Shown here: piece after piece, positions 1 to 64,000 of the stretch
Numbering within the stretch: the stretch's first letter is position 1
How the letters are laid out: each line of letters begins with the position of its first letter
IMG/VR virus record: IMGVR_UViG_3300006853_000001
Source of the DNA: a virus
Length of the DNA stretch: 64,000 nucleotides
Strand: one strand, 5' to 3'
Notes under the pieces: model-generated
Databases searched by the model: none
What the model was told of the DNA's origin: nothing
What the model saw: the letters and a program-made list of their open reading frames with translations, nothing else
Program-made: the position numbers and the translations under genes

Positions 1-92
1 GCGGTTTCGTCCCCGGCGCCGCGCGGGTCCATCGCCGCGCACAGCATGTCCAGTGTGCCGTCATCGACGGGAAAGGGTGGCAGTTCAACCAT
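1..92 (-). CDS. hypothetical protein, N-terminal part only (gene runs off the left edge)
   Basis: ATG at 92..90 lies 6 nt downstream of GAGGAGG (rc of 99-105). The frame MVELPPFPVDDGTLDMLCAAMDPRGAGDET stays open to position 1. It is absent from the ORF track because it is truncated. Confidence 0.4.
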   Translation of the reverse strand, partial: MVELPPFPVDDGTLDMLCAAMDPRGAGDET

Positions 93-122
93 CCAGAACC
101 TCCTCGACACGTTCATATGTTA

Positions 123-131
123 ACTATATCA
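123..131 (-). promoter_or_regulatory. extended -10 promoter element TGATATAGT
   Basis: The rc of actatatca matches the recurrent TGNTAYRRT motif. It lies about 30 nt upstream of the ATG at 92 and is adjacent to a direct repeat TCACGTG-T-TCACGTG (129-144). Confidence 0.4.
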
Positions 132-630
132 CGTGTTCACGTGAGTTGAGCGCCCCGGACCGGTCGTGCAGGCAGCCGTTGTACGACCGGTCGTAGTCCA
201 GCCACACCAGCCGGCCGTCCAGCCAACCCAGGTTCTCGTCCTTCAGGTCCATGTGCGGCGCGCCGAGCAGCTCGGGCACCCGCAGCGCGACATCGGTCGG
301 CAACTCGCCGGAGATGTCCACCGCGACCAGGACCTCGCACCGCGGGTAGACGTTCACCACCCCGCCGAACCACGATCGAAGGACCGGGGCGACCTTGCCC
401 CGATCCTCCGCGAACGTGCTCCACTCCGCCTCGCTCTGGTTGGCGAGAACCCCGCGGCAGACGGACCACAGGACGCCCCGCAGCCCGTCGCCGTACGGCC
501 GCAGCGAGGGCACCTTGACCGCCCAGCGACCTACCAACCACACGGTGCGGGTGATGCCGCGTCTTACGGCAGCCACACCAGCACCACGAACAGCACCGTG
601 AACGCCGCGAACGCCGCCGCCGCGAGCCAC
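124..630 (-). CDS. small protein-kinase-like protein
   Basis: WAVKVP resembles the beta3 Lys motif, HMDLKDENLGW resembles the HxDxKxxN catalytic loop, and LVWLDYD resembles a DFG-like metal-binding Asp. The GTG start at 630 has GGAG 8 nt upstream. Confidence 0.45.
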   Translation of the reverse strand: MARGGGVRGVHGAVRGAGVAAVRRGITRTVWLVGRWAVKVPSLRPYGDGLRGVLWSVCRGVLANQSEAEWSTFAEDRGKVAPVLRSWFGGVVNVYPRCEVLVAVDISGELPTDVALRVPELLGAPHMDLKDENLGWLDGRLVWLDYDRSYNGCLHDRSGALNSREHVI

Positions 631-657
631 AGGGCGGGCTCCGCCGAACGTTTCGGC

Positions 658-1017
658 TTACCCACCGCCGTCACCTCCCGTTACCAGCACGCCTACCCAC
701 ATGCCGACCACGTATAACAACACACCCAGACCCAGCGCGACCAACCCGCGCAGAACCAGCCGGGAGCCTGCTTCGCCGTGGGCGCCGTTCGCCGACCACA
801 CCGTGTCGACGCCGCGTACGACCGCCGCTGTACCGCACACCGCGACGGCGACGCCCACGAGTGAGATGACCAGGGCGCCGGTCACCACCGATACCACCGC
901 CGGATCGTATGTCCGCCGAACCACCACCCGACGGCGATACACAGCGCCGGACAGCAGACGTACGGCGCCGAGTACGCCAGGAACTCGCCCCACGTCACGT
1001 GTCACCGCCGCGACCAC
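658..1017 (-). CDS. membrane protein
   Basis: The ORF has several hydrophobic helices (VVSVVTGALVISLVGVAVAVCG, GLVALGLGVLLYVVGMWVGVLV). GC3 rises from the GTG at 1017, which follows GGGGA. The ORF track start at 1050 is also possible. Confidence 0.35.
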   Translation of the reverse strand: MVAAVTRDVGRVPGVLGAVRLLSGAVYRRRVVVRRTYDPAVVSVVTGALVISLVGVAVAVCGTAAVVRGVDTVWSANGAHGEAGSRLVLRGLVALGLGVLLYVVGMWVGVLVTGGDGGG

Positions 1018-1124
1018 TCGTTCCCCTAAACACGAAGTATGCGGCCACAAGCACGGTCAGCGGCGCACAGAGGTACGGCGTCGCCGCGACGGCGTACTCG
1101 AGGATCCGGTCCGCGACCACGGCC

Positions 1125-1322
1125 TTACGACCCCTCCGGCTCGATGTTCGTCACGGTGTAGTACGTGCCCTCGCGCTGGTCGTCGGTCCACCCCAGCGTC
1201 ACACGGTGTCCCACTATGACCGCGCTCTCCACCCGGACGCCCGACTCGTTCAGCTTCTCCACGGCACGTGCTATCGCGTACAGGTCGGCCGAGTGCAACC
1301 GAAGACGCGGCCGGTCAGTCAC
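1125..1322 (-). CDS. hypothetical protein
   Basis: 65 aa ORF whose GTG start overlaps the upstream stop codon (GTGA), consistent with translational coupling. Confidence 0.45.
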   Translation of the reverse strand: MTDRPRLRLHSADLYAIARAVEKLNESGVRVESAVIVGHRVTLGWTDDQREGTYYTVTNIEPEGS

Positions 1323-1780
1323 CCGAGGTCCACGGGTGTAACGAGCGTGACTTCATCGTCCGCGGTTCGCCACTGAGCCTCCCGGATCCGCGTCAGAAGG
1401 TCGTTCGACAGGTCGGGATCGCCGGTCCCACCGGTCTCAGCAGAGTCTTCATCGGCCGCCGCCATCCGCTCGATGAAGCCCGGGTTGATCTTGTCGACGT
1501 AGCTGCCGACCAGCGTCAGCAGCGCGCCCTCGAACAGCTCACGCAGCTTCCGGAGCTCGGCCGTGACCGCGAGGCTGGCGGCGATCTTCGCCGAGTCGCC
1601 GAGCACCGCGAGTACCACCCGCCGGTCGTCGGTGATCCGGTTTCGCGGGTCTCGCAGTGCGGCGGATCCTGCGTTGTGCAGCTCCTTCGCGGATATGCTC
1701 GCCACGTCGTGCCAGGCGAGCTCAACGGTGGAACCGTCCGTCAGCGTCACCTTGACGTCGCCGTCGCCGTCGCTCGTCAT
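1319..1780 (-). CDS. hypothetical protein
   Basis: 153 aa ORF with an ATG preceded by GGGAGGATGAGAG. The frame has high GC3. Confidence 0.55.
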   Translation of the reverse strand: MTSDGDGDVKVTLTDGSTVELAWHDVASISAKELHNAGSAALRDPRNRITDDRRVVLAVLGDSAKIAASLAVTAELRKLRELFEGALLTLVGSYVDKINPGFIERMAAADEDSAETGGTGDPDLSNDLLTRIREAQWRTADDEVTLVTPVDLG

Positions 1781-1807
1781 CTCTCATCCTCCCGATCGTA
1801 ACACATC

Positions 1808-1993
1808 TTAACTCACCCAGCGGGATCGACATGCCCGGGCGTCGACGCACAGCCGCAAGGTGTGTCCCTCGACGGTGCGTACCTCGGTCGGACACCCGAC
1901 CTCGAGACACGCGACGCACCTCGGGTCCGCGACGTCCGCGCCCAGGCGCTCGGCGGCGGAGGGCTCGTGCGGCCCGCCCGTCCTCATCACCAC
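1808..1993 (-). CDS. small Cys-rich protein
   Basis: 61 aa ORF with CVAC...C and C...C pairs. GGGAGA lies upstream of the GTG/ATG start cluster. Confidence 0.4.
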   Translation of the reverse strand: MVMRTGGPHEPSAAERLGADVADPRCVACLEVGCPTEVRTVEGHTLRLCVDARACRSRWVS

Positions 1994-2050
1994 GTGTCTG
2001 GATCTCCCATGTCCGGGCCGGAACCGACTCCCGGTCGATCCCTCGACTAG

Positions 2051-2059
2051 ATCATAGCA
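2051..2059 (-). promoter_or_regulatory. extended -10 promoter element TGCTATGAT
   Basis: The rc of atcatagca lies in an intergenic gap about 58 nt upstream of the start at 1993. Confidence 0.4.
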
Positions 2060-2083
2060 TATGTACCGCGTCGCCGTCGACGG

Positions 2084-2305
2084 TTACCTGTGTCGGGTCA
2101 GGTCTGCGATCGTCGCGACGACGTCGCCGCACAGACCCGAAACCGAGGCGACCAGCAGGCACACGAGGAGCCAGAACACCGGCCCGGCGAGCGCCCCGAT
2201 GACATCCCTGCGCCTCCTGAACGGCCTACCTGAGGTTGCTACCACGTGCGACACCCTAGCACGTCTAACAGTGTCTGAGGCGCCACCACACACGGAACCG
2301 CTCAC
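2084..2305 (-). CDS. small membrane protein
   Basis: 73 aa ORF with the transmembrane segment VFWLLVCLLVASVSGL and a GTG start. Confidence 0.4.
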   Translation of the reverse strand: MSGSVCGGASDTVRRARVSHVVATSGRPFRRRRDVIGALAGPVFWLLVCLLVASVSGLCGDVVATIADLTRHR

Positions 2306-2323
2306 GTAGGTTCACAACATCGG

Positions 2324-2530
2324 TCACAGCTCGGTGACCTCCGTGAGCCGGGCGGCGACGGCGTTCGCGACGAGGCGGGCGCACTCGTCACGGTAGGCCG
2401 TGACGAACGCCGTAGCCACACAGTGTTGCGTCCAGTCTTGCAGCGAGTCGACGTTGTGCTTCGCCGTGAGCAAGTCGTCCGGAACATCCAGGCTGCGAGA
2501 CGTCTCGCCTACGATCACCGTAACCTTCAC
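2324..2530 (-). CDS. hypothetical protein
   Basis: The GTG at 2530 overlaps the upstream stop codon (GTGA). The ORF track start (TTG at 2536) is an alternative. Confidence 0.45.
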   Translation of the reverse strand: MKVTVIVGETSRSLDVPDDLLTAKHNVDSLQDWTQHCVATAFVTAYRDECARLVANAVAARLTEVTEL

Positions 2531-2727
2531 GACCAACGCCTACCTATCGTCGTGACGGCGAACAGCACCAACGCCCCGAGGAACACCACGGCGACGACCG
2601 CACCGGCGCCGCCTACGGACGCGAAGATCAGGCCAGCTACCGTCGCGAGTACGATGAGACCGATCAACCCAACCGTACGCTCTACGTCACGCATTGCATC
2701 ATCCAATCGTACGTATTGGCTAACCAT
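2527..2727 (-). CDS. small membrane protein
   Basis: 66 aa ORF with two hydrophobic helices. It shows a TGATG start/stop overlap with the upstream gene. Confidence 0.45.
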   Translation of the reverse strand: MVSQYVRLDDAMRDVERTVGLIGLIVLATVAGLIFASVGGAGAVVAVVFLGALVLFAVTTIGRRWS

Positions 2728-3038
2728 CAGTGCCTAATCTCATCCCCGCGCTCCCGGCCGTAGATCCCGACGAGCACCCAGGTGTAGAAGCCCATCGTGC
2801 TCAGCACTCCGAGCGTCGTGGCAACCCAGCGGGGTGCAGACGTCTCCCGGACGACGTAGTACGCGGCGGCACACGTCACCGAGATCGCGCCACCGGCACG
2901 ACACACCCACGCCGCGCCTCGCGGCAGCGGCTTACGCGCGAACTGCCGCTTATACCGCCAGCCGCCGGGCCCGGTGACCGCCACTCGGCCGCACAGCCAG
3001 AGATACGCGGCGACGTACACCCGCCTGAACCTAGTCAC
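2727..3038 (-). CDS. membrane protein
   Basis: 103 aa ORF with GTG start after GGAGAGGATGAGA and several hydrophobic segments. Confidence 0.45.
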   Translation of the reverse strand: MTRFRRVYVAAYLWLCGRVAVTGPGGWRYKRQFARKPLPRGAAWVCRAGGAISVTCAAAYYVVRETSAPRWVATTLGVLSTMGFYTWVLVGIYGRERGDEIRH

Positions 3039-3200
3039 CTAGGTCTCATCCTCTCCAGTAACGATCACGCGTCCACATCAAGCTGAACGGTCCCAGGTTG
3101 ACGCCGACCGCCAGATCCTTCGCGACAGGCCACCACCAGACACCCACGTACCACTGCGTGGGTATGAAGGTGAGACTAAATCCGCGCCACAGGCGTGGCC

Positions 3201-4286
3201 TCACGACGGCACGTCCTGCAGGACCAGCAGCTTCGTACCGGCGACCAGCTTCCGGTTAACGGAGGTCGACTGCACGAAGACCTGGTACTCCGGGTTGGCC
3301 TCGGGACGAACACGAACCTCCGCGTCGGGCAGACCGAGCAGCTCCCGCGCCTCGGCGCCGGCGTAGATCCGCCCACTTTTACGGTTCCGGACGCACACCT
3401 GCTTGTAGGCCTGGACCTTCTCAGGTTTCGTCAGCTCGTAGAACGCCGAGCCCGTCCGGTACGGCTCGCCGGTGACGTACGCGACGTGTGGCCGGATGGC
3501 CAGGTCGTAGTCATCGCACACCGTGAACAACCTGTACGTGTCCCTACCTAGCGGCTTGAGACCCGCATCACGCACCGTCTCTCGGTTGACGACATCGGCT
3601 CCCGCCGTGAACAGCGTCCGTGATCCCCGGATGCCGCGCGCCCGGTTGGTCATGAACGTCTCGGTGGCGCGCCGGATCGTACCGCCGACGTCCTCCACGC
3701 CGCGCCGCGACGTCGTGTCCCAGACGGCGACGTTCTCGCCCGGGAATCCGAAGCTCTTAGCCTCGTGCGCGCCGCGCTGGTCCGGGACGAGACACGCGAC
3801 GGTCCAGTTGTCCGCGAGGCCGGCGAGACGGGTTCCCAGAAGCCGAGTGACGCCGGCGGTGGTGTACGAGGTCGGGCCCCACCTTCCCTGCCGGTGACCC
3901 GTGAACACCTCGCTGTACCGGCTGACGTTCTCCTCGCCGTCCGTCAGGACGTACGTCAGGAAAGCGTGATCTCCGTACAGCTGTGCGGTCGCCGCGAGGT
4001 CGTCCTGCGACTTCATCGTCGCGGCGATCAGCGCCGTGTTGCCGCCCGTGCGGTACAGGCCACCCAGCGAGGGCAGTCGCAGCACGTCCTTGTCGTACAC
4101 CAGGCACTCGACCTGGTCCGCGAACGCGTACACGGTGACGCGTGTCTCCTGGTCCAGCTCCTGCGACCGTCGCGCGAGGTGCGCGATCTCGCCCTCCGCC
4201 ACCGTGACGACGTCCCGCTTACGTCCTCGCATGGACGCGGACGCGTCCAACACCAGCGCGATGTGGTTGATGTAGTTCTGGGTCAT
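3201..4286 (-). CDS. von Willebrand factor type A (vWA) domain protein
   Basis: The MIDAS motif is present in IALVLDASASM (DxSxS), followed by GGNTAL and VLTDGEEN. ATG 4286 follows AGGAGA. The ORF track start at 4391 is probably too far upstream. Confidence 0.7.
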   Translation of the reverse strand: MTQNYINHIALVLDASASMRGRKRDVVTVAEGEIAHLARRSQELDQETRVTVYAFADQVECLVYDKDVLRLPSLGGLYRTGGNTALIAATMKSQDDLAATAQLYGDHAFLTYVLTDGEENVSRYSEVFTGHRQGRWGPTSYTTAGVTRLLGTRLAGLADNWTVACLVPDQRGAHEAKSFGFPGENVAVWDTTSRRGVEDVGGTIRRATETFMTNRARGIRGSRTLFTAGADVVNRETVRDAGLKPLGRDTYRLFTVCDDYDLAIRPHVAYVTGEPYRTGSAFYELTKPEKVQAYKQVCVRNRKSGRIYAGAEARELLGLPDAEVRVRPEANPEYQVFVQSTSVNRKLVAGTKLLVLQDVPS

Positions 4287-4531
4287 CTCTCGTCTCCTAA
4301 GCCGATCATCGTAGACCCGCCAGGTGTGTGCGCTCCAGCAGCTCGGCGATCGCGTGCGCGCGATCACGTGCATAGACCCGCCGAGTCTCACGACGACGAA
4401 GTTCCAGGTGCGTCTTTAAGACGTCGAGACCGCCGGTTTCCGGCAACCAGACCAGTCAACCTCGCCTATCATCCGCAGACCACACGTTGCCGAGTCGTAG
4501 TACACGTTCCCAACGTGTTGAGGTTTCTGAC

Positions 4532-4816
4532 TCACGACCCCACCGCGCCCCGGACGCAGTGGCCGTCGCTACCGGTGTCCGGCGCGCCTAGCCACGTGCC
4601 GCCGGACGTGATGCACGCCTTCTTGGTGTCCCGCTCACGGTCACTCGCCCGGTCGCAGCCCACGAACACCGCGGCGATCAGCGCGATGACGCACAGCGCG
4701 ACGCCCACGACGATGAACCGCCGCGTGGTCTCCTCACGTGCGACCGTGCGATCCTCCAGCCAGGCCGCCGACTCCTTCTCCTCATCGGTCATGGGAGCGG
4801 TGTCATCCGGTGTCAT
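4532..4816 (-). CDS. membrane protein
   Basis: 94 aa ORF with ATG after GAGGATGAGAG. It has one transmembrane segment (FIVVGVALCVIALIAAVFVG) and a Cys-containing ectodomain. Confidence 0.55.
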   Translation of the reverse strand: MTPDDTAPMTDEEKESAAWLEDRTVAREETTRRFIVVGVALCVIALIAAVFVGCDRASDRERDTKKACITSGGTWLGAPDTGSDGHCVRGAVGS

Positions 4817-4889
4817 CTCTCATCCTCTCATCACAAGTACCCGGCAGCCGACGAAGATGACGATCCGCGACCCGGGCACGGCTACCTCG

Positions 4890-4898
4890 ATTATACCA
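4890..4898 (-). promoter_or_regulatory. consensus extended -10 promoter TGGTATAAT
   Basis: The rc of attatacca is a perfect TGnTATAAT. It lies in the 91 bp gap upstream of the gene starting at 4816. Confidence 0.55.
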
Positions 4899-4907
4899 CA
4901 AATGACG

Positions 4908-5129
4908 CTATCGGCGCCTACGCTCCGAGCCGTCATCGTCGTTGTGCCTGTCGTTCGACCAGTCACCGCCACCCAGCCGGTCATACCCGTACTTGTCCGA
5001 GAACGGCCTCAGTGCGAGGTACGCCGACTGGCGTCTCGCCGCCCGCACCGCCCGTCGCCCGTCGCACAACGCACGCTCACGCGACGTCTCACCTCGGTGC
5101 GTCCTCGTCCAACGGTGGGGAACTCTCAC
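4908..5129 (-). CDS. Arg-rich hypothetical protein
   Basis: 73 aa ORF with high GC3 in this frame. The GTG start lies 3 nt after the upstream stop, with GGAGGG upstream. Confidence 0.4.
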   Translation of the reverse strand: MRVPHRWTRTHRGETSRERALCDGRRAVRAARRQSAYLALRPFSDKYGYDRLGGGDWSNDRHNDDDGSERRRR

Positions 5130-5132
5130 CCG

Positions 5133-6092
5133 TCAGCCCTCCTGCCACGTGCTGTCCACGACCGCTCCGTCCGGGTCGGTCGTCCCGGCGACCCGCCGCT
5201 GCTCCGCGTCGATGAGCAGCAACTCGCGGCGGGCGGTCGCGCGAATGCGGGCGCGGGTCGCCGGGCTGATCTCGTCGCCCAGCTCCTCGATCGTCGCGTT
5301 GATCACGCGTGCGATCGCGGTCGCCTCGTCCTGCGTCCGCTGCACCAGGTACGCCGCGACGCCCGCGTCCACGGCCCACTTCGCGCACTGTGCCATGCGT
5401 GCGTGCCAGAACTCGAGCTTCGTGTTCCAGAACGTGAGGTCGCGCAGCTTCCCGACGCCCAGCGGCTCGCCGGTGTCCGGGTCCACCAGCAGCCCCTCGT
5501 CGCTCTTGACGAGCCGGCCCTCGATCTCCAGGTCGCTGGTCGCCCGCGACAGCACGAGCTGACAGTAGGCGACCTTCCCCGCCGCGATCCGCACCGCCAT
5601 GAGCAGCGCGTCCCACGGCGACAGGTTGAGCTCCTGCGAGTACGCGTGCGCCGCCACCCAGGCCGCCTCCGCTCTTCCTCGTGCCCTGCGACCGCCGTGC
5701 GCGGCACAGGGTCCGTACCCCTCGTTCTCGGTCCTATCACCCGCCGGCCGCTCGCACGGCTCCCACGCCCGGCCCGCCCAGCGGGAGGGCCGGCCAGATC
5801 GTCCCGGCCGGGTCCAGGAGAGCGGTATGGGCTTGCCGCAACGCCGCGGCGGTCCATCATCCTCCCGGTCCTTCCAGGCGTCCCGCGCCTGCTCCAGAGC
5901 CTCCGTCTGCCACCGCGCCAGCTTCAGGTACCGCGAGTCGTTGAACTCGGCGGAATCGCCTCCCACCCAGCGATGTCCGAGGCGTGTCACATCTGGTGAG
6001 CCGAGCACCCACGTGATCCGACGTCCCGCGACGTACGAGCGCGGCACAGTAAGTACCTGTGTTCCCACACACGGTAGCTGGATGTCGGTCAC
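5133..6092 (-). CDS. hypothetical protein, possible DNA-binding (CxxHGG motif as seen in some small terminases)
   Basis: 319 aa ORF containing GYGPCAAHGG followed by a helical region. Low GC3 near position 6092 suggests the true start may be further downstream. The function is not secure. Confidence 0.5.
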   Translation of the reverse strand: MTDIQLPCVGTQVLTVPRSYVAGRRITWVLGSPDVTRLGHRWVGGDSAEFNDSRYLKLARWQTEALEQARDAWKDREDDGPPRRCGKPIPLSWTRPGRSGRPSRWAGRAWEPCERPAGDRTENEGYGPCAAHGGRRARGRAEAAWVAAHAYSQELNLSPWDALLMAVRIAAGKVAYCQLVLSRATSDLEIEGRLVKSDEGLLVDPDTGEPLGVGKLRDLTFWNTKLEFWHARMAQCAKWAVDAGVAAYLVQRTQDEATAIARVINATIEELGDEISPATRARIRATARRELLLIDAEQRRVAGTTDPDGAVVDSTWQEG

Positions 6093-6670
6093 GAGCCAAC
6101 AGTATCACATCTCATTATCGTGACTTACACCATTCTCGTGCACCGTATCGCCGGTGGCTGTTACATTTTAGCCATAAATCAACGATCTTGATTGTTTGAA
6201 GTACTACACTATGTAGAAGTTGGACTTTGGACCACGAAACCCATTTTCGGGTTCGGGCGCGTAGCGCGTAGTGTGTCATGTGTGTGCGTACCCGCGTAAC
6301 AACTGCGTTTGTAGTCCAACTGTCCAAGTATCTTGAAAAAATAGAGAGATAAATACCAACAAACTAGCTCTGAGCTGGAAGAATGTCATAAGTCTTAATT
6401 CCGCTTCCCGTCGTCGCGCTCTGTCCAACCTCGGTCCAACCGCCGTCCACCTGTCCCCAAAACACGGCCAAAGTCGCCCGAAAACGATCATACGTCATCG
6501 CTTCACAGTGCTACGTTACCGCTTCGACTTTGGCACATGCCAACTTGGACCGGTAACTTGGACGCTCTACGCCGCGGTGTGTTCCAAGTTTTCGGGCGAG
6601 TTTCCGGGCGACCTTCCGGGCGACGTTTCGGTCACTTTAATCGACACCTGTAGATCCAACAGCCGTCTCT
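6093..6670. repeat. AT-rich non-coding region with TTGGAC/GTCCAA iterons; candidate replication origin
   Basis: TTGGAC occurs at 6220, 6227, 6545 and 6558, the last two within AACTTGGAC copies. GTCCAA occurs at 6314, 6322, 6423 and 6434, and GTCCAC at 6445. GC content is far below the rest of the window, and the region lies directly downstream of the primase-helicase genes. Confidence 0.55.
6589..6635 (+). repeat. four tandem ~12 bp repeats (TTYCGGGCGAS)
   Basis: The sequence reads ttttcgggcgag / tttccgggcgac / cttccgggcgac / gtttcggtcac. Confidence 0.6.
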
Positions 6671-8239
6671 CTACGCGTCGCTCGCGTACAGCGACAGCAG
6701 CGTCGACAGCCGCCAGCCCTCCCACCGGTGCACCCCCGACTTCGTGCTCCTCCAGCCGCTCGACCGTAGCTGCGCGTTGAAGTCGTCGTAGTTCAACTTC
6801 TCCGCGCGGTCCCGCTGGGCGCCGTAGTCCTTGACCCAGAGCGCGTACCGGTCGTACATACTCTTAAGAGGTACGTACGTGGACTTGACGCCGTACGCGT
6901 TCGTGTCCACCGCCGTCAGCTGGTCGGTGTCGGTGAGCCACCGGAAGAACGAACCCAGGTGAGTGAGGTTGTCGAAGGCGTTCATCGTCGTAAGTCCCTG
7001 CGCCACGATGACGTCTGCGAGGCCGTCCCGGGCCGCCTCCTCGTAGCCGGTGATCAACCGGGCCAGCAGCCACTCGTGCACCTCCGGAGACCTCACGAAG
7101 CGGTCGCGGATCTCCGGGTCTTCCACCAGCGGTGTGTGTGTGAAGTCGAACACGACCATGCGCCGGCGCAGCGCCGCGTCCGCGCCGACGATCCGGGGCA
7201 GCACGTTGGTGACCAGCACCGGTGTAAACGCGGGCCGGACGTCACGGTACTCGTTCTCACGGAACAGCCGCGCGGTGATCGTGCCGCCGCCGGTGAGGTC
7301 CTTCACCCGGTCCCCGTGCAGCTCCCACGCCTGCGACGCCTCCGAGAAGAACGCGACCCGCCGGGCGACGGCCTTCAGGATGTCCGGTCTTCCGCGGTCA
7401 TCCAGGTTGCCGCGAAACACAGACGCCGAGCCGGCCGTCGCGTAGTCCGGGCCGAGCGTCTCCAGCAGCGCCTCCACGAGCTGCGTCTTGCCGGTGGTCG
7501 AAGGCCCCTGGATGATGATGAAGAGGCGCTGGGCGTTGCCTCCGACCAGGCACGACCCCAGCGTCTTAAAGAGCAGCCGCCGCCGCTCCTCGTCCGGGAG
7601 AAACGTCGCCAGGTAGTCCGCTACCTGTGCCGGAGGCGGACCTACTAAGATCTCCGGCCGGTAGTGCGCGCGCGTCGTTCGCGTTACCCGGTCCACGTGT
7701 GATACCGGGCGGGTCGTGACCGCCGGTCTCCGGGGCGCGGGCCGGTCAAGTGTCACAACATCCGGACCGCACACCAGCTCCCGGTCGTTCGCGTCGAAGT
7801 CCGTGAGCCGGGCCTGCAGCTCCGGAAGCGTCTCCGCGGCGCGCAGCGTCGCGGCGCGCCGGGCCACCGACTCCGACGCCGTCGCGTGCTTCGCGAGCCG
7901 GACCAGCGGGCTGTCGCCGCCACCCTCCGGCGGCTCGTCCGACGCCTCCTCCGCCTCCCGCCGGATCTCACGCACCACCCCGAGCGTCAGGGCCAGCGCA
8001 CGGTGGTGCCCCGCCGTGTCCAGTTCCCAGCGCTCGCCGCACCAGAATATCCAGCGCTCGGCGTCCGTGAGGTAGCGCGCGATCTCGCCGTACAGCCGCG
8101 CGAACCGCACGGCGTTCGCGGAGTCCGTGAGACCTAAGCCGTCCGACGCGGCGGTCGCCCAGGCCACGGCATCAGCCACGCCCTCCGGCGCGCCCAGCTC
8201 CGCGTCTACGTTCGCAGCCGAACCGCCGGGCGCGGTCAC
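6671..8239 (-). CDS. DNA primase/helicase, D5-like SF3 (phage/plasmid primase P4-family C-terminal domain)
   Basis: Walker A is present in IIQGPSTTGKTQL and Walker B-like in VAFFSEA. The segment GGGTITARLFRENEYRDVRPAFTPVLVTN is typical of D5/P4 primase-helicases. The start shows a GTGA overlap with the upstream gene. Confidence 0.8.
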   Translation of the reverse strand: MTAPGGSAANVDAELGAPEGVADAVAWATAASDGLGLTDSANAVRFARLYGEIARYLTDAERWIFWCGERWELDTAGHHRALALTLGVVREIRREAEEASDEPPEGGGDSPLVRLAKHATASESVARRAATLRAAETLPELQARLTDFDANDRELVCGPDVVTLDRPAPRRPAVTTRPVSHVDRVTRTTRAHYRPEILVGPPPAQVADYLATFLPDEERRRLLFKTLGSCLVGGNAQRLFIIIQGPSTTGKTQLVEALLETLGPDYATAGSASVFRGNLDDRGRPDILKAVARRVAFFSEASQAWELHGDRVKDLTGGGTITARLFRENEYRDVRPAFTPVLVTNVLPRIVGADAALRRRMVVFDFTHTPLVEDPEIRDRFVRSPEVHEWLLARLITGYEEAARDGLADVIVAQGLTTMNAFDNLTHLGSFFRWLTDTDQLTAVDTNAYGVKSTYVPLKSMYDRYALWVKDYGAQRDRAEKLNYDDFNAQLRSSGWRSTKSGVHRWEGWRLSTLLSLYASDA

Positions 8240-9306
8240 GGCTGGTCCCCTGTGAACGCCCGGCGACCGTTTCGCCGGTAGATGTTCGCCGAGGTATCCG
8301 AGGAGCTACCCGCCGGTCTCCCGGCGCCGAATCCTCGCGCCCGGTCGTACCAGCTCCGGCCCGCCGCCGCAACGGGGTCCGGTTTCACGTCTCGCCAGAC
8401 CTTCCGGAGCTTATACTCGCACCACTCCCAGCGGAACTCGTCGCCCTCCGGGTGCTCCAGCAGCGCGTGCTGCTCGCGCATCACCTCCCGCGCGTCGTCC
8501 CACGCCAGGCCCGCCTTGCGCAGCAGGAACGCCACGTTGTTCACGAACTCGTCACGTGATCCCACCGGCACGACGTCCGTCACCAGCCGGACCAGCCGGG
8601 TGCCGGCGTCCGTCCCGACCCGCGACCCGACCCGCTGGGCGGTGACCACCCCCAGCCTCCGGCGGGTGCCGGACCGGAACACCGGCGCCGTCCGCGCCCA
8701 CTCCGTGACCTCCGGGGACGGCGGCCGCGGCGCGAGGTCGTTCAGCCACTCGTAGCCGGGGGACGGCGGTACGATGACCAGTCCGCCCTCCGCCTTGACG
8801 TCAACGCCCCGCCGTGTCACCGCGTTGCGGGACCGGACGTCCGTCCCGTTCGGCAGGGCGTACACCAGGTGGAAGCCGCCCGACCGTGTTCGCTGGCGCA
8901 GCGTGTTCGGGAACGACCACGGCAGCCCGGTGACCTCCTCCCACGCGTCGTGCGCCTCCGGTCCGCCGTGCTTGACGTCGAAGTCCACGACGAAGATGCC
9001 CGACGCGCGCCCGGTGCGCACGGCGAGCACGTCCGCGTCCGGGAACGCGTCGCACGTGCGGTCCCAGGCGTCCGGGTCGCGGGTTCCCGCGTAGAGGCCG
9101 TGGCAGGTGGTGTGCGGGCAGGCGTCCGGCCGGTGCGGCGTCGCCCGGCACGCCGGACACATCGGCAGCGACCGCCGGACGCCGTCCGGTCCGGTGCGCT
9201 CCGGGAAGACGGCCCAGCCGCGCTCGGCTATGTACCGGTGACCGGCCGCGCGAATGACGTCTCCCGCCGGGTACACCTCGCCGGTCTGCCGTGGTATTGT
9301 CGACAC
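8236..9306 (-). CDS. bifunctional DNA primase/polymerase (AEP prim-pol)
   Basis: The motifs IFVVDFDVKHGG (DxD), RSGGFHLVY and GVDVKAEGGLVIVPPS are present. GTG 9306 follows AGGAGG. The ORF track start at 9405 is likely too long. Confidence 0.8.
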   Translation of the reverse strand: MSTIPRQTGEVYPAGDVIRAAGHRYIAERGWAVFPERTGPDGVRRSLPMCPACRATPHRPDACPHTTCHGLYAGTRDPDAWDRTCDAFPDADVLAVRTGRASGIFVVDFDVKHGGPEAHDAWEEVTGLPWSFPNTLRQRTRSGGFHLVYALPNGTDVRSRNAVTRRGVDVKAEGGLVIVPPSPGYEWLNDLAPRPPSPEVTEWARTAPVFRSGTRRRLGVVTAQRVGSRVGTDAGTRLVRLVTDVVPVGSRDEFVNNVAFLLRKAGLAWDDAREVMREQHALLEHPEGDEFRWEWCEYKLRKVWRDVKPDPVAAAGRSWYDRARGFGAGRPAGSSSDTSANIYRRNGRRAFTGDQP

Positions 9307-9555
9307 GTAGCGTAGACCTCCTATTCTGTTGTTTAGCGCGGGCGCCCCTGACTTCCTGGCCGAGGGCGCCCCCGTGTTTCTCCGGGTAGACAGGCAGCCT
9401 ACCACCGGTGGCCGCTGTGATCATTTCCCAGACGCGGCTCGTTCCGGCGGGATCTGGTCGCCGCCCCGGCGCCCCGGTTGTGGTATGATCTGGTAGGAGC
9501 CGACGCCTCCGGCCACGGCCGGCGCCGGCTCCCGACCCCTCCAGGGAGGCGAGAG
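9307..9555. promoter_or_regulatory. divergent control region between the leftward and rightward operons
   Basis: A 249 bp gap separates genes on opposite strands. It contains two copies of the palindromic GGGCGCCC(C) at 9340-9348 and 9364-9373, and an extended -10 TGGTATGAT at 9481-9489 (+). Confidence 0.55.
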
Positions 9556-10146
9556 ATGATTCCGAGCGACCGGCGGGAGCGACCCCGCGTGAGTCCCCCC
9601 GAGACCTACGGCTCCGTCGAGGCGCCGCGGCTCCGCGACGTCACGGTGCCGCTGCCCGACGACGACAGCGGGGAACTTCGCGTCCGGGCCCGGCTCCTCG
9701 GGTACTCCAGCAGCGAGCGGACCCGGCACTCGCACGACGGCGACGTCGCGCCTCCCGGCCGACGGTGCTCCGCATGTCGGTGGTTCGAGGTCCGGATCTA
9801 CGAGGTGGACGTCGAGTACGTCGAGGACTGCACGTGCGAGGCGACCGCCGGCGTGTCCGGGCGGGTGTCGCCCTCCCCGGACCCGGCGATCCACGACCGG
9901 GACTGCGGAGTCGTGGACGCCCGCGCGCGCTACCTGGTCGCCACCTCCGGCCCCAGCGTCGTACCGGGCGAGGTGAACCGCCGCCGGGCGGTGTGGACCG
10001 ACTCGCCCTGGGAGGTCCGTGAGCTGCTCACCCAGCGGAACGGCGCCGACGTCTTCGTGCCGGCACGGTCCGCACGGGCCCTCTCCCAGGCCGCGCGGTG
10101 GGACGAGGGCCTCCGGGAGGCCTACGTGTCGTGCGCGGCGGCGTAG
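9556..10146 (+). CDS. hypothetical Cys-containing protein
   Basis: ATG 9556 follows GGGAGGCGAGAG. The product is 196 aa and contains CSACRW and CTCE motifs. The antisense 305 aa ORF looks like a GC shadow. Confidence 0.5.
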   Translation: MIPSDRRERPRVSPPETYGSVEAPRLRDVTVPLPDDDSGELRVRARLLGYSSSERTRHSHDGDVAPPGRRCSACRWFEVRIYEVDVEYVEDCTCEATAGVSGRVSPSPDPAIHDRDCGVVDARARYLVATSGPSVVPGEVNRRRAVWTDSPWEVRELLTQRNGADVFVPARSARALSQAARWDEGLREAYVSCAAA

Positions 10147-10155
10147 GAGTCCGCC

Positions 10156-10425
10156 GTGACGCCGTCCGACGTTCCCGACGTCCCCGAGCCCGCCGCGCGG
10201 CACCGCTGCGAGCCGTGGGACGACATCCGGTTCCGTGCCGAGCTGAAGGCGAACTTCAACGGCCGGGTGTACGTGATCTACCGCAGCTCGAGCTGCCCGC
10301 GAGGCGAGTCCGCGTGCTACGTGCTGCGAGCCGTCCACCTCGTTCCGTCCGCCGACCTGGTCGCGGTGGCGCGTGTGTACCCGGGCCTCGGCAACGACGG
10401 CGACGTCTGCGTGTTCCTCGGCTAA
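10156..10425 (+). CDS. hypothetical protein
   Basis: GTG start after AGGAG; 89 aa. Confidence 0.5.
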   Translation: MTPSDVPDVPEPAARHRCEPWDDIRFRAELKANFNGRVYVIYRSSSCPRGESACYVLRAVHLVPSADLVAVARVYPGLGNDGDVCVFLG

Positions 10426-10433
10426 CTCGCCTG

Positions 10434-10462
10434 TTTACACCGTGATGTTGATGTGATATGAT
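10434..10462 (+). promoter_or_regulatory. sigma70/HrdB-like promoter (TTTACA-17 nt-TATGAT with TG extension)
   Basis: The -35 TTTACA is at 10434-10439, the spacer is 17 nt, and TGaTATGAT is at 10454-10462. The element is nearly identical to the one at 35243-35271, including the downstream TAAACGGACGG. Confidence 0.65.
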
Positions 10463-10517
10463 TAAACGGACGGACCGGCTACGCCGGGTCCGGGACGATT
10501 CGGATGATCGATGGGAT

Positions 10518-10976
10518 GTGGTTCACGTGACAGGCACCCAGGACCTCGGCTACCGGGTAGGTGACGTCGTCGAGTTCATCCCCGGTACGTCCGCCCGCCG
10601 GGCGGGCTGGCGCTTTCGGGTCAAGAAGATCATGCAGGTCAACGTGCAGCTCGAGGTCCCGGGTGAGACCCGCGGCCTGCGAGCCGACCGTGAGATCGTG
10701 CGCCGCTGCCCCGGCGCCGAACCCAGGCGTCCCGGCGTGTCGGCGGCCGAGGCCACGCCGATCGCGTACCACCCGCCGCTGGTCACCGGCCAGTTCGTGA
10801 CCGTCGCCGGGCCCGGCTGGAAGCAGCCACTAGACGTGATCTACTCCGTCATCCGCGACAACGTCGAGAACGTCAAGCTGGTCAGGGCCGGCGGCGAGGG
10901 CGGCCGGTACTGGCCGAAGGTGCCGCGGGCGTACTGCACGCCCGTGACGGTGACCTTGACGGTTGTGACGTCGTGA
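10518..10976 (+). CDS. hypothetical protein
   Basis: The ATG at 10458 in the ORF track sits inside the -10 box, so a start downstream of the predicted transcription start is more likely. GTG 10518 marks the rise in GC3. Confidence 0.45.
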   Translation: MVHVTGTQDLGYRVGDVVEFIPGTSARRAGWRFRVKKIMQVNVQLEVPGETRGLRADREIVRRCPGAEPRRPGVSAAEATPIAYHPPLVTGQFVTVAGPGWKQPLDVIYSVIRDNVENVKLVRAGGEGGRYWPKVPRAYCTPVTVTLTVVTS

Positions 10977-11224
10977 GGGCTCCGCTGCCGGGTCCCACCG
11001 ACCCGAAGGAGCTCTACGAGAGCCTCGAGGTCCTCAACCGTGCGATCGAGGGCACGACGGCGGAGGTGGCCTTTGATCTCGTCGTCGACGCGCTGTTGCG
11101 CCACACCGTGTTCCACAGCCCTCACATCATGGCCGAGTGCAACTCACTGTCCGCTACGATCTCGCGGTTCCAGCGGCTGTACCGGCCGACCGACGCCGAA
11201 CTTCGAAGGAGAGAGTCACCGTGA
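10973..11224 (+). CDS. hypothetical protein
   Basis: 83 aa ORF with a GTGA start/stop overlap. Confidence 0.45.
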   Translation: MRAPLPGPTDPKELYESLEVLNRAIEGTTAEVAFDLVVDALLRHTVFHSPHIMAECNSLSATISRFQRLYRPTDAELRRRESP

Positions 11225-11661
11225 GTCGCAGGTTCTCCGTCAACCTCACCACCGGCGCCGACGCCGTCATCAAGGTTGAGCTATCCGACGACGAGCTGAC
11301 CGCGATCGCCGAGAACCTCGGCGTTCCGGTCGCCGACCTAACCCTCGCCGACCTGAGTGAGACGGTTCTGGATAAAGCCCACGAGCTGGCGCCCTCGATC
11401 TGCGCGCAGTGCGCGGGCTGGAGTAATGACGATGTGTCGCTGAGTCTCGATGACGAGTGGGAGGCCACCGACGAGCCACCGCACGTAGACCTGTCGTGGG
11501 TCTCCCCCGCGGTGGCGAGGTTCTTCGGCGAACGTGAGAACCTAGACGTCAATGCGGTGAGACCGTTGATCGACGCGCTGCTGGCCGCCGCAGGTGAGCA
11601 CGTACGCACCCAGGCCGCCCGGTATCCGGCGGTCGAGGAGATCACCCACAACCGAGAGTGA
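11221..11661 (+). CDS. hypothetical acidic protein
   Basis: GTG 11221 follows GGAGAG and overlaps the upstream stop. The ORF track start at 11137 is less likely. Confidence 0.5.
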   Translation: MSRRFSVNLTTGADAVIKVELSDDELTAIAENLGVPVADLTLADLSETVLDKAHELAPSICAQCAGWSNDDVSLSLDDEWEATDEPPHVDLSWVSPAVARFFGERENLDVNAVRPLIDALLAAAGEHVRTQAARYPAVEEITHNRE

Positions 11662-11685
11662 AGTTTGACGAGAGGATGATGAGAG

Positions 11686-11892
11686 ATGCGTAGGTTGTTG
11701 CTTTCACTTCTGTTTTTCGGTAGCTGGCTGCTCGGGTCCGCGCTGTTCTACTGGTGGGGCCGGGTGCTGCTACCCGAGGTCGGTCTCACGGCACCGAACT
11801 ACTGGACCTGGTTCTGGGCCAGCCTGCCGATCATATTTTCCGTCTTATGCGGAACGCTACTCGCGGCGCTGTTCGGCGAGGTGAACCGGTGA
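11686..11892 (+). CDS. small membrane protein
   Basis: ATG after GAGAGGATGATGAGAG, with two hydrophobic helices. Confidence 0.55.
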   Translation: MRRLLLSLLFFGSWLLGSALFYWWGRVLLPEVGLTAPNYWTWFWASLPIIFSVLCGTLLAALFGEVNR

Positions 11893-12680
11893 GACGAATC
11901 ATCACCCGGGCCGAGCTGGTCGCCCTCGCCGAAGAGCTCGGCGTCCGAGCGTGCTGGCACGAGCCCGACGAGCAGAGCCTCACGGCGACCGTCGAGGGCA
12001 CAGACTTCGACAACGCCGGGTTCTGGCCGGCAGAGATGCACGGCCACACCGTAACGACGATTGACCTGCCCCGCGAGGGCGCCACCCGCTGGGTATCCGA
12101 TCGTCACGAGTACCGCGGACCGGTCGAGCTGAACGTCATCTTGTGGCGCACCGAGATACACGACGGCCGGCAGCTCCGCGTCGAGCCTCTCGCGTGCGTT
12201 AACCTCGCGACGCTGTGCGCCTGGGCAACCGGTCTGGATGACGAGACGGGCGACCGGATCGACTGGCACGAGAAGTTTGACGAAGTGCACGAGCAGCTGT
12301 CGAAGATTCTGCGCAATGCCGAAATCGAGCATCCGCTCGGTCTCGTCGGAGTACGCGACTTGGTTGCTCAGTGCGAGAAGCATCTAGCGCGGATTCACGA
12401 GCTAGAGGACCAACTTGCCGAAGTGAGTGACCTGACCGACCGGTTGGCGCTCAACCCCAACGTGTCATCTGCCGTCGTCGCCGAGCTTCGTGAGGCGCTC
12501 GACGGCGTACCCGCCGAACGTCTGACTGAGTCTAAGTACCGATCTAAGATCGCCCGTGAGATCTACAGCTTTGGCGATCATCTCGAGCGGACCGCGGAGC
12601 ACCGCGGCGTCGGACTGGCGGCACACGCGATCGTGAACGAGGTCGGCGACCGTGTCGGCCAGATGCCGAAGGCAACCTAG
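11889..12680 (+). CDS. hypothetical protein
   Basis: GTG 11889 overlaps the upstream stop (GTGA). The product is 263 aa with a coiled-coil-like C-terminal half. Confidence 0.5.
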   Translation: MRRIITRAELVALAEELGVRACWHEPDEQSLTATVEGTDFDNAGFWPAEMHGHTVTTIDLPREGATRWVSDRHEYRGPVELNVILWRTEIHDGRQLRVEPLACVNLATLCAWATGLDDETGDRIDWHEKFDEVHEQLSKILRNAEIEHPLGLVGVRDLVAQCEKHLARIHELEDQLAEVSDLTDRLALNPNVSSAVVAELREALDGVPAERLTESKYRSKIAREIYSFGDHLERTAEHRGVGLAAHAIVNEVGDRVGQMPKAT

Positions 12681-13078
12681 TGGGTTACGCGTGGTACGAC
12701 GCGGTGTCCGATGAGGTCGCGCTGACCGTGCCGTGCGGTACGTGCGCCGCGCGATCAGGCAAGCCGTGCGTCTACGTCTGGCCACACGGCGTCAACCCGA
12801 CGTCGACGGTTCGATCGGCCGACACCTGGCGGCTGGTCAACCGTGTCGGCCGACCGTGTAAACGACCGCACAACGCAAGACGCGATGAGATTCGCCGACG
12901 TCGTCGCCAGGTCGCTCTCTCGTCGCCGGTCGTGCCGGCGAACCGGGTACGTCGCGCCGCGGCGGTCGCCGAACGCGAGTTCGAGCTCCGCGAGTATGAG
13001 GCGCTGCGCGGCTGGCTCGAGAGTTACGCGTATGTACTAACCGGCGGACAGCCACCGGCCGAGGGGAGAGAGACGTGA
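12680..13078 (+). CDS. hypothetical protein with Cys cluster and basic tail (possible zinc-ribbon DNA binder)
   Basis: Contains PCGTCAARSGKPC...PCKRPHNARRDE and an RRRRR tract. The start shows a TAGTG overlap with the upstream stop. Confidence 0.45.
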   Translation: MGYAWYDAVSDEVALTVPCGTCAARSGKPCVYVWPHGVNPTSTVRSADTWRLVNRVGRPCKRPHNARRDEIRRRRRQVALSSPVVPANRVRRAAAVAEREFELREYEALRGWLESYAYVLTGGQPPAEGRET

Positions 13079-13509
13079 CGACTTCAGGCGACGGCGACTA
13101 CCTGGCCCTGCGCGGCACGTACATCGAGCGCATGCACGCCGCACTCAAGTTCGCGCACGACAACCGGCTAAAGGCGTTCCGGTACGCGGATTTTCTACGG
13201 CCGGACGTGGAACGTGATCTAACACAGCGGTCCGGCGAGGCCGGTCGTCAGCGTGCTCACGTGATGCCGTCAGCCCAGGAGGTCTCGTTCGCCCTCGACC
13301 GGCGGCTGGCCGGCGACCCGAAGTTCACCGGTCCGGTGGCGAACGAGCGCTGGGGGATCCGGCTCGCCAACACATACGCGCTGGTCGAGCTGCTGTACGC
13401 CCAGCGGTACACCAACTTCCTGCTGGAACGACTGCTGGGTCGATCGGGAGGGTCGACCGATCCACCGCCGTCGCAGGCACCCGAGCCGGGTCCGCCGGCA
13501 CAGGCGTGA
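13075..13509 (+). CDS. hypothetical protein
   Basis: 144 aa ORF with a GTGA overlap start. Confidence 0.5.
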   Translation: MTTSGDGDYLALRGTYIERMHAALKFAHDNRLKAFRYADFLRPDVERDLTQRSGEAGRQRAHVMPSAQEVSFALDRRLAGDPKFTGPVANERWGIRLANTYALVELLYAQRYTNFLLERLLGRSGGSTDPPPSQAPEPGPPAQA

Positions 13510-13515
13510 CAAACG

Positions 13516-13524
13516 TGATATAGT
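13516..13524 (+). promoter_or_regulatory. extended -10 promoter element TGATATAGT
   Basis: The element lies in the 110 bp gap upstream of the gene at 13620 and has the same 9-mer as the element at 123-131 (-). Confidence 0.45.
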
Positions 13525-13619
13525 CATACATAGGCGGCCCCGACCGTGCAGTCGCGACCCGAACTCCGGCCCGGCCGGGGCCCACACTCCCCGGCTACGC
13601 ACGTGCCAACTACGACGAG

Positions 13620-14411
13620 GTGATGAAGTTGCTGCAGAGATCAACGCACGTCGACGGCGTAGAGATCATCGAGCGGAGGCCCGCCGAGGGTCCTCACCCC
13701 CACCCCCGCTTCAACGGCAAGATCGTATCGATAACGCACGCCAACCACCTACTGCTCGCCGACGAGCGGGAGCTCTACGAGTGCGATCACTGCGGGTGGC
13801 GTCACGTGAACCTCAAGTCTGTGGTCTCGCACATGCCCGCACACTCTCCGACCAAGAACGCCCCCGACTACCCGGTCGACGTCCTGCGCACCCTCGTTCA
13901 GCTGGTCCGGGACTTCGAGAGTCAGCACGTTCGTGGTAAGTGCGAGAAGACCGCGGCCGAGCTGAACCGGCGCGGCGTCCCGCGTCGTGACGGCCGACCG
14001 TGGAACGGCCAGAACGTGTCACAGCTGTATCGCACGCACATGGACAAGTTCCGGAACCGGCCGTCCCGTTCACTCCGACCGCCGCAGCCGCAGCCGCAGC
14101 CGCAGCCGGATCTGGACACCCAGACGCCCACCACGACTGTAACTTCGGCGACCGAGACCGCCGACGTCGCGCACGCGCCCGACACGGCGCCTAAGGCACG
14201 GCGGCCGCGCCGTACAACACATGTTGACCTCGAGACCCAGACACGTGCCTTGGCGACCCGGGCCGCCGCCGCGGCGCTCCACCTGGCGCAGCTCGAGCAC
14301 GACCTGCTGGAGCTTGCAGACCGCGTCGCCGTGGCGAGCGCTCACGCCGACTCGCAGGTGCTCGAGAAGGCCGAGAAGTGGGATCAGATGCAGAAGCTGA
14401 TGAATCGTTAG
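13620..14411 (+). CDS. putative DNA-binding protein (C2H2-like finger plus recombinase-domain-like helix-turn-helix)
   Basis: CDHCGWRHVNLKSVVSHMPAH is C2H2-like. AAELNRRGVPRRDGRPWNGQNVSQLY resembles the DNA-binding 'recombinase' domain. There is a PQ repeat (CCGCAG x4 at 14082-14108) and a coiled-coil C-terminus. Confidence 0.45.
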   Translation: MMKLLQRSTHVDGVEIIERRPAEGPHPHPRFNGKIVSITHANHLLLADERELYECDHCGWRHVNLKSVVSHMPAHSPTKNAPDYPVDVLRTLVQLVRDFESQHVRGKCEKTAAELNRRGVPRRDGRPWNGQNVSQLYRTHMDKFRNRPSRSLRPPQPQPQPQPDLDTQTPTTTVTSATETADVAHAPDTAPKARRPRRTTHVDLETQTRALATRAAAAALHLAQLEHDLLELADRVAVASAHADSQVLEKAEKWDQMQKLMNR

Positions 14412-14420
14412 GACGGCAAC

Positions 14421-15443
14421 TTGCTGTGTATAGTTGAGGGCCCGGACGGCGCGGGTAAGTCCACCCTCGTCGCCGCGGTCGCCGCCGCCCTCCGCGCCAC
14501 GTGTCCCCACGATGATGTGGAGGTCTGGCACGCCGGACCTCCACCTCCGGGCGCGCACCCGCTGGACCTGTACGCCCGGCCGCTGTACGACTATCGGCCG
14601 GGCGTCGGTCGTCACATCATCTGCGACCGGTGGCACGTCGGGGAGTGGGTGTACCCCGCCGTGTTCGGTCGCCCGTCCCGGGCGGATGAGGCGAGTCGCC
14701 GGTGGCTGGACATGTTCCTGCAGGCGCGTGGCGCCCTGTTAGTTCACGTGAACCCGCCGCTGTCACGTGTCGAGGCGCAGCTCCGAGCACGTGGCGACAG
14801 CACGGTTGTCCCCGGACAGCTACCCGAGCTGTTTCTCCGTTATCACGCCGAGGTCGCCCGGTCACGGCTGCGCCGGTGGCACCTGACACACGACAGCTGG
14901 TCGGCGGCCGGCGTCGCCGAGGTGGTTCTCGAGGAGGCACGACGCGCGGAGGATGAGGCTATCCCACTCGGCCGATTCGCCACGTACGCGGGTCCTGCGC
15001 GACCCCACTACCTCCTGCTGGGCGACGTGCGCCACCAGTTGCGCGACCGTGTTGGTTCGTTTTTAACACCTCGGCACAGCGTCGCGTACGGTCCGGCGTT
15101 TGGGCCGTATCCCGGCACGTCAGGCCACTACCTGTTAACGTACCTTCCCGAGGCGATGTTTCACGCCGGCGGCGACGCGGGCATCGGCGTCGCGAACGCC
15201 TGCGACGTGGATGACTGGAAGGATCTGTGGGACGTGCTCGGCGAACCACTGATCGTGACGCTGGGCGTACGTGCGACACGTGAGTTAGGATCATTCGCAC
15301 GAGGCTCGACGCCTCACCCGCAGTACGCACGGCGATTTCACTTTAACGACGCCGTCAGGTACGGTCAAGCGATCCACCGCGCGGGGCGATACGGGGAGCA
15401 CGTGCGTAGGTGGCACGATGTCGATACCACCGGTGAGAACTAA
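14421..15443 (+). CDS. fusion protein: thymidylate/dNMP kinase-like P-loop domain plus UDG-superfamily-like domain
   Basis: The N-terminus has VEGPDGAGKST (Tmk P-loop) and ICDRW (the DR motif). The C-terminus (about aa 185-320) carries UDG-like motifs in the expected order: YLLLGDVRHQ, GPAFGPYPGTSGHYLL, VANACD, IVTLGVRA, TPHPQY. Confidence 0.55.
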   Translation: MLCIVEGPDGAGKSTLVAAVAAALRATCPHDDVEVWHAGPPPPGAHPLDLYARPLYDYRPGVGRHIICDRWHVGEWVYPAVFGRPSRADEASRRWLDMFLQARGALLVHVNPPLSRVEAQLRARGDSTVVPGQLPELFLRYHAEVARSRLRRWHLTHDSWSAAGVAEVVLEEARRAEDEAIPLGRFATYAGPARPHYLLLGDVRHQLRDRVGSFLTPRHSVAYGPAFGPYPGTSGHYLLTYLPEAMFHAGGDAGIGVANACDVDDWKDLWDVLGEPLIVTLGVRATRELGSFARGSTPHPQYARRFHFNDAVRYGQAIHRAGRYGEHVRRWHDVDTTGEN

Positions 15444-15457
15444 GGTGAGAGATTAAC

Positions 15458-15667
15458 GTGAACTGCTCGAAGTGCAGCAACGGTGACTTACCGTACGAGT
15501 GGACGGTTACGGCGGACGGCGACCCACGGGACATCATACTGTATCGTGGTCCCGACGAGTTAGCCGCGCGTGCGACGCTCGCCGCGGAGACGCCGGTCAA
15601 CGGCTGGGGTGCGACGCTCACGCGTCGTCACGTCGGACCGAGTGAGATCATGGCAACCAACCGCTAG
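15458..15667 (+). CDS. hypothetical protein
   Basis: 69 aa ORF with GTG start after GAGAG. Confidence 0.45.
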   Translation: MNCSKCSNGDLPYEWTVTADGDPRDIILYRGPDELAARATLAAETPVNGWGATLTRRHVGPSEIMATNR

Positions 15668-15682
15668 ATAAGGAGATGCAAC

Positions 15683-16522
15683 GTGGGTGCTCTCATCGAG
15701 ATCGCCAACGGCGTTCGTGGCTACGGCGACTACGTGAATCACGTGCTCAACCGATCACATCCAAGAACCGCGCGCGGCCTGCCGACGCGTGACGCCGGTT
15801 TTACGGTGGTTGTGCTTCACGACGTCACCCAGTCGCTGCCACTCGATGTCGGTCGCCAGGTCAGCACAAAAATCGCGGCGCTGGAGGCGCTTCAACTCGT
15901 TGGAGGTCACTCGGATCCTCGGTCGCTGGTAGACGCCGCGCCGTTCTTCGGCGAGCTGCTGGAGCCCGACACCCGACGGTTTCACGGCGCATACGGCGAC
16001 CGAATTCGCGGCCAACTGGTCCAGGTTGTGACGAAGTTGCGCGAGGACCCCGGCTCACGGCAGGCCGTCATCACCCTGTGGGATCCGTGGCTGGACAACC
16101 AACCGGGCAAGAAGGACTACCCATGCACCGTTGCGATTGGGTTCGAGGTAGTTCGAGGTCGAGGCCTCGACATGAACGTCACCATGCGCAGTCAGGATGT
16201 CTGGCTCGGAACGCCCTACGACTGGTTCCAGTTCTCACTCCTTCAGATGACCGTTGCCCGACTACTTGGGGTCGAACCGGCGCTCTATCATCACACAACA
16301 TGGTCCACACACATCTACGAGCGTGATATCACAAAGCTCGACTGGCTGACCGATCCGCCACCCGCCGAGCATCGAACTCAGCAACCTCACACCGGTGTTG
16401 GAGAGGTTCTCGGCAACCCACACTCGACCACCCAGCGGGCACGTGACCTGCTGTTCGACGCCGTGAAGCCCGATGAGTTGTCCGTCTCCGAGAGGATCTT
16501 GCGTGACTGGCTCACCACCTAG
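15683..16522 (+). CDS. ThyA-family pyrimidine nucleotide C5 methylase/hydroxymethylase (Asp at the Asn177-equivalent position)
   Basis: RQAVITLWDP, YPCT (catalytic Cys148) and MRSQDVWLGTPYDWFQF align to E. coli ThyA SAWN, PCH and QRSCDVFLGLPFNIASY. Codon 16220-16222 (GAC) places Asp where ThyA has Asn177. Confidence 0.7.
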   Translation: MGALIEIANGVRGYGDYVNHVLNRSHPRTARGLPTRDAGFTVVVLHDVTQSLPLDVGRQVSTKIAALEALQLVGGHSDPRSLVDAAPFFGELLEPDTRRFHGAYGDRIRGQLVQVVTKLREDPGSRQAVITLWDPWLDNQPGKKDYPCTVAIGFEVVRGRGLDMNVTMRSQDVWLGTPYDWFQFSLLQMTVARLLGVEPALYHHTTWSTHIYERDITKLDWLTDPPPAEHRTQQPHTGVGEVLGNPHSTTQRARDLLFDAVKPDELSVSERILRDWLTT

Positions 16523-17027
16523 GGTTCGCCCGTCGTGGGACGAGACGTGGCTCGCGCAGGCGCGGGCCATCGGCGCGCGCAGCCTCTGCTCGCGCGCCCA
16601 GGTCGGTGCGGTCATCGTGTCCTCGGACAACAGCCGCACGTGGGTCGGGTACAACGGCGTCCCGGCGGGGTTCGAGCACAACGATCGGCCGTGCGTCGAG
16701 TGGTGCCCGCGCGCCCAGAAGTTTCGGCGCTTTAGCCCGTCATACGACGACTGCTACACGGTGCACGCGGAGGTCAACGCTCTGCTCAAGATGGACCGCG
16801 AGCTGGGTCGCGGCGGCACCCTCTACACGACGGGTGACGTCTGCTTCGCCTGTGCTAAGGTCGTAGCCAACTCGGGTCTGGCGACCGTGGTCGTGCTGTC
16901 GGACGGCCTCGCCGCCCACCGCAAGCCCGACGACACGTACCGGTTTCTCGAGAGGTGTGGGTTATCGGTCATCGTGCACACCGGTAACCTATCCGGTTCG
17001 GGTCCCGTGGTCACGTATAACGCGTAG
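16503..17027 (+). CDS. dCMP deaminase (cytidine/deoxycytidylate deaminase family)
   Basis: The zinc motifs HAEVNAL and CFACAKVV are present, and WDETWLAQA is a typical ComEB/dCMP deaminase N-terminus. GTG 16503 follows GAGAGGA; ATG 16473 is an alternative start. Confidence 0.75.
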   Translation: MTGSPPRVRPSWDETWLAQARAIGARSLCSRAQVGAVIVSSDNSRTWVGYNGVPAGFEHNDRPCVEWCPRAQKFRRFSPSYDDCYTVHAEVNALLKMDRELGRGGTLYTTGDVCFACAKVVANSGLATVVVLSDGLAAHRKPDDTYRFLERCGLSVIVHTGNLSGSGPVVTYNA

Positions 17028-17036
17028 GAGAGTAGC

Positions 17037-18863
17037 TTGATCCTCGATGATGTCGAACTTCACCTCGTCAACTCACTGGATGAGGTGCTCGCCTTCAGAG
17101 AGTGGCTCGGCCGGCGCCGCGAGAACGATGCGATCGCCTTCGACACGGAGACGTCGGGTCTGGATACGATCCGTGACCGAGTTCGCCTCATCCAGTTCGG
17201 CGACGACGCGGCGGGGTGGGCGTTCGACCGGGATGACTGGCTCGGCGTGGCCCGCTGGGTGTTCGCCAACTGGCAGGGCGACCTCATCGGACACAACGCG
17301 CCGTTCGACACGTCGATGCTGGCCAACTCGTGTGGTATCGAGGTGCCGCGTCACCGGACTCATGACACGATGGTGCAGTCACGAGTCAACGAGTCACACA
17401 TGTCGATGGCGCTCAAGTCACAGGCGGCCCGCCACGTGGACCCGCGCGCCGCCGGGCTGCAGCTCGAGCTCGGCGGCACGGGCTTCGACTGGGCGACGGT
17501 ACCGGTCGAGTTCCCCGAGTACTGGACGTACGCCGCGCTGGACCCGGTGCTGACGTACGCTCTGGATGGCTACCACCGACCGCGCGTCCTGTCCGAGGCG
17601 CCCGCGGCGTACGACCTGGAGATGGCCGTCCTCTGGGTGGTCGAACGCATGCGAACCTACGGTACCCGGGTGGACGTGCCCTACGCGCAAGAGCACCACG
17701 GTAAGTTGGAGCGGTACTGCGAGAGCGTGGAGCGGTGGTGTCGAGACACGTACCGGGTCAAGCCCGGCTCCAACGCGGCGATCGTAGGTATCCTCGAGGA
17801 GGAGGGCTACCGCTTCTCGAAGGCGACCCAGGCCGGCGCGAAGTCGCTGGATGCCGAGGTGCTGGAGGGCATCGATCACCCGCTAGCGACGGCCGTCCTC
17901 GGTCGCCGGCGCGCCCAGAAGATGTCATCCACGTACCTCCGGTTCTACGTCGAACGCTCAGACGTGAACAGTCTCATTCACCCGTCGTTCAACACACTGG
18001 GCGCCCGAACGTCGCGTATGTCGTGCAGCGACCCCAACCTGCAGAACCTGCCGCGCGCCGGCTCCACGCCGTTCGCCGACCTGGTGCGTAACTGTATCGT
18101 AACGCGCTACGGTCCCTGGGATCCCAACCTGACCCCGGTTGCGAACGCACTCACACACGGCTGTCTGATCATGTGCGACTTCGACCAGATCGAGATGCGG
18201 CTGCTGGCGCACTTCGCGCAGGAGTTCGCGATGATCGAGGCGTTCAAGCTGCCGCAAGACTTCTTCGTGACACTTGCTCGCCAGATCTACGAGGATGAGA
18301 CAATCACTAAGCAGGACAAGCGCCGCCAGATCACCAAGAACGCGGGTTACGCCAAGATCTACTCGGCAGGCGTTAACAAGTTCGCCCAGACCGCCGGGAT
18401 CCCGGTACCACAGGCGCGTTCGTTCCTCCAGCGCTTCGATCAGCTCTACCCGGGTGTGCGGCAATTTCAAGACACCGTTCTCGAGCTAGCCTTGGGGCAG
18501 CAAGCCACCGAGGGCATCGCGTACGCCCGGTCACCCTTCACCAACCGCCGGTACGTCGCGGATCGCCGCAAGGAGTATGCCCTCATCAACTACCTCACCC
18601 AGGGTGGTGCGGCCGAGATCAACAAGATGAAGCTGGTGCAGCTTGACGCGGCCGGTCTCGGCCCGTACATGTTCGCGACCGTTCACGATGAGGTACTGCT
18701 CGACGTACCCGGCGAGCATGTCCTCGACGCGGTGCACATCCTACAGAAGATCATGAATGACGACCAGATGCTGTCGGTGCCGATCACCGCGTCCGTGTCG
18801 TTCGGCGAGAGGTGGGGGTCCAAGCTCGACTGGAGTGAGCAGCACGCGCAGGTCGCCGCGTGA
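17037..18863 (+). CDS. DNA polymerase I (family A) with 3'-5' exonuclease domain
   Basis: The exonuclease motifs are AFDTETSGLD, HNAPFDTSML and YAALDPVL. The polymerase motifs are A (CDFDQIEMRLLAH), B (RRQITKNAGYAKIYSAG) and C (ATVHDEVLLD). Confidence 0.9.
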   Translation: MILDDVELHLVNSLDEVLAFREWLGRRRENDAIAFDTETSGLDTIRDRVRLIQFGDDAAGWAFDRDDWLGVARWVFANWQGDLIGHNAPFDTSMLANSCGIEVPRHRTHDTMVQSRVNESHMSMALKSQAARHVDPRAAGLQLELGGTGFDWATVPVEFPEYWTYAALDPVLTYALDGYHRPRVLSEAPAAYDLEMAVLWVVERMRTYGTRVDVPYAQEHHGKLERYCESVERWCRDTYRVKPGSNAAIVGILEEEGYRFSKATQAGAKSLDAEVLEGIDHPLATAVLGRRRAQKMSSTYLRFYVERSDVNSLIHPSFNTLGARTSRMSCSDPNLQNLPRAGSTPFADLVRNCIVTRYGPWDPNLTPVANALTHGCLIMCDFDQIEMRLLAHFAQEFAMIEAFKLPQDFFVTLARQIYEDETITKQDKRRQITKNAGYAKIYSAGVNKFAQTAGIPVPQARSFLQRFDQLYPGVRQFQDTVLELALGQQATEGIAYARSPFTNRRYVADRRKEYALINYLTQGGAAEINKMKLVQLDAAGLGPYMFATVHDEVLLDVPGEHVLDAVHILQKIMNDDQMLSVPITASVSFGERWGSKLDWSEQHAQVAA

Positions 18864-18952
18864 GACGCCCGAGCTGGCCTCCCGTGGTCACGCAGATCCT
18901 CGTGATCTGGGCGTGCGTTACCCTCATCATCCTCTACGTGTGGTTCTCGTGA
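18860..18952 (+). CDS. 30 aa membrane peptide
   Basis: The translation is VRRPSWPPVVTQILVIWACVTLIILYVWFS. It has GTGA overlaps at both ends, with the polymerase stop and the RuvC start. It is too short for the ORF track. Confidence 0.35.
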   Translation: MRRPSWPPVVTQILVIWACVTLIILYVWFS

Positions 18953-19425
18953 CCGCGCCACCCACCCGGCCGCCCGCCTTCGTGATCGTCGGCGTCGATC
19001 CCGGCATTCACGTGGGTTTCGCCCGGCTGTGGGCCGACGACCACTTCGAGGCGTGTGAGTTAACCCGCATCGAAGCCGAGGACGCCCTGCTGACGACGTT
19101 CTACGGCAAGCATCCGCCCGGCATCATCGCGATGGAGAGGTTTACGATCGTAGGTGGTCGGGCGCGAACATCTCAGCCAGACGCGTTGGAGCTGATCGGC
19201 GCCGCGCGGTTCATCGCCCGCCACCACGAACCTACCGCGTTTCGTGTGCAGGGATCCGCAGACGCCGACCCGTTCGCCGCGCGTGACGTGCTCACCCGGC
19301 TGGGCTGGTGGATCATAGGTGCACCCGACCACGTGCGTCGTGCGTGTGGCCAGGTCGCCCTGGCGTTGTCCCTCACCGATCCGGCGAGGTACGTTCGCCT
19401 GCTGGGACCCGAACCGCTAACCTGA
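18949..19425 (+). CDS. RuvC-like Holliday junction resolvase
   Basis: FVIVGVDPG carries the first catalytic Asp, followed by IAMERF (Glu) and then DH..RA near the C-terminus. The start is GTG 18949; the ORF track start at 18757 lies inside the polymerase gene. Confidence 0.65.
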   Translation: MTAPPTRPPAFVIVGVDPGIHVGFARLWADDHFEACELTRIEAEDALLTTFYGKHPPGIIAMERFTIVGGRARTSQPDALELIGAARFIARHHEPTAFRVQGSADADPFAARDVLTRLGWWIIGAPDHVRRACGQVALALSLTDPARYVRLLGPEPLT

Positions 19426-19466
19426 TAGGATCTAACTCGCACCGTCCGATGATCGAGGAGTCGACG

Positions 19467-19631
19467 ATGAGTGATGCGTCTAACATCGGTGACACGCAAC
19501 CCACACGTGAGTTTCCACCGAACCGCACCGTAACCGAGGTCGAGGCGACCCGACTGGTCCGAGAGTTTCGAGTCGCCTACCCGGCGTATCACCGGTTCAT
19601 CGACCAACACGTTCGAGAAGACGTAGCCTAG
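19467..19631 (+). CDS. hypothetical protein
   Basis: ATG 19467 lies 6 nt after GAGGAG; 54 aa. Confidence 0.45.
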   Translation: MSDASNIGDTQPTREFPPNRTVTEVEATRLVREFRVAYPAYHRFIDQHVREDVA

Positions 19632-21649
19632 TGCCTCACGCCGACGTTCTCGGCGACCGGATCGCACTAACTACACGGTGGACCGAGGCTGAGCTGGTCA
19701 AGCAAGTTCCCGGTGCCCGCTGGAGCCCGGACGATAAGATGTGGTTCGTACCACTTACGTGGGCAGCGTGTCTCCAGCTACGCGGTCTGTTCCGCAACAC
19801 CCTCGAGGTCGGTGACGAGCTGGCCCTGTGGTCACAGCGGGAGTGGTCGCAGCGGGTCGGTCCGTCGCTGGAGATGCGTAGCCGGCTGACACGTGTGGAC
19901 GGCTGGAGTGACAGGCTCTACGACTTCCAGACGGCCGGAGCCGAGTTCCTCCTCGGGTGCGGCGAGGGTGGGTTACTCGCGGACGACTTAGGTCTCGGTA
20001 AGACGGCACAGGTACTAGCTGTCATCCAGGGACTAACAGAGCTGGACCCAGCCGACGCCCTGCCGGCCCTGGTGATCTGCCCCAACGGTGTGAAGCTGGG
20101 GTGGGAGCGTCAGATCGCACTGTGGCAAACGCCGGTGACGCCCTACGTGCTCACCGGCGGCACGGTAGGTCGACGTAAGATGCTCGAGCGGGCGCGTCAG
20201 GACCCGGGTGCCGTCGTGATCGTGAACACCGAGGCCGTGCGGCTGCTGGCCCGGCTCGCGCCGTACGGGTCCACACGCCTGAAGCGCTGCCGGGAGTGCG
20301 ATAAGAAGCGCGGTGAGGAGAAACTCACACCGGCACGCTGTGAGGTTCACCCTAAGCCGCTGAACGGTTTCGGGTTCCGCACGGTGATTCTGGACGAGGC
20401 GCACTCGATCGTCAACCCGCTGTCGAAGCAGACCCGGGCGTGCTGGTCCGTCGGTCACGACCCGTCGGTGCGACGTCGCTGGGCGACCACCGGAACGCCG
20501 ATCGCGTCGAACGTCGGCGACGTCTGGTCGATCATGCACTTTCTCGTACCGCGTGAGCATCCCACTAAGACACAGTTTGTGGACAGATATGCCTTAAGAG
20601 CGTGGAACGCGCACGGCGGTCTCGACATCGTAGGTGTCGCACCCGACACACGTGATGAATTCTTTCGCATCATCGACCCACGGTTTCGCCGGACGCCGAA
20701 GGCCGTCGTACTCGACCAGCTTCCCCCGATCGTGCGATCGGTCCGCTGGGTGGACATGTCTCCGCGCCAGGCGTCCGTCTACCGTGAGATGCACGCACGA
20801 AGCATTGCGGTGACCGATGACGGTCAAATCCTTGTGTCGCCGAATAACCTCGTGAAGGCGACCCGGTTGCTACAGCTGTCTTCGTCCTACGCGAACGTGG
20901 AGTGGGTCGAGCAACTCATCCCGACCCGTGAGATGTGTGACTGTGCGGCTAACGGCGGTACGCGCCACGTCACCAACTGTCCCGGGTCCGAGTGTTGGTG
21001 CACGACCACGGGCGACAAGTATCACAATGAAGGATGTTCTCGGCGACTGAAATGCGTTGTGACGCTCGCCGAGCCGTCCAGCAAGCTGGATGCGCTGGAG
21101 GAGGATCTACTGTCACTCGGAGGTCGGCGTGTCGTTGTGGCCGCCGAGTCGCGCCAGCTCATCGGCCTCGCCGAGAAGCGACTCATCAAGTTGAAGATCC
21201 CGTTCGGCGTCATAGCCGGCGACGTCGGCGACACGTATGAACGTCAAGACGTCATCCGCCGGTTCAACGAGGAGCGCATCCAAGCTGTGCTACTCACGAT
21301 CGGCGCGGGCGGCGTCGGTCTCGACGGTCTCCAGTGCGCCGACACGCTGCTGTGCGTCCAGCGGTCGTGGTCCATGCTCAAGAACGTGCAGCTGGACGGT
21401 CGCGTGCACCGGATCGGATCAGAGGTACATGACTCGGTGCACATCGTCGAGTACGTAGCACGTGATACGATCGAGGAGACGACGCTCTACCCACGACTTG
21501 TCAGTAAGTGGGAGCGGCTCGACGAGATCACACGGGACCGGGCGAGACTTCACGCGGCGGGCATCAAGCCCGACGAGGCGTACCGTCTCGACCTGGCGGA
21601 GAGCAGGGTTGTGAACAGCTTCCTAGGACTACCGGAGAGTTCCGAATGA
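19631..21649 (+). CDS. SNF2-family (SF2) helicase/translocase
   Basis: Motif I is LADDLGLGKTAQ, motif II is VILDEAHSIVN, followed by ATTGTPIASNVGDVWSIMHFL. The C-terminal lobe has GGVGLDGLQ and QLDGRVHRIGS. Cys-rich insertions are present. Confidence 0.85.
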   Translation: MPHADVLGDRIALTTRWTEAELVKQVPGARWSPDDKMWFVPLTWAACLQLRGLFRNTLEVGDELALWSQREWSQRVGPSLEMRSRLTRVDGWSDRLYDFQTAGAEFLLGCGEGGLLADDLGLGKTAQVLAVIQGLTELDPADALPALVICPNGVKLGWERQIALWQTPVTPYVLTGGTVGRRKMLERARQDPGAVVIVNTEAVRLLARLAPYGSTRLKRCRECDKKRGEEKLTPARCEVHPKPLNGFGFRTVILDEAHSIVNPLSKQTRACWSVGHDPSVRRRWATTGTPIASNVGDVWSIMHFLVPREHPTKTQFVDRYALRAWNAHGGLDIVGVAPDTRDEFFRIIDPRFRRTPKAVVLDQLPPIVRSVRWVDMSPRQASVYREMHARSIAVTDDGQILVSPNNLVKATRLLQLSSSYANVEWVEQLIPTREMCDCAANGGTRHVTNCPGSECWCTTTGDKYHNEGCSRRLKCVVTLAEPSSKLDALEEDLLSLGGRRVVVAAESRQLIGLAEKRLIKLKIPFGVIAGDVGDTYERQDVIRRFNEERIQAVLLTIGAGGVGLDGLQCADTLLCVQRSWSMLKNVQLDGRVHRIGSEVHDSVHIVEYVARDTIEETTLYPRLVSKWERLDEITRDRARLHAAGIKPDEAYRLDLAESRVVNSFLGLPESSE

Positions 21650-21777
21650 CCGACAGAGACGACGATCATGACACCTCGATCCACCCCGGTCTGGTCCTAC
21701 TCGGACTTCTCATAGCGGTTGGCATGGTGTGCACGACGGTGATTTGGTGCGTGCTGGCGGTGGCCAGTGGCTGCTGA
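21646..21777 (+). CDS. small membrane protein
   Basis: ATGA overlap start after GGAGAG. The transmembrane segment is LVLLGLLIAVGMVCTTVIWCVLAVA. Confidence 0.45.
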   Translation: MTDRDDDHDTSIHPGLVLLGLLIAVGMVCTTVIWCVLAVASGC

Positions 21778-23197
21778 GTCTGACCCACAGGTCGCGGCGC
21801 ACTGGGCTAAGATCCGTAAGACCTCCGGGTTATCACGAGAGCGCTTCGCCGAGGCCGCCGATGTAAAACCCGCCGCGGTCTGGCGGATCGAGACGCACGG
21901 TCGGTTCAAGGCCGGCGAGCTGGAGCGGCTGCTGATCGCGTTTCCGTCGGAAGACACCTCGAAGGTCGGTGAGTCACCCGGACAGCTCGCCGTACCGGAG
22001 ACCGTAACGGGCGCACCGGCGGCCACGAACGACCTGCTCGAGGAGGACCTGGAGCTCATCCAGTGGGTCGACGTTACCACGACAACCGAGCCGCCGGTTC
22101 GCACTTCCGTGATCCAGTTTCACGATGATCCCGTCGTGGTGTTTCCGGGTATCAGTTCGGTGTCGCTGTCACCGAGCCTAGTCAACGTGAGTGACATTCC
22201 CGCCGAGCCTCTCGTACAGGTTCCGCTGTCGCCGTGGCAACTCACCCAGCGAGACGGCATCACACGGCTGTCGAACAGCGAGCTTCGCCTCTTCCGTCGC
22301 TGCCGGCGCTCGTGGTGGCTCTCGTACTACCGTCGTCTCACGCCGATCTCCGAACCCAACACCGGGGCTCGTGCCGTCGGGGACCGGATCCACCGCGCGC
22401 TGCGGTGGCACTACCACGGCGACACGGCGCTGCGCGTCGACGTACGCGACGCGATCGAAAACGTGATCGCGTTTGACTGGCAGGCGATCTGCGACCGATA
22501 TCCGGAGTCTGAGATGGTACCGAGCGATGTTGCCGACGCATTTAAGAAGGAGTCCGACCTCGAGCGTATCATGGTGGAGGGATACGTCGAGTGGCTCGCG
22601 GAGACCGGCGAGGACTCGGACCTCCAGGTGGTCGGCTCCGAGCAGTTCCTCGAGGCGGAGTTGCCGGGTATGCCTAACGTCCGGCTGGTCGGTAAGATCG
22701 ATGCCCGTGTCCGCCGTGTCTCGGACGGCCTACGCCTCTTCATGGACCATAAGACACTCGGGGCCTTCGGTGCGGCGGTACGGATGCTTCCGCTGGACGA
22801 GCAGATGCTGTTCTACATGACGCTCGAGCGCTACCAGGACGAGAACGTCCGGTGCGTCGGCGCGCTGTACAACATGATGCGTCGGGTTAAGCGGACCGCG
22901 ACGGCGACGCCGCCGTTCTATAAGCGAGTTGAGGTTCACCACAGCGTCGTCGAGCTGGACGCGTTTGAGGTGAGGCTGCGCGGCGTCGTCCACGACCTCC
23001 TCGCACTGCGCGAGCGGCTCGACGCCGGTGTGTCGCCGAACCTCGTCGCGTACCCGCTGCCGGACTCGGATTGCACGTACCGGTGTAACTTCAACCGACA
23101 CTGCTCGATGTTTGATGACGGCTCCCGGGTGGAGAGCGCGCTCGCCGCGTACTTCGTCGAGGGAGATCCTACGGGTTACTACCTGAAGGGAGTGTAG
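21767..23197 (+). CDS. PD-(D/E)XK exonuclease (RecB/Cas4-like) with N-terminal HTH
   Basis: The N-terminus has an XRE-like HTH (SGLSRERFAEAADVKPAAVWRIE). The nuclease core is GKIDARV...LFMDHKT, and the C-terminus has a Cys cluster (DCTYRCNFNRHC). Confidence 0.65.
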   Translation: MAAESDPQVAAHWAKIRKTSGLSRERFAEAADVKPAAVWRIETHGRFKAGELERLLIAFPSEDTSKVGESPGQLAVPETVTGAPAATNDLLEEDLELIQWVDVTTTTEPPVRTSVIQFHDDPVVVFPGISSVSLSPSLVNVSDIPAEPLVQVPLSPWQLTQRDGITRLSNSELRLFRRCRRSWWLSYYRRLTPISEPNTGARAVGDRIHRALRWHYHGDTALRVDVRDAIENVIAFDWQAICDRYPESEMVPSDVADAFKKESDLERIMVEGYVEWLAETGEDSDLQVVGSEQFLEAELPGMPNVRLVGKIDARVRRVSDGLRLFMDHKTLGAFGAAVRMLPLDEQMLFYMTLERYQDENVRCVGALYNMMRRVKRTATATPPFYKRVEVHHSVVELDAFEVRLRGVVHDLLALRERLDAGVSPNLVAYPLPDSDCTYRCNFNRHCSMFDDGSRVESALAAYFVEGDPTGYYLKGV

Positions 23198-23200
23198 CGA

Positions 23201-23659
23201 TTGACGACAAGTGATGCGCCCGTCCGATACCGTAAGCTGACCGTAGGTCGGTCGGTGCTGCTGGCGCTGGCGGACCGACAGATGCACGGACCTCCGGAAC
23301 GGGATGACTTTCCGTTCGGCGCCCGGCGGCAGAATAGGTGTGATGACTGTGGTCTAACCGTGTCGCCCGGGGACCTAATCGTACAGGCGAGACGTCCGGG
23401 TCTGCAACCTGTGCTTTACGTACATGAGACGTGTCCCGGCGATGACGCTCTGTTTCGTCAGATCGAGTGGCTACGCCGGTGGGAAGGGGCCGACATCATC
23501 TCGGCGTGGACGCAGGCGCGCGTCACCCGGCGGTGCGGAAGCTGCGAGCGGGACATGTTCGTAGGTGACTGGATCGCACTCGTGCGGCGCCCCGGTCCCA
23601 TGCGCGGCGGAGGCGAGAAGCACAGCGACTGGAAGTGCGAGAGGTGCGTTAAGCTGTGA
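23201..23659 (+). CDS. zinc-ribbon protein
   Basis: 152 aa ORF with CDDCG...C and CGSC...CERC pairs; TTG start. Confidence 0.45.
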   Translation: MTTSDAPVRYRKLTVGRSVLLALADRQMHGPPERDDFPFGARRQNRCDDCGLTVSPGDLIVQARRPGLQPVLYVHETCPGDDALFRQIEWLRRWEGADIISAWTQARVTRRCGSCERDMFVGDWIALVRRPGPMRGGGEKHSDWKCERCVKL

Positions 23660-24468
23660 CCGGAGCAACCACCGAGATGTCGACGTCGGCGCTGTATAAC
23701 TATGACACAGTGGCGTGGCTTATTCACGCTGTGTCGAAGGCGGGTAAGTCGACGCTGTCCACGACGGCACCCATGCCCATCTGCGTCCTGGACGCCGAAG
23801 GAGGTTGGAAGTTCGTACGAGAGGCCGGCTACCGAACGGGCGTTCCGCTGCGTCGTGTGGAGTGGGATCCGCTGGTTGGTCCGCCTCCCCGCTGGGACGG
23901 AACGTGGGACTTCTGTCACGTGATCGTGCGTAAGTGGACCACACTCACCGCAGCGTATCAGTATCTATCCCGGACCGACCAGCACGACTTTAGGTCGATC
24001 GTGCTGGACTCCATTACGGAGGCTCAGCGGAGGCTGAAGCGACACCTCGCACCCAGCGGAAGCATGAAGGGATGGGAGAACTGGGAGGCTTTACTGGTCA
24101 ACATGGATCAGTTGATCCGTGACATACGCGACCTGGTGCTGCTGCCCAACCCCAATCCGCTGCGCTGCGTGGTCTTTATCGCCGAGACGGCGATGAAGGA
24201 TAACCAGTGGCGTCCCGCGATGCAGGGACAGATCGGGCATTCGCTGCCGTACCTGGTCGACTGCTGCGGCTACCTGTTCACCAACGTAACGGTGGATGAC
24301 CAGGGGACCACGACGGCGCGGTTTAAGCAGTTGATGATCGCCGAGGGCATCAGTCCTACGATCGTGTCGGGCGAGCGGTTCCAGGGTGCCCTGCCCGACA
24401 TCGTGGACCACCCACACATCGGTAGAATGATGGAACAGCTGTTCGGTCCGCCGAACGGCTCGAGCTAG
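23656..24468 (+). CDS. RecA-like NTPase (AAA_24 / Sak4-like recombination ATPase)
   Basis: Walker A is HAVSKAGKST, followed by PICVLDAEGG and then VLDSITE (Walker B). The GTGA overlap start and the position next to the nuclease and SSB genes fit this call. Confidence 0.6.
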   Translation: MTGATTEMSTSALYNYDTVAWLIHAVSKAGKSTLSTTAPMPICVLDAEGGWKFVREAGYRTGVPLRRVEWDPLVGPPPRWDGTWDFCHVIVRKWTTLTAAYQYLSRTDQHDFRSIVLDSITEAQRRLKRHLAPSGSMKGWENWEALLVNMDQLIRDIRDLVLLPNPNPLRCVVFIAETAMKDNQWRPAMQGQIGHSLPYLVDCCGYLFTNVTVDDQGTTTARFKQLMIAEGISPTIVSGERFQGALPDIVDHPHIGRMMEQLFGPPNGSS

Positions 24469-24476
24469 GAGGATGT

Positions 24477-25190
24477 ATGACCGGGACAACGTGGGGCGCA
24501 CTTAAGAAGCAGGCGGACGATGCCACCCGCCCGCTACCGGACGACTGGTACCGTCTCGTCTGCGCGAAGGCGACCTGTAAGACCGCCAGCACCGGGTCCT
24601 TGATGATCTACTGTCAGTTCAAGGTGGATGACGGACCACAATTCGGCAAGTCGGCGTTCACCAACCTGGTGTTCTCGCCGGACAACAGCTTCGCACTTAA
24701 CCTGTTCTTCCGGAAGCTGGCGGCGTTCGGCTTCGACGACCAGTTCTTCCGGGAGCTGGAGGCCGCGGAGCTCGACGTCGAAGACGGCCTCCAGATCATC
24801 GCCGCGCAGCTGCCGGACCGGGCCGTGAAGGCCGAGATCGGGACGCGTCAGTTCCAGGGACAAGATCGCAACGAGATCGTGTCATTTGCTGCGGTGCCCG
24901 GCGCCAACGCGCGACCGGTCGTGGACAAGCAGTTGCTGTCGGGAGCTCCGGCCGGTCCTCCGGTCCCGGGAGGACCGGTCGGCCCACCCGCCGGTCCGCC
25001 GGTGCCCGGAGCTTCCTCTGTGACGCGGTCCGGTCCTCCGGTTCCGGTGGCTCCCGTAGTTTCCACATCTCCGGTCGCCCCGACCACCCCGACGGTAGGT
25101 CAGGCCCCGACGGTCGGGGCGGGACCGGCGACGCCGTCGGCGTCACCGGTCACGACGCCGGCACAACCTCCGCCGGTGCCGACCTTCTAG
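24477..25190 (+). CDS. single-stranded DNA-binding protein (DUF669-like) with Pro-rich tail
   Basis: PLPDDWYRLVCAKATCKTASTGSLMIYCQFKVDDGPQFGK matches the DUF669 pattern. A long PxxP-rich C-terminal tail ends in PTF. ATG follows GGAGGA. Confidence 0.5.
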   Translation: MTGTTWGALKKQADDATRPLPDDWYRLVCAKATCKTASTGSLMIYCQFKVDDGPQFGKSAFTNLVFSPDNSFALNLFFRKLAAFGFDDQFFRELEAAELDVEDGLQIIAAQLPDRAVKAEIGTRQFQGQDRNEIVSFAAVPGANARPVVDKQLLSGAPAGPPVPGGPVGPPAGPPVPGASSVTRSGPPVPVAPVVSTSPVAPTTPTVGQAPTVGAGPATPSASPVTTPAQPPPVPTF

Positions 25191-25217
25191 GACTAACGTG
25201 TAGTACGACCGAGGTGA

Positions 25218-25275
25218 CCGGGTCCGGCGTCGCACCCGCGAGTCGGACCCGGCGCCGGTGCGCGTCGACGCGCAC
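25218..25275 (+). terminator. two stem-loops between the recombination genes and the glycosyltransferase operon
   Basis: A 9 bp stem pairs CCGGGTCCG (25218-25226) with CGGACCCGG (25244-25252). A perfect 18 bp palindrome GTGCGCGTCGACGCGCAC lies at 25258-25275. There is no U-tract. Confidence 0.4.
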
Positions 25276-25303
25276 GTCGTAGACGAGAGACGGTGACACA
25301 TAC

Positions 25304-26434
25304 GTGAAGATACTCATGCTGGTGCCTAACTTCTGGATCTCAGGCACCGTCACGCACATTCGCGAGCTGACGCTCGGCTGGCCGCCGGAGTGGCCGACGC
25401 CGCCGATCGCCGTGCCCACGCGTTCCGGCCGACCGTCCGGTAAGTGGGGACGCGACATCGCCGACGTGAAACGCGCCGACGCGACGACGTGGCGCCCGGA
25501 CCACTGGGGCACACCCGCCGAGATCGCACACCTGGCGCGTAACTTCGATCTCGTACACGTCAACGAGGCGGAGACGACACCGAGCTCGCAGGAGTGGTGG
25601 TACCAGACGCTCGAGCTCCTCGAGACGCCGTGGACGCTCCAGCTGAACGGAAACCTGTATCCGACCGTCAACTGGGACCGTATCCTCCGCTCGCCGCGCT
25701 CTACGGGCGTCATCTGGCAGACCCCGGGCAACGTGCCCGAGGCGCTCGTCCGTGACGACCGCGCGACGCTGGTGCCGCTATCTCGTCCCTGGAACCTGCG
25801 GTCGGCGACGTATGATCCTCCGGCCGGACCTGGAGGTGATAAGCCGCCGCTGGTCGGCTTCCACGGTCGTCTCGCGCCGGACAAGGGTGTGGCGCACGTT
25901 GCCGCGCTGGCCAAGCACCTCGACGTCGATGTCTGTCTTCACGGCGCGTCGCCGGGTGGCGGCTACCCCTACGCCTACGGTCTTCAACACACGTACCTCG
26001 GCGACCGGAAGTTTCGCGCGGAGGAGCCGTGGACCGCGCCTGATCTACCTCTACACTACGAAGGTCCCTACGGGGAGGGTTACGATGTGTCGCTGCATCA
26101 CACCGTGCACGTGTCGGCGACGCGTCTGGGCTTCTCGGCGGGTACCGAGTTCGCCCTGCTGGAGGCCATCGACGCGGGTTGTCGGATCGTCGTACCGGAT
26201 CACATGACCGAGCCCGCGACGCTCGGCGTGCTGCGGCAGTGGACGTACCCGTGGGAGCCGCGCGGCCTCAAGACCGCGCTGTCCGGCGAGCTGCGGTCGC
26301 TGAGTGAGGCGGTAAACCACGCGCTATACGTATCGTCATATGACGCCTCGCACAACCGGCAGGTGCTCGCTACGCACCACAACCCCGCCGCACTGGCCTG
26401 TGCGTTCTTCGGCGTCGCGGCATCCCGGATCTAG
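25304..26434 (+). CDS. GT-B fold glycosyltransferase (GT4-like)
   Basis: The N-terminus is MKILMLVPNF. LVGFHGRLAPDKGV is present, and the C-terminus has an E-x7-E-like motif (GTEFALLEAIDAGCRIVVPD). Confidence 0.65.
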   Translation: MKILMLVPNFWISGTVTHIRELTLGWPPEWPTPPIAVPTRSGRPSGKWGRDIADVKRADATTWRPDHWGTPAEIAHLARNFDLVHVNEAETTPSSQEWWYQTLELLETPWTLQLNGNLYPTVNWDRILRSPRSTGVIWQTPGNVPEALVRDDRATLVPLSRPWNLRSATYDPPAGPGGDKPPLVGFHGRLAPDKGVAHVAALAKHLDVDVCLHGASPGGGYPYAYGLQHTYLGDRKFRAEEPWTAPDLPLHYEGPYGEGYDVSLHHTVHVSATRLGFSAGTEFALLEAIDAGCRIVVPDHMTEPATLGVLRQWTYPWEPRGLKTALSGELRSLSEAVNHALYVSSYDASHNRQVLATHHNPAALACAFFGVAASRI

Positions 26435-26450
26435 AACGGAGGTGATAAGT

Positions 26451-27806
26451 ATGCGTGTTGGGTACGGAAAGATAGGAAGATCGATGCCGCTCAGCATCAC
26501 GAAGTGCGGTAGTCTCGGCGGCGACGTGGAGATGGCCGCGACGATCGGCGAACTCGCGCGGCGCAACCCGGAGTCAGACTTCTACCTCATCGGAAAGAAC
26601 AGCGGCGAGGAGCCCACGTCGGTCGGCCTGCCGAGCAACGTGCACAACCCGTGGATCAAGTGGGGTCCGCAGCTGCTCGACGCCAAGCGCCGTACCGGCT
26701 TGAATCACGCGAACTACTCCGTGGCCGACCACCTCGCTCTGCAAGACATCTATGACTCGGTAACGCTCGACTTCATAACGAAGCTCGACGGCATCGTACT
26801 CTGGGCCGGCCAGCACGGTACGACCAACGTGCCGCTGCCCGGCGTACGTGAACCCGGTAAGTACACCAAGCCACACGACTGGTCGGCGCACTACGTCGCG
26901 TTTCTGACACGAGCGATCAACATCTGGCGCGACGTCAACCCGTGGAAGCGCGAGGAGATCTGGCTCAACTCCGATCCGCGCAACTACCTCAAGTTACGCG
27001 ACCTCAAGTGGCCGCTGCGTCACCCGGTGCTCGCACAACACACGTATCATCACAGGATCAAGCACGCGCGGTACGGAGACCCGGGCCCGAACGGCGCTTT
27101 TGAGGAGTGGTCTGCCACGTGCGACCTCGGCGTCGAGACGCCGAGCGATGTCGATAAGGTGTGGAAGGCGTCCGTGCGGAATGTATACGCCCGGTTGGAG
27201 GTCAACGGTCTCTTGCCCAGCACACCGTTCGGCGACCTGCTGTCGTTCAACGACCGCTGGGAAGATCGCGCGGGGTTCGGCCTCTTCATGAATGAGACGC
27301 GACGCTACGTGCGCCAGGACATAACCCGGTCACACGTAATGCGTGAGTGGGTACTACCACTGGAACCGGCGTGGATTCACGGCACGTGGTCACAGGCCGG
27401 CCAGGAGGAGATCAACCGCGAGATCACCCCGGCACCGTGGGGCGACTACGTACCTAAGCTTCACTCCGTACGCTGTACCTTCACCTCACCGGCCAGCGGC
27501 ACCGGCTGGGCCACGGCTAAGCCGTGGGAAGCGTTCGCGGCCGGTACCGTGTGCTTCTTTCACCCCGGCTACGACGTCCAGGATAACATCCTCGGCGACG
27601 CACCGTTGTGGTTGAAGGACTGGCTGCGCGTCACCTCGCCCGACGAGTTGGTACACCGGGTTAAGCACCTCAGCTCAGACGCGGGTCGCACCGACTGGTA
27701 TGAGCTCGTAGCCGCCCAGCGCATACACTTCAATGACGCCGTTCGGGAGTTACGCTTTGCCCGGCTGATCGAAGCGCGCCTCGGGCTGCGAGGTACCGGT
27801 GACTAG
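26451..27806 (+). CDS. glycosyltransferase resembling T4 DNA beta-glucosyltransferase (GT63-like)
   Basis: By-eye alignment to T4 BGT gives four matches. MRVGYGKIGRS aligns with MKIAIINMGNN. IWLNSDPRN aligns with YLFTDIRL, the catalytic Asp100. NETRRYVRQ aligns with GSFRSGQRE, Arg191/Arg195. AKPWEAF aligns with LRVWETM, Arg269/Glu272. The spacings are similar. ATG 26451 follows GGAGGTGA. Confidence 0.55.
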   Translation: MRVGYGKIGRSMPLSITKCGSLGGDVEMAATIGELARRNPESDFYLIGKNSGEEPTSVGLPSNVHNPWIKWGPQLLDAKRRTGLNHANYSVADHLALQDIYDSVTLDFITKLDGIVLWAGQHGTTNVPLPGVREPGKYTKPHDWSAHYVAFLTRAINIWRDVNPWKREEIWLNSDPRNYLKLRDLKWPLRHPVLAQHTYHHRIKHARYGDPGPNGAFEEWSATCDLGVETPSDVDKVWKASVRNVYARLEVNGLLPSTPFGDLLSFNDRWEDRAGFGLFMNETRRYVRQDITRSHVMREWVLPLEPAWIHGTWSQAGQEEINREITPAPWGDYVPKLHSVRCTFTSPASGTGWATAKPWEAFAAGTVCFFHPGYDVQDNILGDAPLWLKDWLRVTSPDELVHRVKHLSSDAGRTDWYELVAAQRIHFNDAVRELRFARLIEARLGLRGTGD

Positions 27807-28593
27807 GGGATCGTCGGGCGCCACGTTCCGGTACTACCTCGAGAGCGTCGGCAAGATGTGCCGGACGGACGACGGGCGTACATCACGCCAGGGACTGTGG
27901 TTACGTCAGCACCAGTCTCCCGCCGTTCCGAAGGTACTGTCGGTATATGAGCACGGCTACCAGATGGAGCGGCTCGACGACATCTCTTACATGTGGTTAA
28001 ACCACCGTGTGGTGCTCGCCGGGATCGTGGAACAACTCGAGCAGCACGTGTGGTCACAGTCCGCCGAGGTCGAGTGGTCACAGCAGGCGACGGTCGACAA
28101 GGTGGCAGACCTACTCGGAATGTTCGACGTCGGTGTTGAGGTTCAGCTGTGGCTGGAAAAGACGCACGAGTCGATCGACTGGAACGCACTTCCACGGTGC
28201 CTAACGCACGGCGACCCGACGCTGGACAACGTGATGTTTAGGCCCGGTACATCCGAACTGGTCATCATCGACCCGGTTCCCGCGACCTCGGCGGTGCCCG
28301 ACATCCGGGCTGTGGACCTCGGTAAGATGCTCCAATCAGCGCTGGGCTGGGAGCGGGTTCGGTACGGCTACCGTGAGGTAACGGGAGCTCTCGACACGCT
28401 CGGTGGCAGTGCGCGAATCAACCCGTACCACGTGCAAACGTACGCGCAAGATGATAACGAGTGGAACGCGGCCGTACTCTGGTGCGTCATTCACCTACTA
28501 CGCACCCTACCCTACCTCGCACGATGTGCGGCACCTAAGGTTCAAGATGACGTGAGAGGCATGATCGGTGACGCAACTACGTTTCTTCCTTGA
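27799..28593 (+). CDS. APH/choline-kinase-fold small-molecule (sugar?) kinase
   Basis: The Brenner motif is present in CLTHGDPTLDNVMF, with the metal-binding Asp in LVIIDPV. Confidence 0.65.
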   Translation: MTRGSSGATFRYYLESVGKMCRTDDGRTSRQGLWLRQHQSPAVPKVLSVYEHGYQMERLDDISYMWLNHRVVLAGIVEQLEQHVWSQSAEVEWSQQATVDKVADLLGMFDVGVEVQLWLEKTHESIDWNALPRCLTHGDPTLDNVMFRPGTSELVIIDPVPATSAVPDIRAVDLGKMLQSALGWERVRYGYREVTGALDTLGGSARINPYHVQTYAQDDNEWNAAVLWCVIHLLRTLPYLARCAAPKVQDDVRGMIGDATTFLP

Positions 28594-29179
28594 TCTGGAT
28601 GGCACACTCGCCGACACCGACGCGCTTAACCGGGAGGCATATCGACGAGTTGGTGTTGAGGTACCGCCGAACGCCGCCGGCTTGTCATACCGTGAGTGGC
28701 TCGGCGATCTGGTCGGTATCGGTGATGTTGAGCGTGTTCACACCGCTAAGCAGGTGTGGTACGGCATCCTGCTGGGTGACGTAGATCCGCACACCTTAGC
28801 TCTGCCGCCGACCCGACTCGCACGTACCCTGCTGTACGGTGATGCTCGGCGGTCGGCGACCGTGTCGTGTCTAACGGCTGCGTCACACGAGTGTGCACGT
28901 ACCCTACTTCGTCGACTAGGTCTAAGCGTACCCGTCAAGCCACAGTTAACGTATGACGCACGACGCGTGATTTTGTCGCGTGCGATGTCCGTCGCCAAGC
29001 ATCGAGGTACCGGTTCCGTGGTATATGTTGATGACATGGGCAGCACCGTCGAGCGACTCACCGAGGACGTTCCGGGTCTCCGGTTGCTGCACTACACCGG
29101 GCAAACCTACGAGCAACTACGCGCCGAGCTCGCCGATGTCTTAGGAGAACTTATCACCAGAGAGTTGAAAACAGCGTGA
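28568..29179 (+). CDS. HAD-superfamily phosphatase/phosphomutase
   Basis: Motif I is FLDLDGTLADTD (DxDxT) and motif IV-like is VVYVDDMG. Confidence 0.7.
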   Translation: MTQLRFFLDLDGTLADTDALNREAYRRVGVEVPPNAAGLSYREWLGDLVGIGDVERVHTAKQVWYGILLGDVDPHTLALPPTRLARTLLYGDARRSATVSCLTAASHECARTLLRRLGLSVPVKPQLTYDARRVILSRAMSVAKHRGTGSVVYVDDMGSTVERLTEDVPGLRLLHYTGQTYEQLRAELADVLGELITRELKTA

Positions 29180-29862
29180 TCGACCACGCCGGGTTGGACG
29201 CCGTGATTCTCGCCGGTGGTAAGAGTGAGCGACTGAACGGGGTGGTACCTCCCTACTTCAAGCCGTTCGTCGTCATCGAGGGCAGGTCGCTGCTGGTCGC
29301 CGCGGTGGATAGCGCGCTGGCGATGGGTGCGCGTCGGGTGATCGTGGTGTCCGCCGGCGAGAACGCCCTGCCGGTGTTTCAACTGGTGGGTCACCGCCCG
29401 GAGATTCGCGTGATGCTGGCCACCGGCGGACCCGGCCGCGCGCTTCGCCGAGGTCTCGAGCTGTGTCAAACACAACGCGTTCTGGTGCTGATGAGCGACA
29501 ACATCCACGGACCCGAGGACGTCTACGCGGTATGCACGGCGGCGAACTACGCGGTCGGCGTGCGAGTCGTTCACCGGGTTGAGGCCGAGAGGTTTACTCG
29601 TCTCCGAGGCGACCGCTGGGTGGAGCGTAGATATGACCAAGACCCGCTCGATGATGAGGTAGCGAAATGGAGCGACGACGCTACACAGGCGGTAACGGTC
29701 TGGTGCGGCCCGCTGGTCATCGACCGGTACCGCGGTCTCAACGCACTGGCCGGCCAGGAGAAGATCGGTCCGGTGCTCAATGAGATGGCGCCCAGCTTCG
29801 CGCTGGTACACGTGTTAACGCAGGATATCGGCACGCCCGACGCGGTACGCCGGGTGACCTAG
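29176..29862 (+). CDS. nucleotidyltransferase (MobA/IspD/sugar-phosphate NTP-transferase fold)
   Basis: AVILAGGKSERL is the LAGGxGxRL signature, and VLVLMSDN is present. The start shows a GTGA overlap. Confidence 0.65.
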   Translation: MIDHAGLDAVILAGGKSERLNGVVPPYFKPFVVIEGRSLLVAAVDSALAMGARRVIVVSAGENALPVFQLVGHRPEIRVMLATGGPGRALRRGLELCQTQRVLVLMSDNIHGPEDVYAVCTAANYAVGVRVVHRVEAERFTRLRGDRWVERRYDQDPLDDEVAKWSDDATQAVTVWCGPLVIDRYRGLNALAGQEKIGPVLNEMAPSFALVHVLTQDIGTPDAVRRVT

Positions 29863-29874
29863 GAAAAATGAGAG

Positions 29875-30057
29875 ATGATGCGAGCAGGTAAGCTGACCCC
29901 GCGCCAGCGCCGGCGCGCGGCTAAGAAGAGTACGGCTGCCGCCGAGCGTCGTAAACACAACTACATCGATCAGCTGATCGAGGCGCGGGCACATCGCGCC
30001 GCGCGTAGGACAATGATAAGTGCAATGCGTGATGCTCGGAAGAAACTGGTGAGTTGA
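29875..30057 (+). CDS. small basic protein
   Basis: 60 aa, rich in Lys and Arg; ATG follows GAGAG. Confidence 0.45.
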   Translation: MMRAGKLTPRQRRRAAKKSTAAAERRKHNYIDQLIEARAHRAARRTMISAMRDARKKLVS

Positions 30058-30569
30058 TGGATCGCCTCGAGGAGATGTTACACGCCCAGCGGGAGCTCCA
30101 GGAGCTGATCAACGGCTACACGCTCGAGAGTCAGTCAGACGAGCTGCGCATCGCGAACATCAAGGAGAGCTACGTCGCGCTTATCAAGGAGCTCGGCGAG
30201 GTTCTGGATGAGATTGGCTGGAAGAGCTGGGCGACCAGTCGTCACATCAACTACGAGGCGGCACGCGGCGAGGTCGTTGACTGCTGGCACTTTCTCATGA
30301 ACCTCGCGCTGCACCTTAACGTGACCGCAGATGACCTGTACGAGGGCTACCGCCGAAAGCGTGAGAAGAACGAGCGACGCCAGCGCGAGGGCTACGACGG
30401 TGTGACGGGCAAGTGCCCGCACTGTCGACGGTCGTACGATGACCAAGGAGTCCGGTGCACCCCGTCGTGTGTCGCGACCGGCGGAACGCCGGCCTGGTGC
30501 GTGGAAGCCGGTCGGCTGGTCGGACCCGGTACACTCTCCGCTACATCAGAAACCACCCACAACACCTGA
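30057..30569 (+). CDS. all-alpha NTP pyrophosphohydrolase (MazG / dimeric dUTPase-dCTPase family) with Cys-rich tail
   Basis: Contains ALIKELGEVLDEIGWKSW and EVVDCWHFLMNLA, the paired acidic helices typical of the family. The C-terminus has CPHCRRSYDDQGVRCTPSC. Confidence 0.6.
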   Translation: MDRLEEMLHAQRELQELINGYTLESQSDELRIANIKESYVALIKELGEVLDEIGWKSWATSRHINYEAARGEVVDCWHFLMNLALHLNVTADDLYEGYRRKREKNERRQREGYDGVTGKCPHCRRSYDDQGVRCTPSCVATGGTPAWCVEAGRLVGPGTLSATSETTHNT

Positions 30570-30575
30570 TACAGT
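30567..30575 (+). promoter_or_regulatory. extended -10 element TGATACAGT, 7 nt before the HNH ATG (leaderless mRNA candidate)
   Basis: The sequence reads tgatacagt-acagtcc-ATG(30583). Confidence 0.4.
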
Positions 30576-30582
30576 ACAGTCC

Positions 30583-31215
30583 ATGGGAACAAACCCGAGT
30601 CGCAACCGTGGACGCACGGTTAAAGCGTTTCACAAAGCGTACGGTTACGGTCCCTGGTCGTGTTTCTTCTGTGTGATTCCGGTGCTAGAGATTGGGCGTG
30701 GCACATGGAACGGTAACATTCATCACATTGATGATGATGTTACGAATGACACCGCAGATAATCTCGCGATGACACACGTGCTTTGTCACCGAAAACACCA
30801 CGGGCTGTCTGACGTCGCAAGAAGTAAGCTAAGTGATGCGTTTCGCGGACGTGAGTCACCTACGAAAGGTATGCGGTTCTCCGCAGAGGTGAATGCCAAG
30901 AAAGCGCATCACGGATCAGACAATCACCAGTTTAGAAAACCACTACCACTTCACACACGACAAGCTATCAGCCGCGCCAACCGGCGAATGGTGATTTGTG
31001 AAATGTGTGGTGTCGAGATCGCAGCGCACTGGATTCGTCGGCACCAGGCAAGTGGTTGCCAGCCGAAAAAGTGCATCACAGTCAACGGTGTTGTGCGTGT
31101 GCGTGGTATCGAGCCTAAGGTGATCTGCCAGGTATGCGGTAAACCTTATGCATCCCGCTGGATGCAACGCCACAAGGACAACGGAATGTGTGTACCTATG
31201 GACGTGAACACATGA
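30583..31215 (+). mobile_element. HNH endonuclease gene (free-standing homing-endonuclease-like)
   Basis: The HNH core is GNIHHIDDDVTNDTADNLAMTHVLCHRKHHG. Two repeated CxxCG...W..RH fingers are present. GC content is clearly lower than the flanks, and the stop overlaps the methyltransferase start (ATGA). Confidence 0.75.
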
Positions 31216-32482
31216 CATACACCGCGGTGGACGTTCTTGGGTTTGCTGGAGGTTTTACCCTCGGGATGGTCCAGGCGGGCTTTAAACTGGTTGGTAAGAA
31301 GGAACTTCCAGGCGGCTTCGGTGTAGCAAACTGTCTCGCTAATCGCGCACTTCTTGGTAATAGTTGGCAGGCACAGATAGGACCTGCCGAGTCGTGGGAG
31401 GTGATCAGTGGGGGTTGTGATGTTGTATTCGGCAACCCCCCGTAAGACCGTGCTCAGGATTTTCCGTCATGAGCGCCAAGTCATTTCGCGGAGCAAACTC
31501 TAAAGTGAACGCGTGTATGTGGGCATTTGCCGACTACGTCATTCGAGCACGTCCCACGATCGCCGTCTTCGAGAGCGTTCAGCAGGCGCGCAACCGCCCC
31601 GACGGTCTGGATCTCATGCGCCGGCTGCGCGCCCACGTGGAGGAGGACACCGGCGACCGGTGGACGCTCTACCACGTCCGGCACAACGCGTATTCGGTGG
31701 GCGGATGTGCCCAGCGGAAGCGCTACTTCTGGCTCATCTCGCGGGTTCCGTTCGGCGTCGAGGTGCCACAGCCGAGAACACTGCCCGTACTGGCAGACGT
31801 GATAGCAGACCTCGCGCCTCTCGGGCGGACGTGGCACGCGCAGCCGTACCGGGCACCCGTCACACACATGTGGACGGAGCAGCTGCGGTCGGCGTCCGGC
31901 GCAGTGGACGGCCACGTTCACGTCAGCAACCCACTCACACAGCGAGTGGCCGACCTGATCGACGGCTGTGGCTGGGAGCCCGGCGCGTCGCTGGGTGAGA
32001 TCTGTCGCCGGTACTACGAGAAGCACGGCCGGCTACCGGCGTCGATGGCACAGGGTGAGGCTAAGATCGTCGCCAACGACTTCGCGATGGGTTTCACGAC
32101 CGTGACGCGCTGGCGCGGCGAGCAGCCGGCGCGCGTCATTACCGGCGCGTCGCTGCAGCTGGTCATTCACCCGTGGCTCGACCGCATGATCACACACCGT
32201 GAGGCCGCGCGCATCCTCGGCTTCCCGGACGACTGGCTGATCAAGCCACTGCGCGGCGTCAGCGGTCTCAATCTCACGTGGGGAAAGGGAATATCTGTGC
32301 ACTGCGGCCGGTGGATCGGCGGGTGGATCGCCCGCGCGCTGGACGGCAACCCCGGCACTCACGTAGGATCTCTGATCGGCGAGCGTGAGTATGATATCGA
32401 TGTGACGCACGCCTGGAAGAGCGCCGTCTCGCGCAGCAGCGTGGTCGCGCGAGACGATACCGCTGTAGATGTGCTAATGTAG
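31212..32482 (+). pseudogene. DNA (cytosine-5)-methyltransferase, reading frame broken at a C6 tract just before the catalytic Pro-Cys
   Basis: Motif I is VLGFAGGFTLG. The frame ends ...VVFGNPP-TAA at 31443. The -1 frame continues PPVRPCSGFS (motif IV), then FESVQQ (ENV-like), QRKRYFW (QxRxR), THREAARILGFPDDW and GKGISV. The C run is at 31436-31441. Confidence 0.75.
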
Positions 32483-32520
32483 ACCCTAGACAGTAAGATG
32501 TTGAGGCGAGAGGACAACTT

Positions 32521-32841
32521 GTGACTGACGTAACAGAGGCGAGCCCGGAGACAACGGCCGGCGCGGGTGAGGAGTCGGAAGGCCGCCGGCGCGGTCGGCC
32601 GCGACCGGACGCGACCCTCAAGCGTGACGAGCACGTGTACGAGGTGCTGACGTCGCCGATGACGAAGAACACCGTGGCCGAGGTCGCCGGCATCAGCCGG
32701 TCGGAGGCCTACCTCTCCCTGTGGCGACTGCGTTACAACAAGCGTGTACGGTCGATCCGCAACGGTTCGACACATACGTGGGAGCGCGTCCCGGAGGGCG
32801 AGCAGCCGGCGGTAACGCCGACCGAGCCGGCGCCCGCCTAG
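32521..32841 (+). CDS. winged-helix/HTH DNA-binding protein
   Basis: The HTH-like segment is MTKNTVAEVAGISRSEAYLSLWRL. The N-terminus is acidic and carries RRRGRPR. GTG follows GAGGCGAGAGGA. Confidence 0.5.
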   Translation: MTDVTEASPETTAGAGEESEGRRRGRPRPDATLKRDEHVYEVLTSPMTKNTVAEVAGISRSEAYLSLWRLRYNKRVRSIRNGSTHTWERVPEGEQPAVTPTEPAPA

Positions 32842-32888
32842 GCGGAGACGACCGCACGGAGGTACTTCCGGTGGACGCAGACACGCGT

Positions 32889-32929
32889 GAGGACCGGGCG
32901 CTCGTGGCGGCCCGGTCCTCGTGCGTTTT
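32889..32929 (+). terminator. rho-independent terminator
   Basis: The stem pairs GAGGACCGGG(CGC) with (GCG)GCCCGGTCCTC and is followed by GTGCGTTTT. Confidence 0.6.
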
Positions 32930-32946
32930 GAGGAAGAGGTGATTGC

Positions 32947-33144
32947 GTGAACGCGAAAGATCTGGTTGAACTAGCCGTAAGCGGTGGCACTGTGACCTCG
33001 GAGCAGGTGGAGCGTGCCGGACGAGTCGTGATGCGTCTCGGCGACAGCCGAACCACGTTTCAGCTGGGTGACGGGTCTGGTAACCTCGAGCTAGAGCTGG
33101 TCGTGCACGAGGTATCACTCAAGCGTCGAGCGGACGTGACGTAG
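32947..33144 (+). CDS. hypothetical protein
   Basis: 65 aa ORF; GTG follows GAGGAAGAGGTG. Confidence 0.45.
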   Translation: MNAKDLVELAVSGGTVTSEQVERAGRVVMRLGDSRTTFQLGDGSGNLELELVVHEVSLKRRADVT

Positions 33145-33953
33145 TGGCCGACTGGCGGGTCGCGCGCGGACTGGAGAAGCTGCTAGCACAGGTCAACGAG
33201 ATCGCGCCGAATCGCTCGAAGGTGTCCGACGGCTCCATCGGCGACCCGGCGCACCAGGGTACGTCCTCCGATCACAACCCCGACGACCAGGGCGTCGTCC
33301 GGGCACGTGACTTCACTCACGATCCGATGGCCGGGGCCAACATGCACGCGATCGCCGAGGCGATCCGGCTGTCCCGTGATCAACGCGTTAAGTACACGAT
33401 CTTCGATAAACGAATCTTCTCGTCATATGCAACATCACTACGCGACGCGTGGGAGTGGGGTCCGTACGACGGGGATAACCTACACACCAAGCACATGCAC
33501 GTCTCCGTCGTCGGGATGTCGATCGCCGACGACACGAGTGACTGGGAGGTCACGGTGCCGCTCACCAATGACGACATCAAGCGCGTGTCGGACGCGACCG
33601 CGGCCAAGGTACTCGGCAAGGCGTGGGCGATCCCGGGACGGACACTCGTGGGTACGTTCGAGGCGTTCCTCAACTACGAGGCCGCGCGTCGGGTCACGGA
33701 AGCCGAGCTTAAGTTGTCGGTCGAGGACGTGCTGGCGGCGGCCCACAACGACTCCGAGACTCCGGTCGACGTACCGGAGGAGCTGCGCGCCGACCTGTCG
33801 GAGAGGATCGCGACACGTACGTCCGAGCGCGTCATCGAGACCCTCGGCACGACCACCGTAGAGATCGCCGCCGAGACGCTGCTGGCGGCGTGGGGTCTGG
33901 AGCGTGCCGCCGCGGTAGCTGCGAGACTCGGAGAGCTGACCGGCGGTGCGTGA
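33144..33953 (+). CDS. endolysin, M15-type zinc peptidase (L-Ala-D-Glu / VanY-like)
   Basis: The metal ligand pattern is SDGSIGDPAHQGTSSDHNP...ARDFTHD...HTKHMHVS. Membrane proteins follow immediately downstream. Confidence 0.7.
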   Translation: MADWRVARGLEKLLAQVNEIAPNRSKVSDGSIGDPAHQGTSSDHNPDDQGVVRARDFTHDPMAGANMHAIAEAIRLSRDQRVKYTIFDKRIFSSYATSLRDAWEWGPYDGDNLHTKHMHVSVVGMSIADDTSDWEVTVPLTNDDIKRVSDATAAKVLGKAWAIPGRTLVGTFEAFLNYEAARRVTEAELKLSVEDVLAAAHNDSETPVDVPEELRADLSERIATRTSERVIETLGTTTVEIAAETLLAAWGLERAAAVAARLGELTGGA

Positions 33954-33986
33954 CGCACCGCGACCGAGATTCGGGGGACACCAACC

Positions 33987-34262
33987 TTGCTGGACGGGAT
34001 CACCGGAGCTAGGCTCCTGTCGTCGTCGCCCTGGGTACTGCTCGCGCTCGCCGTGTTCTTTCTCATGCGTGGGCTGCTCGTACCGCGGCGCACCTACGAT
34101 GACATTCGTGAGGATCGCCAGGAGTGGCGCGAGGCTCACCGCGTTAGCGAGGAGAGCCGCATTCAGCAGGGTGCGCAGATCGAGGAGATGCTTCGTGGGT
34201 TCGAGACCCTCGAACAGCTCATCCGGGCCCTCAGGGGTGACGACCGAGGAGGTCGTACGTGA
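33987..34262 (+). CDS. lysis-cassette membrane protein (1 TM plus coiled coil)
   Basis: The transmembrane segment is PWVLLALAVFFLMRGLLV, followed by a charged helical tail. TTG start after GGGGGA. Confidence 0.5.
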   Translation: MLDGITGARLLSSSPWVLLALAVFFLMRGLLVPRRTYDDIREDRQEWREAHRVSEESRIQQGAQIEEMLRGFETLEQLIRALRGDDRGGRT

Positions 34263-34480
34263 AGATACTTCGACGTGTCGCCCGACTGTTCGGTATCGGC
34301 CGCCGACGGCCGCGTTGCACCACAGAAGCTCGACAGGCTCGCAAGCGGGCAGATAAGCATCTCCAGGAGACGCACGAGCGATGGGATCGTGTACACCGCA
34401 CTACCTCATACCTGATCGGAGAGAGCGGCAGAAACCACTTTGGTGAGGAGATGCACAGGTTGTTCCAGGACAGGCCGTAG
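34259..34480 (+). CDS. hypothetical basic protein
   Basis: 73 aa ORF with a GTGA overlap start. Confidence 0.4.
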   Translation: MKILRRVARLFGIGRRRPRCTTEARQARKRADKHLQETHERWDRVHRTTSYLIGESGRNHFGEEMHRLFQDRP

Positions 34481-34490
34481 GAGGTTCACC

Positions 34491-34817
34491 GTGACGTGGG
34501 TCCACATCATCACACTTATCGAACTGTGCGTCGGCGCGGCCGGCACACTCGTGTTCATCGTGCTCTACTGGATGAGGAGCCGCGGTGCGTGGCGTCGTAC
34601 GGCGATCGGCCGCAACGTCATGGTGTTGATGATGTCACTAGCACTCATTATGCTGCTCGACGTCGCACATGCGTTCCTCGGCGACTACCCAGGACGCGAG
34701 CTGCTGGTCACGACGCTGCTCGGCGTCCTTACGTATGTCATCTGGGGCCGCGTCTGGTTGATCGAGAAAATCTTTCACGAGCACCGCGATGATCCCGTCA
34801 CCAAGCGTATCACGTAG
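34491..34817 (+). CDS. holin-like membrane protein
   Basis: GTG 34491 follows GGAGG. There are 3-4 hydrophobic helices. The ORF track start at 34440 is less likely. Confidence 0.5.
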   Translation: MTWVHIITLIELCVGAAGTLVFIVLYWMRSRGAWRRTAIGRNVMVLMMSLALIMLLDVAHAFLGDYPGRELLVTTLLGVLTYVIWGRVWLIEKIFHEHRDDPVTKRIT

Positions 34818-34851
34818 AAAACACGTACCACCCAGTGGAGGAGGAATCACA

Positions 34852-35199
34852 ATGTTGTTTGGTCGGGAGCCCGCACTGTGGGGTGCGCTGGCACGCGCCG
34901 TCGTGCTGCTCGTGTCTACGTTCATCATGGGTTTCACCGTTGACCAACAGGGCTGGGTAAACGCGATTAGCGCCGCGGTGATCGGCCTGCTGGTCGCGCT
35001 AACGATCCTCAGGGAGCGCGTCGTACCGGCGATCCTAGGCCTACTGGAGGCTAGCTTGGCCGTATCCGTCGCGTGGGGCTGGGGTTTGCCGCCGGACCGG
35101 CAAGCGGTAATCATGGGAATCGCGCTGGCGGTCGTCGCTATCTGGACCCGCGACCGCGTCGTGGCACCCGTCGGCGAGGACGGCGTCCGGCGCACGTAG
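34852..35199 (+). CDS. holin-like membrane protein
   Basis: ATG 34852 follows GGAGGAGGAA. There are four hydrophobic helices. Confidence 0.55.
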   Translation: MLFGREPALWGALARAVVLLVSTFIMGFTVDQQGWVNAISAAVIGLLVALTILRERVVPAILGLLEASLAVSVAWGWGLPPDRQAVIMGIALAVVAIWTRDRVVAPVGEDGVRRT

Positions 35200-35242
35200 C
35201 TAGACCGGTCAAAAACCTCACGGTTAGGTGTGTGTTTGCCTG

Positions 35243-35271
35243 TTTACACAGTGTCACAATTGTGATATGAT
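35243..35271 (+). promoter_or_regulatory. sigma70/HrdB-like promoter, second copy of the 10434-10462 element
   Basis: TTTACA (35243-35248), a 17 nt spacer, then TGaTATGAT (35263-35271), followed by TAAACGGACGG. A leader with GAGGAGG precedes ATG 35314. Confidence 0.7.
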
Positions 35272-35313
35272 TAAACGGACGGCGACGCACCACCCTCCCG
35301 AGGAGGCGACGAA

Positions 35314-35943
35314 ATGATGATCACCACGGACACACGACACGCTACCGGTCCCCAACTGGAGCTGATCCGCAACCTGGCCGCCGAGCGACCCGCCTGGCAG
35401 GACCAGCTTAATGGTCAGCCGTACGAGACGGTCTTCGACATCCTGGGCAACGTGGGCAACCCGGACCCCAAGTTTGTGTCGCTGTTCGAGGCCAAAGCCG
35501 CGATCAAGGCGCTGTTCGCGGTCGCGAAGCCCACACAGATGCTGAAGCCTACCCAGACGCTGAAGTCCGCCACCACCGGGTTCATCGAGCTGCAGACGCT
35601 GCTGAGGACCTTGCAGGTCGGCCACTACGCGCTGCCGCGCAAGGTTGACGACGTGCTCGACTTCTTCGAGATCATCGAGCGTCCCGATCAGAACGGCAAG
35701 CCGCCCACCCGCTGGGTGAACCGGCTGCTCGGCTACCCCGGAACGTGGAACCGCGACAAGCTATCGATCAACCTGCAAGCGGCCGCCGCGCGTGCCATCT
35801 CGGGTGACTGGGTGGCCTCGGCGAAGCTGTATGCCACGCACTTCCAGACCTGCGCCCGCTGCGACGCGCCGCTGTCCAACCCGCGGTCGCGCGCCGCCAA
35901 GGTCGGTCACGACTGCGCCAAGATCTGGGGCTGGAAGTGGTGA
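35314..35943 (+). CDS. hypothetical protein with DUF6011-like C-terminal zinc ribbon
   Basis: CARCDAPLSNPRSRAAKVGHDCAKIWGW fits the CxxC-x-L-x-P-S-G-x-G-x-C pattern seen in actinophage DUF6011 proteins. Confidence 0.55.
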   Translation: MMITTDTRHATGPQLELIRNLAAERPAWQDQLNGQPYETVFDILGNVGNPDPKFVSLFEAKAAIKALFAVAKPTQMLKPTQTLKSATTGFIELQTLLRTLQVGHYALPRKVDDVLDFFEIIERPDQNGKPPTRWVNRLLGYPGTWNRDKLSINLQAAAARAISGDWVASAKLYATHFQTCARCDAPLSNPRSRAAKVGHDCAKIWGWKW

Positions 35944-36123
35944 ATACCCTTCGTCAGCACCTACGAGATCTACACCCACGAGTACACATTCCACGTGCAA
36001 GTGCAGATCTTCACCAAGTTCACGCGTCCGATCACCATCACTTCACCGGAAATCATCATCACGGGCCAACGAAAGGTGCCAATGATCGACCGGTTGGGTG
36101 GCATACCGGTGAAGATGTCATAA
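35944..36123 (+). other. 59 codon coding-like extension in the same frame directly after the TGA of the previous gene
   Basis: GC3 is about 75-80 percent in this frame, against mostly A/T in the frame of the ORF track entry at 35937. There is no ATG/GTG/TTG before GTG 35995. The region ends in a TAATG overlap with the next gene. Confidence 0.4.
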
Positions 36124-36374
36124 TGAGAGAGTCGATCGGTCATCTGACCGATGACGGAGACGTCCACACCGAACACTGTTGCGCCTTACACGGCTGTAAG
36201 TACGGCGACCGGAAATGCGCGGTGAGATTAGGCACACGAAGACAAACACACATGTGTGAGTGCTGTCTCCAGGATCTTGAAGAGACCGACGTTCACCTAC
36301 TCAACGTGATGTGGGACCTCGGCTACCAAAGAGGACAGTCAGATGCAAGACGTAACACTCAGATGAGAGGATGA
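36123..36374 (+). CDS. Cys/His-rich small protein
   Basis: The translation begins MRESIGH and contains HCCALHGCKYGDRKC and MCECC. The ATG overlaps the preceding TAA. The ORF track start at 35937 is rejected on GC3. Confidence 0.45.
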   Translation: MRESIGHLTDDGDVHTEHCCALHGCKYGDRKCAVRLGTRRQTHMCECCLQDLEETDVHLLNVMWDLGYQRGQSDARRNTQMRG

Positions 36375-36377
36375 GAG

Positions 36378-37340
36378 ATGACCCAGGTAATCGAGGCGCC
36401 GACGACCACCGCCGCGCCACAGACCAACACGCAGTTCAGCACCCGCGAGGTGCCGTGGCTGAAGCTCGGCAAGCTCGGCGAACCGACCGGCTCCGCCGCG
36501 AAAGCCGCCGAACTGGGCGGTCTCAACTTCACCGTCGAGAAGCGACCGCTGTGGTACGGCGACAGCGATGACACGGCGACGTCGCAGCCGTCACACCGTG
36601 TCTCCGAGCGGTTCGCGATCGTTCGGGCGGACACCGGTAAGTGGCTCGGTATCATGTCCAAGAACTACCCGCTGCTGCAGTACGCCGAGGCCTTCGACTT
36701 CCTCGATCACGTCAACCCGATCTACGTCGCGGCCGGCGCCCTCAAGGGCGGTCGACAGGGCTTCGTGGTCGCCCAGCTCCCCGAACACACCGTACTCGCG
36801 GACGTCGACCCGCACGAGATGTTCCTCGTGCTACGTACCAGCCACGACGGTTCACGTGCGGTTGAGGCCATGGTGATGCCGCTGCGAGGTCGGTGCATGA
36901 ATCAGCTGACGCTGCGCAGCTTCTCCGCGGGTGTGGAGCACCGCTGGGCGGTTACGCACACCACCAACATGCACACGAAGCTGGCCGAGGCGCAGAAGTC
37001 GCTGACCAACCTGCTGAAGTACGGCCAGGCTTACCCGCTGGTCGTCAGGCGTCTCATCAAGACAAAAATCACCGACGATCAGGCACGCGGCATCTTGACC
37101 GACACCCTACCCAACCGGCCCCGTCGCGGCGACCAGGTCGACCGCATCATGCAACTCTGGCACACCTCAGAGCAGGTTGGCTTCGACTGGACCGGGTGGG
37201 GACTGGTAAACGCCACCTCCGAGTACTACGACTGGTGTCGTACCGGCGGTACCCCGGAGTCTCGGTTCCTCAACGCCCTCCAGGGACCGACGCACGCCGT
37301 CATCAACAAGGTCGCCGGAAACGTTCTTAGTCACACGTAA
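36378..37340 (+). CDS. DUF932-family protein (phage/plasmid-like TIGR03299 type)
   Basis: The characteristic pattern is WLKLGK...AAELGGLNFTVEKRPL...FAIVRADTGKWLGIMSKNYPLLQYAEAF...LRTSHDGSRAVE...RCMNQL. Confidence 0.6.
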   Translation: MTQVIEAPTTTAAPQTNTQFSTREVPWLKLGKLGEPTGSAAKAAELGGLNFTVEKRPLWYGDSDDTATSQPSHRVSERFAIVRADTGKWLGIMSKNYPLLQYAEAFDFLDHVNPIYVAAGALKGGRQGFVVAQLPEHTVLADVDPHEMFLVLRTSHDGSRAVEAMVMPLRGRCMNQLTLRSFSAGVEHRWAVTHTTNMHTKLAEAQKSLTNLLKYGQAYPLVVRRLIKTKITDDQARGILTDTLPNRPRRGDQVDRIMQLWHTSEQVGFDWTGWGLVNATSEYYDWCRTGGTPESRFLNALQGPTHAVINKVAGNVLSHT

Positions 37341-37369
37341 GTCACCACCTAGGGGAGGCAACGTCCGAT

Positions 37370-37394
37370 CCGTCGGGACCTCAGGTCCCGACGG
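37370..37394 (+). terminator. perfect 11 bp stem / 3 nt loop hairpin
   Basis: The sequence is CCGTCGGGACC-tca-GGTCCCGACGG, lying 30 nt after the DUF932 stop. There is no U-tract (I-shaped, actinobacterial style). Confidence 0.5.
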
Positions 37395-37433
37395 TCGGTC
37401 GTACGTCAACGCGCCAGGATGAGGTGGTGATTT

Positions 37434-37745
37434 GTGGTTAACGTAGACTGGTCCCGAGCGGCGTGTCGTAATCTCGACCGTGACATGTTCTTCGACAAGG
37501 ACCGTGCAGCCAAGGCCATCGCCGTGTGTGAATTATGTCAAGTTCGCCTCGACTGCCTAACGTGGGCGTTGGAGACCAGGCAGGAGTACGGCGTCTGGGG
37601 CGGACTAACCGAGGACGCCCGGCGGGTCCTGGTCTACCGGAAAACACGTGTTCGCTGTCCCGGCTGTCGGTCGCACGAGGTTTACGCATCACCTACCGGC
37701 CGTGGCCAGATCTGCCGGGCGTGCGGCCTATCGTGGCTCAGTTAG
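37434..37745 (+). CDS. whiB: WhiB-family transcription factor with extra C-terminal zinc ribbon
   Basis: The four Fe-S Cys residues lie in AACRN...VCELCQVRLDC, followed by YGVWGGLTE. An additional CPGC...CRAC pair lies at the C-terminus. Confidence 0.75.
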   Translation: MVNVDWSRAACRNLDRDMFFDKDRAAKAIAVCELCQVRLDCLTWALETRQEYGVWGGLTEDARRVLVYRKTRVRCPGCRSHEVYASPTGRGQICRACGLSWLS

Positions 37746-37805
37746 TGCCGGTTTTTACCCCGGATCGAACTACGGCCGGGCGTTCCGAGCGTGCTCTCAA
37801 GTGAC

Positions 37806-38924
37806 TCAAACACGGTACCGGGCAACCTCTCCGGCCAACCTACGCTCGGTCTCGAACGCGTCGGCCCAGGCCTCCGCCCAGCGCCACGTGTTGCCCTCCG
37901 TCGTCCAGTTCGCCGCGATTTCGCGTCCTCGACCAGACAGTTCATCACGTGCGTCACGACTCTCGACCAGAGACCTCAGATGCCGTAACCAACGCTTCGG
38001 TTTATCTGCGATCAGACCTACGCCCAGCCGGTGAAAGCGTAAGTACTCCGGACTCGGCGACGCGACCCACGGCACACCCAGCGCCGCGTACTCCAACGGC
38101 TTGAGCCACGACTTTCCGTCGTTGAATTTCGTCGCCGCCAGCGGTGCGACTCCGACGCCCAGTTTAGCGACCTCCGCAGGCCAGCCGACCAGCGGATCCT
38201 GCGGTCCGGTGTTCGTAGGCTCGACATCCAGCCGTAGCGCGTCCCGGACCCCGATGCCGTCACCTACCACGTGGAACGGCGTTCCGGTGTCTCGAGACAA
38301 CTGAGCTAGTGCGGTTCCCGTTGCCTGAAGGTCATCCGGGTGAGAGTGCGTTGAACCTGCCCAACCTACTACCGTCGAGTCTACCCGCTCGACCGCGAGA
38401 TAGCGCGCCGGCACACAGTTGTACAGGATCCTGCCGCGTCCGTGCGGTGCATACCGCGTCAGCAACGCGTCCGTGGACACGGTGACGAAGGTGGCCTCCT
38501 CGCACGCTCGCTGGGCGTACTGCCAGTTATGATCCTTGCTTGCGCCGAAGACCGGGTGCATGGCGGCAAACGCGGGATTGTTCGGATTCACAGCGGCGAG
38601 GTCGTCGTCCATGTCGATCACCACTGCGATGCCACGCCTACGCAGCATGCCGATCGCATCCACCAGGTGCTTGTGTGTGATGCGTTGCAAAATGATCATA
38701 TCGGCGTCCTCGGGTACCTGGACGTCTACGAGTTTACCGTCCGCGTCCACCCGTCCCTGGAACGCGGCGTTTCGATCCTTGGGCATAACAATGACAACGT
38801 CGTGTCCGTCTGCATGAAGCTGTCGTGCGGGCCATATTAGCCGGTGATACCCACACCCGTGTTCATCGGCGGGATACACGTACGTTTTCACAGGTTGTGT
38901 CCACCTCTCCGCGTAATCCACCAC
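37806..38924 (-). CDS. GT-B glycosyltransferase (group 1-like)
   Basis: Contains VGWAGSTHSHPDDL, FHVVGDG and KFNDGKSWLKPLEYAALGVPWVASP. It is a paralog of the gene at 41514-42500. Confidence 0.65.
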   Translation of the reverse strand: MVDYAERWTQPVKTYVYPADEHGCGYHRLIWPARQLHADGHDVVIVMPKDRNAAFQGRVDADGKLVDVQVPEDADMIILQRITHKHLVDAIGMLRRRGIAVVIDMDDDLAAVNPNNPAFAAMHPVFGASKDHNWQYAQRACEEATFVTVSTDALLTRYAPHGRGRILYNCVPARYLAVERVDSTVVGWAGSTHSHPDDLQATGTALAQLSRDTGTPFHVVGDGIGVRDALRLDVEPTNTGPQDPLVGWPAEVAKLGVGVAPLAATKFNDGKSWLKPLEYAALGVPWVASPSPEYLRFHRLGVGLIADKPKRWLRHLRSLVESRDARDELSGRGREIAANWTTEGNTWRWAEAWADAFETERRLAGEVARYRV

Positions 38925-38979
38925 GTGAGTGCGAGAATCACGACGCCGAGTAGAGCTCCTAGCGCTACTTGCCCGGTCA

Positions 38980-39576
38980 CTACCACCTGTCCGGCCTTCC
39001 CGAGGTGTTCTTGCCGTCGTGGTTCCAGATCCACGTCACCTCAGGTACGTGGTGAAAACGCGCACCGGCGTCCAGCAACCGGACGTAAAAGCCCCAGTCG
39101 TCGTAGTCGATCTCCACCCCGACCGGCGGCCCGAATTGTGCGCTGCACGCGAGCTCCGATCGCACCAGACTGGTCACCGGGATATACGACTTCTCACGCA
39201 GTAGCGCGGCAGAGAACTCCTGACCGAAGCGTCCCCACTCCTCCCGGAGAGGTATCTCATTTTCGTCCTTATCCAAGACCTGGCAGCCCGAATACACGAC
39301 GTCGGAATTGGTTAGCTCGGCAGCCTCCAGCAGCACGTTCACGTGATGCGACAGCCACCGGTCATCATCGTCCAGAAACGCGACCCACTCGGTGTCCACG
39401 CGTGACAGCGCACGGTTTCGCGTCGCGGCCGAGCCGGTGTGCTCGACGTCCACCTCGACGGCGATGGCGGTAACCCGCTGAGTCTGAACCGCCACGCTCT
39501 TCACCGCCGTCGCCAGGGCGTTGGGTCGGGTCGGGATGTGCGGGATGACCGCCGTAACGTCTCGCGGAAAGTTCAC
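38980..39576 (-). CDS. GT-A (family 2-like) glycosyltransferase, tandem paralog 1
   Basis: Contains VTAVIPHIPTRP, SAATRNRAL and WVAFLDDDD (DxD). The C-terminus is SGRPDRW. Confidence 0.65.
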   Translation of the reverse strand: MNFPRDVTAVIPHIPTRPNALATAVKSVAVQTQRVTAIAVEVDVEHTGSAATRNRALSRVDTEWVAFLDDDDRWLSHHVNVLLEAAELTNSDVVYSGCQVLDKDENEIPLREEWGRFGQEFSAALLREKSYIPVTSLVRSELACSAQFGPPVGVEIDYDDWGFYVRLLDAGARFHHVPEVTWIWNHDGKNTSGRPDRW

Positions 39577-39579
39577 GTT

Positions 39580-40149
39580 CTACCACCTATCAGGTTGTCC
39601 AGAGGTATTGTGTCGGTTGTGCCGCCAGATCCACGTAACCTCGGGGACGTGTGTGAACTGTGCGCCGGCGCGAAACGCACGCTGCTGAAAACCCCACTCA
39701 TCCCACTCGTTCGTGAACTTAACCCGCTGTGCCAACTCGGTACGCACCAGCATCGTAACGGTGATGTAAGGTCGAACGAACAGCAGCTCCGGATCGAACG
39801 GCTGACCGAACGGGTTCCACACCACCTCGTTGGCCTCGTTCGTGACGATGCAGTTTGTGTAGACGACATCAGCTCCGGTCCGCTCCGCGTGATCCAGCAG
39901 CGTCTCGATGTGATGCGGCAACCAGAGATCATCGTCGTCGAGAAACGCCACCCACGACGTGTCTGCTGCTGCCAACGCGCGCGTGCGCGTCACAGCAGAT
40001 CCCTCGCGCTGTGTGTCCACGGCGATGCTGATCCCACGCACTGAACGGCTCTGCGCGGTGACGCTCTCCAGCGCCTGCACCAGTACGTGCGCCCGCGGCG
40101 GTACGCTGGGGATCACGGCTGTGACGTCGCTCGGAAAGCTTGCTACCAC
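39580..40149 (-). CDS. GT-A (family 2-like) glycosyltransferase, tandem paralog 2
   Basis: Contains VTAVIPSVPPRA, SAVTRTRAL and WVAFLDDDD. The C-terminus is SGQPDRW. Confidence 0.65.
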   Translation of the reverse strand: MVASFPSDVTAVIPSVPPRAHVLVQALESVTAQSRSVRGISIAVDTQREGSAVTRTRALAAADTSWVAFLDDDDLWLPHHIETLLDHAERTGADVVYTNCIVTNEANEVVWNPFGQPFDPELLFVRPYITVTMLVRTELAQRVKFTNEWDEWGFQQRAFRAGAQFTHVPEVTWIWRHNRHNTSGQPDRW

Positions 40150-40712
40150 CTAGTAGCCAGTCCGCTGGTGTTACCGGAGTGCACCGCGTAACACCACGTG
40201 ATATCACCGGTACCTATGAACTTACCACCTAGCTCGAGACATCGCAACGTGAATCGCCAGTCCTCACCGGGCCACACGTCATTCTCGTCCTCGTGGTTTC
40301 GGAAGCCGGCCTCACGGGCCAGCTCCGTTCGCACCATGACGGTCATCGTTGTGTGGTGCGGATCGGACGGATTCATCTGCCGTCCCCGGTGCATCGGAAA
40401 CGGGTTGTTGCCGTCAAACCACGAGTAACAGTATGACGCGTCGTGATCTGCGGCTAGCTTCATCAGCGTCTCGAGGTGATGTGGGTAGAAGTAGTCATCA
40501 TCATCCAAGAACGCCACCCACTCCGTACGCACGGCATCCAGCGCACGCTGCCGGGTAGCCGCGGCACCCTCCTTCAACACGTCTAAGGCGCACGAGATGC
40601 CGCCGGATGGTTGCCTAGTCTGGTCCTTGACGCTCTGAACGGCACGGTTGAGGAGACCGCCGACGCGCGGCGGAATGGTCGGCAGCGCGACTGTGACCGA
40701 AACCTTACTCAT
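40143..40712 (-). CDS. GT-A (family 2-like) glycosyltransferase, tandem paralog 3
   Basis: Contains VTVALPTIPPRV, AAATRQRAL and WVAFLDDDD. The C-terminus is SGLATRW. ATG 40712 follows GGAG; the ORF track start at 40763 overlaps the upstream gene. Confidence 0.6.
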   Translation of the reverse strand: MSKVSVTVALPTIPPRVGGLLNRAVQSVKDQTRQPSGGISCALDVLKEGAAATRQRALDAVRTEWVAFLDDDDYFYPHHLETLMKLAADHDASYCYSWFDGNNPFPMHRGRQMNPSDPHHTTMTVMVRTELAREAGFRNHEDENDVWPGEDWRFTLRCLELGGKFIGTGDITWCYAVHSGNTSGLATRW

Positions 40713-40713
40713 C

Positions 40714-41001
40714 CTAGCTCCACTCATAGTCCACGACAGCCCCACCCTCATCTCGCACGACACCCGTCGGTTTATCGATCGACGAAAGTGTGTTCGACAG
40801 CTCTACACGCAAGTCGGCTGCCAACTTCGGCAGGCCCATCTCGCACGCGTCGGCGTAGGCGTTTAACGCTGCCCGCGCGTATGGGTCGTGCACGTAGTCC
40901 AGGACGAAGTAGCGGGCGCCGGCCTTGTCACCGCCGGGGCGATCTCGGCCGTCGACCCGTTGAACACGGTACCTACTCTGCAGACCGTCGTTCTCACTCA
41001 C
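40714..41001 (-). CDS. hypothetical protein
   Basis: GTG 41001 overlaps the upstream stop (GTGA). The 95 aa product contains ARYFVLDYVHDPYARAALNAYADA. Confidence 0.45.
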   Translation of the reverse strand: MSENDGLQSRYRVQRVDGRDRPGGDKAGARYFVLDYVHDPYARAALNAYADACEMGLPKLAADLRVELSNTLSSIDKPTGVVRDEGGAVVDYEWS

Positions 41002-41513
41002 GCCCACCTCACTCCACTCACGACGCACTGCCACGCCGGTCCCCGGTACGCGATCGGCCAGTCCGGCGGCACCGTATGCATATACACCTCGGATACCTCG
41101 CACCATCCCGCATCCCGCATCATATCGATGATCTTGCCTGGTGTGCACTCCCAGTGGTGCACGTCTCCGCTCCAGCGCCCGGCACCGTCGCGCAACTCTC
41201 CCAGGGTAATGTCAATAAGCGTTCCCGCGTCGGCCATCGCCTGCGCGCGGTCGAGGTCTGGCCCTACGACGAGCAACTGGCCACCCGGCACTGTGCAGTC
41301 GAGCAGCCGCGTTAGCAGGGCGACGCACTGCTGTGGCATTAGGTGTTCCAACACGTGGCCCGCGTAGATGCGTTCGATCGTCAGTGGCGCCCACGGCAGC
41401 TCGCCGGTGAGGTCGACCTCCAGGTCCTTCGGGTGCGGAGAACCGAAGTCGACGTTAACCCACCCCGGGGCGTACTGGTCACCGCAGCCGAGATTAAGTC
41501 TCACAGCTAGCAC
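40998..41513 (-). CDS. class I SAM-dependent methyltransferase
   Basis: Motif I is LNLGCGDQYAPGWVNVD, followed by IYAGHVLEHL. Confidence 0.65.
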   Translation of the reverse strand: MLAVRLNLGCGDQYAPGWVNVDFGSPHPKDLEVDLTGELPWAPLTIERIYAGHVLEHLMPQQCVALLTRLLDCTVPGGQLLVVGPDLDRAQAMADAGTLIDITLGELRDGAGRWSGDVHHWECTPGKIIDMMRDAGWCEVSEVYMHTVPPDWPIAYRGPAWQCVVSGVRWA

Positions 41514-42500
41514 TCAGTTCGCTTCATACGCTCTCTCCCACAAGTGAATGTGCTTACCAATCGTAGCGCGACGCGCACTTTCACGTGCCGCGGTACTCAT
41601 CGGCCCACGCATCGTGTCATCGGTGAGCGCATCTAGCGCATCCAGCCACTCGCCGAACGTGTCGACGATAAAGCCGTTCACGCCGTGCTGGACCCAGTCC
41701 GGATACTGACCCCACCGCGTGGCGATGACCGGTGCTCCGCGCGCCGCGTACTCGAGCGGCCGGGTCCACGACTTACCTCGGTTGTGCGACGTCCGGTTGA
41801 GCGGTGCCAGACCGATATCGATGTCAAACGACGCGAGGTGCGCGTTGTGTGTCTGGTATCCACTAACCCGTGCACGACCTTCCAGACGCCCGTCGGTGTA
41901 GTCGGAGCCGAGAGCGTGGAAGGTCGCACGCGGCTGCGTAGTCAGGTACTTGACGAGGACCTCAGTAAGCCTCTCGGCCTCCCAGTCGTGCCTGTGGAAC
42001 GGCGAGCCGGCCCAGCCGACAGTCAGTCGGTCTGGCGTCGTCAGCAGCGGACGCTCGACCGTGATAGCATCGACGCAGATCGGCAGCACGTGCACATTGT
42101 CGTTGAGCTCGGTGTACCGCTCGGCGACGTACGGCGTGCATGTCGTTACGACGTCGGCCGCCTGGACGTTTCTCTTCGTGTCCTCCGAGAGCGGCGCGTA
42201 GATCGAGTACGGCACCTCGTTCTCGGGATCCAGCCAGATGAGGTCGTCGTCCGCGTCGTAGACGGTAAGTACGTTCGGATCGGCGCACAGCGCCAGCCAC
42301 TCGGGATTCGAACCGGCAAGCCGCTGGCCGATCACAACATCGTAGTCGTGAATGTCCGGCGGAGGTGGTCCCCACGTCGCCGCCCAGCGGGTCGTGTCGA
42401 GCGCCTCAAGTGGTAGCTTGATCCTGTAGATGAAACAGGCGTCCACAGCCGTAATCCACGCGAAAACTCGACGCCTCACCGTCACAGCATGCCACCCCAC
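41514..42500 (-). CDS. GT-B glycosyltransferase (group 1-like)
   Basis: Contains TVGWAGSPFHRHDW and NRTSHNRGKSWTRPLEYAARGAPVIAT. It is a paralog of the gene at 37806-38924. Confidence 0.65.
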   Translation of the reverse strand: MGWHAVTVRRRVFAWITAVDACFIYRIKLPLEALDTTRWAATWGPPPPDIHDYDVVIGQRLAGSNPEWLALCADPNVLTVYDADDDLIWLDPENEVPYSIYAPLSEDTKRNVQAADVVTTCTPYVAERYTELNDNVHVLPICVDAITVERPLLTTPDRLTVGWAGSPFHRHDWEAERLTEVLVKYLTTQPRATFHALGSDYTDGRLEGRARVSGYQTHNAHLASFDIDIGLAPLNRTSHNRGKSWTRPLEYAARGAPVIATRWGQYPDWVQHGVNGFIVDTFGEWLDALDALTDDTMRGPMSTAARESARRATIGKHIHLWERAYEAN

Positions 42501-42503
42501 TTT

Positions 42504-43739
42504 CTAACCACCTAGTGCCTTAGTCGTTAGTGGGACCGGGATCGGTATGATGAACCGACCACCGTTCTTAATGAAGTTGACCTCTCGCTGGATCACCGTA
42601 CCTCGGTAATTCCACACGAACAGCAGGTACGTCACCGGATCCGGCCTGTCACCAAGTCCGACGATCGGGATCTTCATACCCGGCGACAGCCGACCGATCT
42701 TGTGAGGTGTGCTGTCGATGATGTGTGTCAACGTGTCCGGTCCGATGCCGCAGAAGTTCAACAGCGTCGCAGCCTTGGCCGGCATGCCGTAGCCGGCCAC
42801 CGAGCCGATCTTCCAGGCCTCCGCCAGCTCATCTTGTAGGCGTGTTCGTAGGTACTCGGCACGACCCTGCGTGCCGTGGTATGACTCGCTCTGACGCAGC
42901 CACCTCTCGGACAGCAAACGACGCGAGATGCCCGGGTCTTGTGCGGGATACGTGCCGTCTCCGCGAATCGCGAGTGTGACCTGCAGGCTGCCGCCCTGTG
43001 GTGAGACGCGCCGGGCGTCGATCACGTCCAGGCCAACCTGGTCACACACAAACTTCAACGCCGTCAGTGACAGGTAGTAGCGGTGCTCGTGGTACACGTG
43101 GTCGAGCTGGTTACCCAGCAGGAGGTCCGGCAGGTACTGGAACTCCAGCGACGCGACGCCGTCGCGCGCGAGTGCCGAACGCACCGCGGTCATAAATCCG
43201 ACCAGGTCCTCGACGTGCGCCACGACGTGATTCGCGATCAGCAACCCGACCGGTCCGTGGGTGTTACGTATCTCGGCCGCGACGTTGACGTCGAACGAGG
43301 TGAGCCAGACGGTTAGACCGCGTTCACGTGCCACCTCGACCGGACCTACCGCCGGGTCGACGCCGAGAGTCCGGCAACCCGCCTCCTGAAAGTGTCGCAG
43401 CAGGTCGCCGTCGTTGCACGCGACCTCGAGCGTCAGCCTCCGAGCCTGCTGCGGGAACAGCTTCAGTAGCTCCTGGGCACGCGTCTTGTGATGCGCGACC
43501 AGGGCCGGCGACGTACCCGAGTAGAACGAGTAGTCGTCTTCGAACACGTCCGCGGCCGCCGGTACGTATGTCTGCTGGACCAGCCAACACGTGGTACATA
43601 CGGCGACCTGGAGGGGGATGAAGTCCTCCTTGTCATCCACGGTCTGCGGAAGTTTATTCGCCAGCGGCGACTCCCCCAAGTCCAGAAACGTCTCGATGTC
43701 GCCGGCGCAGACGGCGCACTCGGTGAGTATCCTCGTCAC
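42504..43739 (-). CDS. SAM-dependent methyltransferase of the sugar C-methyltransferase type (N-terminal Zn ribbon plus MTase plus C-terminal domain)
   Basis: The N-terminus is CAVCAGDIETFLDLGESPLANKL. The Rossmann motif is LEVACNDGDLL. The length (411 aa) and layout resemble TylCIII-type NDP-hexose C-methyltransferases. Confidence 0.6.
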   Translation of the reverse strand: MTRILTECAVCAGDIETFLDLGESPLANKLPQTVDDKEDFIPLQVAVCTTCWLVQQTYVPAAADVFEDDYSFYSGTSPALVAHHKTRAQELLKLFPQQARRLTLEVACNDGDLLRHFQEAGCRTLGVDPAVGPVEVARERGLTVWLTSFDVNVAAEIRNTHGPVGLLIANHVVAHVEDLVGFMTAVRSALARDGVASLEFQYLPDLLLGNQLDHVYHEHRYYLSLTALKFVCDQVGLDVIDARRVSPQGGSLQVTLAIRGDGTYPAQDPGISRRLLSERWLRQSESYHGTQGRAEYLRTRLQDELAEAWKIGSVAGYGMPAKAATLLNFCGIGPDTLTHIIDSTPHKIGRLSPGMKIPIVGLGDRPDPVTYLLFVWNYRGTVIQREVNFIKNGGRFIIPIPVPLTTKALGG

Positions 43740-43796
43740 TTATCGCTCTCTCCTAGCGTGTGTTAGCTATCAATGAAGTCAAATCCGATGTCAGAT

Positions 43797-44495
43797 CTAC
43801 CACGGTCGACCTCCCCACTTCCGAGCGAACGTCTCCGCGTCGCGGCCGGCTTGCTCGGCCAGCGCCCCGACGGTCGTCGAGTTAGCGCACGTGTTGCCGC
43901 AGATCAGGCCGGGCAGCACCAGCACCCCGCCGTGTTGCTCACGCACTCGCCACTCCAGGTCGGTATCACCGTACCACCATCCGTAGTCCTCATCTGCGAA
44001 GATCCCGAGCTCACCTCGGATGATGAACGCCCATGGACACATGCGGGTCACGATGCTGCCCTCACCCCGCCGTGTTGCGATGTGCGGTGCGATGATGTGA
44101 CCGTGCGCGTCGCCAGACGCCGCGCCCGCGGAACCGGCGCGCATCGCACTCGCCACGGCGTCGAACCACCCCGCCGGTAGCGTGGCGTCATCGTTGAACA
44201 GGCCGACATCCCACGCGCCGTAGGCGTGTTCGGTCGCCCAGCGGGTCGCGGCCCGGAGCCCAACGTTCCACATCGCGTAGAGGTTAGGCGGATCACTGTC
44301 GTACGGCTTTACCGCCACGGCAGACCAGCCGCCGGAGGCCTCTCTTACCTGGCCGGACATCACCGGCGGATCGGATAAGTTGTCCACAACGACAATCAGT
44401 TCGACCCGCTGGGTGCCGAGCTGTTGGGCGAGGTCGGCGAGGTGGTGCGGACGATCACGTGTGGTCACCACCGCGATCCGGGGAATCTCTGTCAC
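43797..44495 (-). CDS. GT-A (family 2-like) glycosyltransferase
   Basis: Contains IAVVTTRDRPHHL and ELIVVVDNLSD, followed by VGLFNDDA (DxD-like). Confidence 0.55.
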   Translation of the reverse strand: MTEIPRIAVVTTRDRPHHLADLAQQLGTQRVELIVVVDNLSDPPVMSGQVREASGGWSAVAVKPYDSDPPNLYAMWNVGLRAATRWATEHAYGAWDVGLFNDDATLPAGWFDAVASAMRAGSAGAASGDAHGHIIAPHIATRRGEGSIVTRMCPWAFIIRGELGIFADEDYGWWYGDTDLEWRVREQHGGVLVLPGLICGNTCANSTTVGALAEQAGRDAETFARKWGGRPW

Positions 44496-44529
44496 ATTCC
44501 CAGCATACCACGTGGTGAGGTTATCATCG

Positions 44530-45429
44530 CTAGAAGTACCCGCTCACAATGATGATAGGAGGTCCTCCGTCGCCACCCGTCTTCGCTCCACCCGACGGGT
44601 TGTTCGACGCACCGGAGCCTCCGCCACCCCACCGTCCGCCGGTGCCTCCGTTGTTACCCGTACCGGTGGTTCGGGCTCCCGCTCCCATGTATGAGTTGCC
44701 GCCGTGGCCACCGGCGCTGCCGGTTGCGCCGAGACGAATCGCCCCTCCCGAGCCACCGCCGTTTGCGACAACCTGACCACTAAGGATCATGCTGTCCTCG
44801 GCGCCTTGACCGATCAACGGCGTCGCGGACGCGCTGAGAATTCCACCGCCGGCACCACCTTCCGCGACGACGTGAACGCCGAAGCTGGAGTCGGGCGACT
44901 TGCTACCCGCGCCCGTACCGCCGGACGCCGCGGCTCCGAGAGTAACGGTCTCGGTATCGGTCAAGTCGGCGGCCAGTAGGATCGACCGAGCCCACCCACC
45001 TCCCTGTCCACCTGCTCCCGCGCTGGTCTGACCGGCTGCGGTGGCCGGTGCTCCGCCACCTGGCCCACCGGCGGCTTGCACCTCAACATCCACCCACAGC
45101 AGACCGTCGAGCTTGGTCCACGTGTCGGTGCCGGGAAACGTCTGCACAACCGGATCTCCGCCACGCACCAGCGTTCCGATGATGTAGTTGCCGGCCGGCG
45201 GTACGAATATCACCATAACACGCTGGCCAATGCGCACACGATTGATCAGAATGATGGTGCGCATGTCGGTCTCGTCGCCGTCATACCGGACCGTCGCGGT
45301 GCCGTCCCCGACCACCGCGATAACCTCACCCGGTCGCAGCCGCCAGGTCAGTCCGAGCGCGGGAGCACGTGCCGTTATCTCCTGGATTAACGTGCCGATC
45401 AGCTCGGGTGGCAGTATAGGTTGCGTCAT
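44530..45429 (-). CDS. glycine-rich minor tail / tail fibre protein
   Basis: Long GGxGG tracts are present (GGAGGGILS, NGGGSGG, GGTGGRWGGGGSG). The ATGA start overlaps the upstream tail gene. Confidence 0.7.
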   Translation of the reverse strand: MTQPILPPELIGTLIQEITARAPALGLTWRLRPGEVIAVVGDGTATVRYDGDETDMRTIILINRVRIGQRVMVIFVPPAGNYIIGTLVRGGDPVVQTFPGTDTWTKLDGLLWVDVEVQAAGGPGGGAPATAAGQTSAGAGGQGGGWARSILLAADLTDTETVTLGAAASGGTGAGSKSPDSSFGVHVVAEGGAGGGILSASATPLIGQGAEDSMILSGQVVANGGGSGGAIRLGATGSAGGHGGNSYMGAGARTTGTGNNGGTGGRWGGGGSGASNNPSGGAKTGGDGGPPIIIVSGYF

Positions 45430-46571
45430 ACATACGTCCTTCGAAGTGTATGACGCATCTCGCCGCCCTCACGAAGCTGCATCGCCCAGCCGATCTCCAG
45501 CCAGTTGATGTCCTGCCACCTAATCACGTCATATGAGTCGTGCCGTGGGTCCGGCGGTGTGACCACCTCGAGTCGCTCGACGATCGTCTGCCGCTGGCCG
45601 ATGTTGGCCGCCACGGCGCTCGCCTGCTCGACGGTCGTCACCTGCATCTCATAGACGGCCGGCACGACGAATCCTCGGTTGGTGATCGAGTGAGGAGCAG
45701 ATGCCGGGATATCATATGACCCCACGATCGGCGCGCTCGACTCGGATATCACATCATTCGACACGATGACGATCCGGTTTGGCGCCACCAGCAGGTCACT
45801 GGTGACCGCCGGCGAGTCGCGTACCACGACGAGGTTTTCGTCCCAGTTGAAGTTAAGTGGCACCGTTGCCGGGTCAAACACACGCACGAGGTGCATGAAA
45901 CCGTCGTGCCCGAACCACGGTGCGAGGTAGTCTCCGAACAGTGCGAGGTCATTGACCACCGTTCCCCGCTGGGTGCCTGCCGGCCACGCACCCTTCGAGA
46001 AGAACTGCGTGGGCTCGCTAACCACAGTTACGGGAAGCTCCCTAAGAAGTCTCCTGATCGCCGCGTCGGCACTTTCGATGTTAATGTCTTGCAAACGAAA
46101 CTCTTGCGTGCTAAACCCGACGTCGAGTTGCTGATCCACCAGGAACATCTCGTCAAGAAGTGCGCTGGACGACCACATAGCGTCAGCCGCCACTGACGTC
46201 GGATATCCGAGCTTAACCGCAAACGCGGTGCTATCTCCGAACATGTATCGACCCAGCGGATACTCGACGTCACCTATGATCATGACCGGTTCGATGCGGT
46301 CGCGCACCGGGTTAACGATCTCAGCCTCATCCGGTTCGAGGTTAATCGGCGACAGCGACCGCATGATCACACGTGTGGTGTCGTGCGTGAGGGTCGGCGG
46401 CGAGTCCAGCCGAGGATGCACCTCACCCAGCGGCTCATTCGTCACACCGTCCACCAAGTTGAACCGAAACCGTGCCTGTACCTGTCCGACATACGTCGGT
46501 AGGTTGAGTGATGGCGGGTCGGAATCTACGACTGTTAGTGCTTGTGCGCCCCAGTGCGACGGTTCAGTCAC
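45426..46571 (-). CDS. minor tail protein
   Basis: 381 aa ORF with GTG after GAGGAGG. It lies between the large tail protein and the fibre gene. Confidence 0.6.
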   Translation of the reverse strand: MTEPSHWGAQALTVVDSDPPSLNLPTYVGQVQARFRFNLVDGVTNEPLGEVHPRLDSPPTLTHDTTRVIMRSLSPINLEPDEAEIVNPVRDRIEPVMIIGDVEYPLGRYMFGDSTAFAVKLGYPTSVAADAMWSSSALLDEMFLVDQQLDVGFSTQEFRLQDINIESADAAIRRLLRELPVTVVSEPTQFFSKGAWPAGTQRGTVVNDLALFGDYLAPWFGHDGFMHLVRVFDPATVPLNFNWDENLVVVRDSPAVTSDLLVAPNRIVIVSNDVISESSAPIVGSYDIPASAPHSITNRGFVVPAVYEMQVTTVEQASAVAANIGQRQTIVERLEVVTPPDPRHDSYDVIRWQDINWLEIGWAMQLREGGEMRHTLRRTYV

Positions 46572-46591
46572 GTACTACCTCCTCACCGCGG

Positions 46592-49087
46592 CTACGGCAG
46601 CTCGACGATCTCGGGTGTCACGGTGACCTCGATGATGTCCACACGCGCCATATACAGCTGGCGATTTCGTCGAATCGAGCCACCCGGCACCAACACCGTC
46701 GCCAGCCAGCGGTCTCCCAACTCATTTCGAACACAGACGTACGGCGAGTCCTGCCACGCCATGTCGCGTAGTGATGTGAAACCGTCGCGCATCCGGCCGG
46801 TCGACACCGCCGAGTTCTGAACGAGCATCGTGCGTGAGAACCGTTCGCCGCCGCGCTCCGCCGTCCGAAACGCGACCGCGTAGTCCCGGCCGTACAACTC
46901 GTTGATCCGGACGCGGTCGGCCTCCGGGAACTGCACGTCCTCCGCCACCGCGCCGTTCCACACCTCGACGTACGCGAGGTTGGCGCTCCCGTCCTGTAGG
47001 TGGTTGGTGGTGAAGATCAGTACCGAGTTTCCCGAGTCGGCGACGCCGAGCACACCGGGAGTCGTCAGCGTCGATGACGCTGTCGCGGACCACGCACCGA
47101 AGAAGTCTAGCACGTTAGCCGTACGGATCCGATACCGGGACTCCAGCCCCACGCGAGCCTCGTAGTCCGAGTATCCGGTCACCGCCGTCGACGTCGCGCG
47201 AAGGACTGTGTTCCACTCGGTGTCGACGTCATCTTGTCGCTGAAGCTCGTAGTAACCGAAACCCGTCGCGGGCAGGCTGGTGACAGGTAGCCACGTCACC
47301 CTGTGGTAGTAAAGCCCTGTCGGAACGCACTCCGGCGGAAGTAAGCACTCCTGCCCGGTCGTCAGAGTCTGCGTCTGCACAGACACACCTAGGCCGGTCA
47401 CGGCCGGCGGGTCCTGTGAGAACAGCAACACGGCATCCGCCGAGTCGTCTTCGACGCCGAGGTAAGACACGTCGGTACCTCGGCCTCCGTACGTCGTCTG
47501 GTCGATGTTCAGCACACCGGTACCTGTGACGCTAGGCGCGTCGGCCACCAGTATCTGCCACTGACTACCAACCGCTGCGGCCGCCGCGCGCCACGTCCAC
47601 TCGGAGTTGCTTCCCGAGTTGTCGAACGTTGGCACGACCGAGAACCTCAGGTTAACCTCGCGCCAGCCGTTCATGATTTCGGCCAGTGCGTCGAAGTCAG
47701 CCTGCGTGATGTTGACCGTCTGCGTCGGGGTGGCCGTCCGAAACAGTTCAAGTGTCCCGGACGCCGTGCCGTATCGCCGTGCGTAGAACCGAACCTGCGG
47801 AAATGACACACCGGAGGCGCCGGCGTGCTGTAACACGTCTTGTGTGACATCATTTCCCGCGTACACGGGTGCCTTCACCTGCACGCCGTAGCCGTGGACC
47901 CCGGTCACCGCGGCGCTGCTGGTATGTAGCGACAGTTGCGGCAGCACATTCACGGTGTCGATGCTAGGCGTGTCATCGAGGACCAGCGACCGGGTGACCT
48001 GCACACCGGTGTGTGCGGGCATGCCGTACAGCTCGTGCAGGGCACGTATCACCGGCTTGGCCCCAACGTTCTGGATGCTGGGACCGGCGTCCGCGACGCC
48101 TACGGTCACCGTGTATTCACCTGCGGCGAGCGCCGTTCCGGTGGTCGCACCGGTTGCCGCCGTACGAAGATGAACGATGTTTTGTCCGGCCTTGAACGGA
48201 ACCTGAGTCGTCAGGTCTGAGAAGAGGCTACTCTTACGACCGGACCATCCACCGTAGGCGACACGTGTTTCCTCGCAGTACGTCACCTCGAGAGCTGAGT
48301 AGGTCATACTGATGTTGTCGTTAATTGTGGCGTTTGTACCGGTTGATTCCCACACCAGTTCGAGGCGAGTCGCCGCGGGTGCTCCCGACTGGATCCGCTG
48401 TAGGTCTTGAAGTCGCCACGGGTATCGGCGCTGGTCGTCGGGTGTGATACCCGTAAAGTGATTAACGTTGCCCATGCCTACACGAAGCATCCGGGTGGCG
48501 TTTCCGGTGCTGGCGTAGAGTTCCGGTGTTAACGAGTAGAAGGCACGTGAGCTGGGAGTTGCCACCAGCTCAAGAACCGAGTACAGCGTCCGAATCGCGG
48601 TGTTTGGTGGCGGACCACTCGCCATGTACACCAGGTCCACGTTGAGTATGCGCTTTCCCTGGAGTTCGGTCGCGAACGAGTCTACGTCAAAAAACATAGA
48701 AAATGCCGTCACTCCGGGTATGTCGTCAAATGCGACAGACTTACCGTCATCCGGCAACAGAAGTGCGTCTACGATGCTAACCGCACCATTGAGAAGAGGC
48801 GTACCGAACAAGGTTGTGGTCGCGTTGACCGGGATAGTCAACTTCTTAATCGGACCGGTGAGGGTCTCCTGCCCGCGCGGATACACACTCATCAGCGCGG
48901 TCATCATGTTGATGCCACTCTCAACGAAGTTGTCGAGGTAGTAGGCACCTGTGACAATCGTCGTCGACGTCGGAATCCGGAACGTGTGTCCGGTCTCGGT
49001 CTCGATGTCCATGCGGTAGGGCGCGTACCGGATCGGTACCCACTCCTGACCCAGGATGTACGGTGCGTGTGCGTTGTACTCACCCAT
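46592..49087 (-). CDS. large minor tail protein (distal tail/baseplate-type, FN3-like segment)
   Basis: 831 aa ORF immediately downstream of the tape measure gene. It contains YYELQRQDDVDTEWNTVLRATSTAVTGYSDYEARVGLESRYRIR, which looks FN3-like. Confidence 0.65.
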   Translation of the reverse strand: MGEYNAHAPYILGQEWVPIRYAPYRMDIETETGHTFRIPTSTTIVTGAYYLDNFVESGINMMTALMSVYPRGQETLTGPIKKLTIPVNATTTLFGTPLLNGAVSIVDALLLPDDGKSVAFDDIPGVTAFSMFFDVDSFATELQGKRILNVDLVYMASGPPPNTAIRTLYSVLELVATPSSRAFYSLTPELYASTGNATRMLRVGMGNVNHFTGITPDDQRRYPWRLQDLQRIQSGAPAATRLELVWESTGTNATINDNISMTYSALEVTYCEETRVAYGGWSGRKSSLFSDLTTQVPFKAGQNIVHLRTAATGATTGTALAAGEYTVTVGVADAGPSIQNVGAKPVIRALHELYGMPAHTGVQVTRSLVLDDTPSIDTVNVLPQLSLHTSSAAVTGVHGYGVQVKAPVYAGNDVTQDVLQHAGASGVSFPQVRFYARRYGTASGTLELFRTATPTQTVNITQADFDALAEIMNGWREVNLRFSVVPTFDNSGSNSEWTWRAAAAAVGSQWQILVADAPSVTGTGVLNIDQTTYGGRGTDVSYLGVEDDSADAVLLFSQDPPAVTGLGVSVQTQTLTTGQECLLPPECVPTGLYYHRVTWLPVTSLPATGFGYYELQRQDDVDTEWNTVLRATSTAVTGYSDYEARVGLESRYRIRTANVLDFFGAWSATASSTLTTPGVLGVADSGNSVLIFTTNHLQDGSANLAYVEVWNGAVAEDVQFPEADRVRINELYGRDYAVAFRTAERGGERFSRTMLVQNSAVSTGRMRDGFTSLRDMAWQDSPYVCVRNELGDRWLATVLVPGGSIRRNRQLYMARVDIIEVTVTPEIVELP

Positions 49088-49090
49088 GGC

Positions 49091-51637
49091 CTACGCCGTC
49101 CTCACCGCGGTCCGAACATCCCGCCTCGCCAACGTTCGGGCGATCGCCGTGCCAACCGTACCCCCAAGTCGTTCGGCGTTCGCGCGGTCCGGCGGGTCGC
49201 CGTGCATGTCGATCTGAACGGCGCCGCGACCGAAGTTGATGCTCCGATCCGTCGTACTTGCACTACCCGGCACGAGTCGACCACCCAGCGAGTCCACCAG
49301 TCGTCGGAGATCCGGTATCTCGGCGCGAACGCCGACACCGATACCCGCCGTGATCTGCCGACCGACCTCATCCGCGAAGACCTTCGACGGCGAGCCGATG
49401 CCTAACGCGTCCTTCATACCTTGGAGGATGTTGCTAGCTGCGCGGCGCGCCATGTCATACACCCACCCGATGCCCGCGCTAATGCCGTTCGCGACACCTC
49501 GCAGGATGTCCAGACCGATGTTATACGCGCCGCTAACGACCGACCTGAGGACGCCGAGCACCAGTCCCGGCAAGGCCGACACCGCCGTTTTAGCACGTCC
49601 TGGCAGCGCCTTTAGGTATGCCAGCGTCGTGTTAACCATACCTACGATCTGACCCAGCGCCGCGTTCTTAGCTGACGTGAACACGCCGCCGATGAAGCCG
49701 ATAATCGCCGCAATCGCGGCGCGTACGCGACCCGGCAGCGCCCGGAGGAACGCCAGGGTACCCTCGATCATACTGACCACGAGCCGGATAGCCGCGTCTT
49801 TGGTCTGTGTAAACACCTGTGACACAAACGTGATCATGGTCGAGATCGCGGTCTTAATCCTGCCGGGTAGCTCCAGTGCGAACTTAATGATCGACCCGAT
49901 CGCAAACCCGACGATGTACGTCGCCTGGTCGAACGTCCGGTTGAAGATGTCAGCCACGACACCCGGCAGCGCCTTGAGCGCCGCGAGCAGACGACCGGGC
50001 AGAGTCCTCACAGATTCAACCACCTGGCCGAAGAATGAGAACATGGCCGCCGCACCCGCTGCGATCTTACCGCCGATCGTGGCGAAGAAGTTACCGACCG
50101 AGGCGAAGAAGCCACCGGTGGCGCTTCCCGCGGTCTGGATCCAGCCCCACAACATCGCGAAGAAGCCACCGACCGCCTGCGCGGCAACTACGACCCCGCG
50201 ACCGATCAGCTCGAACATCTGGAACGTCTGCTCCTGCAGAACGATCAGCGCACCGAAGATGATCAGACCTGCCTGAAGGGACTGGATGAGAACCGGCAAG
50301 CTGTCTAGCAGTCGCTGGAGAGCCTCCTGCCCCTCCGCGCTGTTCAGGAACTCGGTCATCTTGTCGACCATCTGGGTAAGTGACCGGATCAGGTTCTGGC
50401 CCTCGTCGCCGGCGTTGCCGAACAGCGCCACCAACAGCTTACCGACCGACGCCGTCAGCGCACCGAGGTCCTTCATGAGGGAGAACGCGGTCTCGAGGAA
50501 ATCCTCGAAGTCGCCCGTCTTGAGCGACCCACTTAAGAAACCAGACAGCGACTCCAGCCCACGACCCAGCGCCGCGAACGCACGCTCGATGAACGGCAAC
50601 CCGTGCTCAATCACCCCGAACAGCGTACCCAGGAACTTGGTCAGCTGCGGCGAGATGTTGGTGATGATGCGTGCCGTGGACTCGAAGACATCCCCGAGCG
50701 CCTCCACGATGTCGTTCGAACCGAGCAGCTCGCCGATCTGCTTGAACATGCCGGCGAACGCCGCCGCGACCGCGGACATCCCGGTTCGCAGCGTCGGCAG
50801 CGTCGCGTTGGCGAGCGCCGTGAGATCACCGCGTAGCGGTCCGAAGAACGACTCCTGGACGACCTTCCGAAGCTCGAGAAACGGCTTCCTGAGCTTGTCG
50901 ACCTCACGCGCGAACAGGCGCGCGCTGGGCGACAGGTTGCGCATCGCCTCCTCGATCTTCTTCAGGTCGCCGGTCGCCAGCGCGCTGATCGCGTCGTTGA
51001 CGCCGCCGAACGCCACCTTCAGCGTCGCGAACGCGGCGATCACTACCGAGATCGCCGCGGGCAGGGCCAACAGCAACGCGCTCAGGTCCAGCAACGCGCC
51101 ACCCAGAGCTATGATCGCCGGAACCGCGGCCACCAGCGCGGCCACCAGCGGGGACGGCAGCAACGCCGATATCCCCTTGAGCTGGGTACCGATCCGCGCC
51201 AGGTCGGCAAATAGTCCCGGTCCGTCCAGCGCCTCGCCTAGCTGCTTACCTAGTGACTCACCGGTGTCCTTACCCCGTCGCCGAACCTTCTCGAGCTCGC
51301 CGTCCACGCTACGCGACAGCCGACCCACCGCGGCGGCCGCGGCGTCCACACCCTCCTCGAAGCTGTCGCCGAGCGTCTTAGTGACCTTGGTGATCTCCGC
51401 GCGCTGCCGTGCCGACGCGTCGCGAACGCCGTCATCTAACTTATTCAGATGCTTTACGACGCTCTTCGTGGACTCGTTAAATGACCGGTCGATGTCCCGG
51501 CTCATGTCCTTGGACAGCTTCTCGATCCGACGCTCGATGTCGTCCGCGGCACGGTCGATGTCCCGGACCGCATCGCGCTCCCCGGAGGCGCGCAGCTCGA
51601 CGTATGTGACGTCGATCGGTCCGCCCGGCTGGGTCAC
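49091..51637 (-). CDS. tape measure protein
   Basis: 848 aa, Ala/Gly/Leu-rich, with transmembrane-like central segments. The motif (A/E/T)LPGR is repeated four times. It follows the G/GT chaperone pair. Confidence 0.85.
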   Translation of the reverse strand: MTQPGGPIDVTYVELRASGERDAVRDIDRAADDIERRIEKLSKDMSRDIDRSFNESTKSVVKHLNKLDDGVRDASARQRAEITKVTKTLGDSFEEGVDAAAAAVGRLSRSVDGELEKVRRRGKDTGESLGKQLGEALDGPGLFADLARIGTQLKGISALLPSPLVAALVAAVPAIIALGGALLDLSALLLALPAAISVVIAAFATLKVAFGGVNDAISALATGDLKKIEEAMRNLSPSARLFAREVDKLRKPFLELRKVVQESFFGPLRGDLTALANATLPTLRTGMSAVAAAFAGMFKQIGELLGSNDIVEALGDVFESTARIITNISPQLTKFLGTLFGVIEHGLPFIERAFAALGRGLESLSGFLSGSLKTGDFEDFLETAFSLMKDLGALTASVGKLLVALFGNAGDEGQNLIRSLTQMVDKMTEFLNSAEGQEALQRLLDSLPVLIQSLQAGLIIFGALIVLQEQTFQMFELIGRGVVVAAQAVGGFFAMLWGWIQTAGSATGGFFASVGNFFATIGGKIAAGAAAMFSFFGQVVESVRTLPGRLLAALKALPGVVADIFNRTFDQATYIVGFAIGSIIKFALELPGRIKTAISTMITFVSQVFTQTKDAAIRLVVSMIEGTLAFLRALPGRVRAAIAAIIGFIGGVFTSAKNAALGQIVGMVNTTLAYLKALPGRAKTAVSALPGLVLGVLRSVVSGAYNIGLDILRGVANGISAGIGWVYDMARRAASNILQGMKDALGIGSPSKVFADEVGRQITAGIGVGVRAEIPDLRRLVDSLGGRLVPGSASTTDRSINFGRGAVQIDMHGDPPDRANAERLGGTVGTAIARTLARRDVRTAVRTA

Positions 51638-51653
51638 GTCGCTACCTCCTCGA

Positions 51654-52366
51654 CTACGCCCTACGCCGCAGGGTCAGTGCGGCGGCCGCCGAGCTGCGCG
51701 ACGCGTACTCGTCGCCGCGCCACCACGGAGGAGGCACGATGCCGGTGCGCTCGTCCACGACCGTCGGTCTGTCGACGCGCGGCGGACCGACCAGGGTCCG
51801 GTTAACGCGCACGCGGTCCTCCTCTTGCTCGAGCATGCCCAGCAGGTACACGTGTACCAGGTCCAGAAACTCGGGGACGCTCAGCTCGGCGAGGCGGACA
51901 CCACGCTCGACGCAGCGTCCGTGGAAGATGTGCCACCGGTCCCGCTGGGTGATCCAGTGGACGAGTCCGATGACGGCTGTGTAGGGCGGGCGCCGTAGGC
52001 CTCCAGTAGGTGCATGACGATCGGGATCAGCTGCCTCGTCGTGTCGACCTCGTTCGCAGCGATCCGAGCCTTGAACCTATCCGCCGACTCCGGCAGGAGC
52101 AGCTTGTCGAAGATGGCGTAGATGACGTCTAGTTTCTTCTCAATCCCCGAGTCGTCATCGTCGCTTGACGTCGACCGAGTGATGTCTCCGATCGTTCGAC
52201 CGAGTCGTGTCAGCTGCTGCATGAGCGGCAGGCCGAGCATCGGATGCGCCTCGTAGACCTCCGGTGCGATCCTGAACCTGATCCGCCGGACGGGGATCGT
52301 AAAGTCCTTGATCTCGATCGAGTCATCCGCGTCGGGTAGCTCTACCAGAGCGGTCGGGTACGTCAT
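51654..52366 (-). CDS. tail assembly chaperone, predicted -1 frameshift product (GT-like)
   Basis: The -1 frame relative to G is open across the 3' end of G and continues to 51654 (…PPYTAVIGLVHWITQRDRWHIF…MLEQEEDRV…). I could not identify the slip site by eye. Confidence 0.45.
51881..52366 (-). CDS. tail assembly chaperone (G-like)
   Basis: ATG 52366 follows GAGGAG. The product is acidic, has a Ser/Gly-rich C-terminus, and lies directly upstream of the tape measure gene. Confidence 0.6.
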   Translation of the reverse strand: MTYPTALVELPDADDSIEIKDFTIPVRRIRFRIAPEVYEAHPMLGLPLMQQLTRLGRTIGDITRSTSSDDDDSGIEKKLDVIYAIFDKLLLPESADRFKARIAANEVDTTRQLIPIVMHLLEAYGARPTQPSSDSSTGSPSGTGGTSSTDAASSVVSASPS

Positions 52367-52458
52367 AGTGCGTCTCCTCGCTGTGTGCGGCCCCTTCGAG
52401 GTTAACCGTAGCCGATGCACGGTAGGTCTCATCTCCGCGCGTCTTCGCGCACGAGCAC

Positions 52459-52872
52459 CTAATCACGGGCCGCGGGTAGTGCGTCTCTCAGGTACTGGTT
52501 CTGACGCATACCCTTAACCTCACGTACGAACACCTTTCGACTCTGGATGCCGTTCCTCGGAGTGAACACCAGGAACTTGCCGCGCTTCGGTCGGATCGGC
52601 CGACGGCGCGGACCGTAGATCCCGGTACCGTCATGCACCCGGCGGGAGTACCGTACGTTGGTTCCGATCCGGACGACGGGGCTGCCTCCGAACGCCCTGA
52701 GCTGTACCTGGACGCTCGACCAGAGACGCTTGGTACGGATACGCCGCGGATGCCCAGCGGCTCCGCCGAGGAGGACTCGGGCGCGCGCCTGAACCTTGAA
52801 ACCTCGGCGCAGCAGATCCTTCGCCTGTTTTTCTCGAAGACGCGCGGTCAACTTAGCGCGGTCGATGCCCAC
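52459..52872 (-). CDS. HK97 gp10-like head-tail joining / tail completion protein
   Basis: YSRRVHDGTGIYGPRRRPIRPKRGKFLVF resembles the gp10-family (E/H)xGT...P.. motif; 137 aa. Confidence 0.45.
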   Translation of the reverse strand: MGIDRAKLTARLREKQAKDLLRRGFKVQARARVLLGGAAGHPRRIRTKRLWSSVQVQLRAFGGSPVVRIGTNVRYSRRVHDGTGIYGPRRRPIRPKRGKFLVFTPRNGIQSRKVFVREVKGMRQNQYLRDALPAARD

Positions 52873-52881
52873 GGCGTCCTC

Positions 52882-55068
52882 CTAGCAGCACGCCCGGCTG
52901 AGCCCGAACTGATATGTGATGTTGACGCCCGCGCACTCGCCCTGGGGACCCACCGTGACGGACGCGCCCACCGTGTACCCGGAGATCCGGTACGCCTCAA
53001 ACAGCGTCTTGAGACAACACGTGATCGCCTGGCGCATGGCCTCCCGGTCATCCTCGAGGATCCGCGCCGCGTCGAGCAGCGCGGCGCACGACGGCGGATG
53101 TCCGGTACTGTCGATGCCCGGAACGCACCGTGTTATGGACGCCGTGACGTCCATCACCAGAAGTGGCGGACCGCATCCGCTGAACGGCGAGCTGGTCGCC
53201 GCGGTCATGTTGGTCTGCGCGGGTGTGTCGCTGGTGATGCTCTGCGCGAACTGGCCACACTCGCAGTTATCCCAGGCGATCTCGCCCGGAACGGCTAGGC
53301 AGGCCCGTGCCGGCGGACCTCCCTCCGTCTCGGCCAGCGCGTCCACGACGCACTGCCCGACACCTGTCACAATGATAAATGCCAGCGTCACGAGGTCCAC
53401 CTCCGTTCCGGGCTCGGGCGCTGCACCCCCGCTCGAGGTGATAGGTTGTGCTGTGTCGATCTCCGTCGTCTGCGCGACGCCAACCGTGCTGAGCGCGCCC
53501 AGCGGGAGGGCGACGTTCGTCTCCGAAACCTGGCCGATCGCCGTCGTGTGACGCGGTGATACGACGCCGGCCAAGTCGTTCTCCACCGCACGACCAACCG
53601 CCGCGGTCTTCGCCGCTTCGACGGCTCCGGCCGTATCGGTCTCGGTCACCTGGGCTACGTCGACCGTCTTGAGCGCGGTGATCGTACCCGCGGAGTCGGT
53701 CTCCGTGACCTTGACGACCTCGATGACCTTGGTGCCCTGCGATGTGATCTGCTGGGCGGTGTCGAGCTCGGTCACCTGACCCAGGTGAACAGTCTTGCTA
53801 AATGTGATCGCGCTCGCGGTATCGGTCTCGACGGCCTGACCTAGTGCGAACGTCTCACGGGCCGTCACGGTACCCGCGGAGTCTGTCTCGACGACTTGTG
53901 CGACGTCCGCAGCTTTAGCGACCTCGAGCGCCCCGGCGACGTCGGTCTCGGTCGCCTGTCCCACCGTGATAACGTGCGTTGCGATTACCGTGCCGGCTGA
54001 GTCCGTCTCCGTTGCCCGGTTGACCGTGACGGTCTTCGCGGTCTCGAGGGCACCTGCCGTGTCGGTCTCGACGGCTTGACCAACGTCATACACACGCATC
54101 GGTGAGACGACACCGGCGGTGTCGGTTTCGGTGACCTGGCCGACGGCTATCGTCTTACGCATCGTCACGATGCCGGCCGCATCCGTCTCGGTGGCTTGGC
54201 CGAGAATTACGGTCTTACGAACGGTAATAACACCGGCCGAGTCGGTCTCCGTAACTTGACCGACCGCGATCGTCTGACCGCCACCCGTCTGGACCGGTGT
54301 GATGACCGCGGCGGAGTCTGTCTCGGTAACCTGGCCGATGACGTACGTGTGACGACGAGTTAGAACCCCCGCGGAGTCGGTCTCGGTGACCTGCCCTATC
54401 GCAACGGTCTGAAGACCGGGCTTGAGAAGAACGCTCGTCCCGGACAGCCGGTCCGCCGTAACGACCGAGAAGGTGATGTCACCAGTTGCGTTAGCGTTCG
54501 GTAGTGCCCGCGTCGACACCGCCGCGTTGGCGTTTGCGTTCGTGGCGTGTGTTGAGGAGACCTCAACCGTCTCGGGGTAGTTAGTGATCGCGTTGAAGTC
54601 TTGCTGGACACCACCCGCCGTGCGGGAGAACTCCCAGACGAGGTGAGTGGTACCGAGACCGGCCGGATCCACCCCGGGAACGGCCAGTGACGAGTCAGAC
54701 GCGCCCGAGGCGACGCCGGCCGGCGCCGATTCCACGATGTCTGTCGCGTCGCCGCCGGAGTACGCGACAGCGATGATCACCGCCCGGCGTGTCGACCCAC
54801 CGAAGGAGAACGTGTACGGTCCGGCCTCACCCGCCCCGCACTTCTTCTTCCACGTCGACGCAACGGTGACCGTGCCGCCGGCGATGTCTGCGGCCGTGGC
54901 TCGTGACAGCCCACCGGCCGTGTTAGTGTGCGCCCCTGTGCCGCCGGCCGAACACACACCGATGATCAACCAGTCAAACTGCTCCATCCCCGTCGGGGAC
55001 ACGGAGAGCGTGGTGGCACCGTCGGTGGTGGCCGTGTTGCTGGCCAGTGTGCGTACGCCGAGCGCCAT
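52882..55068 (-). CDS. virion structural protein with 16 tandem 20 aa repeats and Cys-rich C-terminal domain
   Basis: The protein has an N-terminal beta-rich domain of about 220 aa. It is followed by 16 copies of xxxxGQVTETDSAGVxxxxK, then a Cys-rich domain of about 180 aa (ACLAVPGEIAWDNCECGQ...). Confidence 0.6.
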   Translation of the reverse strand: MALGVRTLASNTATTDGATTLSVSPTGMEQFDWLIIGVCSAGGTGAHTNTAGGLSRATAADIAGGTVTVASTWKKKCGAGEAGPYTFSFGGSTRRAVIIAVAYSGGDATDIVESAPAGVASGASDSSLAVPGVDPAGLGTTHLVWEFSRTAGGVQQDFNAITNYPETVEVSSTHATNANANAAVSTRALPNANATGDITFSVVTADRLSGTSVLLKPGLQTVAIGQVTETDSAGVLTRRHTYVIGQVTETDSAAVITPVQTGGGQTIAVGQVTETDSAGVITVRKTVILGQATETDAAGIVTMRKTIAVGQVTETDTAGVVSPMRVYDVGQAVETDTAGALETAKTVTVNRATETDSAGTVIATHVITVGQATETDVAGALEVAKAADVAQVVETDSAGTVTARETFALGQAVETDTASAITFSKTVHLGQVTELDTAQQITSQGTKVIEVVKVTETDSAGTITALKTVDVAQVTETDTAGAVEAAKTAAVGRAVENDLAGVVSPRHTTAIGQVSETNVALPLGALSTVGVAQTTEIDTAQPITSSGGAAPEPGTEVDLVTLAFIIVTGVGQCVVDALAETEGGPPARACLAVPGEIAWDNCECGQFAQSITSDTPAQTNMTAATSSPFSGCGPPLLVMDVTASITRCVPGIDSTGHPPSCAALLDAARILEDDREAMRQAITCCLKTLFEAYRISGYTVGASVTVGPQGECAGVNITYQFGLSRACC
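53434..54408 (-). repeat. about 16 diverged 60 bp tandem repeats (coding for G-Q-V-T-E-T-D-S-A-G units)
   Basis: The period is 20 aa between aa 221 and 545 of the 728 aa ORF, with one 25 aa unit and one 22 aa unit. Confidence 0.8.
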
Positions 55069-55096
55069 GTGCGCATCCCCCTAGCTCCTAGGGGAT

Positions 55097-55570
55097 CTAC
55101 TGCGCCCGGAAGAAGCCGGCCGTCGCGATCTGTGCGGTGACGTCACTGCCGTCCGGAGTCACCACGAAGTCGTGCCAGGTGCACGGTACGATGTTCGCGT
55201 CGGTACCCGCGGTGGTGTCACTGTCATACGAGAATGACAGGTCTGTCGCCGTACCTGCGGTAACCGATGTCCACGTCTGGTCCGGGCAGTCGACGTCGAC
55301 CCAGTTGTTCGTGTCATCCACGGTTACCGTGATGCCGCCGGCATCACTCAGCGTCTTGCGCGTCCACCCCGTCGCGACCCGCTCGGTGACGCCGGTCAAC
55401 GCCTCCACGTCGGCCACCGTATTCGCGTCACGCACCTGGTCGTCGGTCGAGCTGCCGTCGTTGTTCCAAATCGAGATGATCAGCGCCGAGTTGGTCGGGT
55501 CATTTGCGTTGACGCGCGCGGCGTACTCCGCGACCTTCCCCTTAGCGATGTTGAACACGAGATCGGCCAC
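55097..55570 (-). CDS. virion structural protein (possible tail tube or decoration protein)
   Basis: 157 aa, Thr/Asp-rich, predicted beta-rich. GTG follows GGAGGG. It lies within the head-tail gene block. Confidence 0.4.
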   Translation of the reverse strand: MADLVFNIAKGKVAEYAARVNANDPTNSALIISIWNNDGSSTDDQVRDANTVADVEALTGVTERVATGWTRKTLSDAGGITVTVDDTNNWVDVDCPDQTWTSVTAGTATDLSFSYDSDTTAGTDANIVPCTWHDFVVTPDGSDVTAQIATAGFFRAQ

Positions 55571-55573
55571 GAC

Positions 55574-56074
55574 TCAGCCCTCCAGCACGAGGTCGTAGAA
55601 GTGGTCAACCCGCGTCTCGCCGGCCGCGTACAACTCCGGCGTCACCGAGGCGTCATCAGCGCCGTCCGCGACGTACTTGTCGGGCTGGTGTGTCACACGA
55701 TACACCACGTCGCCGGTCACCGCTTTGATGACGATTCGGTCGTAGTGCATGAACATGTGCGGAGCACCGGTCTGTGAGCTGTTCCAGTCGGTCTGCGCCG
55801 GTCCGGCCGGCCGAACCACCGGGTTGCCGCCGATCCCCTGGAGCCATCCCTCCGAGATGCCACGTGCCACCCAGCGGGTAGGCACGCGCGTCGCGGCCGG
55901 CACGTCACCTACGACCTCGACGCCCATGAGGGGCCACGGCTCGTGTTCCTCACCCGGAGTCGCCGGGTTAACCAGCTTCTTCAGTCCCGTCACCGGGTCG
56001 AAGCGCACCTCCCGGGTACCCGTTGACCGGTCCGCCAGCTTGCGTACCGTTAGCGGAGTCATCGTTACGCTCAT
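55574..56074 (-). CDS. virion structural / head-tail connector protein
   Basis: 166 aa ORF with ATG after GGAGGTGGG. Confidence 0.4.
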   Translation of the reverse strand: MSVTMTPLTVRKLADRSTGTREVRFDPVTGLKKLVNPATPGEEHEPWPLMGVEVVGDVPAATRVPTRWVARGISEGWLQGIGGNPVVRPAGPAQTDWNSSQTGAPHMFMHYDRIVIKAVTGDVVYRVTHQPDKYVADGADDASVTPELYAAGETRVDHFYDLVLEG

Positions 56075-56111
56075 CGTGCTGTCCCACCTCCGTCGTTAGT
56101 GCGCGGCCGAA

Positions 56112-56882
56112 CTACGTGTACCGCGGCGGGTTGTCGATGTCGTACGCCTGCGCGCGACGCGTGAGTCCGCGTGGGTTGTACGTCTGTATCAGCAGGTCCG
56201 GCAGGTAGAGTCCGGTCCTACCGTTCGCGAAGACCTCATTTGGGTCCAAAAACGTGATATTGACGCCCTGACGTGACAGCGACTGCACCTGCTTCGGTAG
56301 GCCGCACGTCTCGTCACACGCGAGCATCTTCGCGATCTCGGCCGTCAGGACCCCGTGTGCCAGCAGAGCGAGCGTCGGTATCGGCAAACCGATCTGGAAG
56401 GTCACAGACCACGTGTTAGGCTCGGTATCGGCCAGGTTGAGGTCGTTGCATTCGGGCCAGCTTCCGCCGAGGCGCACGAGACGTCGTCCGTCATCGAGAC
56501 GGTATGATCCCGTAGGTAGCGCGATCCCATCTACCTTGACCTGGATGACGGCGTACACCGGCCCCGGCAACACTACCTCGGAGACGGGCGAGCACGAGCA
56601 TCCCGTCGTACACTCACCACACGTGATGTTGTACCACGAACCGGCGTGAAGAAGTGGCACCGGGTACGTGCTGAACCCGGCGCCGCCGTCCCACCCGCCG
56701 TAGCACGTCTCGCGACAGGGACGAATCGTCACCGGGCACAGGCCGAACTGGCGCCCCGTCAGGGCGAACAAGATCTCGGTGGATGCCTCGGCGGCTAGGC
56801 CGGTGAACGCGTATGAACTCGTCGGTACGGCACACGAGAAGGTCGGCGTCCACGTCTCGCACAGTCCCGAGGGAAGCGGCAC
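56112..56882 (-). CDS. Cys-rich virion structural protein (head-tail adaptor candidate)
   Basis: 256 aa with many Cys residues (ITCGECTTGCSCSP). GTG follows GGGAGG. Confidence 0.4.
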   Translation of the reverse strand: MPLPSGLCETWTPTFSCAVPTSSYAFTGLAAEASTEILFALTGRQFGLCPVTIRPCRETCYGGWDGGAGFSTYPVPLLHAGSWYNITCGECTTGCSCSPVSEVVLPGPVYAVIQVKVDGIALPTGSYRLDDGRRLVRLGGSWPECNDLNLADTEPNTWSVTFQIGLPIPTLALLAHGVLTAEIAKMLACDETCGLPKQVQSLSRQGVNITFLDPNEVFANGRTGLYLPDLLIQTYNPRGLTRRAQAYDIDNPPRYT

Positions 56883-56898
56883 GCGACGTCACCTCCCG

Positions 56899-57561
56899 CT
56901 ACAGGAGCACGGCGCCGCACGTCGCCGTCGGCGGCGCGGCGGTCGTGATGTTGTGCAGGAAGTGTTCGCCGGACTCGACGGTGTTGATACCCAGCCACGT
57001 CGCCGCGCCGGACCGAGACAGCCACAGCGGTCCGACCGACCGGGTCTCGACCAGCGTGGTGAACTGGAACGGCGCGTTCTCGAAGGTGAAGTCCTGGATC
57101 TTCGCGTTGCCCGCGTTCATAAACGCCCAGTACACGAACTGCTGCTGTCCGCTCGCATCACACGCCCCGAGCCCGGTGACGGGCTGCCACACCTCGAGCG
57201 AGTGGCGGGACGTCAGCAGACCCTCGCCGTACGCGACGCCCGTGCCGGTGACCGTGTTGGTCGTCAGCAGCCTCTCGCCGGTGATCACAACGATCGCGTC
57301 CGGGTCGAGCACGCAGAAGTTGGTCGTCAGGTCCACCCGGGTCAGCTCAGACGCGTCCTTCTGATAGACGCACAGCGCCCCGTTGGCCTTCCGCTGGGTG
57401 TGCTCCTCGCCGTCCTGGTACTGCGGCGACGGCTCAATGGAGATGAAGCCGTCGGTGACTACGACGGCGCTCGACGCGCCGGTCACCGGGTTACCGCACA
57501 CGTCCAGCTTGATCAGGCGCGCGACCCGTGCCTGGATCGGCGACACGCACCTCGCTACCAC
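56899..57561 (-). CDS. virion structural protein (tube-like beta protein)
   Basis: 220 aa with N-terminal ARVARLIKLDVCGNPV. GTG follows AGGAGG. Confidence 0.4.
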   Translation of the reverse strand: MVARCVSPIQARVARLIKLDVCGNPVTGASSAVVVTDGFISIEPSPQYQDGEEHTQRKANGALCVYQKDASELTRVDLTTNFCVLDPDAIVVITGERLLTTNTVTGTGVAYGEGLLTSRHSLEVWQPVTGLGACDASGQQQFVYWAFMNAGNAKIQDFTFENAPFQFTTLVETRSVGPLWLSRSGAATWLGINTVESGEHFLHNITTAAPPTATCGAVLL

Positions 57562-57570
57562 GGCTTCCTC

Positions 57571-58494
57571 CTAGCTAGACGTGCCCGCCGCGCCGGCGAC
57601 GACGCCGCCGGTCGAGACGTTGACCGCAATGTGACAACACTCCCAGCCGATGACGAACGTCCTCTCGGCCAGGGTACGCAGGTTGTTCGTTGCGCGGTTG
57701 ATCGACTCGCGTCCCGACACCACCTCGAGATCACCCTTATACACGAACATCGCACCGGTCGCGTACATCCACGCGGACGCGCCGGACGACACCCCCGCCG
57801 GCGACGACCCGGTGTACCCGGCGCCCAGCACGATGACGTTCCCGGTCGGCGTCCGGTAGCGGAAGCCGTCACGTATCAGCAGGTTCGCGTTCGCCAGAGC
57901 GGGTGCGAGCACCAGCGGAACGTGAATGACGCCTACGCCGTCGTAGCAGTCACCCAGCGTCGCCTCCAGGCGGCCGAGCGCCTCCACGATGTCCAACGCC
58001 ACGGCGCCGGATACGACGACGGTCGCGGCCGTCTGCAGCGTCACACCGGCGTCATCAGTCACCGCGGCGTTGGCCGCCAGGTGCGGATACACCACGGGCT
58101 GGCCCGCCGCGGTACCGGTCCAGAACGCCCGCTCCACCTGGTAGTGCTCGGCCTCGGTGAGCGCGCGATCGCGAAGCTCCTCGAGGCGCTCCCAGAAGCC
58201 CGGCGCGGAGCAGTCCACCGTGCTGTAGACGGTGAATGATGTGGCGCCGCGCTTCGTTAGCTGGGACGTTTCGGACTTCGCCGGGGCCGGCGGGGCGGGC
58301 GCCGACCCCGATCCCGTGACCGCGAAGCACGCGTCATACGTGGTTGACGCCACCGCGCACAGCGGCTCGTATGTAACCCCGGCCTGCCAGTGACGATTAG
58401 TCGGGTTGCGCGTCTCCGTCCGTAGGGTCGAGAGTAGGCCGAACGGGCGCGAGGTGAACGCGGGTGCCGACACATACTCGCGAAATGCGACCAC
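57571..58494 (-). CDS. HK97-fold major capsid protein
   Basis: ALTEAEHYQVERAFWTGTAAG aligns with HK97 gp5 LALKEEGQLLNGDGTG. The C-terminal SINRATNNLRTLAERTFVI aligns with DNFVKNMLTILCEERLAL, which carries the crosslink Asn and catalytic Glu. Confidence 0.6.
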   Translation of the reverse strand: MVAFREYVSAPAFTSRPFGLLSTLRTETRNPTNRHWQAGVTYEPLCAVASTTYDACFAVTGSGSAPAPPAPAKSETSQLTKRGATSFTVYSTVDCSAPGFWERLEELRDRALTEAEHYQVERAFWTGTAAGQPVVYPHLAANAAVTDDAGVTLQTAATVVVSGAVALDIVEALGRLEATLGDCYDGVGVIHVPLVLAPALANANLLIRDGFRYRTPTGNVIVLGAGYTGSSPAGVSSGASAWMYATGAMFVYKGDLEVVSGRESINRATNNLRTLAERTFVIGWECCHIAVNVSTGGVVAGAAGTSS

Positions 58495-58547
58495 CCGCGC
58501 TCACCTCCCTCGTGGCTCATGCGTCGTGGTTCGTACGAACCCCGACA

Positions 58548-60290
58548 CTACGCGACGTGGCACTCGGAGCAGGTACCGCCGGTGAGACCACCGACACAGA
58601 CGGGCAAGGTGTAGAGGCGCGACTGGTGACCCTGCCGACCGATCAGGTGACACTCCTCGGACCAGGCCGCCGTGTGGTCGTTGGTTGCGTTGAGCACCGA
58701 ATCCCGCACGACACCCAGGTCCAGCGACATGCCGTTGCCGCGGAAGAACGTACCCGCGGCGTAGATCATGAACGTCACGGTGTCGGGCCACGCGAGCAGC
58801 GGCGTGGCGCCACCCGGCTGACCCGCGGTCCGGATCTGCCAGTCGGCGACCCACTGAATGCGCACCCGGCGGGCGGTGAACAGGCGGTCGATGTCCGCGT
58901 TCGAGAAGTTCGTGGGATCGACTCCGGTACGACGACTGAGGTCGCTCCGGATGGCGTCGCGCGCCCAGCGGGGAAGCACGATCTCGAGCACGTCATCGTC
59001 GCACATGCCGAACCGCGTCCGGTAGTCCTGGGCAGCCAGGCCCACGATGTCCGGTAGGTCGGTGGAGATCGCCCGGCAGGAGCCCGACGGGATGGTGGAC
59101 GAGCTCGTGGAAAGCGTCACCATCTGCTGGATGTACCGCTGGTTCATGGCGTGATAGTGCGCCGACATCAGCAGCTTAAGGAAGTTCCGCGTCGCCTCGG
59201 GCCACGCGTTGTCCGTCAGGTTGCCGGCGGTGAGACAGATGCCGTAGCACTCCAGCCGGGCTTCGTCGAAGCCGGCGCACGGCACCCGGACGCACGGCTT
59301 GGTCGGCGAGCCGGTGGCGGCGAGGATGTCGTCCGCCTCGGTCCACACCCACGGGTTGGTCGCGTTGGTGAACGTACCGGTGAAGACGTCGGCCAGGGAC
59401 GGCGACACCGGCCAGCGGAGACCGCCGCGCCGGATGCCGATGGTCGGTAGGTCGATCATCCCGTCATCACACGCGATGTTGAAGAAGTCGTACCGCGTCT
59501 CGGACGGGGCGCACCAGCCGCCCGCGGCGACCAGCGAGTCGATCCGATCGGGCGTCCGGATGTGCCGGAGCAGGTCCTCGAGCTCGGCGGGCTTGGTGCC
59601 CTCGCCGTCGAGCACGAACTCGAAGTCGTTCTGAACGCTCGCCACGAGCTGGAACCCGGGCTGGCCGTTCGTGATCGCGGCGCTGCGCGCCTGCGCCTGA
59701 ACGACCCGGACCAGCGTGTCGATGTCGGTGATGTTCGAACCCACCTGGATGCCGGACGCCGGTGCGGCCGCGACGATCGTCAGGCTGCCGCCGACCGCGG
59801 TCTCCGGATTCGGGATGGCCGGTGCGTTCGCCTGCGCGGCGGCCAGCGACGCGGCTCGAGGCGCGGTACGTGTTGGCGCCGGTGCCGGTGTCGGCTTCGT
59901 GGTAGCCGTCTCGACCTTAGCCGCGACCGTTCCCTCACCCTCGTCGCCTCCGCCGTCCCCGTCACCGTCACTCTCACCGGCGCCGGAGTCTTCCGCGGCC
60001 GGCTCGTCGGCGCGACTCTGGGCGGCGGACCGTACCTTGTCGATACGCGCCATGGCGGTGGAACGGCCGCTCGCGGCGCGGGTCTGCGAGCGCGCGGAAA
60101 CGACCGCGGCCTCGACGGCCTCGATGCCACCGGCCAGCGTCTCGAGCCGTGTCACCCCGGCCTCGTCGATCGCCTCGTTTCCGGCGAGTGTGTCGAACTC
60201 GGCGAGCGCACGCGTCTGAAGCGCGGTCAGCTCGTCCAGGGACAGCGCGGAGAGATCCTGGGGAAAGACCACAGCCTCATTCGCGTCCAC
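58548..60290 (-). CDS. capsid-associated structural protein with scaffold-like N-terminus (second capsid/scaffold candidate)
   Basis: 580 aa. The N-terminus is helical (LSLDELTALQTRALAEFDTL), followed by an acidic/Pro linker, then GGWCAPSETRYDF and KPCVRVPCAGF, which I recall from actinophage capsid-type proteins. The gene has its own promoter-like element and a GAGG site. Confidence 0.5.
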   Translation of the reverse strand: MDANEAVVFPQDLSALSLDELTALQTRALAEFDTLAGNEAIDEAGVTRLETLAGGIEAVEAAVVSARSQTRAASGRSTAMARIDKVRSAAQSRADEPAAEDSGAGESDGDGDGGGDEGEGTVAAKVETATTKPTPAPAPTRTAPRAASLAAAQANAPAIPNPETAVGGSLTIVAAAPASGIQVGSNITDIDTLVRVVQAQARSAAITNGQPGFQLVASVQNDFEFVLDGEGTKPAELEDLLRHIRTPDRIDSLVAAGGWCAPSETRYDFFNIACDDGMIDLPTIGIRRGGLRWPVSPSLADVFTGTFTNATNPWVWTEADDILAATGSPTKPCVRVPCAGFDEARLECYGICLTAGNLTDNAWPEATRNFLKLLMSAHYHAMNQRYIQQMVTLSTSSSTIPSGSCRAISTDLPDIVGLAAQDYRTRFGMCDDDVLEIVLPRWARDAIRSDLSRRTGVDPTNFSNADIDRLFTARRVRIQWVADWQIRTAGQPGGATPLLAWPDTVTFMIYAAGTFFRGNGMSLDLGVVRDSVLNATNDHTAAWSEECHLIGRQGHQSRLYTLPVCVGGLTGGTCSECHVA

Positions 60291-60442
60291 GTGGGATACC
60301 TCACTCTACGTGTGGACTGGTGGCCGCCTCGAACCTCGCGTTTCGAGCGAGGTGTTCGGCAACCTCGAACATTAGCTTGCGGCCCGAGGCTAACAGTAGC
60401 ACGGTGCGCATCACGGTGCAAGGTAGCACGGCGAAGCAGCAT

Positions 60443-60451
60443 ATCATAGCA
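60443..60451 (-). promoter_or_regulatory. extended -10 element TGCTATGAT upstream of the 580 aa capsid-region gene
   Basis: The rc of atcatagca lies immediately downstream (in the minus sense) of the 12 bp hairpin. Confidence 0.45.
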
Positions 60452-60454
60452 TCA

Positions 60455-60484
60455 CACCCCGGAGCGCCGGGTCGCTCCGGGGTG
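60455..60484 (-). terminator. perfect 12 bp stem / 6 nt loop hairpin
   Basis: The sequence is CACCCCGGAGCG-ccgggt-CGCTCCGGGGTG, lying between the protease operon and the capsid-region gene. Confidence 0.5.
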
Positions 60485-60505
60485 CGGTTGTGCGGTGTTG
60501 TGTCT

Positions 60506-60634
60506 CTAGCCGGCGGACGCTCCCACGTGTTGCGTACGCTCCGCCGCCGCACGTTCACGCGCCGCCTCGGCGGCGGCCTCGGCGGCCCTGTCCGCCTCCG
60601 CCCGCGCCAGTTGTGTGGACGTGACCTGTTCCAT
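60506..60634 (-). CDS. 42 aa Ala/Glu-rich helical peptide
   Basis: The translation is MEQVTSTQLARAEADRAAEAAAEAARERAAAERTQHVGASAG. The ribosome-binding site is weak. It is too short for the ORF track. Confidence 0.3.
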   Translation of the reverse strand: MEQVTSTQLARAEADRAAEAAAEAARERAAAERTQHVGASAG

Positions 60635-60690
60635 CCTACGCTGTCCGCATCCGCATCCCACGTGTCTCTCCCGCCTCTCGGTGGCGAGAT

Positions 60691-62841
60691 CTACTGTATC
60701 ACAACGGTGCGCGACCGATACTCTGTGATGCGACTACGCGACCTGCGAACGCGCGCCCGCCGAACCCGGGACGCGGCGGCCGTCACACGGTCACCCAGCG
60801 GAACAGCCTCGGGCAGCTCGACCTGAACCGGTACGGACGCCGCGGTCAAGACGCCATCCGTCAGCGAGACGCTGGGCGCCGACCGGGCCTCCGGGAAACC
60901 GGGCACCGGTACCAGCAGTGCCGCCACCAGCTCGGTCCAGCCGGACCGGTCCAGGTGCGCCCGCCAGTCGCCCGACAGCCGGCACGACATGATTCGTCGT
61001 ACCTGATCCGGTGTCACGTCCGGCAAGAGCGCGCCGGCGATCCAGACGCCGTCGCGGTCCTCACCCACGCGCGCCGAGGCCACCACCGAGCACGTGTTAT
61101 CGTAGTGTTGCATGGCCTGCTCGCCGCTGAGTCGCACCAGGGTGGATGCGTGACCGCAGTTCATGGTGATGACCCCGGTCGACACCCGACCGCCGTCGGC
61201 GACGATCGTCTCGCCGCCGTGGAACCGGTCGTAGTCGACGTTCCGCATCGGCACGTAGCGGTCCACGTGGGTGTACGCCCGGTGACGAACGCGAGCCGGT
61301 GCGAGGCGGCCGTAGATCCTCCCGCTGGGCAGGACGGTCAGCGCGCCGTTAATCTCAACATCGGTAGGACGTTCGAACCACGAGCGCGGCGGCGCGTCGG
61401 TAATCTCGAACACCGCGACGGCCGCGACGAGCGTCTCGTCATCGGACAGTTCACCGTCGACAACGTCATCACCGCTGTCTTCATCGGCGTTCGAATCACC
61501 GAGCTCGATCCGGGTCGTCTGCCCCCGGCCGTCGACATCGGGCGCCACCCCGAGCTGCAGCCGCGCCTCGGTGAACGCCGGTATCTCGACCAGCGTCGTC
61601 GCCCGGATTCGGCCGCGGTGGAACGTGGTGAGTACGGGCTCGGCGGCGACCACCGGGCTCACGGTCGTCTCACCGTCGGCGCTCATCTCCACCGTCGGCT
61701 CCGGGAACGTCAGCTCGACATCCGCGCCCTTCACCGAGTCGACGTCCACCGAGTTGCCACGCATGTAGTCATTACTCATCCGGCGGCGAACCTCGAGGCC
61801 GTCGGGATTGCCGAGGTCGATCGTACCGGCGCCCTTGATGATGTTTACGTCAACGCGACCGGCGGGATCGGGCTCGCGCCAGATCCGGTCGATGCTGCCG
61901 ACGCTGACCGAGACGTCGCTCTGTCCGCCGTGGCTGGTGACCTTCTGCCACATCAACGGCAGCGGCGGGGTGTCCCACGTCAGTGAGCCCGCGGCGAACA
62001 TGCGGCCGTCACCCGACTCGATGCCCTCCACGGTGAGAACACCGTGCCACGGCGCGGAACCGGTCGGAGCGTCTGGCCCGGTGACGTCACCCTCAACATT
62101 TTCGTCGACCTGTGTGTCGACCTCTGGCTTCTCTGCCACCTCCGCCGCAGCGGCCGTGAGTGCGTACGTCATCTCGTCATCAGACATACACGTGCCGTCT
62201 GGCATCTTGTGGTGCTTGGGCGGACAGTCACCGTCCGCTTCGGCGTCAGCGTTATTGCGAAACACCTCTGAGTCGCCGTCCGAGTCGGCGACCTGGGCGC
62301 CGATGTCGAGCATCGCGCGACGGATGCGCGCCTTAATCCGGCGCAGTTGTACCGCTGTATACTTAGCCGCGTTGTCTGGCTGATTGATGTACGACCACGC
62401 CGCACGAACGTGCGCTTCGGTATTCAGCGGGTACCGCTTAACGCCGTCGGGTTGCAACCCGGTGTCGGCGTACTCGACGTCACCGTAGGGTTCCTTGGTC
62501 GCTGCGATAGTCACATCAGCCACCTCCGTCTCTGATCCAGCATAGCCTAGTGCGGCGGTCGTCTCGCCGCTACTCTCGACGCCCTTCTCGGCGGGCCACT
62601 CGCCGGTCGCCGCCTTGTGATACTCGGCACACAGACCCTGTGGATTCTTCACGTGCTCTCCGAGCAACGAGACGCACCGCGCGAACGAGCCGTCGGTGCC
62701 CCACCTGATCTTCACCGCACCCTCGCCGCGCACCCAGTAGTTTCGCAGGTTGTGACCGGGTCCCGGAGCGTTGACATCGCTCTCACTTACAGCCGAGACA
62801 AATCGCGCGTCGTTTGGACTCATCGGCGATCGCCTAGTCAC
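60691..62841 (-). CDS. capsid maturation (prohead) protease, large multi-domain form
   Basis: The N-terminus has LRNYWVRGEGAVKIRWGTDGSFARCV. The S78-like core reads GDGRMFAAGSLTWDTPPLPLMWQ...SHGG...GNSVDVD. The C-terminus has ITMNCGHA...GEDRDGVWIAGALLP...LSGDWR...VPVPGFP. Confidence 0.65.
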   Translation of the reverse strand: MTRRSPMSPNDARFVSAVSESDVNAPGPGHNLRNYWVRGEGAVKIRWGTDGSFARCVSLLGEHVKNPQGLCAEYHKAATGEWPAEKGVESSGETTAALGYAGSETEVADVTIAATKEPYGDVEYADTGLQPDGVKRYPLNTEAHVRAAWSYINQPDNAAKYTAVQLRRIKARIRRAMLDIGAQVADSDGDSEVFRNNADAEADGDCPPKHHKMPDGTCMSDDEMTYALTAAAAEVAEKPEVDTQVDENVEGDVTGPDAPTGSAPWHGVLTVEGIESGDGRMFAAGSLTWDTPPLPLMWQKVTSHGGQSDVSVSVGSIDRIWREPDPAGRVDVNIIKGAGTIDLGNPDGLEVRRRMSNDYMRGNSVDVDSVKGADVELTFPEPTVEMSADGETTVSPVVAAEPVLTTFHRGRIRATTLVEIPAFTEARLQLGVAPDVDGRGQTTRIELGDSNADEDSGDDVVDGELSDDETLVAAVAVFEITDAPPRSWFERPTDVEINGALTVLPSGRIYGRLAPARVRHRAYTHVDRYVPMRNVDYDRFHGGETIVADGGRVSTGVITMNCGHASTLVRLSGEQAMQHYDNTCSVVASARVGEDRDGVWIAGALLPDVTPDQVRRIMSCRLSGDWRAHLDRSGWTELVAALLVPVPGFPEARSAPSVSLTDGVLTAASVPVQVELPEAVPLGDRVTAAASRVRRARVRRSRSRITEYRSRTVVIQ

Positions 62842-64000
62842 TTTACCACCTCCGCGTAGATGAACGCGCGTCCGTTCTTCACCTCGACGCGGTTAATCCT
62901 AATCTTCGCTCCGCGGCGAAGAAGTAACTCGTTCTGCTCGGGAAACTGGCTAACATCTGCGACGTACGCGACCTTCGTACCTTTTGGAACATCAAGTCTC
63001 ATGTGCACGTCTGAAATGAAGTCCAGGTGACTGTCCTGCGTTACCGACGTGGACAGATATGCCAGATCCTTGAACATCTTACCGTCTACGTCCACCAGCT
63101 CGGCAACGTTAGTTGCGCCAAACGCACTTGGATTCACCTGCCGAAACACCGTGAGATCACGCGGCGCGGGATACATCGCCTTGTCCAGATACCTCGTTGT
63201 CTCTCGGACCTCTACTCCCTCGAAGGTCACAGAGCTTCGATTTCGCAGCGCCTCATTTATCGGTTGCGCCGACTGCGTGTAGTCGTAGATCGTCGTAGCC
63301 GTGTCTTCGTCCCACGACTTTTGACTCATCACGGTGTCGTGCATTTCCCGTGCCTCGTCGGCCGTTATGACGTTCGATCCGGTAGACCAGTCAGCGGGCG
63401 TGTCGTCCGCCGAGACGTTTACCCACTCGTCGCGCGGTGTTCCGTAGTTGTCACTACCCGGCGGGTTAATGGGCGTGTACTGCTTACCGATCGACGTTTG
63501 CTCACCAGACTCGTCGGGCTCGTGCGGCGAGACACTTTTCCACCCGGCCCACTCGTTCTCGGCGATCTGCTCGTTGAAGTCAGACTGCTTGCGAATGTCA
63601 GTCCACTTCTTCCACGGACCGTCATTCGTCTGCGACTGCACCTCGACGTACGGCTTGCCGTTCTTCTCACGCACTACAGCACGCTGCTTGACGCCAAATT
63701 CATTCTTCAGTGTCTCGGCAATGACTTGACCAACGTGGTCTCCGAAGTTCTCCCAGAGATCACCAAGGCTGCCGCCACCCGACTCGTCCGTCCACTTACC
63801 TTCGATGTCTCGCTGCTGACTCGGATCAAAGCCGGATGAAACCGCGTCGTAAACACCGTCGCTATCGCCTAGCGAAATGTCATAAGCATCGCTGTCGCCC
63901 AGCGGGATGTCGTAGACGTCGTCACCAAACGCCACACGCACCCTGTCGAACGTCACGAATCCGGTACGATTGGCGTACTCGCGCGGGTCGGCGTCCCCGT
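62838..64000 (-). CDS. MuF-like minor capsid protein C-terminal part fused to an ADP-ribosyltransferase domain (5' end outside the window)
   Basis: The frame is open to position 64000 with high GC3, so the GTG at 63956 is probably internal. The ART motifs are YTQSAQPINEALR, FRQV (Arg), YLSTS (STS) and EQNE (QxE). Confidence 0.65.
   Translation of the reverse strand, partial: GDADPREYANRTGFVTFDRVRVAFGDDVYDIPLGDSDAYDISLGDSDGVYDAVSSGFDPSQQRDIEGKWTDESGGGSLGDLWENFGDHVGQVIAETLKNEFGVKQRAVVREKNGKPYVEVQSQTNDGPWKKWTDIRKQSDFNEQIAENEWAGWKSVSPHEPDESGEQTSIGKQYTPINPPGSDNYGTPRDEWVNVSADDTPADWSTGSNVITADEAREMHDTVMSQKSWDEDTATTIYDYTQSAQPINEALRNRSSVTFEGVEVRETTRYLDKAMYPAPRDLTVFRQVNPSAFGATNVAELVDVDGKMFKDLAYLSTSVTQDSHLDFISDVHMRLDVPKGTKVAYVADVSQFPEQNELLLRRGAKIRINRVEVKNGRAFIYAEVVK

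Follow-up and report, generated by a model that had tools for sequence, protein, structure and literature searches.

Gene content and arrangement of the locus

The window, that is, the entire stretch of 64,000 nucleotides analysed here, derives from an uncultured high-GC actinophage and carries five co-directional, tightly packed ORFs, designated g1 to g5 (Table 1). The g1/g2 junction comprises 16 nt, and the following genes overlap by 8 nt (g2/g3), 26 nt (g3/g4), and 4 nt (g4/g5). An independent gene caller returned the same genes for an identical Logan contig, with ATG starts at 25316 for g1 and 26451 for g2. Both sets of calls bear out the preliminary description of five consecutive, partly overlapping genes. 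Its designation as a self-contained operon was not confirmed, however, since g5 runs into a 60-aa ORF (+12 nt) that is followed by a dUTPase_2 gene (−4 nt), and a terminator scan revealed no terminator-like site between these genes. The cassette is embedded in a long array of replication and nucleotide-metabolism genes, with Sak4/DUF669 recombination genes on one side, dUTPase_2 and C5-MTase genes on the other, and genes for PolA, an SNF2 helicase, and a PDDEXK exonuclease upstream.

Table 1. Coordinates of the cassette genes, the preceding stem-loops, and associated nucleotide-metabolism genes in the window
Feature	Position	Strand	Basis or remark
P-loop nucleotide-kinase-like protein adjoining the thymidylate synthase homologue	14421..15443	+	Weak Thymidylate_kin/AAA P-loop matches
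Thymidylate synthase homologue, predicted dCMP hydroxymethylase	15683..16522	+	Pfam Thymidylat_synt, E 1e-23
Two adjacent stem-loops	25213..25275	+	In the 125-nt gap from the DUF669 (SSB-like) gene to g1
g1, GT-B (GT4-like) glycosyltransferase, 372 aa	25316..26434	+	AF2 and Foldseek; alternative GTG start at 25304
g2, GT-B glycosyltransferase, 451 aa	26451..27806	+	AF2 and Foldseek
g3, minimal APH/ELK-fold kinase, 264 aa	27799..28593	+	Pfam APH, E 1.1e-6
g4, HAD-superfamily hydrolase, C1-type cap, 203 aa	28568..29179	+	Motifs, weak HAD matches
g5, short sugar-1-phosphate nucleotidylyltransferase, 228 aa	29176..29862	+	Pfam NTP_transf_3, E 1.9e-13
Dimeric dUTPase/MazG-type NTP pyrophosphatase	30054..30569	+	phrog_18650, E 4e-40; PDB 1w2y dimeric dUTPase, E 3e-7

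The two strong stem-loops reported ahead of the cassette proved to be real. The first spans positions 25213–25256, the second is a perfect 18-nt palindrome (25258–25275), and the region folds as RNA with a minimum free energy of −62 kcal/mol (z = −4.2). They lack a T tract, and the terminator scan did not flag them.

Folds and families of the five proteins

All five protein classes named previously were recovered, the GT-B assignment of g1 and g2 holding at the fold level only. Neither protein has a significant Pfam, PHROG, or NCBIfam match, and their AF2 models (pLDDT 87 for g1 and 88 for g2) matched GT-B/GT4 enzymes in Foldseek with E values of 1e-6 to 7e-9. The matches of g1 include 7fg9 (E 7e-9), 2jjm, TarM, and GtfA, and also the DNA glycosyltransferase 9ir0 of phage HY126 (E 1e-5). 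The donor-helix motif TEFALLEAIDAGC is invariant in the g1 family, whose only 16 homologues all reside on related phage contigs inside replication modules. g1 is an optional second transferase. The PDB matches of g2 are GT-B enzymes (E 1.6e-6 and weaker). Among the BFVD viral models, its best match is an uncharacterised protein of an uncultured phage (E 5e-21), followed by an uncultured-phage protein named DNA beta-glucosyltransferase (E 2e-17). All 575 homologues of g2 are metagenomic, and a search of 185,579 bacterial and archaeal GTDB genomes returned no member of the family. Within the clade, g2 represents the conserved core transferase, and we propose that it acts as a 5hmC-DNA glycosyltransferase. 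No sequence-profile similarity was detected between g1 and g2 or between either of them and RB69 gp46:47, and T4 alpha/beta-GT are absent from the best 50 PDB matches of g2.

The motifs that had drawn attention to the remaining genes are present in g3 (CLTHGDPTLDNVMF), g4 (FLDLDGTLADT), and g5 (VILAGGKSERLNG). Across the 37 homologues of the g3 family, HGDPTxDN, IDP, K19, and YxMER are invariant. Placement of the kinase by profile searches, as suggested in the preliminary description, led to the AfhE kinase domain: in hhalign comparisons over ~180 columns, the g3 family matched AfhE-type kinase domains with probabilities of 96.8–97.5% (E 2e-10 to 6e-12). Judged by these profiles, the g3 family shares homology with the kinase domain of the UDP-arabinose enzyme (AfhE type) of arabinosyl-cytosine phages, and we propose that g3 is a sugar(-phosphate) 1-kinase. 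It is not a close relative of the aminoglycoside phosphotransferases, the APH(3′)-IIa control reaching an hhalign probability of only 9%.

In Pfam-level searches, g4 gave only weak HAD matches. Its catalytic motifs are intact, and DxDGT (D9, D11), T103, R132/133, and DD155-156 are shared with the homologue in locus L050. Weak PDB matches comprise CbbY, the TM1254 sugar phosphatase, and beta-PGM. In L050, L056, L057, and L058, a g4 homologue is flanked by the genes for the kinase and the nucleotidyltransferase. We propose that g4 is a sugar-phosphate phosphatase; a role as a mutase is less likely.

On the basis of its family profile, we assign g5 as a sugar-1-phosphate nucleotidyltransferase. 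Its relatives number only 264 among 1.8 billion representatives, and no NCBIfam equivalog threshold was approached. With the single g5 sequence as query, the best-scoring models were IspD and MocA (E 1e-7). Choline kinases belong to the APH-fold kinases, and in principle the substrate activated by g3 and g5 might be an alcohol other than a sugar (choline, ethanolamine, glycerol, or ribitol phosphate; LicA/LicC, TarI, or IspD type), the product being a CDP-alcohol for decorating DNA or teichoic acid. We consider such a route very improbable. The g5 family profile matched RmlA (1e-17) and HddC (full length, 4e-17) far better, followed by GlmU, GalU, and MurU (1e-8), and neither LicC nor IspD was among its best 60 PDB matches. 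Moreover, 40 of 40 family members matched the Arch_glmU sugar-1-phosphate nucleotidyltransferase model, and the partner enzymes are GT-B glycosyltransferases, not phosphotransferases.

Donor slot and candidate acceptor genes in related phages

The g2 gene occupies the same slot in ~50 related viral contigs (44 IMG/VR loci and several Logan/ENA/NCBI contigs). Its neighbour in 32 loci is a GT75 NDP-pyranose mutase (MtdL, E 2.7e-55); 21 of these loci additionally have a GDP-fucose-synthase-like SDR. In other relatives, a kinase(-HAD)-nucleotidyltransferase set adjoins g2. The two sets exclude each other, and at least two swaps between them occurred on the g2 tree. Therefore, the slot encodes the donor supply of g2, and the genes swapped into it in relatives are NDP-furanose-forming. 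The trio of kinase, HAD, and nucleotidyltransferase genes also recurs elsewhere: in ~18 loci of unrelated phages it adjoins the 5-hmU DNA kinase gene HMUDK_hel together with a dUMP-hydroxymethylase-type thymidylate synthase and one or two TET-associated glycosyltransferases, and in ~35 further loci it lies beside g1-like or g2-like transferases. The cassette and its relatives are always found among DNA-modification genes.

With DNA retained as the target, the donor chemistry could take other forms. g3 may phosphorylate a free sugar at the anomeric position, with g4 only freeing that sugar from its phosphate; g3 may phosphorylate a non-anomeric hydroxyl, with g4 serving as a beta-phosphoglucomutase-like mutase that yields the sugar-1-phosphate; or g2 may use a host donor and g1 alone the phage-made one. 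Such variants would suit the weak similarity of the C1-cap HAD g4 to both beta-PGM and sugar phosphatases, and an earlier reading given in Table 1 of PMC13326640 has Araf5P dephosphorylated to Ara and Ara phosphorylated to Araf1P. In addition, L028 and L030–33 encode the kinase and nucleotidyltransferase without the HAD, and L046 the nucleotidyltransferase only, so that a bisphosphate route is not obligatory. We nevertheless regard these variants as rather unlikely. The kinase domain of AfhE, to which g3 is homologous, is reported to convert Ara5P into the 1,5-bisphosphate, and in relatives with the mutase/epimerase module g2 is the sole transferase in the slot and must therefore use the product of that module.

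On the acceptor side, the thymidylate synthase homologues of the window and of 20 related loci retain C146 and D169 and carry the exchanges L143D and N177D (E. coli ThyA numbering); all g2 loci reaching far enough upstream encode a homologue with this signature. By the criteria of PMC13326640, an empirical rule, L143D/N177D with D169 kept is the pattern of a hydroxymethylase and not that of 5-hydroxycytosine formation. The homologue would supply the 5hmC acceptor and is probably part of the system. The best PDB match of the adjoining P-loop protein is YorR (2axp/3kb2, E 2e-3), which is likewise the structural match reported for the DLP3 nucleotide kinase gp78 (PMC13326640), and we consider the protein a candidate modified-dNMP kinase. 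The dUTPase/MazG-type gene is kept after the glycosylation slot across the clade, and its product is a candidate dCTPase/dUTPase that would exclude canonical nucleotides.

A DNA C5-methyltransferase gene also lies beside the slot across the clade, intact in relatives and broken in the window. Its retention would be odd if all cytosines were replaced and counts against 5hmC, as does the adjacent dCMP deaminase, which could divert the product to 5hmU.

Glycosylation of capsid or tail proteins is known in mycobacteriophages, and a second, larger glycosylation set (GT1, three GT2, a phrog_7162 glycosyltransferase, and a sugar C-methyltransferase) lies beside the tail genes of the window at 37806–43739 on the − strand, where it could use the phage-made donor. 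Foldseek matches of g1 to the teichoic-acid and protein O-glycosyltransferases TarM, GtfA, and SdgB likewise point to virion proteins or host cell-wall polymers as recipients of the NDP-sugar instead of DNA. Several observations make this improbable. The cassette resides in the replication module, not in the structural module; the hydroxymethylase-type thymidylate synthase always accompanies g2; and in other phages the trio is accompanied by the DNA-modification genes HMUDK and TAGT. In L003 and L004, the relatives checked, the first − strand glycosyltransferase is likewise seen at the edge of the locus, and both have the other donor module. Finally, all five cassette proteins are soluble, with no membrane segment in any of them, and a flippase is absent, which also disfavours the modification of the host envelope that had been offered as an alternative.

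Proposed pathway and comparison with known systems

The best reading of the locus, and in our judgement a probable one, is that the phage produces an NDP-sugar as donor and uses it to glycosylate 5hmC residues of its own DNA. In this uncultured lytic actinophage, the cassette would be responsible for the glycosylation step of a cytosine hypermodification system resembling that of T4. The thymidylate synthase homologue would form 5-hydroxymethyl-dCMP, and the P-loop kinase and the NTP pyrophosphatase would favour its incorporation into DNA. After replication, g2 would move the sugar onto the hydroxyl group of 5hmC, an acceptor suggested by the gene context, and the optional GT4-like g1 might add a second sugar or use a second linkage. 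Following the AfhE/AfhF logic of the arabinosyl-cytosine phages, the donor would be phage-made, presumably in the order of C1 phosphorylation by g3 of a sugar phosphate drawn from central metabolism, removal of the distal phosphate by g4, and joining of the sugar-1-phosphate with an NTP by g5. Because the phage encodes no isomerase, our guess for the donor sugar is a pentofuranose, e.g., ribose from ribose-5-phosphate. In all tests made, the earlier proposal that kinase, HAD, and nucleotidyltransferase supply the neighbouring glycosyltransferases with an NDP-sugar, probably for use on DNA, was supported, with the g5 profile, the AfhE homology, and the DNA-modification context speaking for it as far as sequence comparisons can tell.

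The logic of kinase, (phosphatase), and sugar-1-phosphate nucleotidyltransferase is shared with AmgK/MurU, NahK, and HddA/GmhB/HddC, and g5 aligns with HddC over its full length and with MurU over its N-terminal half. However, g3 has no detectable similarity to AmgK or NahK and differs by its APH fold from the GHMP kinase HddA, and g5 is far from the NCBIfam equivalog cut-off for MurU (E 0.013 vs. 250 bits). The closest known system is not AmgK/MurU, NahK, or LicA/LicC, as previously suggested, but AfhE/AfhF of RB69/DLP3/HY126 (PMC13326640).

The GT75 mutases Hyg20 and MtdL form GDP-L-fucofuranose/GDP-L-galactofuranose in actinomycete antibiotic pathways (PMC9937993). In most relatives, an MtdL-like GT75 mutase, with or without the SDR, takes the position of the kinase-HAD-nucleotidyltransferase genes, whereas the window contains neither mutase nor SDR, and its cassette is surrounded by phage DNA replication genes instead of belonging to an antibiotic cluster.

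The T-even glucosyl-5hmC system consists of the dCMP hydroxymethylase gp42, the dNMP kinase gp1, the dCTPase gp56, and alpha/beta-glucosyltransferases. Shared features are the L143D/N177D signature, candidates for a nucleotide kinase, an NTP pyrophosphatase, and a dCMP deaminase, as well as GT-B-fold transferase(s) in the replication module, and the DNA beta-glucosyltransferase name of the second-best viral-model match of g2. In contrast, T4 relies on UDP-glucose of the host and has no donor pathway of its own, its alpha/beta-GT are not sequence-detectable relatives of g1 and g2, the pyrophosphatase here is of the dimeric dUTPase type, and this clade also carries a C5-methyltransferase. Own donor synthesis had been thought to go beyond the T-even phages, yet phage-made donor sugars are already precedented among T-even relatives.

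In the arabinosyl-5-hydroxycytosine pathway of RB69/DLP3/HY126, the kinase/pyrophosphorylase AfhE is reported to phosphorylate Ara5P and to form UDP-Ara, together with the HAD phosphatase AfhF, an arabinose-5-P isomerase, GT-B arabinosyltransferases, and a ThyA-like 5hodCMP synthase (PMC13326640). Unlike in these phages, kinase and nucleotidyltransferase are separate genes here instead of a fusion, g4 belongs to a HAD subfamily other than that of AfhF, the isomerase was not found in the window or related loci, the retained D169 predicts 5hmC and not 5hoC, and the transferases share no sequence similarity. Common to both are a ThyA homologue plus a nucleotide kinase resembling YorR in the replication-module array of the GT-B transferases, a homologous kinase (hhalign 97.5%), Foldseek matches overlapping those reported for the DNA transferases (3mbo, 7fg9, 7qsg, HY126 GT), and, presumably, a phage-made donor via kinase, HAD, and sugar-1-phosphate nucleotidyltransferase. 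The sources searched contain no report of a sugar-supplying DNA-glycosylation strategy for this phage group. The strategy itself has recently been described in phages, and it apparently occurs here in a phage that has an actinobacterial host and lies outside the Straboviridae.

Genomic setting of the cassette

By its sequence, the window (G+C 63%) is a genome segment of an actinophage whose close relatives have not been cultured. A long early/replication array occupies the + strand at approximately 10–37 kb, and the portal, major capsid, tape-measure, and tail genes lie on the - strand at 37.8–64 kb. The assignment is based on the presence of WhiB and DUF932 genes and on a capsid similarity of 32–37%, which was found only to phages of Gordonia, Rhodococcus, Streptomyces, and Mycobacterium. 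Metagenome contigs from Logan, 35 and 90.5 kb long, contain the identical sequence, and protein tables list identical g2 and g3 products on contigs of up to ~103 kb. Searches of 50,697 phage records (megablast of the cassette; tblastn of g2, g3, g5, and two distant kinases) retrieved no cultured-phage relative of the cassette; among the cultured-phage searches, distant actinophages were found via the capsid only. Beside the portal gene lies a gene whose product matches the ADP-ribosyltransferase exoenzyme domain of Pfam (E 8e-25).

The five genes g1–g5 and the motifs that the preliminary description had reported at 25304-29862 are indeed present, as are the two stem-loops upstream of them. The latter are stable (z -4.2), reside in the 125-nt gap 5' of g1, and have neither a T tract nor a terminator call. 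A scan of 24–31 kb for promoters and terminators yielded no more sites than shuffled sequences. The junctions between consecutive cassette genes measure +16, -8, -26, and -4 nt. Since g5 runs without a break into a 60-aa ORF and then the dUTPase_2 gene, the cassette is part of a larger transcription array, and its former designation as a self-contained operon has to be abandoned. Two more strong hairpins were observed in or beside short intergenic gaps of the + strand array, one with perfect 12-nt arms 3' of the DUF932 gene and the other with 17-nt arms.

Positions of the cassette genes and of other features in the window
Feature	Position	Strand	Remark
Conserved clade block	14421-17027	+	P-loop kinase, TS homologue, dCMP deaminase
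TS homologue	15683-16522	+	thymidylate-synthase homologue
Two stable hairpins	25213-25275		5' of g1
g1	25316-26434	+	GT-B transferase; alternative GTG start 25304
g2	26451-27806	+	GT-B transferase
g3	27799-28593	+	kinase
g4	28568-29179	+	HAD hydrolase
g5	29176-29862	+	nucleotidyltransferase
HNH endonuclease gene	30583-31215	+	
C5-methyltransferase gene	31188-32482	+	split
8-nt insertion	31443-31450		in C5-methyltransferase gene
Hairpin	32883-32926		
Hairpin	37370-37394		
Second glycosylation set	37806-43739	-	beside tail genes
ADP-ribosyltransferase-domain gene	62838-63956	-	adjoins portal gene

Transferases and putative sugar-activating enzymes

Neither g1 nor g2 gave a significant match in Pfam, PHROGs, or NCBIfam, and g3 and g4 likewise had no usable match in the latter two collections. 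The 575 homologues of g2 (50–70% identity) are metagenomic without exception. An AlphaFold2 model of g2, computed from an alignment of these homologues (pLDDT 88), matched the GT-B enzymes PimA, MshA, BshA, OleD, and the DNA glycosyltransferase of phage HY126 in the PDB, with E values of 1e-6 to 5e-5. Far better matches were obtained in BFVD with two uncultured-phage proteins (E 5e-21 and 2e-17), the second of which is named DNA beta-glucosyltransferase. For g1, only 16 homologues were found; its model (pLDDT 87) resembles GT4-type GT-B enzymes, namely tll1591 (7e-9), BshA, TarM, GtfA, GlgM, and the HY126 glycosyltransferase. The GT-B donor-helix motif reads TEFALLEAIDAGC in g1 and KPWEAFAAGTVCF in g2. 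The models are thus in line with the initial annotation of both genes as GT-B glycosyltransferases. At the profile level, the two proteins are related neither to each other nor to RB69 gp46:47.

The g5 product matches Pfam NTP_transf_3. Its family is small (1.8 billion representatives include 264 relatives), and LAGGKSERL, K29, and D108-N109 are invariant within it. The protein carries the marks of a sugar-1-phosphate nucleotidylyltransferase, i.e., the G-x-G-x-R-L loop, a conserved Lys, a central Asp, and a full-length profile match. In the PDB, the family profile matched RmlA (1e-17), HddC (4e-17, full length, residues 1–220), GlmU, GalU, and MurU, and all 40 sampled family members matched sugar-1-phosphate nucleotidylyltransferase models. 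No NCBIfam equivalog cut-off was reached or approached, so that no specific substrate can be assigned to g5. The similarity to RB69 gp53 is N-terminal only (prob 88%).

The kinase g3 is a minimal eukaryote-like kinase of 264 aa with invariant K19, YxMER, HGDPTxDN, and IDP. Its 68 homologues come without exception from phages or metagenomes, and the family does not occur in the cultured phage records. Profile comparisons connected it to the enzymes that make the donor sugar of arabinosyl-cytosine phages: hhalign gave a probability of 96.8% with the kinase half of RB69 gp52:53, and of 97.5% (E 5.8e-12, 175 columns) with an alignment of seven AfhE-type kinase domains from Straboviridae. Both families have HGDPxxxN, IDP, and D..(A/G)K.L....G(W/Y)(E/D) in common. 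Assignment to aminoglycoside phosphotransferases, which the preliminary description had singled out as speaking against its proposal, found no support. In a profile search against the PDB, g3 gave weak matches to Bud32/TP53RK and fructosamine-3-kinase only, and the control APH(3')-IIa reached an hhalign probability of just 9% with the g3 family. As far as sequence can tell, an antibiotic-resistance kinase is therefore excluded.

The hydrolase g4 retains all four HAD motifs with the catalytic residues intact. It has a long C1-type cap and weakly resembles C1-cap sugar phosphatases and beta-PGM; no similarity to the RB69 HAD protein gp51 was detected.

Putative donor modules and predicted acceptor in related phages

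To place the cassette among its relatives, we surveyed 44 IMG/VR loci with g2 and several contigs retrieved by exact look-up. In nearly all loci covering the flanks, g2 is situated 3' of Sak4 and DUF669 and 5' of dUTPase_2, with the C5-methyltransferase further downstream; in four loci, it directly follows dUTPase_2. The slot beside g2 is variable. A protein of ~350 aa with a profile match to the GT75 NDP-pyranose mutase MtdL (E 2.7e-55; PMC9937993) is encoded there in 32 loci; in 21 of them, it is accompanied by an SDR whose nearest matches are GDP-L-fucose synthase and GDP-mannose 3,5-epimerase. This mutase, with or without the SDR, takes the place of the kinase–HAD–nucleotidyltransferase trio in most relatives (L003, L004, L006, L009–L047, L052), which implies, on sequence grounds, a putative NDP-hexofuranose donor made within the phage replication module. 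Eleven loci (nine distinct, the window's own contigs included) carry a kinase/nucleotidyltransferase set instead, and L046 has the nucleotidyltransferase alone. Among the loci first surveyed, the HAD gene lies between kinase and nucleotidyltransferase only in the window and in L050/L051; it is also present in L058 and in many loci fetched later. The mutase and kinase sets never co-occurred in the loci surveyed. In a g2 tree built by neighbour joining, loci with the kinase set occupy three distinct positions, and the putative donor modules have therefore been exchanged under the conserved transferase. The g1 gene is optional, is mobile inside the replication module, and was found with either donor set.

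Through distant homologues of the kinase, we reached other phage groups. Approximately 30 loci have the order Sak4, DUF669, a g1-like 414-aa transferase, kinase, HAD, nucleotidyltransferase, a 336-aa protein, dUTPase_2, and MTase (the group comprises L057, L059–L082, and L085–L088); the 336-aa protein is conserved and has no Pfam match. In about eight loci, the trio is followed by a g2-like transferase. About 18 loci of unrelated phages (L056, L089, L090, L096, L098–L111) combine HMUDK_hel, a 5-hmU DNA kinase domain, one or two TET-associated glycosyltransferases (Pfam TAGT), the kinase, sometimes HAD, the nucleotidyltransferase, and a TS homologue. The one TS of this group that we checked, from L056, keeps N177 and has L143D, the pattern of a dUMP hydroxymethylase. 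These loci represent a candidate system for glycosylated 5hmU. In L056, a 215-aa protein without a Pfam match (9934-10581), with a sulfotransferase-like P-loop start (GNMRCGTTW), is encoded 3' of the nucleotidyltransferase. A tblastn search with the RB69 arabinose-5-phosphate isomerase gave no match in 56 kinase-bearing loci.

The predicted acceptor follows from a conserved block upstream of PolA. Loci that extend into this region all encode a P-loop kinase similar to YorR, together with a TS homologue and a dCMP deaminase. In the window and 20 related loci, the TS homologue keeps Cys146 and Asp169 and carries L143D and N177D (E. coli ThyA numbering). N177D determines the specificity for dCMP, acidity at residue 143 accompanies hydroxymethylation, and D169N is the mark of 5-hydroxy-dCMP synthases (Lee et al., 2026, PMC13326640). 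Based on this pattern, the TS homologue is predicted to be a dCMP hydroxymethylase; given the retention of D169, we rejected 5-hydroxycytosine as acceptor. No TET/JBP dioxygenase family, as another source of 5hmC, was present among the Pfam matches of any neighbourhood. In the PDB, the P-loop protein, encoded at 14421-15443 in the window, matches YorR best, as reportedly does the nucleotide kinase encoded next to the DLP3 TS homologue (PMC13326640).

The C5-methyltransferase gene of the window is split. The first ORF ends with ...VVFGNPP* owing to an 8-nt insertion, TAAGACCG, directly 5' of the catalytic Cys codon, and the remainder continues in another frame from 31469. In the relatives, GNPPCSG(W/F)S is uninterrupted; the split in the window marks a pseudogene or else results from faulty assembly. 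With complete replacement of cytosine, retention of this enzyme by the clade would be hard to explain. An HNH endonuclease gene separates the dUTPase_2 gene from the broken methyltransferase gene and looks like a mobile insertion because only a few relatives (L006, L052) carry it.

Proposed pathway and comparison with known systems

We conclude that g3–g5 would supply an NDP-sugar and that g2, then g1, would attach its sugar to 5hmC in the phage DNA, with acceptor and sugar as we infer them. The earlier proposal that kinase, HAD hydrolase, and nucleotidyltransferase provide an NDP-sugar for the adjacent transferases is supported, in corrected form, by the g5 profile, the g3–AfhE homology, and the genomic context. 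A second consumer of such a sugar could be the glycosylation set beside the tail genes, which probably glycosylates virions; it consists of a phrog_7162-type GT (361/372 aa), three Glycos_transf_2 proteins (GT2; ~190 aa each), a GT1 (328 aa), and a sugar C-methyltransferase (411 aa). The preliminary description had offered modification of the host envelope as an alternative role for the cassette. Against such modification by a temperate phage argue the lack of membrane segments in all five cassette proteins and the absence of g2 relatives from the 185,579 bacterial and archaeal genomes of GTDB, which we had searched for host identification. A Gtr-type serotype conversion was rejected because the cassette encodes no membrane proteins.

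For transfer to 5hmC in phage DNA, our guess is a pentofuranose donor, possibly from ribose-5-phosphate, because the alternative donor module would make NDP-furanoses and a pentose with a 5-phosphate is locked as furanose. The broader picture is possible rather than probable: a large uncultured clade of soil actinophages would have cytosine replaced by 5hmC bearing unusual, probably furanose sugars. The donor cassettes would be interchangeable, either a GT75 NDP-pyranose mutase paired with a GDP-sugar epimerase/reductase or the portable trio of the window, which also occurs in the 5hmU/TAGT/HMUDK systems of unrelated phages. The trio, working without an isomerase, may convert, e.g., ribose-5-phosphate into an NDP-sugar foreign to the host, and the resulting DNA hypermodification would be chemically undescribed.

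New here are two candidate DNA-glycosyltransferase families and a candidate portable sugar-activation module in an unstudied phage group. Hypermodifications of phage DNA decide the attack by restriction enzymes, CRISPR nucleases, and type IV systems, and their enzymes have been turned into tools, such as T4 beta-GT for 5hmC mapping. Before 2025–26, to our knowledge, arabinosyl-cytosine Straboviridae and one Rhizobium phage were the only phages known to make donor sugars for DNA. If our reading is true, the principle extends to actinobacterial phages, two sequence-novel GT-B families become candidate DNA glycosyltransferases, and donor-supply genes are swapped as modules beneath a conserved transferase. 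The three-gene module, occurring with cytosine- and thymine-type pathways, would then be a genomic marker of glycosylated DNA in metagenomes. Our reading would moreover caution that sequencing data may under-represent or mis-assemble the genomes of such phages.

Among characterised systems, the arabinosyl-5-hydroxycytosine pathway of RB69, DLP3, and HY126 comes closest. There, AfhE unites a MurU-like nucleotidyltransferase and an APH-like kinase in a fusion protein, which phosphorylates arabinose-5-phosphate and at a later step produces UDP-arabinofuranose; the HAD protein AfhF takes off the 5-phosphate, and GT-B enzymes move the sugar to DNA (PMC13326640). The likeness lies in the parts list and in the homology of g3 to the C-terminal domain of AfhE. 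However, g3 and g5 are separate, with g4 between them, and g4 belongs to a different HAD subfamily from the RB69 protein. The arabinose-5-phosphate isomerase (SIS) encoded there was not found for the cassette: Pfam matches for the contig genes between 5.7 and 53.7 kb of the window, and for selected larger ORFs near its ends, included no SIS domain. The 5-hydroxy-dCMP synthase of that system has D169N, whereas the TS homologue of the window keeps D169 and has the hydroxymethylase signature; both transferases, g1 and g2, are sequence-novel.

The resemblance to the AmgK/MurU or LicA/LicC pathways suggested in the preliminary description was not borne out by profile searches. There was no equivalog-level match (g5 against the MurU NCBIfam model: E 0.013, 15 bits, cut-off 250), LicC was not among the top 60 PDB matches of the g5 family profile, and no kinase match to AmgK or LicA was obtained. 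With the T-even system, the window has in common the predicted dCMP hydroxymethylase signature (C146, L143D, N177D) and the GT-B fold of the transferases, although these have no T4-type match in Pfam and the T4 glycosyltransferases are absent from the top 50 PDB matches. T-even phages use the UDP-glucose of the host, whereas the window encodes a putative donor pathway of its own.

Follow-up and report, generated by a model that had tools for sequence, protein, structure and literature searches.

The window analyzed here, a 64,000-nt stretch of viral DNA (IMG/VR record IMGVR_UViG_3300006853_000001), carries at positions 26451-27806 on the + strand a gene for a 451 aa GT-B glycosyltransferase that resembles the DNA beta-glucosyltransferase (BGT) of phage T4 and is predicted to be an inverting DNA 5hmC glycosyltransferase. 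The longest frame around this gene spans 26340-27806. On sequence grounds, its true start is the ATG at 26451, because a Shine-Dalgarno-like GGAGGTG lies on the + strand at 26438-26444, 6 nt before the ATG, the upstream gene ends in a stop codon at 26432-26434, and M-[RK]-[IV]-G-Y-G-K opens every homolog; the same 451 aa product appears in public gene calls. The protein is a member of a large, metagenome-only family comprising 575 close proteins, 341 clusters at 50% identity and 320 IMG/VR loci. The source phage is uncultured and known from metagenomes only. The actinophage context proposed in the earlier note is confirmed by a WhiB gene and by the DNA polymerase A of the window, whose best cultured-phage matches are all actinobacterial phages.

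The BGT-like gene is embedded among genes for sugar transfer and sugar activation, all on the + strand. Immediately upstream is an accessory GT-B glycosyltransferase of the GT4-like, retaining type (25316-26434, 372 aa; AF2 pLDDT 87), with Foldseek top matches to the alpha-1,2-glucosyltransferase 7fg9, to 2jjm (GT4) and to TarM. A T4 alpha-GT-like identity was considered for this neighbor and rejected, as Foldseek places it with GT4-like enzymes. It has only 16 homologs, occurs in a minority of relatives (being absent from loci L010 and L011 and from the P0021 contig) and probably adds a second sugar. Downstream of the BGT-like gene lie a kinase of the APH/choline-kinase fold (27799-28593; Pfam APH, E 1.1e-6), predicted to be a sugar (anomeric) kinase and weakly similar in its N-lobe to the kinase part of RB69 gp52, and a HAD-superfamily enzyme with a DLDGTL motif (28568-29179), a predicted sugar-phosphate phosphatase or mutase with weak Pfam HAD/Hydrolase similarity and a homolog in locus L012 that gives a HAD match. 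They are followed by a MobA/IspD-like nucleotidyltransferase (29176-29862; Pfam NTP_transf_3, E 1.9e-13), predicted to be a sugar-1-phosphate nucleotidylyl, possibly cytidylyl, transferase, as its best NCBIfam and PDB matches are IspD-type cytidylyltransferases, all of them weak. Because this phage sugar-activation cassette adjoins the BGT-like gene, the donor of the enzyme is probably not host UDP-glucose. Farther along the window, where the tail genes end, a second glycosylation cluster (37806-43739) suggests non-DNA glycosylation in the same phage and could share the NDP-sugar.

The same module, which also holds DNA polymerase A, encodes a set of enzymes of pyrimidine nucleotide metabolism, again on the + strand. 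About 10 kb upstream of the BGT-like gene, a thymidylate synthase (ThyA) homolog (15683-16522) carries a dCMP-hydroxymethylase (5hmdCMP synthase) signature according to the criteria of PMC13326640, with C146 and D169 kept and the replacements L143D and N177D; the RB69 control reads E/C/N/D at positions 143/146/169/177, in agreement with its published signature. It is accompanied by a thymidylate-kinase-like P-loop kinase (14421-15443; PHROG 761, E 2.6e-10), a candidate 5hm-dCMP kinase that shows a faint Pfam Thymidylate_kin match and is syntenic in relatives, and by a dCMP deaminase (16503-17027). On the other side of the BGT-like gene lies an all-alpha dimeric dUTPase/MazG-like NTP pyrophosphatase (30057-30569; Pfam dUTPase_2, E 5.7e-17; PHROG 18650, E 4e-40; PDB 1w2y, E 3.9e-7) which, by analogy with T4 gp56, is a candidate dCTPase/dUTPase that would exclude canonical dCTP and supply dCMP. 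In the window, an 8-nt insertion (31443-31450) immediately ahead of the codon for the catalytic Cys splits a C5-cytosine DNA methyltransferase-like gene (31212-32482). Elsewhere this gene is conserved beside members of the BGT-like family, with an intact copy at, for example, L010:14260-15462; it has no place in the pathway proposed below.

The BGT-like protein is a distant yet real relative of T4 BGT, and its detection depends on the depth of the profile used. Single-sequence searches against Pfam, PHROGs, NCBIfam and the PDB (phmmer) returned nothing specific apart from a sub-threshold match to Glyco_trans_1_2, and this generic model is the only Pfam model seen for family members searched singly. 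The Pfam T4-Gluco-transf model gave no match at E ≤ 1 to the window protein or to any of 43 diverse family members. At the nucleotide level, a 7-kb megablast query matched none of 50,697 phage records, and tblastn with the protein found Pseudoalteromonas phage XG4 only, at 24% identity. A shallow family profile (A1, sequences at least 52% identical) reached BGT at only E 0.33 and 80% probability; a deeper, diverse profile (A3), built from a 50%-representative search, was required to reach it significantly. With this profile, hmmsearch against 177,635 PDB sequences gave T4 BGT as the sole significant match, and hhalign against a BGT-family profile (A2) gave 96.9% probability and E 2e-10 over 217 columns in the C-terminal domain. 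Judged by profile comparison, the resemblance is beyond chance, because the BGT match has an E value of 2.7e-8 while the next PDB match stands at 0.57. No match of the profile was obtained to three other GT-B enzymes within the window, the tail-adjacent ones included, which served as negative controls. Taken alone, the null result with the Pfam family model would resemble a refutation of kinship with BGT, but the specific match obtained with the diverse profile counters it. Significant sequence similarity is confined to the C-terminal, donor-binding domain, and identity between the two proteins is about 11-15%.

Structure prediction points to the same relative. The AF2 model of the BGT-like protein (pLDDT 85, pTM 0.86) includes low-confidence loops at residues 20-24 and 123-141, which nevertheless bear invariant residues. 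In a Foldseek search of the PDB with this model, T4 BGT occupies the first two ranks (1nzd, E 1.7e-8; 1bgu, E 1.5e-7), with TM values of 0.60-0.64 on BGT length, and the best of the other GT-B enzymes follows 2-3 orders of magnitude behind at E 7.9e-6. A close structural match in BFVD bears the name DNA beta-glucosyltransferase. The proposal of the earlier note that the gene encodes a T4 BGT homolog is thus borne out by the diverse profile, by hhalign and by the structural ranking, with the qualification that the Pfam searches that it had also called for yield the generic glycosyltransferase model only.

The individual residues on which that proposal was based fared unequally in computed alignments. 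The [RK]-x-W-E landmark holds, with KPWE360 aligning to R269-V-W-E272 of BGT, and the match extends around it to T355~T267, W359~W271 and D375~D287, defining a motif common to both families, T-x-[KR]-x-W-E...[YF]-D. The C-terminal helix SPDELVHRVKHLSSD likewise aligns with NRAELIDRVNELKHSD of BGT, as the earlier note had proposed. The arginine pair proposed to bind the UDP phosphates, R284 and R288, was misplaced by 5-9 residues; R284 is kept in the close clade only, R288 is not conserved, and the invariant arginine is R293, which corresponds to R195. Residues kept in both families are R293~R195, K357~R269, W359~W271, E360~E272, T355~T267 and D375~D287, with R293 and K357 invariant and E360 conserved in at least 90% of the BGT-like family. 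The BGT residues R195, R269 and E272, which bind the phosphate and ribose of the donor, have counterparts in R293, K357 and E360, respectively, and the further phosphate ligand R191 aligns with Q289 and is without a conserved counterpart. The proposed catalytic base, D175, is conserved in at least 90% of the family and pairs with D100 of BGT (LNSDPRN versus LFTDIRL) only when a global profile-profile alignment is forced, and then with low per-column confidence; an additional landmark, E27~E22, appears only in the same alignment. The N-terminal strand is also matched to its BGT counterpart only there and with low confidence, and the local match of residues 1-13 (E 0.46) is not significant alone. 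The similar spacing of landmarks claimed in the earlier note applies only to the C-terminal domain; in the N-terminal domain, which holds the acceptor and catalytic functions, the protein has about 75 more residues than BGT. The predicted nucleotide-sugar site comprises R293, T355, K357, W359, E360 and D375, with D175 as candidate catalytic base.

The gene context recurs across relatives. At dozens of loci the BGT-like gene is found at one and the same place within the replication and nucleotide module. Of the 42 IMG/VR loci having at least 9.5 kb of upstream sequence, 37 hold a hydroxymethylase-type ThyA homolog, and D143, C146, D169 and D177 are found in every linked ThyA homolog except one truncated, unreadable ORF (locus L073). 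A sugar-nucleotide cassette follows at 52 of 57 loci having at least 4.5 kb downstream. The synteny is maintained across the IMG/VR loci while the sugar cassettes are interchangeable among three types, namely the kinase, HAD and nucleotidyltransferase set, an RGP-like mutase with an epimerase, and an NTP-transferase::kinase fusion. In Pseudoalteromonas phage XG4, a marine phage unrelated to the window phage, a distant member of the family has a T4-gp42-like ThyA homolog and an NTP-transferase::kinase fusion as its flanking genes. The glycosyltransferase found at the same slot in DSL-LC01, the closest named phage (Actinomycetia), was considered as a possible homolog, and no homology is detectable. 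The suggestion that DNA is the glycosylation target draws support from the presence of a hydroxymethylase-type ThyA homolog and nucleotide genes in the same conserved replication module, both in this lineage and in XG4.

Taken together, the data indicate an inverting GT-B enzyme, remotely homologous to BGT, that most likely adds sugar to the 5hmC of the phage's own DNA, acting on the duplex once it has been replicated, a reading to which we assign a probability of about 0.7. The analysis shows the homology, the fold, the motifs and the conserved gene context directly; what the enzyme acts on, its chemistry, which sugar it uses and in what sequence the steps run we infer as follows. The dUTPase/MazG-like enzyme and dCMP deaminase would shape the pyrimidine pool, and the ThyA homolog would convert dCMP to 5hm-dCMP, which the Tmk-like kinase and host kinases would raise to 5hm-dCTP for incorporation by DNA polymerase A. 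In parallel, the APH-fold kinase, the HAD enzyme and the nucleotidyltransferase would convert a host sugar phosphate to an NDP-sugar, to be bound in the C-terminal domain of the BGT-like enzyme via R293, T355, K357, W359, E360 and D375. The enzyme would then flip out 5hmC and, with D175 as base and E27 helping, direct its attack on the sugar C1 with inversion. In the window phage, the GT4-like neighbor would probably extend or diversify the glycan. Such DNA would be expected to resist host restriction and CRISPR nucleases. A broader and more tentative proposal, which we hold at slightly less than even odds, is that a widespread uncultured actinophage lineage replaces cytosine with 5hmC and that the BGT-like transferase decorates it, with the swappable adjoining cassette setting the sugar donor; the C5-methyltransferase-like gene, linked almost without exception, would then have some role as well.

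An unlikely alternative is that the acceptor is not DNA but virion proteins, glycans of the host cell envelope or some small molecule, the likeness to BGT reflecting only shared ancestry of the donor domain. The confinement of significant similarity to the C-terminal half and the generic Glyco_trans_1_2 result from Pfam are compatible with such an acceptor, and, with four further glycosyltransferases lying beside the tail genes together with a sugar C-methyltransferase, the phage NDP-sugar could serve protein glycosylation. Against this, the gene keeps its slot in the replication and nucleotide module rather than the structural module, hydroxymethylase-type ThyA homologs co-occur with it even in the unrelated marine phage, the best structural match over the whole chain is T4 BGT, and the profile ignores the tail-adjacent GT-B enzymes.

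With a similarly low probability, the enzyme could be a DNA glycosyltransferase of another kind, which acts on 5-hydroxycytosine (5hoC) or 5-hydroxymethyluracil or extends a sugar placed by the GT4-like neighbor. Phages of the RB69 and HY126 type make 5hoC via ThyA homologs and have an analogous set of kinase, HAD and NTP-transferase genes, the dCMP deaminase that adjoins the ThyA homolog is a supplier of dUMP, and a second glycosyltransferase stands immediately upstream. However, the ThyA homolog keeps D169, the published 5hoC signature being D169N, and its N177D replacement is of the cytosine rather than the uracil type. In most relatives the BGT-like gene is the sole glycosyltransferase of the module and must therefore be capable of modifying the base directly. 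Furthermore, the ORFs scanned between 3.7 and 46.6 kb, which included part of the small ones, yielded no arabinose-5-phosphate isomerase (SIS domain). The specific model of arabinosylated 5-hydroxycytosine was set aside for the base, though not for the sugar, on the strength of the D169 signature. A chance or generic GT-B resemblance is very improbable, since the empty single-sequence searches and the low identity to BGT are outweighed by BGT-specific profile matches with negative controls and by the first place of BGT in the structural ranking.

Glycosylation of 5hmC by this phage group would represent no new category, as a cluster logic that combines ThyS with a GT-B DNA glycosyltransferase and with APH, HAD and cytidylyltransferase enzymes is already published, and phage GT-B DNA glycosyltransferases of BGT-like type are described in bioRxiv 2023.12.21.572611. 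An uncultured actinobacterial phage probably sugar-coats its own DNA by an already known route. No report of glycosyl-hmC in actinophages turned up in the literature searched. The proposed modification would, if true, be the first glycosylated-hmC DNA in these phages, extending glycosylated 5hmC beyond T-even-like and gut and marine metagenomic phages to a large soil and freshwater actinophage lineage. It would also reveal one base-proximal DNA glycosyltransferase scaffold that naturally takes several non-glucose NDP-sugars of heptose or pentose type, and would bear on restriction and CRISPR evasion in Actinomycetota and on the sequencing and cloning of such phages. The BGT-like scaffold, which apparently works with different phage-made NDP-sugars, is a possible enzyme for 5hmC labelling.

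Among known systems, the virion (capsid and tail) glycosylation operons of mycobacteriophages, reported by Freeman et al. (2023, Cell Host & Microbe), have actinophage glycosyltransferases in common with the window, where such an operon is found at 37806-43739. The BGT-like gene differs from them in lying in the replication module, in its linkage to a dCMP hydroxymethylase and in having no profile relation to the tail-adjacent glycosyltransferases. The arabinosyl-5-hydroxycytosine clusters of RB69, DLP3 and HY126 (PMC13326640) share with the window a ThyA homolog, a Tmk-like kinase, GT-B transferases, a HAD phosphatase, and an APH-fold kinase and NTP transferase for NDP-sugar synthesis, and the GT4-like neighbor has the same structural matches, 7fg9 and 8x3q, as RL38J1 gp151. 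They differ in that the window ThyA homolog has the D169 of the hydroxymethyl type, whereas the RB69 gp48 control has the N of the hydroxyl type, and in that their transferases are GT4-like rather than BGT-like; their cassette proteins are only marginally similar to those of the window.

T4 BGT itself (CAZy GT63; Pfam T4-Gluco-transf, PF09198; PDB 1bgt, 1j39, 1nzd and 1sxp) has the same GT-B fold, the shared T-x-[KR]-x-W-E...[YF]-D motif, the R195-equivalent arginine and the C-terminal helices, with candidate equivalents of D100 and E22, aligned at low confidence, in the BGT-like protein. In both phages a ThyA homolog of the dCMP-hydroxymethylase type is nearby, and in T4 gene 42 directly abuts beta-gt. 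The window protein differs in its length (451 versus 351 aa), the missing R191 counterpart, the lack of a Pfam family-model match, and its origin in a phage of an actinobacterial host that is not T4-like. A further likeness, by description only, is to GT53, GT66 and GT94, the 'subclass III' metagenomic phage GT-B enzymes of 419-429 aa that, according to bioRxiv 10.1101/2023.12.21.572611, glycosylate 5hmC in E. coli, match T4 BGT in Foldseek at E 1e-5 to 1e-7 (1.7e-8 for the window protein) and have a proposed catalytic Asp overlapping D100. The size class (about 420-450 aa), the Foldseek relation to BGT at E 1e-5 or better and the clustering with a 5hmC-generating enzyme, here the ThyA homolog, are held in common. 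In the same preprint, metagenomic GT-B matches are linked to ThyS more often than to TET-like enzymes, and the tested GT53, GT66 and GT94 clusters generate 5hmC post-replicatively via a C5-methyltransferase and a TET-like dioxygenase, whereas the route in the window is pre-replicative, through a ThyA-type hydroxymethylase. The contig 53 cluster, there described as a glycosyltransferase that needs a HAD-APH enzyme and a cytidylyltransferase and puts heptose on 5hmC, has its parallel in the HAD enzyme, APH-like kinase and IspD-like nucleotidyltransferase directly downstream of the BGT-like gene, with HAD and APH encoded in the window by separate genes and joined by an extra GT4-like enzyme.

The BGT-like gene at 26451-27806 (+), whose 451-aa product an earlier note had proposed as a homolog of T4 DNA beta-glucosyltransferase (BGT), lies in an open frame extending from 26340 to 27806. 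Its functional start is the ATG at 26451, because a GGAGGTG ribosome-binding site (26438-26444) is located 6 nt 5′ of it, the upstream gene stops at 26432-26434, every homolog starts at an equivalent M-[RK]-[IV]-G-Y-G-K, and public gene calls on contigs with an identical protein also give 451 aa, which confirms the ORF as first drawn. Single-sequence searches are uninformative, with a sole sub-threshold Pfam match to Glyco_trans_1_2 (E 0.03) and no match in PHROGs, NCBIfam or the PDB (phmmer). The family is large and metagenome-only: a search at E <= 1e-3 brings in 575 proteins, all lacking a Pfam domain, a set of representatives at 50% identity contains 341 clusters, and 320 IMG/VR loci are confirmed.

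When the profile is built from close relatives (A1), T4 BGT already comes first among 177,635 PDB sequences, though no better than at E 0.33, and the hhalign comparison of A1 with a verified BGT-family alignment (A2) gives 80% probability over the final 74 columns. With a profile of diverse family representatives, down to 21% identity (A3), T4 BGT is the sole significant PDB match (E 2.7e-8, BGT residues 148-349; runner-up E 0.57), and hhalign against A2 spans 217 columns at 96.9% probability and E 2e-10. The structure prediction that had been suggested as a check yields an AlphaFold2 model (pLDDT 85, pTM 0.86) whose top two Foldseek PDB matches are T4 BGT entries 1nzd (E 1.7e-8) and 1bgu (E 1.5e-7), with TM-scores of 0.60-0.64 on BGT length and generic GT-B enzymes appearing only at 8e-6 or worse. 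In a viral structure library, two proteins from metagenomic phages come closest (E 3.5e-19 and 9.5e-17), and one of the pair already bears the name 'DNA beta-glucosyltransferase'. As the window's three other GT-B glycosyltransferases (GTs) give no match with A3 (E 0.04-0.89, probability <=1.2%), the relation is specific to BGT and extends beyond the common fold. The Pfam T4-Gluco-transf model matches 0 of 43 family members, 20 of which match Glyco_trans_1_2, and the protein thus belongs to a sister group of the curated BGT family, outside that family as currently modelled. The claimed homology is therefore borne out by the A3 match, the profile-profile alignment, the Foldseek ranking and the negative controls, and of the proposed Pfam and profile searches the former failed while the latter recovered BGT.

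The landmarks on which the earlier note relied fare unequally. In local, significant alignments the [RK]-x-W-E motif (K357-P-W-E360 with R269-V-W-E272) and the C-terminal helix are upheld, and the motif is extended by T355, W359 and D375, which pair with BGT T267, W271 and D287; the T/[KR]/W/E/D positions are invariant or almost so in both families. The Arg pair R284/R288, equated with R191/R195 of BGT, was misassigned: the invariant Arg, even across the diverse alignment, is R293, which aligns with R195, and R191 lies opposite Q289, with R288 showing no conservation and conservation of R284 limited to the close clade. The N-terminal strand (local E 0.46) lines up when the profiles are forced into a global alignment, where confidence per column is low; in that alignment only, the candidate catalytic base D175 pairs with D100, inside L-x-[ST/P]-D-x-R, and an extra landmark, E27, pairs with E22. 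D175 and R177 are at least 90% conserved across the family, which is compatible with a catalytic role. The N-terminal domain is ~75 residues longer than that of BGT, and loops 20-24 and 123-141 of the model are low-confidence though bearing invariant residues.

The BGT-like gene is located in a replication and nucleotide-metabolism module. The genes are, in order, those for a Tmk-like kinase (14421-15443), a ThyA homolog (15683-16522), a dCMP deaminase, a DNA polymerase A, an SNF2 helicase, a PD-(D/E)XK nuclease, a Sak4-like ATPase, a DUF669-like protein and a GT4-like glycosyltransferase (25316-26434), then the BGT-like gene, and after it those for an APH-fold kinase, a HAD enzyme, a MobA/IspD-like nucleotidyltransferase, a dimeric-dUTPase/MazG-like pyrophosphatase, an HNH endonuclease and a C5-methyltransferase-like protein. 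Upstream, on the opposite strand, are genes for a Prim-Pol primase/polymerase (8236-9405, -) and a D5_N/AAA helicase-like protein (6671-8239, -). Synteny of the module is kept in relatives 37-70% identical. The ThyA homolog scores 64 bits, far below the NCBI thymidylate-synthase cut-off of 327. A 2026 study used positions C146, L143, D169 and N177 to predict ThyA product type (PMC13326640); the window homolog has C146, L143D, D169 and N177D (D/C/D/D), the pattern of a T4 gp42-type 5hm-dCMP synthase, and the control RB69 gp48 reads E/C/N/D, as published for the 5-hydroxy-dCMP pattern. Every other family-linked ThyA homolog shares the window's pattern except one in locus L073, whose truncated ORF leaves the positions unreadable, and D/C/D/D occurs in 48 sequences of the ThyA alignment, reference sequences included.

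DNA as the acceptor, as originally proposed, is supported by this context, with the hydroxymethylase-type ThyA homolog present in 37 of 42 IMG/VR loci having at least 9.5 kb upstream. As far as context goes, action of the family on hydroxymethylated cytosine in DNA is argued most strongly by an independent co-occurrence in Pseudoalteromonas phage XG4. The family member there, only 24% identical, has as flanking genes a T4-gp42-like ThyA homolog (D/C/D/D), an NTP-transferase::APH-kinase fusion, a further GT and a C5 methyltransferase. The main alternative is a non-DNA acceptor. Next to the tail genes the window has a second glycosylation cluster, which looks like actinophage virion glycosylation and resembles the virion-glycosylation operons of mycobacteriophages. 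This minus-strand cluster lies at the distal end of the tail genes, with tail fibre and tape-measure genes following, and encodes two GT-B enzymes (37806-38924 and 41514-42500), two GT2 enzymes (38980-39576 and 40143-40763) and a TylCIII-like sugar C-methyltransferase (42504-43739). The BGT-like gene, however, lies outside this cluster, has no profile-level relation to its GTs and travels with nucleotide genes. Of other acceptors, 5-hydroxycytosine and 5hmU are disfavoured by the ThyA signature, and chance resemblance to BGT is excluded by the statistics and controls.

The actinophage context suggested initially is supported by a WhiB gene and by the best cultured-phage matches of the polymerase and ThyA homolog, which are to phages of Micrococcus, Microbacterium, Arthrobacter and Gordonia; the best matches also include the metagenome-assembled Actinomycetia phage DSL-LC01. 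G+C content is 59-73%.

The C5-cytosine methyltransferase-like gene (31212-32482, +) is broken in two, with an N-terminal piece of 77 aa that ends in GNPP* and a C-terminal piece of 337 aa. Relative to an intact homolog in another contig (L010:14260-15462; GNPPCSGFSVMS), an 8-nt insertion, TAAGACCG, is present at 31443-31450, just 5′ of the catalytic Cys codon TGC (31451-31453), and the gene is probably a pseudogene in the window phage. Gene calls on the public contigs L008 and L009 show the same split. The HNH endonuclease gene (30583-31215, +), inserted between the dUTPase-like and broken methyltransferase genes, is absent at the syntenic position in L010. A C5-methyltransferase-like gene is found in 54 of 57 family loci with downstream flank, the distant XG4-like clade included (window 31212-32482; L016-L095; L003:5363-6580). 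This partnership is puzzling, as the 5-hydroxymethylcytosine (5hmC) predicted from a ThyA-type hydroxymethylase would leave little cytosine for methylation; no TET-like gene was seen.

The observed fold, homology, conserved donor-site motif and conserved linkage to hydroxymethylase-type ThyA and sugar-activation genes allow a pathway to be proposed that is modelled on the one in T4 and on the mechanism of BGT. The dUTPase/MazG-like enzyme would deplete dCTP and supply dCMP, which the ThyA homolog would hydroxymethylate, the Tmk-like kinase would phosphorylate the product, and DNA polymerase A would build it into DNA. After replication, the BGT-like GT may flip out 5hmC, with D175 and E27 as candidates for activating the hydroxymethyl oxygen, and move the sugar, with inversion, from an NDP-sugar presumably held by R293, K357 and E360.

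A sugar-nucleotide cassette adjoins the GT in 52 of 57 related loci with downstream flank, as an RGP-like protein with an NAD-dependent epimerase (30 loci), a kinase/HAD/nucleotidyltransferase set as in the window (10) or an NTP-transferase::kinase fusion (12). Together with the epimerase, the RGP-like protein (Pfam RGP, the UDP-arabinopyranose-mutase/GT75 family, E 1.2e-5) stands in for the kinase/HAD/nucleotidyltransferase set in most relatives (L010:11656-13655, L011:11465-13497 and 28 further IMG/VR loci), which suggests a different, possibly pentose, donor for the same GT. The best matches of the nucleotidyltransferase are weak ones to IspD-type cytidylyltransferases. The sugar is probably phage-activated and other than host UDP-glucose, and the sequence is insufficient to name it. 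The GT4-like neighbour, modelled as a retaining GT-B (top matches 7fg9, 2jjm and TarM), has homologs in only 16 database proteins and is therefore accessory, most likely a second-sugar transferase; as the BGT-like enzyme is the module's only GT in most relatives, it must be the base-proximal one. In DSL-LC01 (L015:11285-13421), the nearest named phage, the same GT slot of the same syntenic module holds a glycosyltransferase of 348 aa for which homology to the BGT-like family is not detectable, followed by a UDP-galactopyranose mutase, and there too the ThyA homolog bears the signature of a hydroxymethylase. Lactobacillus phage ATCCB (L001) likewise pairs a true BGT homolog with a UDP-galactopyranose mutase.

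A preprint (bioRxiv 10.1101/2023.12.21.572611) already describes BGT-like GT-B DNA glycosyltransferases of metagenomic phages, partly validated experimentally, with their preferential ThyS linkage and the APH, HAD and cytidylyltransferase enzymes that partner them, and a literature search found no report of glycosyl-hmC in actinophages. The locus extends this picture to an actinophage lineage, combines a GT slot that is fixed with sugar cassettes that are interchangeable, and brings in a puzzling, near-universal C5-methyltransferase-like partner. The kinase/HAD/nucleotidyltransferase trio has an analogue in the AfhE/AfhF-type activation of arabinose in RB69/HY126, with marginal similarity to the RB69 proteins, and matches the partner set of 'contig 53'. 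In that case, according to the same preprint, placing heptose on 5hmC takes all three of a BGT-like GT-B, a HAD-APH enzyme and a cytidylyltransferase (bioRxiv 10.1101/2023.12.21.572611).

Follow-up and report, generated by a model that had tools for sequence, protein, structure and literature searches.

A nine-gene glycosyltransferase and methyltransferase island behind the tail genes of an uncultured phage as a candidate module for virion glycosylation

[quoted passage not shown] The genes involved, which include Che8 gp108–110 and Corndog gp35–38, encode small soluble GT-A-type glycosyltransferases with one or more methyltransferases and are tied to the virion block of these actinobacteriophages, as are the genes of the island described here. 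Che8 gp110/Corndog gp38 is an essential enzyme of the GT25 type. Outside virion decoration, C-methyltransferases of the TcaB9/KijD1/MtmC group (TylC3-type) serve actinomycete deoxysugar pathways, where they are encoded in antibiotic gene clusters with dehydratase, aminotransferase and reductase partners. The prophage-encoded TarP and the host enzymes TarS and RmlT, which glycosylate wall teichoic acid, are soluble enzymes with a GT-A catalytic domain; they work during lysogeny or have a housekeeping role in the host.

Layout of the island

The window analyzed here is a 64-kb stretch of DNA whose source is proposed to be an uncultured siphovirus infecting an actinobacterium. According to its ORF list, nine consecutive minus-strand ORFs occupy positions 37806–44495. 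A second, independent gene caller applied to the source contig identified the same nine genes, with products of 232, 411, 328, 168, 95, 189, 189, 198 and 361 aa, in agreement with the preliminary description of this region, which had also correctly placed them directly after a glycine-rich tail fiber gene. The island and its flanking features are:

44530–45429, minus strand: glycine-rich tail fiber gene, 299 aa (PF21722 Gly_rich_2, 30 bits against a cut-off of 24.3; tail-fiber families phrog_863, 6202 and 454)
43797–44495, minus strand: divergent GT-A (GT2-like) glycosyltransferase, 232 aa (AF2 fold, homologs, DxD motif)
42504–43739, minus strand: NDP-hexose C-3 methyltransferase homolog (TcaB9/KijD1/MtmC family), 411 aa (Pfam Methyltransf_13 (zinc ribbon), Methyltransf_23 and Methyltransf_14)
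41514–42500, minus strand: GT-B (GT1/GT4-type) glycosyltransferase, 328 aa (above the cut-off for PF13524, 33.8 bits, and PF13692, 29.4 bits; phrog_7162, E 4e-38)
40998–41513, minus strand: small putative class I SAM-dependent methyltransferase, 171 aa (phrog_6636 "methyltransferase", E 2e-6)
40714–41001, minus strand: 95-aa protein of unknown function (start/stop analysis; gene caller agrees)
40143–40712, minus strand: small GT2 glycosyltransferase copy 1, 189 aa (PF00535, 41.9 bits; phrog_14775, E 2e-33)
39580–40149, minus strand: small GT2 glycosyltransferase copy 2, 189 aa (PF00535, 50.6 bits; phrog_14775, E 1.5e-41)
38980–39576, minus strand: small GT2 glycosyltransferase copy 3, 198 aa (PF00535, 40.6 bits; phrog_14775, E 8e-31)
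37806–38924, minus strand: GT4-like GT-B glycosyltransferase, 372-aa ORF (phrog_7162, E 1e-33; Pfam matches below cut-off)
37746–37805, no strand: intergenic spacer of a convergent gene pair, separating the island's end from the plus-strand WhiB gene at 37434–37745 (ORF layout)

The gene caller preferred later starts for the small SAM methyltransferase (41504, giving 168 aa) and the last GT-B (38891, giving 361 aa), and the start of the first GT2 gene was corrected to 40712 (189 aa). All nine genes showed the order GC3>GC1>GC2. No intergenic gap exceeds 57 nt, and at several junctions the stop and start codons abut or overlap, such as in the GTGA shared by the methyltransferase stop and the start of the 95-aa gene. 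The island genes are co-oriented and translationally coupled and form one operon with the tail genes. The fiber gene is the last recognizable virion gene and stops 34 nt upstream of the island; at the other side, the structural/late operon of the present genome ends at the spacer at 37746–37805. A simple scan of this spacer revealed no convincing intrinsic terminator. The gene order suggests that the island is expressed late.

No membrane segment was predicted in any of the nine proteins, all of which are therefore predicted to be soluble. Nor could any of them be recognized as a flippase, a polymerase or an initiating phosphoglycosyltransferase. Given these two features, the acceptor would be met in the cytoplasm. 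Solubility is also compatible with a target in the host envelope, because TarS, TarP and RmlT are soluble as well.

Enzymes of the island and the targets that they suggest

Four GT-A enzymes had been proposed for the island. Three of them, the small GT2 enzymes, score above the PF00535 cut-off, whereas the 232-aa protein had no direct match in Pfam or PHROG and was assigned by its homologs and predicted fold. Many of its 137 homologs contain PF00535 or are named GT2, its AF2 model (pLDDT 95.9) has a GT-A fold, and the DxD motif is present as an invariant N/C-D-D. The structures nearest to the model were those of AvpGT, TarS, RmlT, TarP and ppGalNAcT2, and its identity to gp109 of Streptomyces phage KimJongPhill was 37%. 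The three small GT2 enzymes are paralogs with mutual identities of 36–51%. Copy 1, which carries an FLDDDD motif, was 40–47% identical to the single GT2 of nearly every related island and represents the lineage-wide type. Copy 2 was 51% identical to copy 3 and 39% identical to copy 1, and the subtype of copy 3 has orthologs in two related contigs (L090 and L109). DNA repeats spaced at 566–600 nt reveal a tandem triplication.

The two GT-B enzymes are paralogous, as previously suggested (30% identity, E 9e-17). Zuko gp5 and KimJongPhill gp6 each shared about 30% identity with the 328-aa enzyme. Among the related islands only those of L087 and L100 contained homologs of this enzyme, whose gene is thus accessory in the lineage. 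The 372-aa enzyme, whose gene closes the operon and is the island's most conserved, was found in nearly all related islands. It had more than 1,300 homologs, of which the best 120 were all 50–75% identical, whereas the minor tail protein was only 36–45% identical among relatives. This difference suggests an essential, conserved partner for the GT-B. Its AF2 model (pLDDT 95.8) has a GT4-like GT-B fold, and its closest structural neighbors were the methylmannose-polysaccharide mannosyltransferase of mycobacteria, BshA, MshA and PimA.

These structural neighbors bear on the possibility that the island modifies a glycopolymer of the host envelope, for instance a teichoic-acid-like polymer, the arabinogalactan linker or a lipoglycan, or its lipid-linked precursor. 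Its enzymes would then work at the cytoplasmic face, like prophage TarP and host TarS/RmlT, and the outcome would be receptor masking, leading to superinfection exclusion, or progeny kept off debris. We regard this as unlikely. TarS, RmlT and TarP are top structural neighbors of the 232-aa enzyme, the 372-aa enzyme resembles actinobacterial enzymes for envelope or cytoplasmic glycans (PimA, MshA and the methylmannose-polysaccharide mannosyltransferase), and source annotations of homologs read "glycosyltransferase involved in cell wall biosynthesis". However, the structural matches are at the level of the generic GT-A and GT-B folds, with identities of 10–17%. TarP, TarS and RmlT, different from the island, are single enzymes with extra oligomerization or acceptor-binding domains.

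The sugar C-methyltransferase layout proposed for the 411-aa protein was confirmed. The protein matched TcaB9 in the PDB over its full length (E about 1e-65; 9e-66) and shares with TcaB9/KijD1/MtmC the three-domain layout, zinc site and catalytic residues; its four zinc cysteines and the equivalents of TcaB9 Y76, H181, Y222, E224 and H225 are conserved. Homologs were found in about 10 related islands. Different from the TcaB9 type, its gene belongs to the virion operon of a phage and stands in the window without dehydratase, aminotransferase and reductase partners. The class I SAM methyltransferase came out less clearly: besides its PHROG match, its family profile matched PDB methyltransferases weakly (E 0.002–0.03), and the motifs LNLGCG and HVLEHL are conserved. 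Its homologs KimJongPhill gp5 and gp108 are annotated as methyltransferases, and it was 51–52% identical to proteins whose genes neighbor that of the C-methyltransferase in L090, L092 and L109.

A free or non-virion product is improbable, be it a methylated oligo- or polysaccharide of the cytoplasm that resembles mycobacterial methylmannose polysaccharide, or a small molecule or host protein whose glycosylation promotes replication or lysis. By structure, the core GT-B matched best the methylmannose-polysaccharide mannosyltransferase, a partner of cytoplasmic methyltransferases, and enzymes of the TcaB9 type typically serve deoxysugar pathways of natural products. That match, however, is one of many near-equal GT4 matches, genes for scaffold, polyketide or export functions are absent nearby, and steady linkage to virion genes across several genome architectures would not be expected for such a product.

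Conservation and position in the lineage

Relatives were identified through the adjacent minor tail gene, which yielded 28 environmental viral contigs. About 25 of them carried homologous island genes downstream of the fiber gene on the same strand, although several contigs end inside the island. The exceptions were L112, with none within 10 kb, and L097 and L099, which end after the fiber gene. The relatives keep the N-terminal part of the glycine-rich fiber at the same position. The conserved core consists of the 372-aa GT-B, the 232-aa GT-A and one GT2. The set had been described as unusually large, which is correct relative to Che8 (three genes) and Corndog (four), but 6–10 genes are normal within its own lineage. 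In the relatives, the island is followed by endolysin genes on the same strand (Amidase_2, GH25, Rv2525c-like), which places it inside a late virion-lysis unit. Moreover, the same enzyme families adjoin virion genes in other genome architectures: in L024, a GT2 and a methyltransferase immediately precede a terminase-like gene, and KimJongPhill gp4–6 lie upstream of the terminase gene.

This lineage-wide site between tail and lysis genes in the late operon also argues against an envelope target, as it would be late for receptor masking. A non-exhaustive scan of the window proteins found no integrase or repressor, and the island was absent from Micromonosporaceae prophages with the same tail-tip module, which are a weak control because they belong to another head lineage.

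The related islands often carry genes for SDR-type NDP-sugar 4,6-dehydratases/epimerases (PF16363, E 4e-58), which adjoin the C-methyltransferase gene in several of them, and also contain further methyltransferases and UDP-glucose dehydrogenase. The dehydratase/epimerase content of the relatives fits a synthesis of modified NDP-sugars for the glycosyltransferases.

Hypermodification of phage DNA, with a glycan placed on hydroxymethyl-pyrimidines as by T-even phages and the multi-sugar DNA glycosyltransferases described recently, is very improbable. The genome encodes a thymidylate-synthase-like enzyme (15683–16522), a dCMP deaminase (16473–17027), a dUTPase_2 protein and a protein (14421–15443) whose N-terminus gave weak P-loop matches below the threshold; together these resemble a modified-pyrimidine pathway. 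Phage glycosyltransferases that build glycans on DNA provide a precedent (Pyle 2024, cited in PMC12619734). However, these nucleotide genes are on the opposite strand, more than 20 kb away among replication genes, whereas the island is in the virion operon. A scan with the ThyA-like gene yielded three viral contigs, none of which had the island, compared with 28 contigs by the same method with the tail gene. We know of no DNA glycosylation system with a counterpart of the NDP-6-deoxysugar C-methyltransferase or of the relatives' SDR-type dehydratase/epimerase. A second glycosyltransferase operon previously suggested at 25304–29862 found no support in sequence searches, which recognized in that region only an APH-type kinase and an NTP_transf_3 nucleotidyltransferase.

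Virion glycosylation as the preferred reading

Given the gene content, the contiguity with tail genes, the late-operon position kept across the lineage and the soluble proteins, the virion is the most economical target. We consider virion glycosylation the best reading, with about an even chance of being correct; the host-envelope and DNA targets are weaker. The sequences show the gene content, the folds, intact catalytic motifs, the place in the operon and the conservation over the lineage; late expression, the donor sugars, the order of action and, above all, the acceptor are what we infer in the following scheme. The island would be a module that builds glycans in the cytoplasm and is transcribed together with the late (virion) genes. 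Its six soluble glycosyltransferases would most likely assemble a short multi-sugar glycan on structural proteins during particle production. The acceptors could be the hexamer and pentamer proteins of the capsid, the tail tube and perhaps the fiber. The core enzymes, which are the 372-aa GT-B, the 232-aa GT-A and a single small GT2, would initiate and elongate the glycan, to which the accessory second GT-B and the two further GT2 copies would add more residues. The TcaB9-type enzyme would methylate C-3 of an NDP-4-keto-6-deoxyhexose to give a branched C-methyl sugar donor. Its substrate would be supplied by the host RmlA/RmlB pathway, because the window contains no dehydratase gene. The substrate of the small SAM methyltransferase is probably the glycan or a sugar. 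If glycosylated mycobacteriophages are a guide, the glycan coat may shield or stabilize the particle surface in the environment.

Several features count against virion glycosylation. One is that the dehydratase and reductase required by the C-3 methyltransferase pathway are absent from the window. Another is the structural nearness of the 232-aa GT-A to TarS, TarP and RmlT. A further one is the lack of orthology to the proven Che8/Corndog enzymes; in particular, the island does not contain a GT25-type enzyme. Glycosylation has been proven for Che8 and Corndog, whereas it is predicted for the island. BLAST detected no homology of the island enzymes to Che8 gp109–110 or Corndog gp35–38. The N-terminal GT2 domain of Che8 gp108 is related to the island's small GT2 at the superfamily level (hhalign 91.5%), and this similarity is the only link between the two sets. 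Corndog gp35 and the C-terminal half of Che8 gp108 belong to Methyltransf_24, a Pfam family also found in the islands of relatives. Che8 and Corndog, in turn, have no GT4-like GT-B or NDP-sugar C-methyltransferase, whereas the window has two GT-Bs and one C-methyltransferase. Nor do the mycobacteriophage genes occupy the same position, as the preliminary description had stated: they are at the right genome end in Che8 and upstream of the prohead protease and capsid genes in Corndog, whereas the island follows the tail fiber gene. If the virion is the target, a known phage trick is performed here by different enzymes.

The only cultured phages with detectable homologs of the 232-aa GT-A, the small GT2, the GT-Bs and the small methyltransferase were the Streptomyces phages Zuko and KimJongPhill (Zukovirus) and the Arthrobacter phages Atuin, Mimi and Racecar, with identities of 27–39%. 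Their set also includes a UDP-glucose dehydrogenase but no C-methyltransferase, and its function is predicted as well. Different from the island, the Zukovirus genes form two small sets at the genome ends, and those of Atuin are scattered among non-structural genes.

The single small unknown of the preliminary description is present, but as the 95-aa protein (40714–41001) rather than as a 144-aa ORF. As no homolog was found in the related islands, it probably has no part in the sugar chemistry. It matched the N-terminal part of phrog_9572 (E 8e-22), and its homologs are scattered among phages of Bordetella, Achromobacter, Ralstonia and Xanthomonas and an M. abscessus prophage.

Genome context and layout of the island

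The window corresponded to positions 21091–85090 of a 90.5-kb metagenome-assembled contig (Logan SRR5582390). Its G+C content was ~64%, and neither tRNAs nor Rfam matches were found in it. The minus strand carried portal, 580-aa HK97-type major capsid (hexamer), capsid pentamer, major tail, head-tail adaptor, tape measure, and minor tail genes, and the plus strand carried replication and nucleotide-metabolism genes as well as those for a holin and a WhiB regulator. The capsid protein was at most 37% identical to its counterparts in Rhodococcus, Gordonia, Streptomyces, and cluster-B-type Mycobacterium phages. The tail-tip module was 41–46% identical to prophage modules in the genomes of Micromonospora, Actinoplanes, and Catenuloplanes. 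Given the WhiB regulator and a tail-tip module that is common to Micromonosporaceae prophages, the host is probably actinobacterial and possibly a member of the Micromonosporaceae. The occurrence of this module, at 41–46% identity, in the Micromonosporaceae genomes L114–L123 (compare L112) is also a clear case of module exchange between phage lineages, besides being a hint to the host.

Directly 3′ of the glycine-rich tail fibre gene (44530–45429, minus strand), nine consecutive ORFs filled 37806–44495 on the same strand, as had been described, and an independent gene caller predicted the same nine on the source contig, with lengths of 232, 411, 328, 168, 95, 189, 189, 198, and 361 amino acid residues. 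This island was contiguous with the tail genes, as its first gene began 34 nt past the fibre gene. Intergenic gaps within it were 57 nt or less, and several stop/start pairs overlapped or abutted. All nine genes showed GC3>GC1>GC2, which is the signature of real genes at high G+C. The start of the first small GT2 gene was corrected to 40712. Simple scans revealed no convincing internal promoter or terminator in the island. The triplication of GT2 genes, which was visible as DNA repeats spaced 566–600 nt across the three small genes, was the only relevant signal from the promoter, terminator, Rfam, tRNA, and repeat scans. Megablast of the island against 50,697 phage genomes gave no match, and the window is without a close relative among them. 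An exact 45-mer of the window did not occur in the GTDB representative genomes or in IMG/VR. The island is a real, well-defined feature.

Predicted enzymes of the island

The preliminary description assigned the island four GT-A and two GT-B glycosyltransferases, two methyltransferases, and a small unknown. Domain, profile, and structure-model evidence showed this family-level description to be essentially correct.

Glycosyltransferases of the island (37806–44495, minus strand)
232 aa: divergent GT-A; AF2 model pLDDT 95.9; nearest structures AvpGT, TarS, RmlT, TarP, chondroitin polymerase, ppGalNAc-T2
328 aa: GT-B; PF13524 and PF13692 above cut-off
Three of ~190 aa: GT2, tandem triplication; PF00535 at 41–51 bits (cut-off 23.3); FLDDDD in each; 36–51% mutual identity
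372 aa: GT4-like GT-B; AF2 model pLDDT 95.8; nearest structures Mycobacterium hassiacum methylmannose-polysaccharide mannosyltransferase, BshA, MshA, PimA

Three of the four GT-A enzymes were recognized by PF00535 above the cut-off and the 232-aa one by the GT-A fold of its AF2 model. Searches of Pfam, PHROG, and NCBIfam with the 232-aa protein itself gave no match, and a direct PDB sequence search with its family was nearly empty, so that the fold came from the structure model instead. Many of its 137 homologues carried PF00535, and an invariant DD (DxD-type motif) was found in the family. The 328-aa and 372-aa GT-B enzymes were 30% identical to each other (E 9e-17), in agreement with their being paralogous. 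The top structural matches of the 372-aa model were GT4 enzymes. Protein searches found more than 1,300 homologues of this enzyme; the best 120 were 50–75% identical to it and came mostly from metagenome assemblies. NCBIfam searches of the island returned only generic glycosyltransferase matches, all of which were below threshold. The six glycosyltransferases make up a complete-looking soluble set with intact motifs, and no hydrophobic segment was found in any of the nine island proteins (maximum KD19 1.35).

The 411-aa protein matched PF08421, PF13489, and PF08484, all above their cut-offs, and has the proposed layout of NDP-sugar C-methyltransferases, consisting of an N-terminal zinc ribbon, a class I SAM domain, and a C-terminal substrate domain. 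It matched TcaB9, KijD1, and MtmC over their full lengths (E about 1e-65). In its alignment with 3ndi, the Cys4 zinc site (CxxC...CxxC) was kept, and equivalents of Y76, H181, Y222, E224, and H225 of TcaB9, the active-site residues studied by mutagenesis in that enzyme, were all conserved. The protein is thus predicted from its sequence to be an intact NDP-hexose C-3 methyltransferase homologue. Different from TcaB9-type pathways, in which a 4,6-dehydratase supplies NDP-4-keto-6-deoxyhexose that is later reduced, the window contained no homologue of the SDR-type dehydratase/epimerase genes found in its relatives (tblastn). Thus, the substrate would be dTDP-4-keto-6-deoxyglucose of the host.

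The 171-aa protein is probably a class I SAM methyltransferase, as proposed. A PHROG match (E 2e-6) and weak profile matches to methyltransferases in the PDB (E 0.002–0.03) point to this assignment, as do its motifs and the annotation of homologues in the Streptomyces Zukovirus phages; a direct PDB sequence search with the protein was nearly empty. The small unknown is a 95-aa protein (40714–41001, minus strand) whose GTG start overlaps the upstream stop. Members of its family occurred sporadically in unrelated phages, and none was found in the related islands, which suggests that it acts outside sugar chemistry.

Conservation of the island and comparison with other phages

A search anchored on the neighbouring 381-aa minor tail protein recovered 28 environmental viral contigs at 36–45% identity. 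About 25 of them carried homologues of island genes 3′ of the fibre gene, in the same orientation. L112 had no island gene within its 10 kb, L097 and L099 ended just after the fibre gene, and several other anchored contigs ended inside the island. These contigs and the window phage also have their head and neck genes in common. The recurring core consisted of the 372-aa GT-B, the 232-aa GT-A, and one small GT2, and the variable parts were the C-methyltransferase (about 10 loci), the small methyltransferase (3), the second GT-B (2), and extra GT2 copies (3). Two gene orders recurred, and that of the window begins with the 232-aa gene and finishes with the 372-aa gene. The islands had about 6–10 genes each. 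With nine genes, the window's set, previously called unusually large, is therefore large only beside those of the mycobacteriophages Che8 and Corndog and falls within the range of its own lineage.

The islands of the relatives also contained other genes, which are missing from the window. Most had an NDP-sugar 4,6-dehydratase/epimerase gene (SDR-type; PF16363, E 4e-58), which adjoins the C-methyltransferase gene in several relatives. Moreover, about nine had a Methyltransf_24 methyltransferase (PF13578, E 6e-10 for the one representative tested), and further genes encoded a TOD1/MUCI70-like glycosyltransferase, another GT-A family, and a UDP-glucose dehydrogenase. In many relatives, an endolysin gene (Amidase_2, GH25, or Rv2525c-like) directly followed the island on the same strand, which places the island inside a late tail-island-lysis block. 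In the window, the plus-strand segment 33144–37745 runs toward the island and includes the holin gene (about 34491–34817) and a probable lysis-associated gene (33144–33953). The latter is 54% identical to the gene after the island in L105. Because the endolysin gene of the relatives comes after the island in the same orientation, the lysis region of the window phage is rearranged.

Micromonosporaceae prophages had no island. They share the tape-measure and minor-tail module and the fibre N-terminus with the window phage, and their head and neck genes are unrelated. As only the tail-tip module is in common, these prophages are poor island-negative controls, and the contrast carries little weight.

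Many capsid-anchored relatives (L011–L085) had a small GT2 copy on the strand of the capsid gene and about 8 kb upstream of it, and in L024 (1116–2209) a GT2 and a small methyltransferase gene directly preceded a terminase-like gene. These GT2/methyltransferase genes thus have a second favoured position, where the virion block starts.

To our knowledge, virion glycosylation has been demonstrated for only a few mycobacteriophages, in which it blunts antibody recognition. The systems of Che8, Corndog, and Myrna are described in three citing papers (PMC12363180, PMC11600133, PMC12619734), according to which the phages use their own glycosyltransferases, alongside an O-methyltransferase, to glycosylate capsid and tail tube subunits at their C-termini, and Che8 gp110 and Corndog gp38 are essential. 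Similar to these systems, the island is linked to the virion block, lying directly after the fibre gene and, in relatives, between fibre and endolysin genes. However, the suggestion that mycobacteriophages carry such genes at this position did not hold, as the Che8 genes are at the right genome end and the Corndog genes are upstream of those for the prohead protease and capsid, different from the location of the island 3′ of the tail fibre gene.

The enzyme families also differ. Those of Che8 and Corndog are a GT2 fused to TylF/Methyltransf_24, a GT2-like enzyme, and a GT25 enzyme, the last represented by Che8 gp110 and Corndog gp38, which match PF01755. No GT25-type enzyme was found in the island by BLASTP with gp110 and gp38 (E<0.1) or by PF01755, and no TylF/Methyltransf_24-type O-methyltransferase was found in the window by Pfam. 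The Methyltransf_24 family of the relatives matched Che8 gp108 marginally. BLASTP of window proteins against the Che8/Corndog set revealed nothing beyond a short GT2 motif. The small GT2 profile aligned with the N-domain of Che8 gp108 over 141 columns (hhalign probability 91.5%), a similarity at the superfamily level only, and Che8 gp109 was not matched (probabilities 0.4% and 3%). Orthology with the Che8/Corndog enzymes was rejected by both BLASTP and profile comparisons. Thus, the island at best works like the Che8/Corndog system and is not a member of it by descent. It is a predicted phage-encoded glycan decoration cassette whose enzymes, among them a putative sugar C-methyltransferase, are not orthologous to those of that system.

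The only cultured phages with true homologues were the Streptomyces Zukovirus phages and some large Arthrobacter phages. The cultured relatives Tonitrus, JAMaL, Jambalaya, and BabyGotBac (L131–L134) had no homologues of island genes. Their capsid hexamer, pentamer, and major tail proteins nearly all end in ...(A/V/E/P)TP or ...PAP (LAPTP, APATP, NQPAP, ITPAP, QPATP, APETP, AVTP, VTPA, and PVTP), and the window lineage is without this C-terminal tag (compare 56899–60290 of the window).

Possible acceptors of the glycan

If the island acts on the phage particle, its soluble glycosyltransferases would decorate virion proteins. We infer late expression of the island and virion proteins as the acceptor, the latter because all of the enzymes are cytoplasmic, because no flippase, polymerase, or initiating transferase is among the nine proteins, and because the families are repeatedly linked to virion modules in different genome layouts, for instance upstream of the terminase-like gene in L024 and of the terminase gene in the Zukovirus phage KimJongPhill. 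The lack of orthology to proven enzymes weakens the case, as does the fact that wall teichoic acid is the acceptor for TarS and TarP, which are soluble GT-A enzymes too. The C-terminal Ser/Thr/Pro patches of the virion proteins were modest, and their enrichment was too small to use. Virion glycosylation is a reasonable reading, better grounded by the lineage-wide conservation in a late operon and by the sugar-tailoring genes of relatives, and we give it about an even chance.

The example of TarS and TarP also speaks for modification of the host envelope, in which case the island would amount to a receptor-masking system of an unusual, late-expressed kind. No Gtr families of lysogenic conversion (Pfam) or membrane-embedded candidates for such proteins were found in the island, and no integrase was found among the subset of window proteins scanned. 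We consider an envelope target unlikely, and some other product of the island quite improbable.

Glycosylation of DNA by the island is very improbable. The island genes are on the strand of the virion genes and are separated by more than 20 kb from those for a thymidylate-synthase-like (ThyA-like) enzyme and a deaminase. A scan of limited sensitivity detected close relatives of the ThyA-like gene in just three IMG/VR contigs, none of which was island-bearing. A role in DNA modification had been suggested for a second glycosyltransferase operon at 25304–29862, and this question is separate from that of the island.

Plus-strand features near and within 25304–29862
14421–15443, plus: protein with weak P-loop matches
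15683–16522, plus: ThyA-like enzyme
16473–17027, plus: dCMP deaminase
27799–28593, plus: APH-family kinase, recognizable within 25304–29862
29176–29862, plus: NTP_transf_3 nucleotidyltransferase, recognizable within 25304–29862

Pfam, PHROGs, PDB searches (single sequence and profile), and homologue annotation identified no glycosyltransferase in this region. Its 376-, 488-, and 203-aa proteins had no Pfam or PHROG match, and the first two had no PDB match. The 376-aa family has only 18 homologues, all unannotated. By eye, it carries a GT4-like motif (GFSxGTEYxLLEAxDAGCxIV), so a glycosyltransferase there is still conceivable. The plus-strand segments 14421–17027, 27799–29862, 30054–30569, and 31469–32482 also include dUTPase_2 and C5 DNA methylase-like proteins, and the set looks like a modified-pyrimidine or DNA hypermodification pathway. 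The operon's identity as a set of glycosyltransferases was not borne out by the sequence searches. Together with its ThyA-like, dCMP deaminase, dUTPase_2, and weak P-loop neighbors, a DNA-modification role for the region is plausible.

Returning to the virion as the acceptor, its glycosylation would reach into a large environmental lineage, given that more than 1,300 homologues, mostly on metagenomic contigs, were found for the core GT-B by itself. Enzyme sets that are not orthologous would have come to serve one and the same function, and the known abilities of phages would grow by sugar C-methylation and the tailoring of deoxysugars. The island would also provide a compact set of soluble enzymes with which protein nanoparticles could be decorated. 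More specifically, and more doubtfully, a widespread uncultured lineage of soil actinobacteriophages might coat its virions with a methylated multi-sugar glycan holding a branched-chain, "antibiotic-type" 3-C-methyl-6-deoxyhexose, through a TcaB9-like diversion of host- or phage-made NDP-4-keto-6-deoxyhexose. We know of no C-branched sugar on a virus particle, and this one would be the first. On this reading, virion glycosylation would belong to the conserved core of a large group of phages rather than being a sporadic accessory of mycobacteriophages.

Two other features were observed. The N-terminal ~550 residues of a 728-aa protein (52882–55068, minus strand) consist of ~20 diverged 19-residue repeats (GQVTETDSAGVxxxxKTxx; Thr/Ser/Asp-rich), whose DNA copies are too diverged for TRF. 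Only its C-terminal ~170 residues (phrog_810) are conserved in the relatives, whose gene is short. It may form a neck or collar fibre, or it may be a candidate acceptor of the glycan. Immediately past position 64000 of the window, the source contig (L126:1–7453) encodes very large proteins of 1558, 855, and 846 aa, upstream of the portal gene. The 1558-aa and 846-aa proteins carry ADP-ribosyltransferase exotoxin domains (PF03496), and the window ORF at 62838–63956 (minus strand) is the C-terminal part of one such large protein (phrog_3895).
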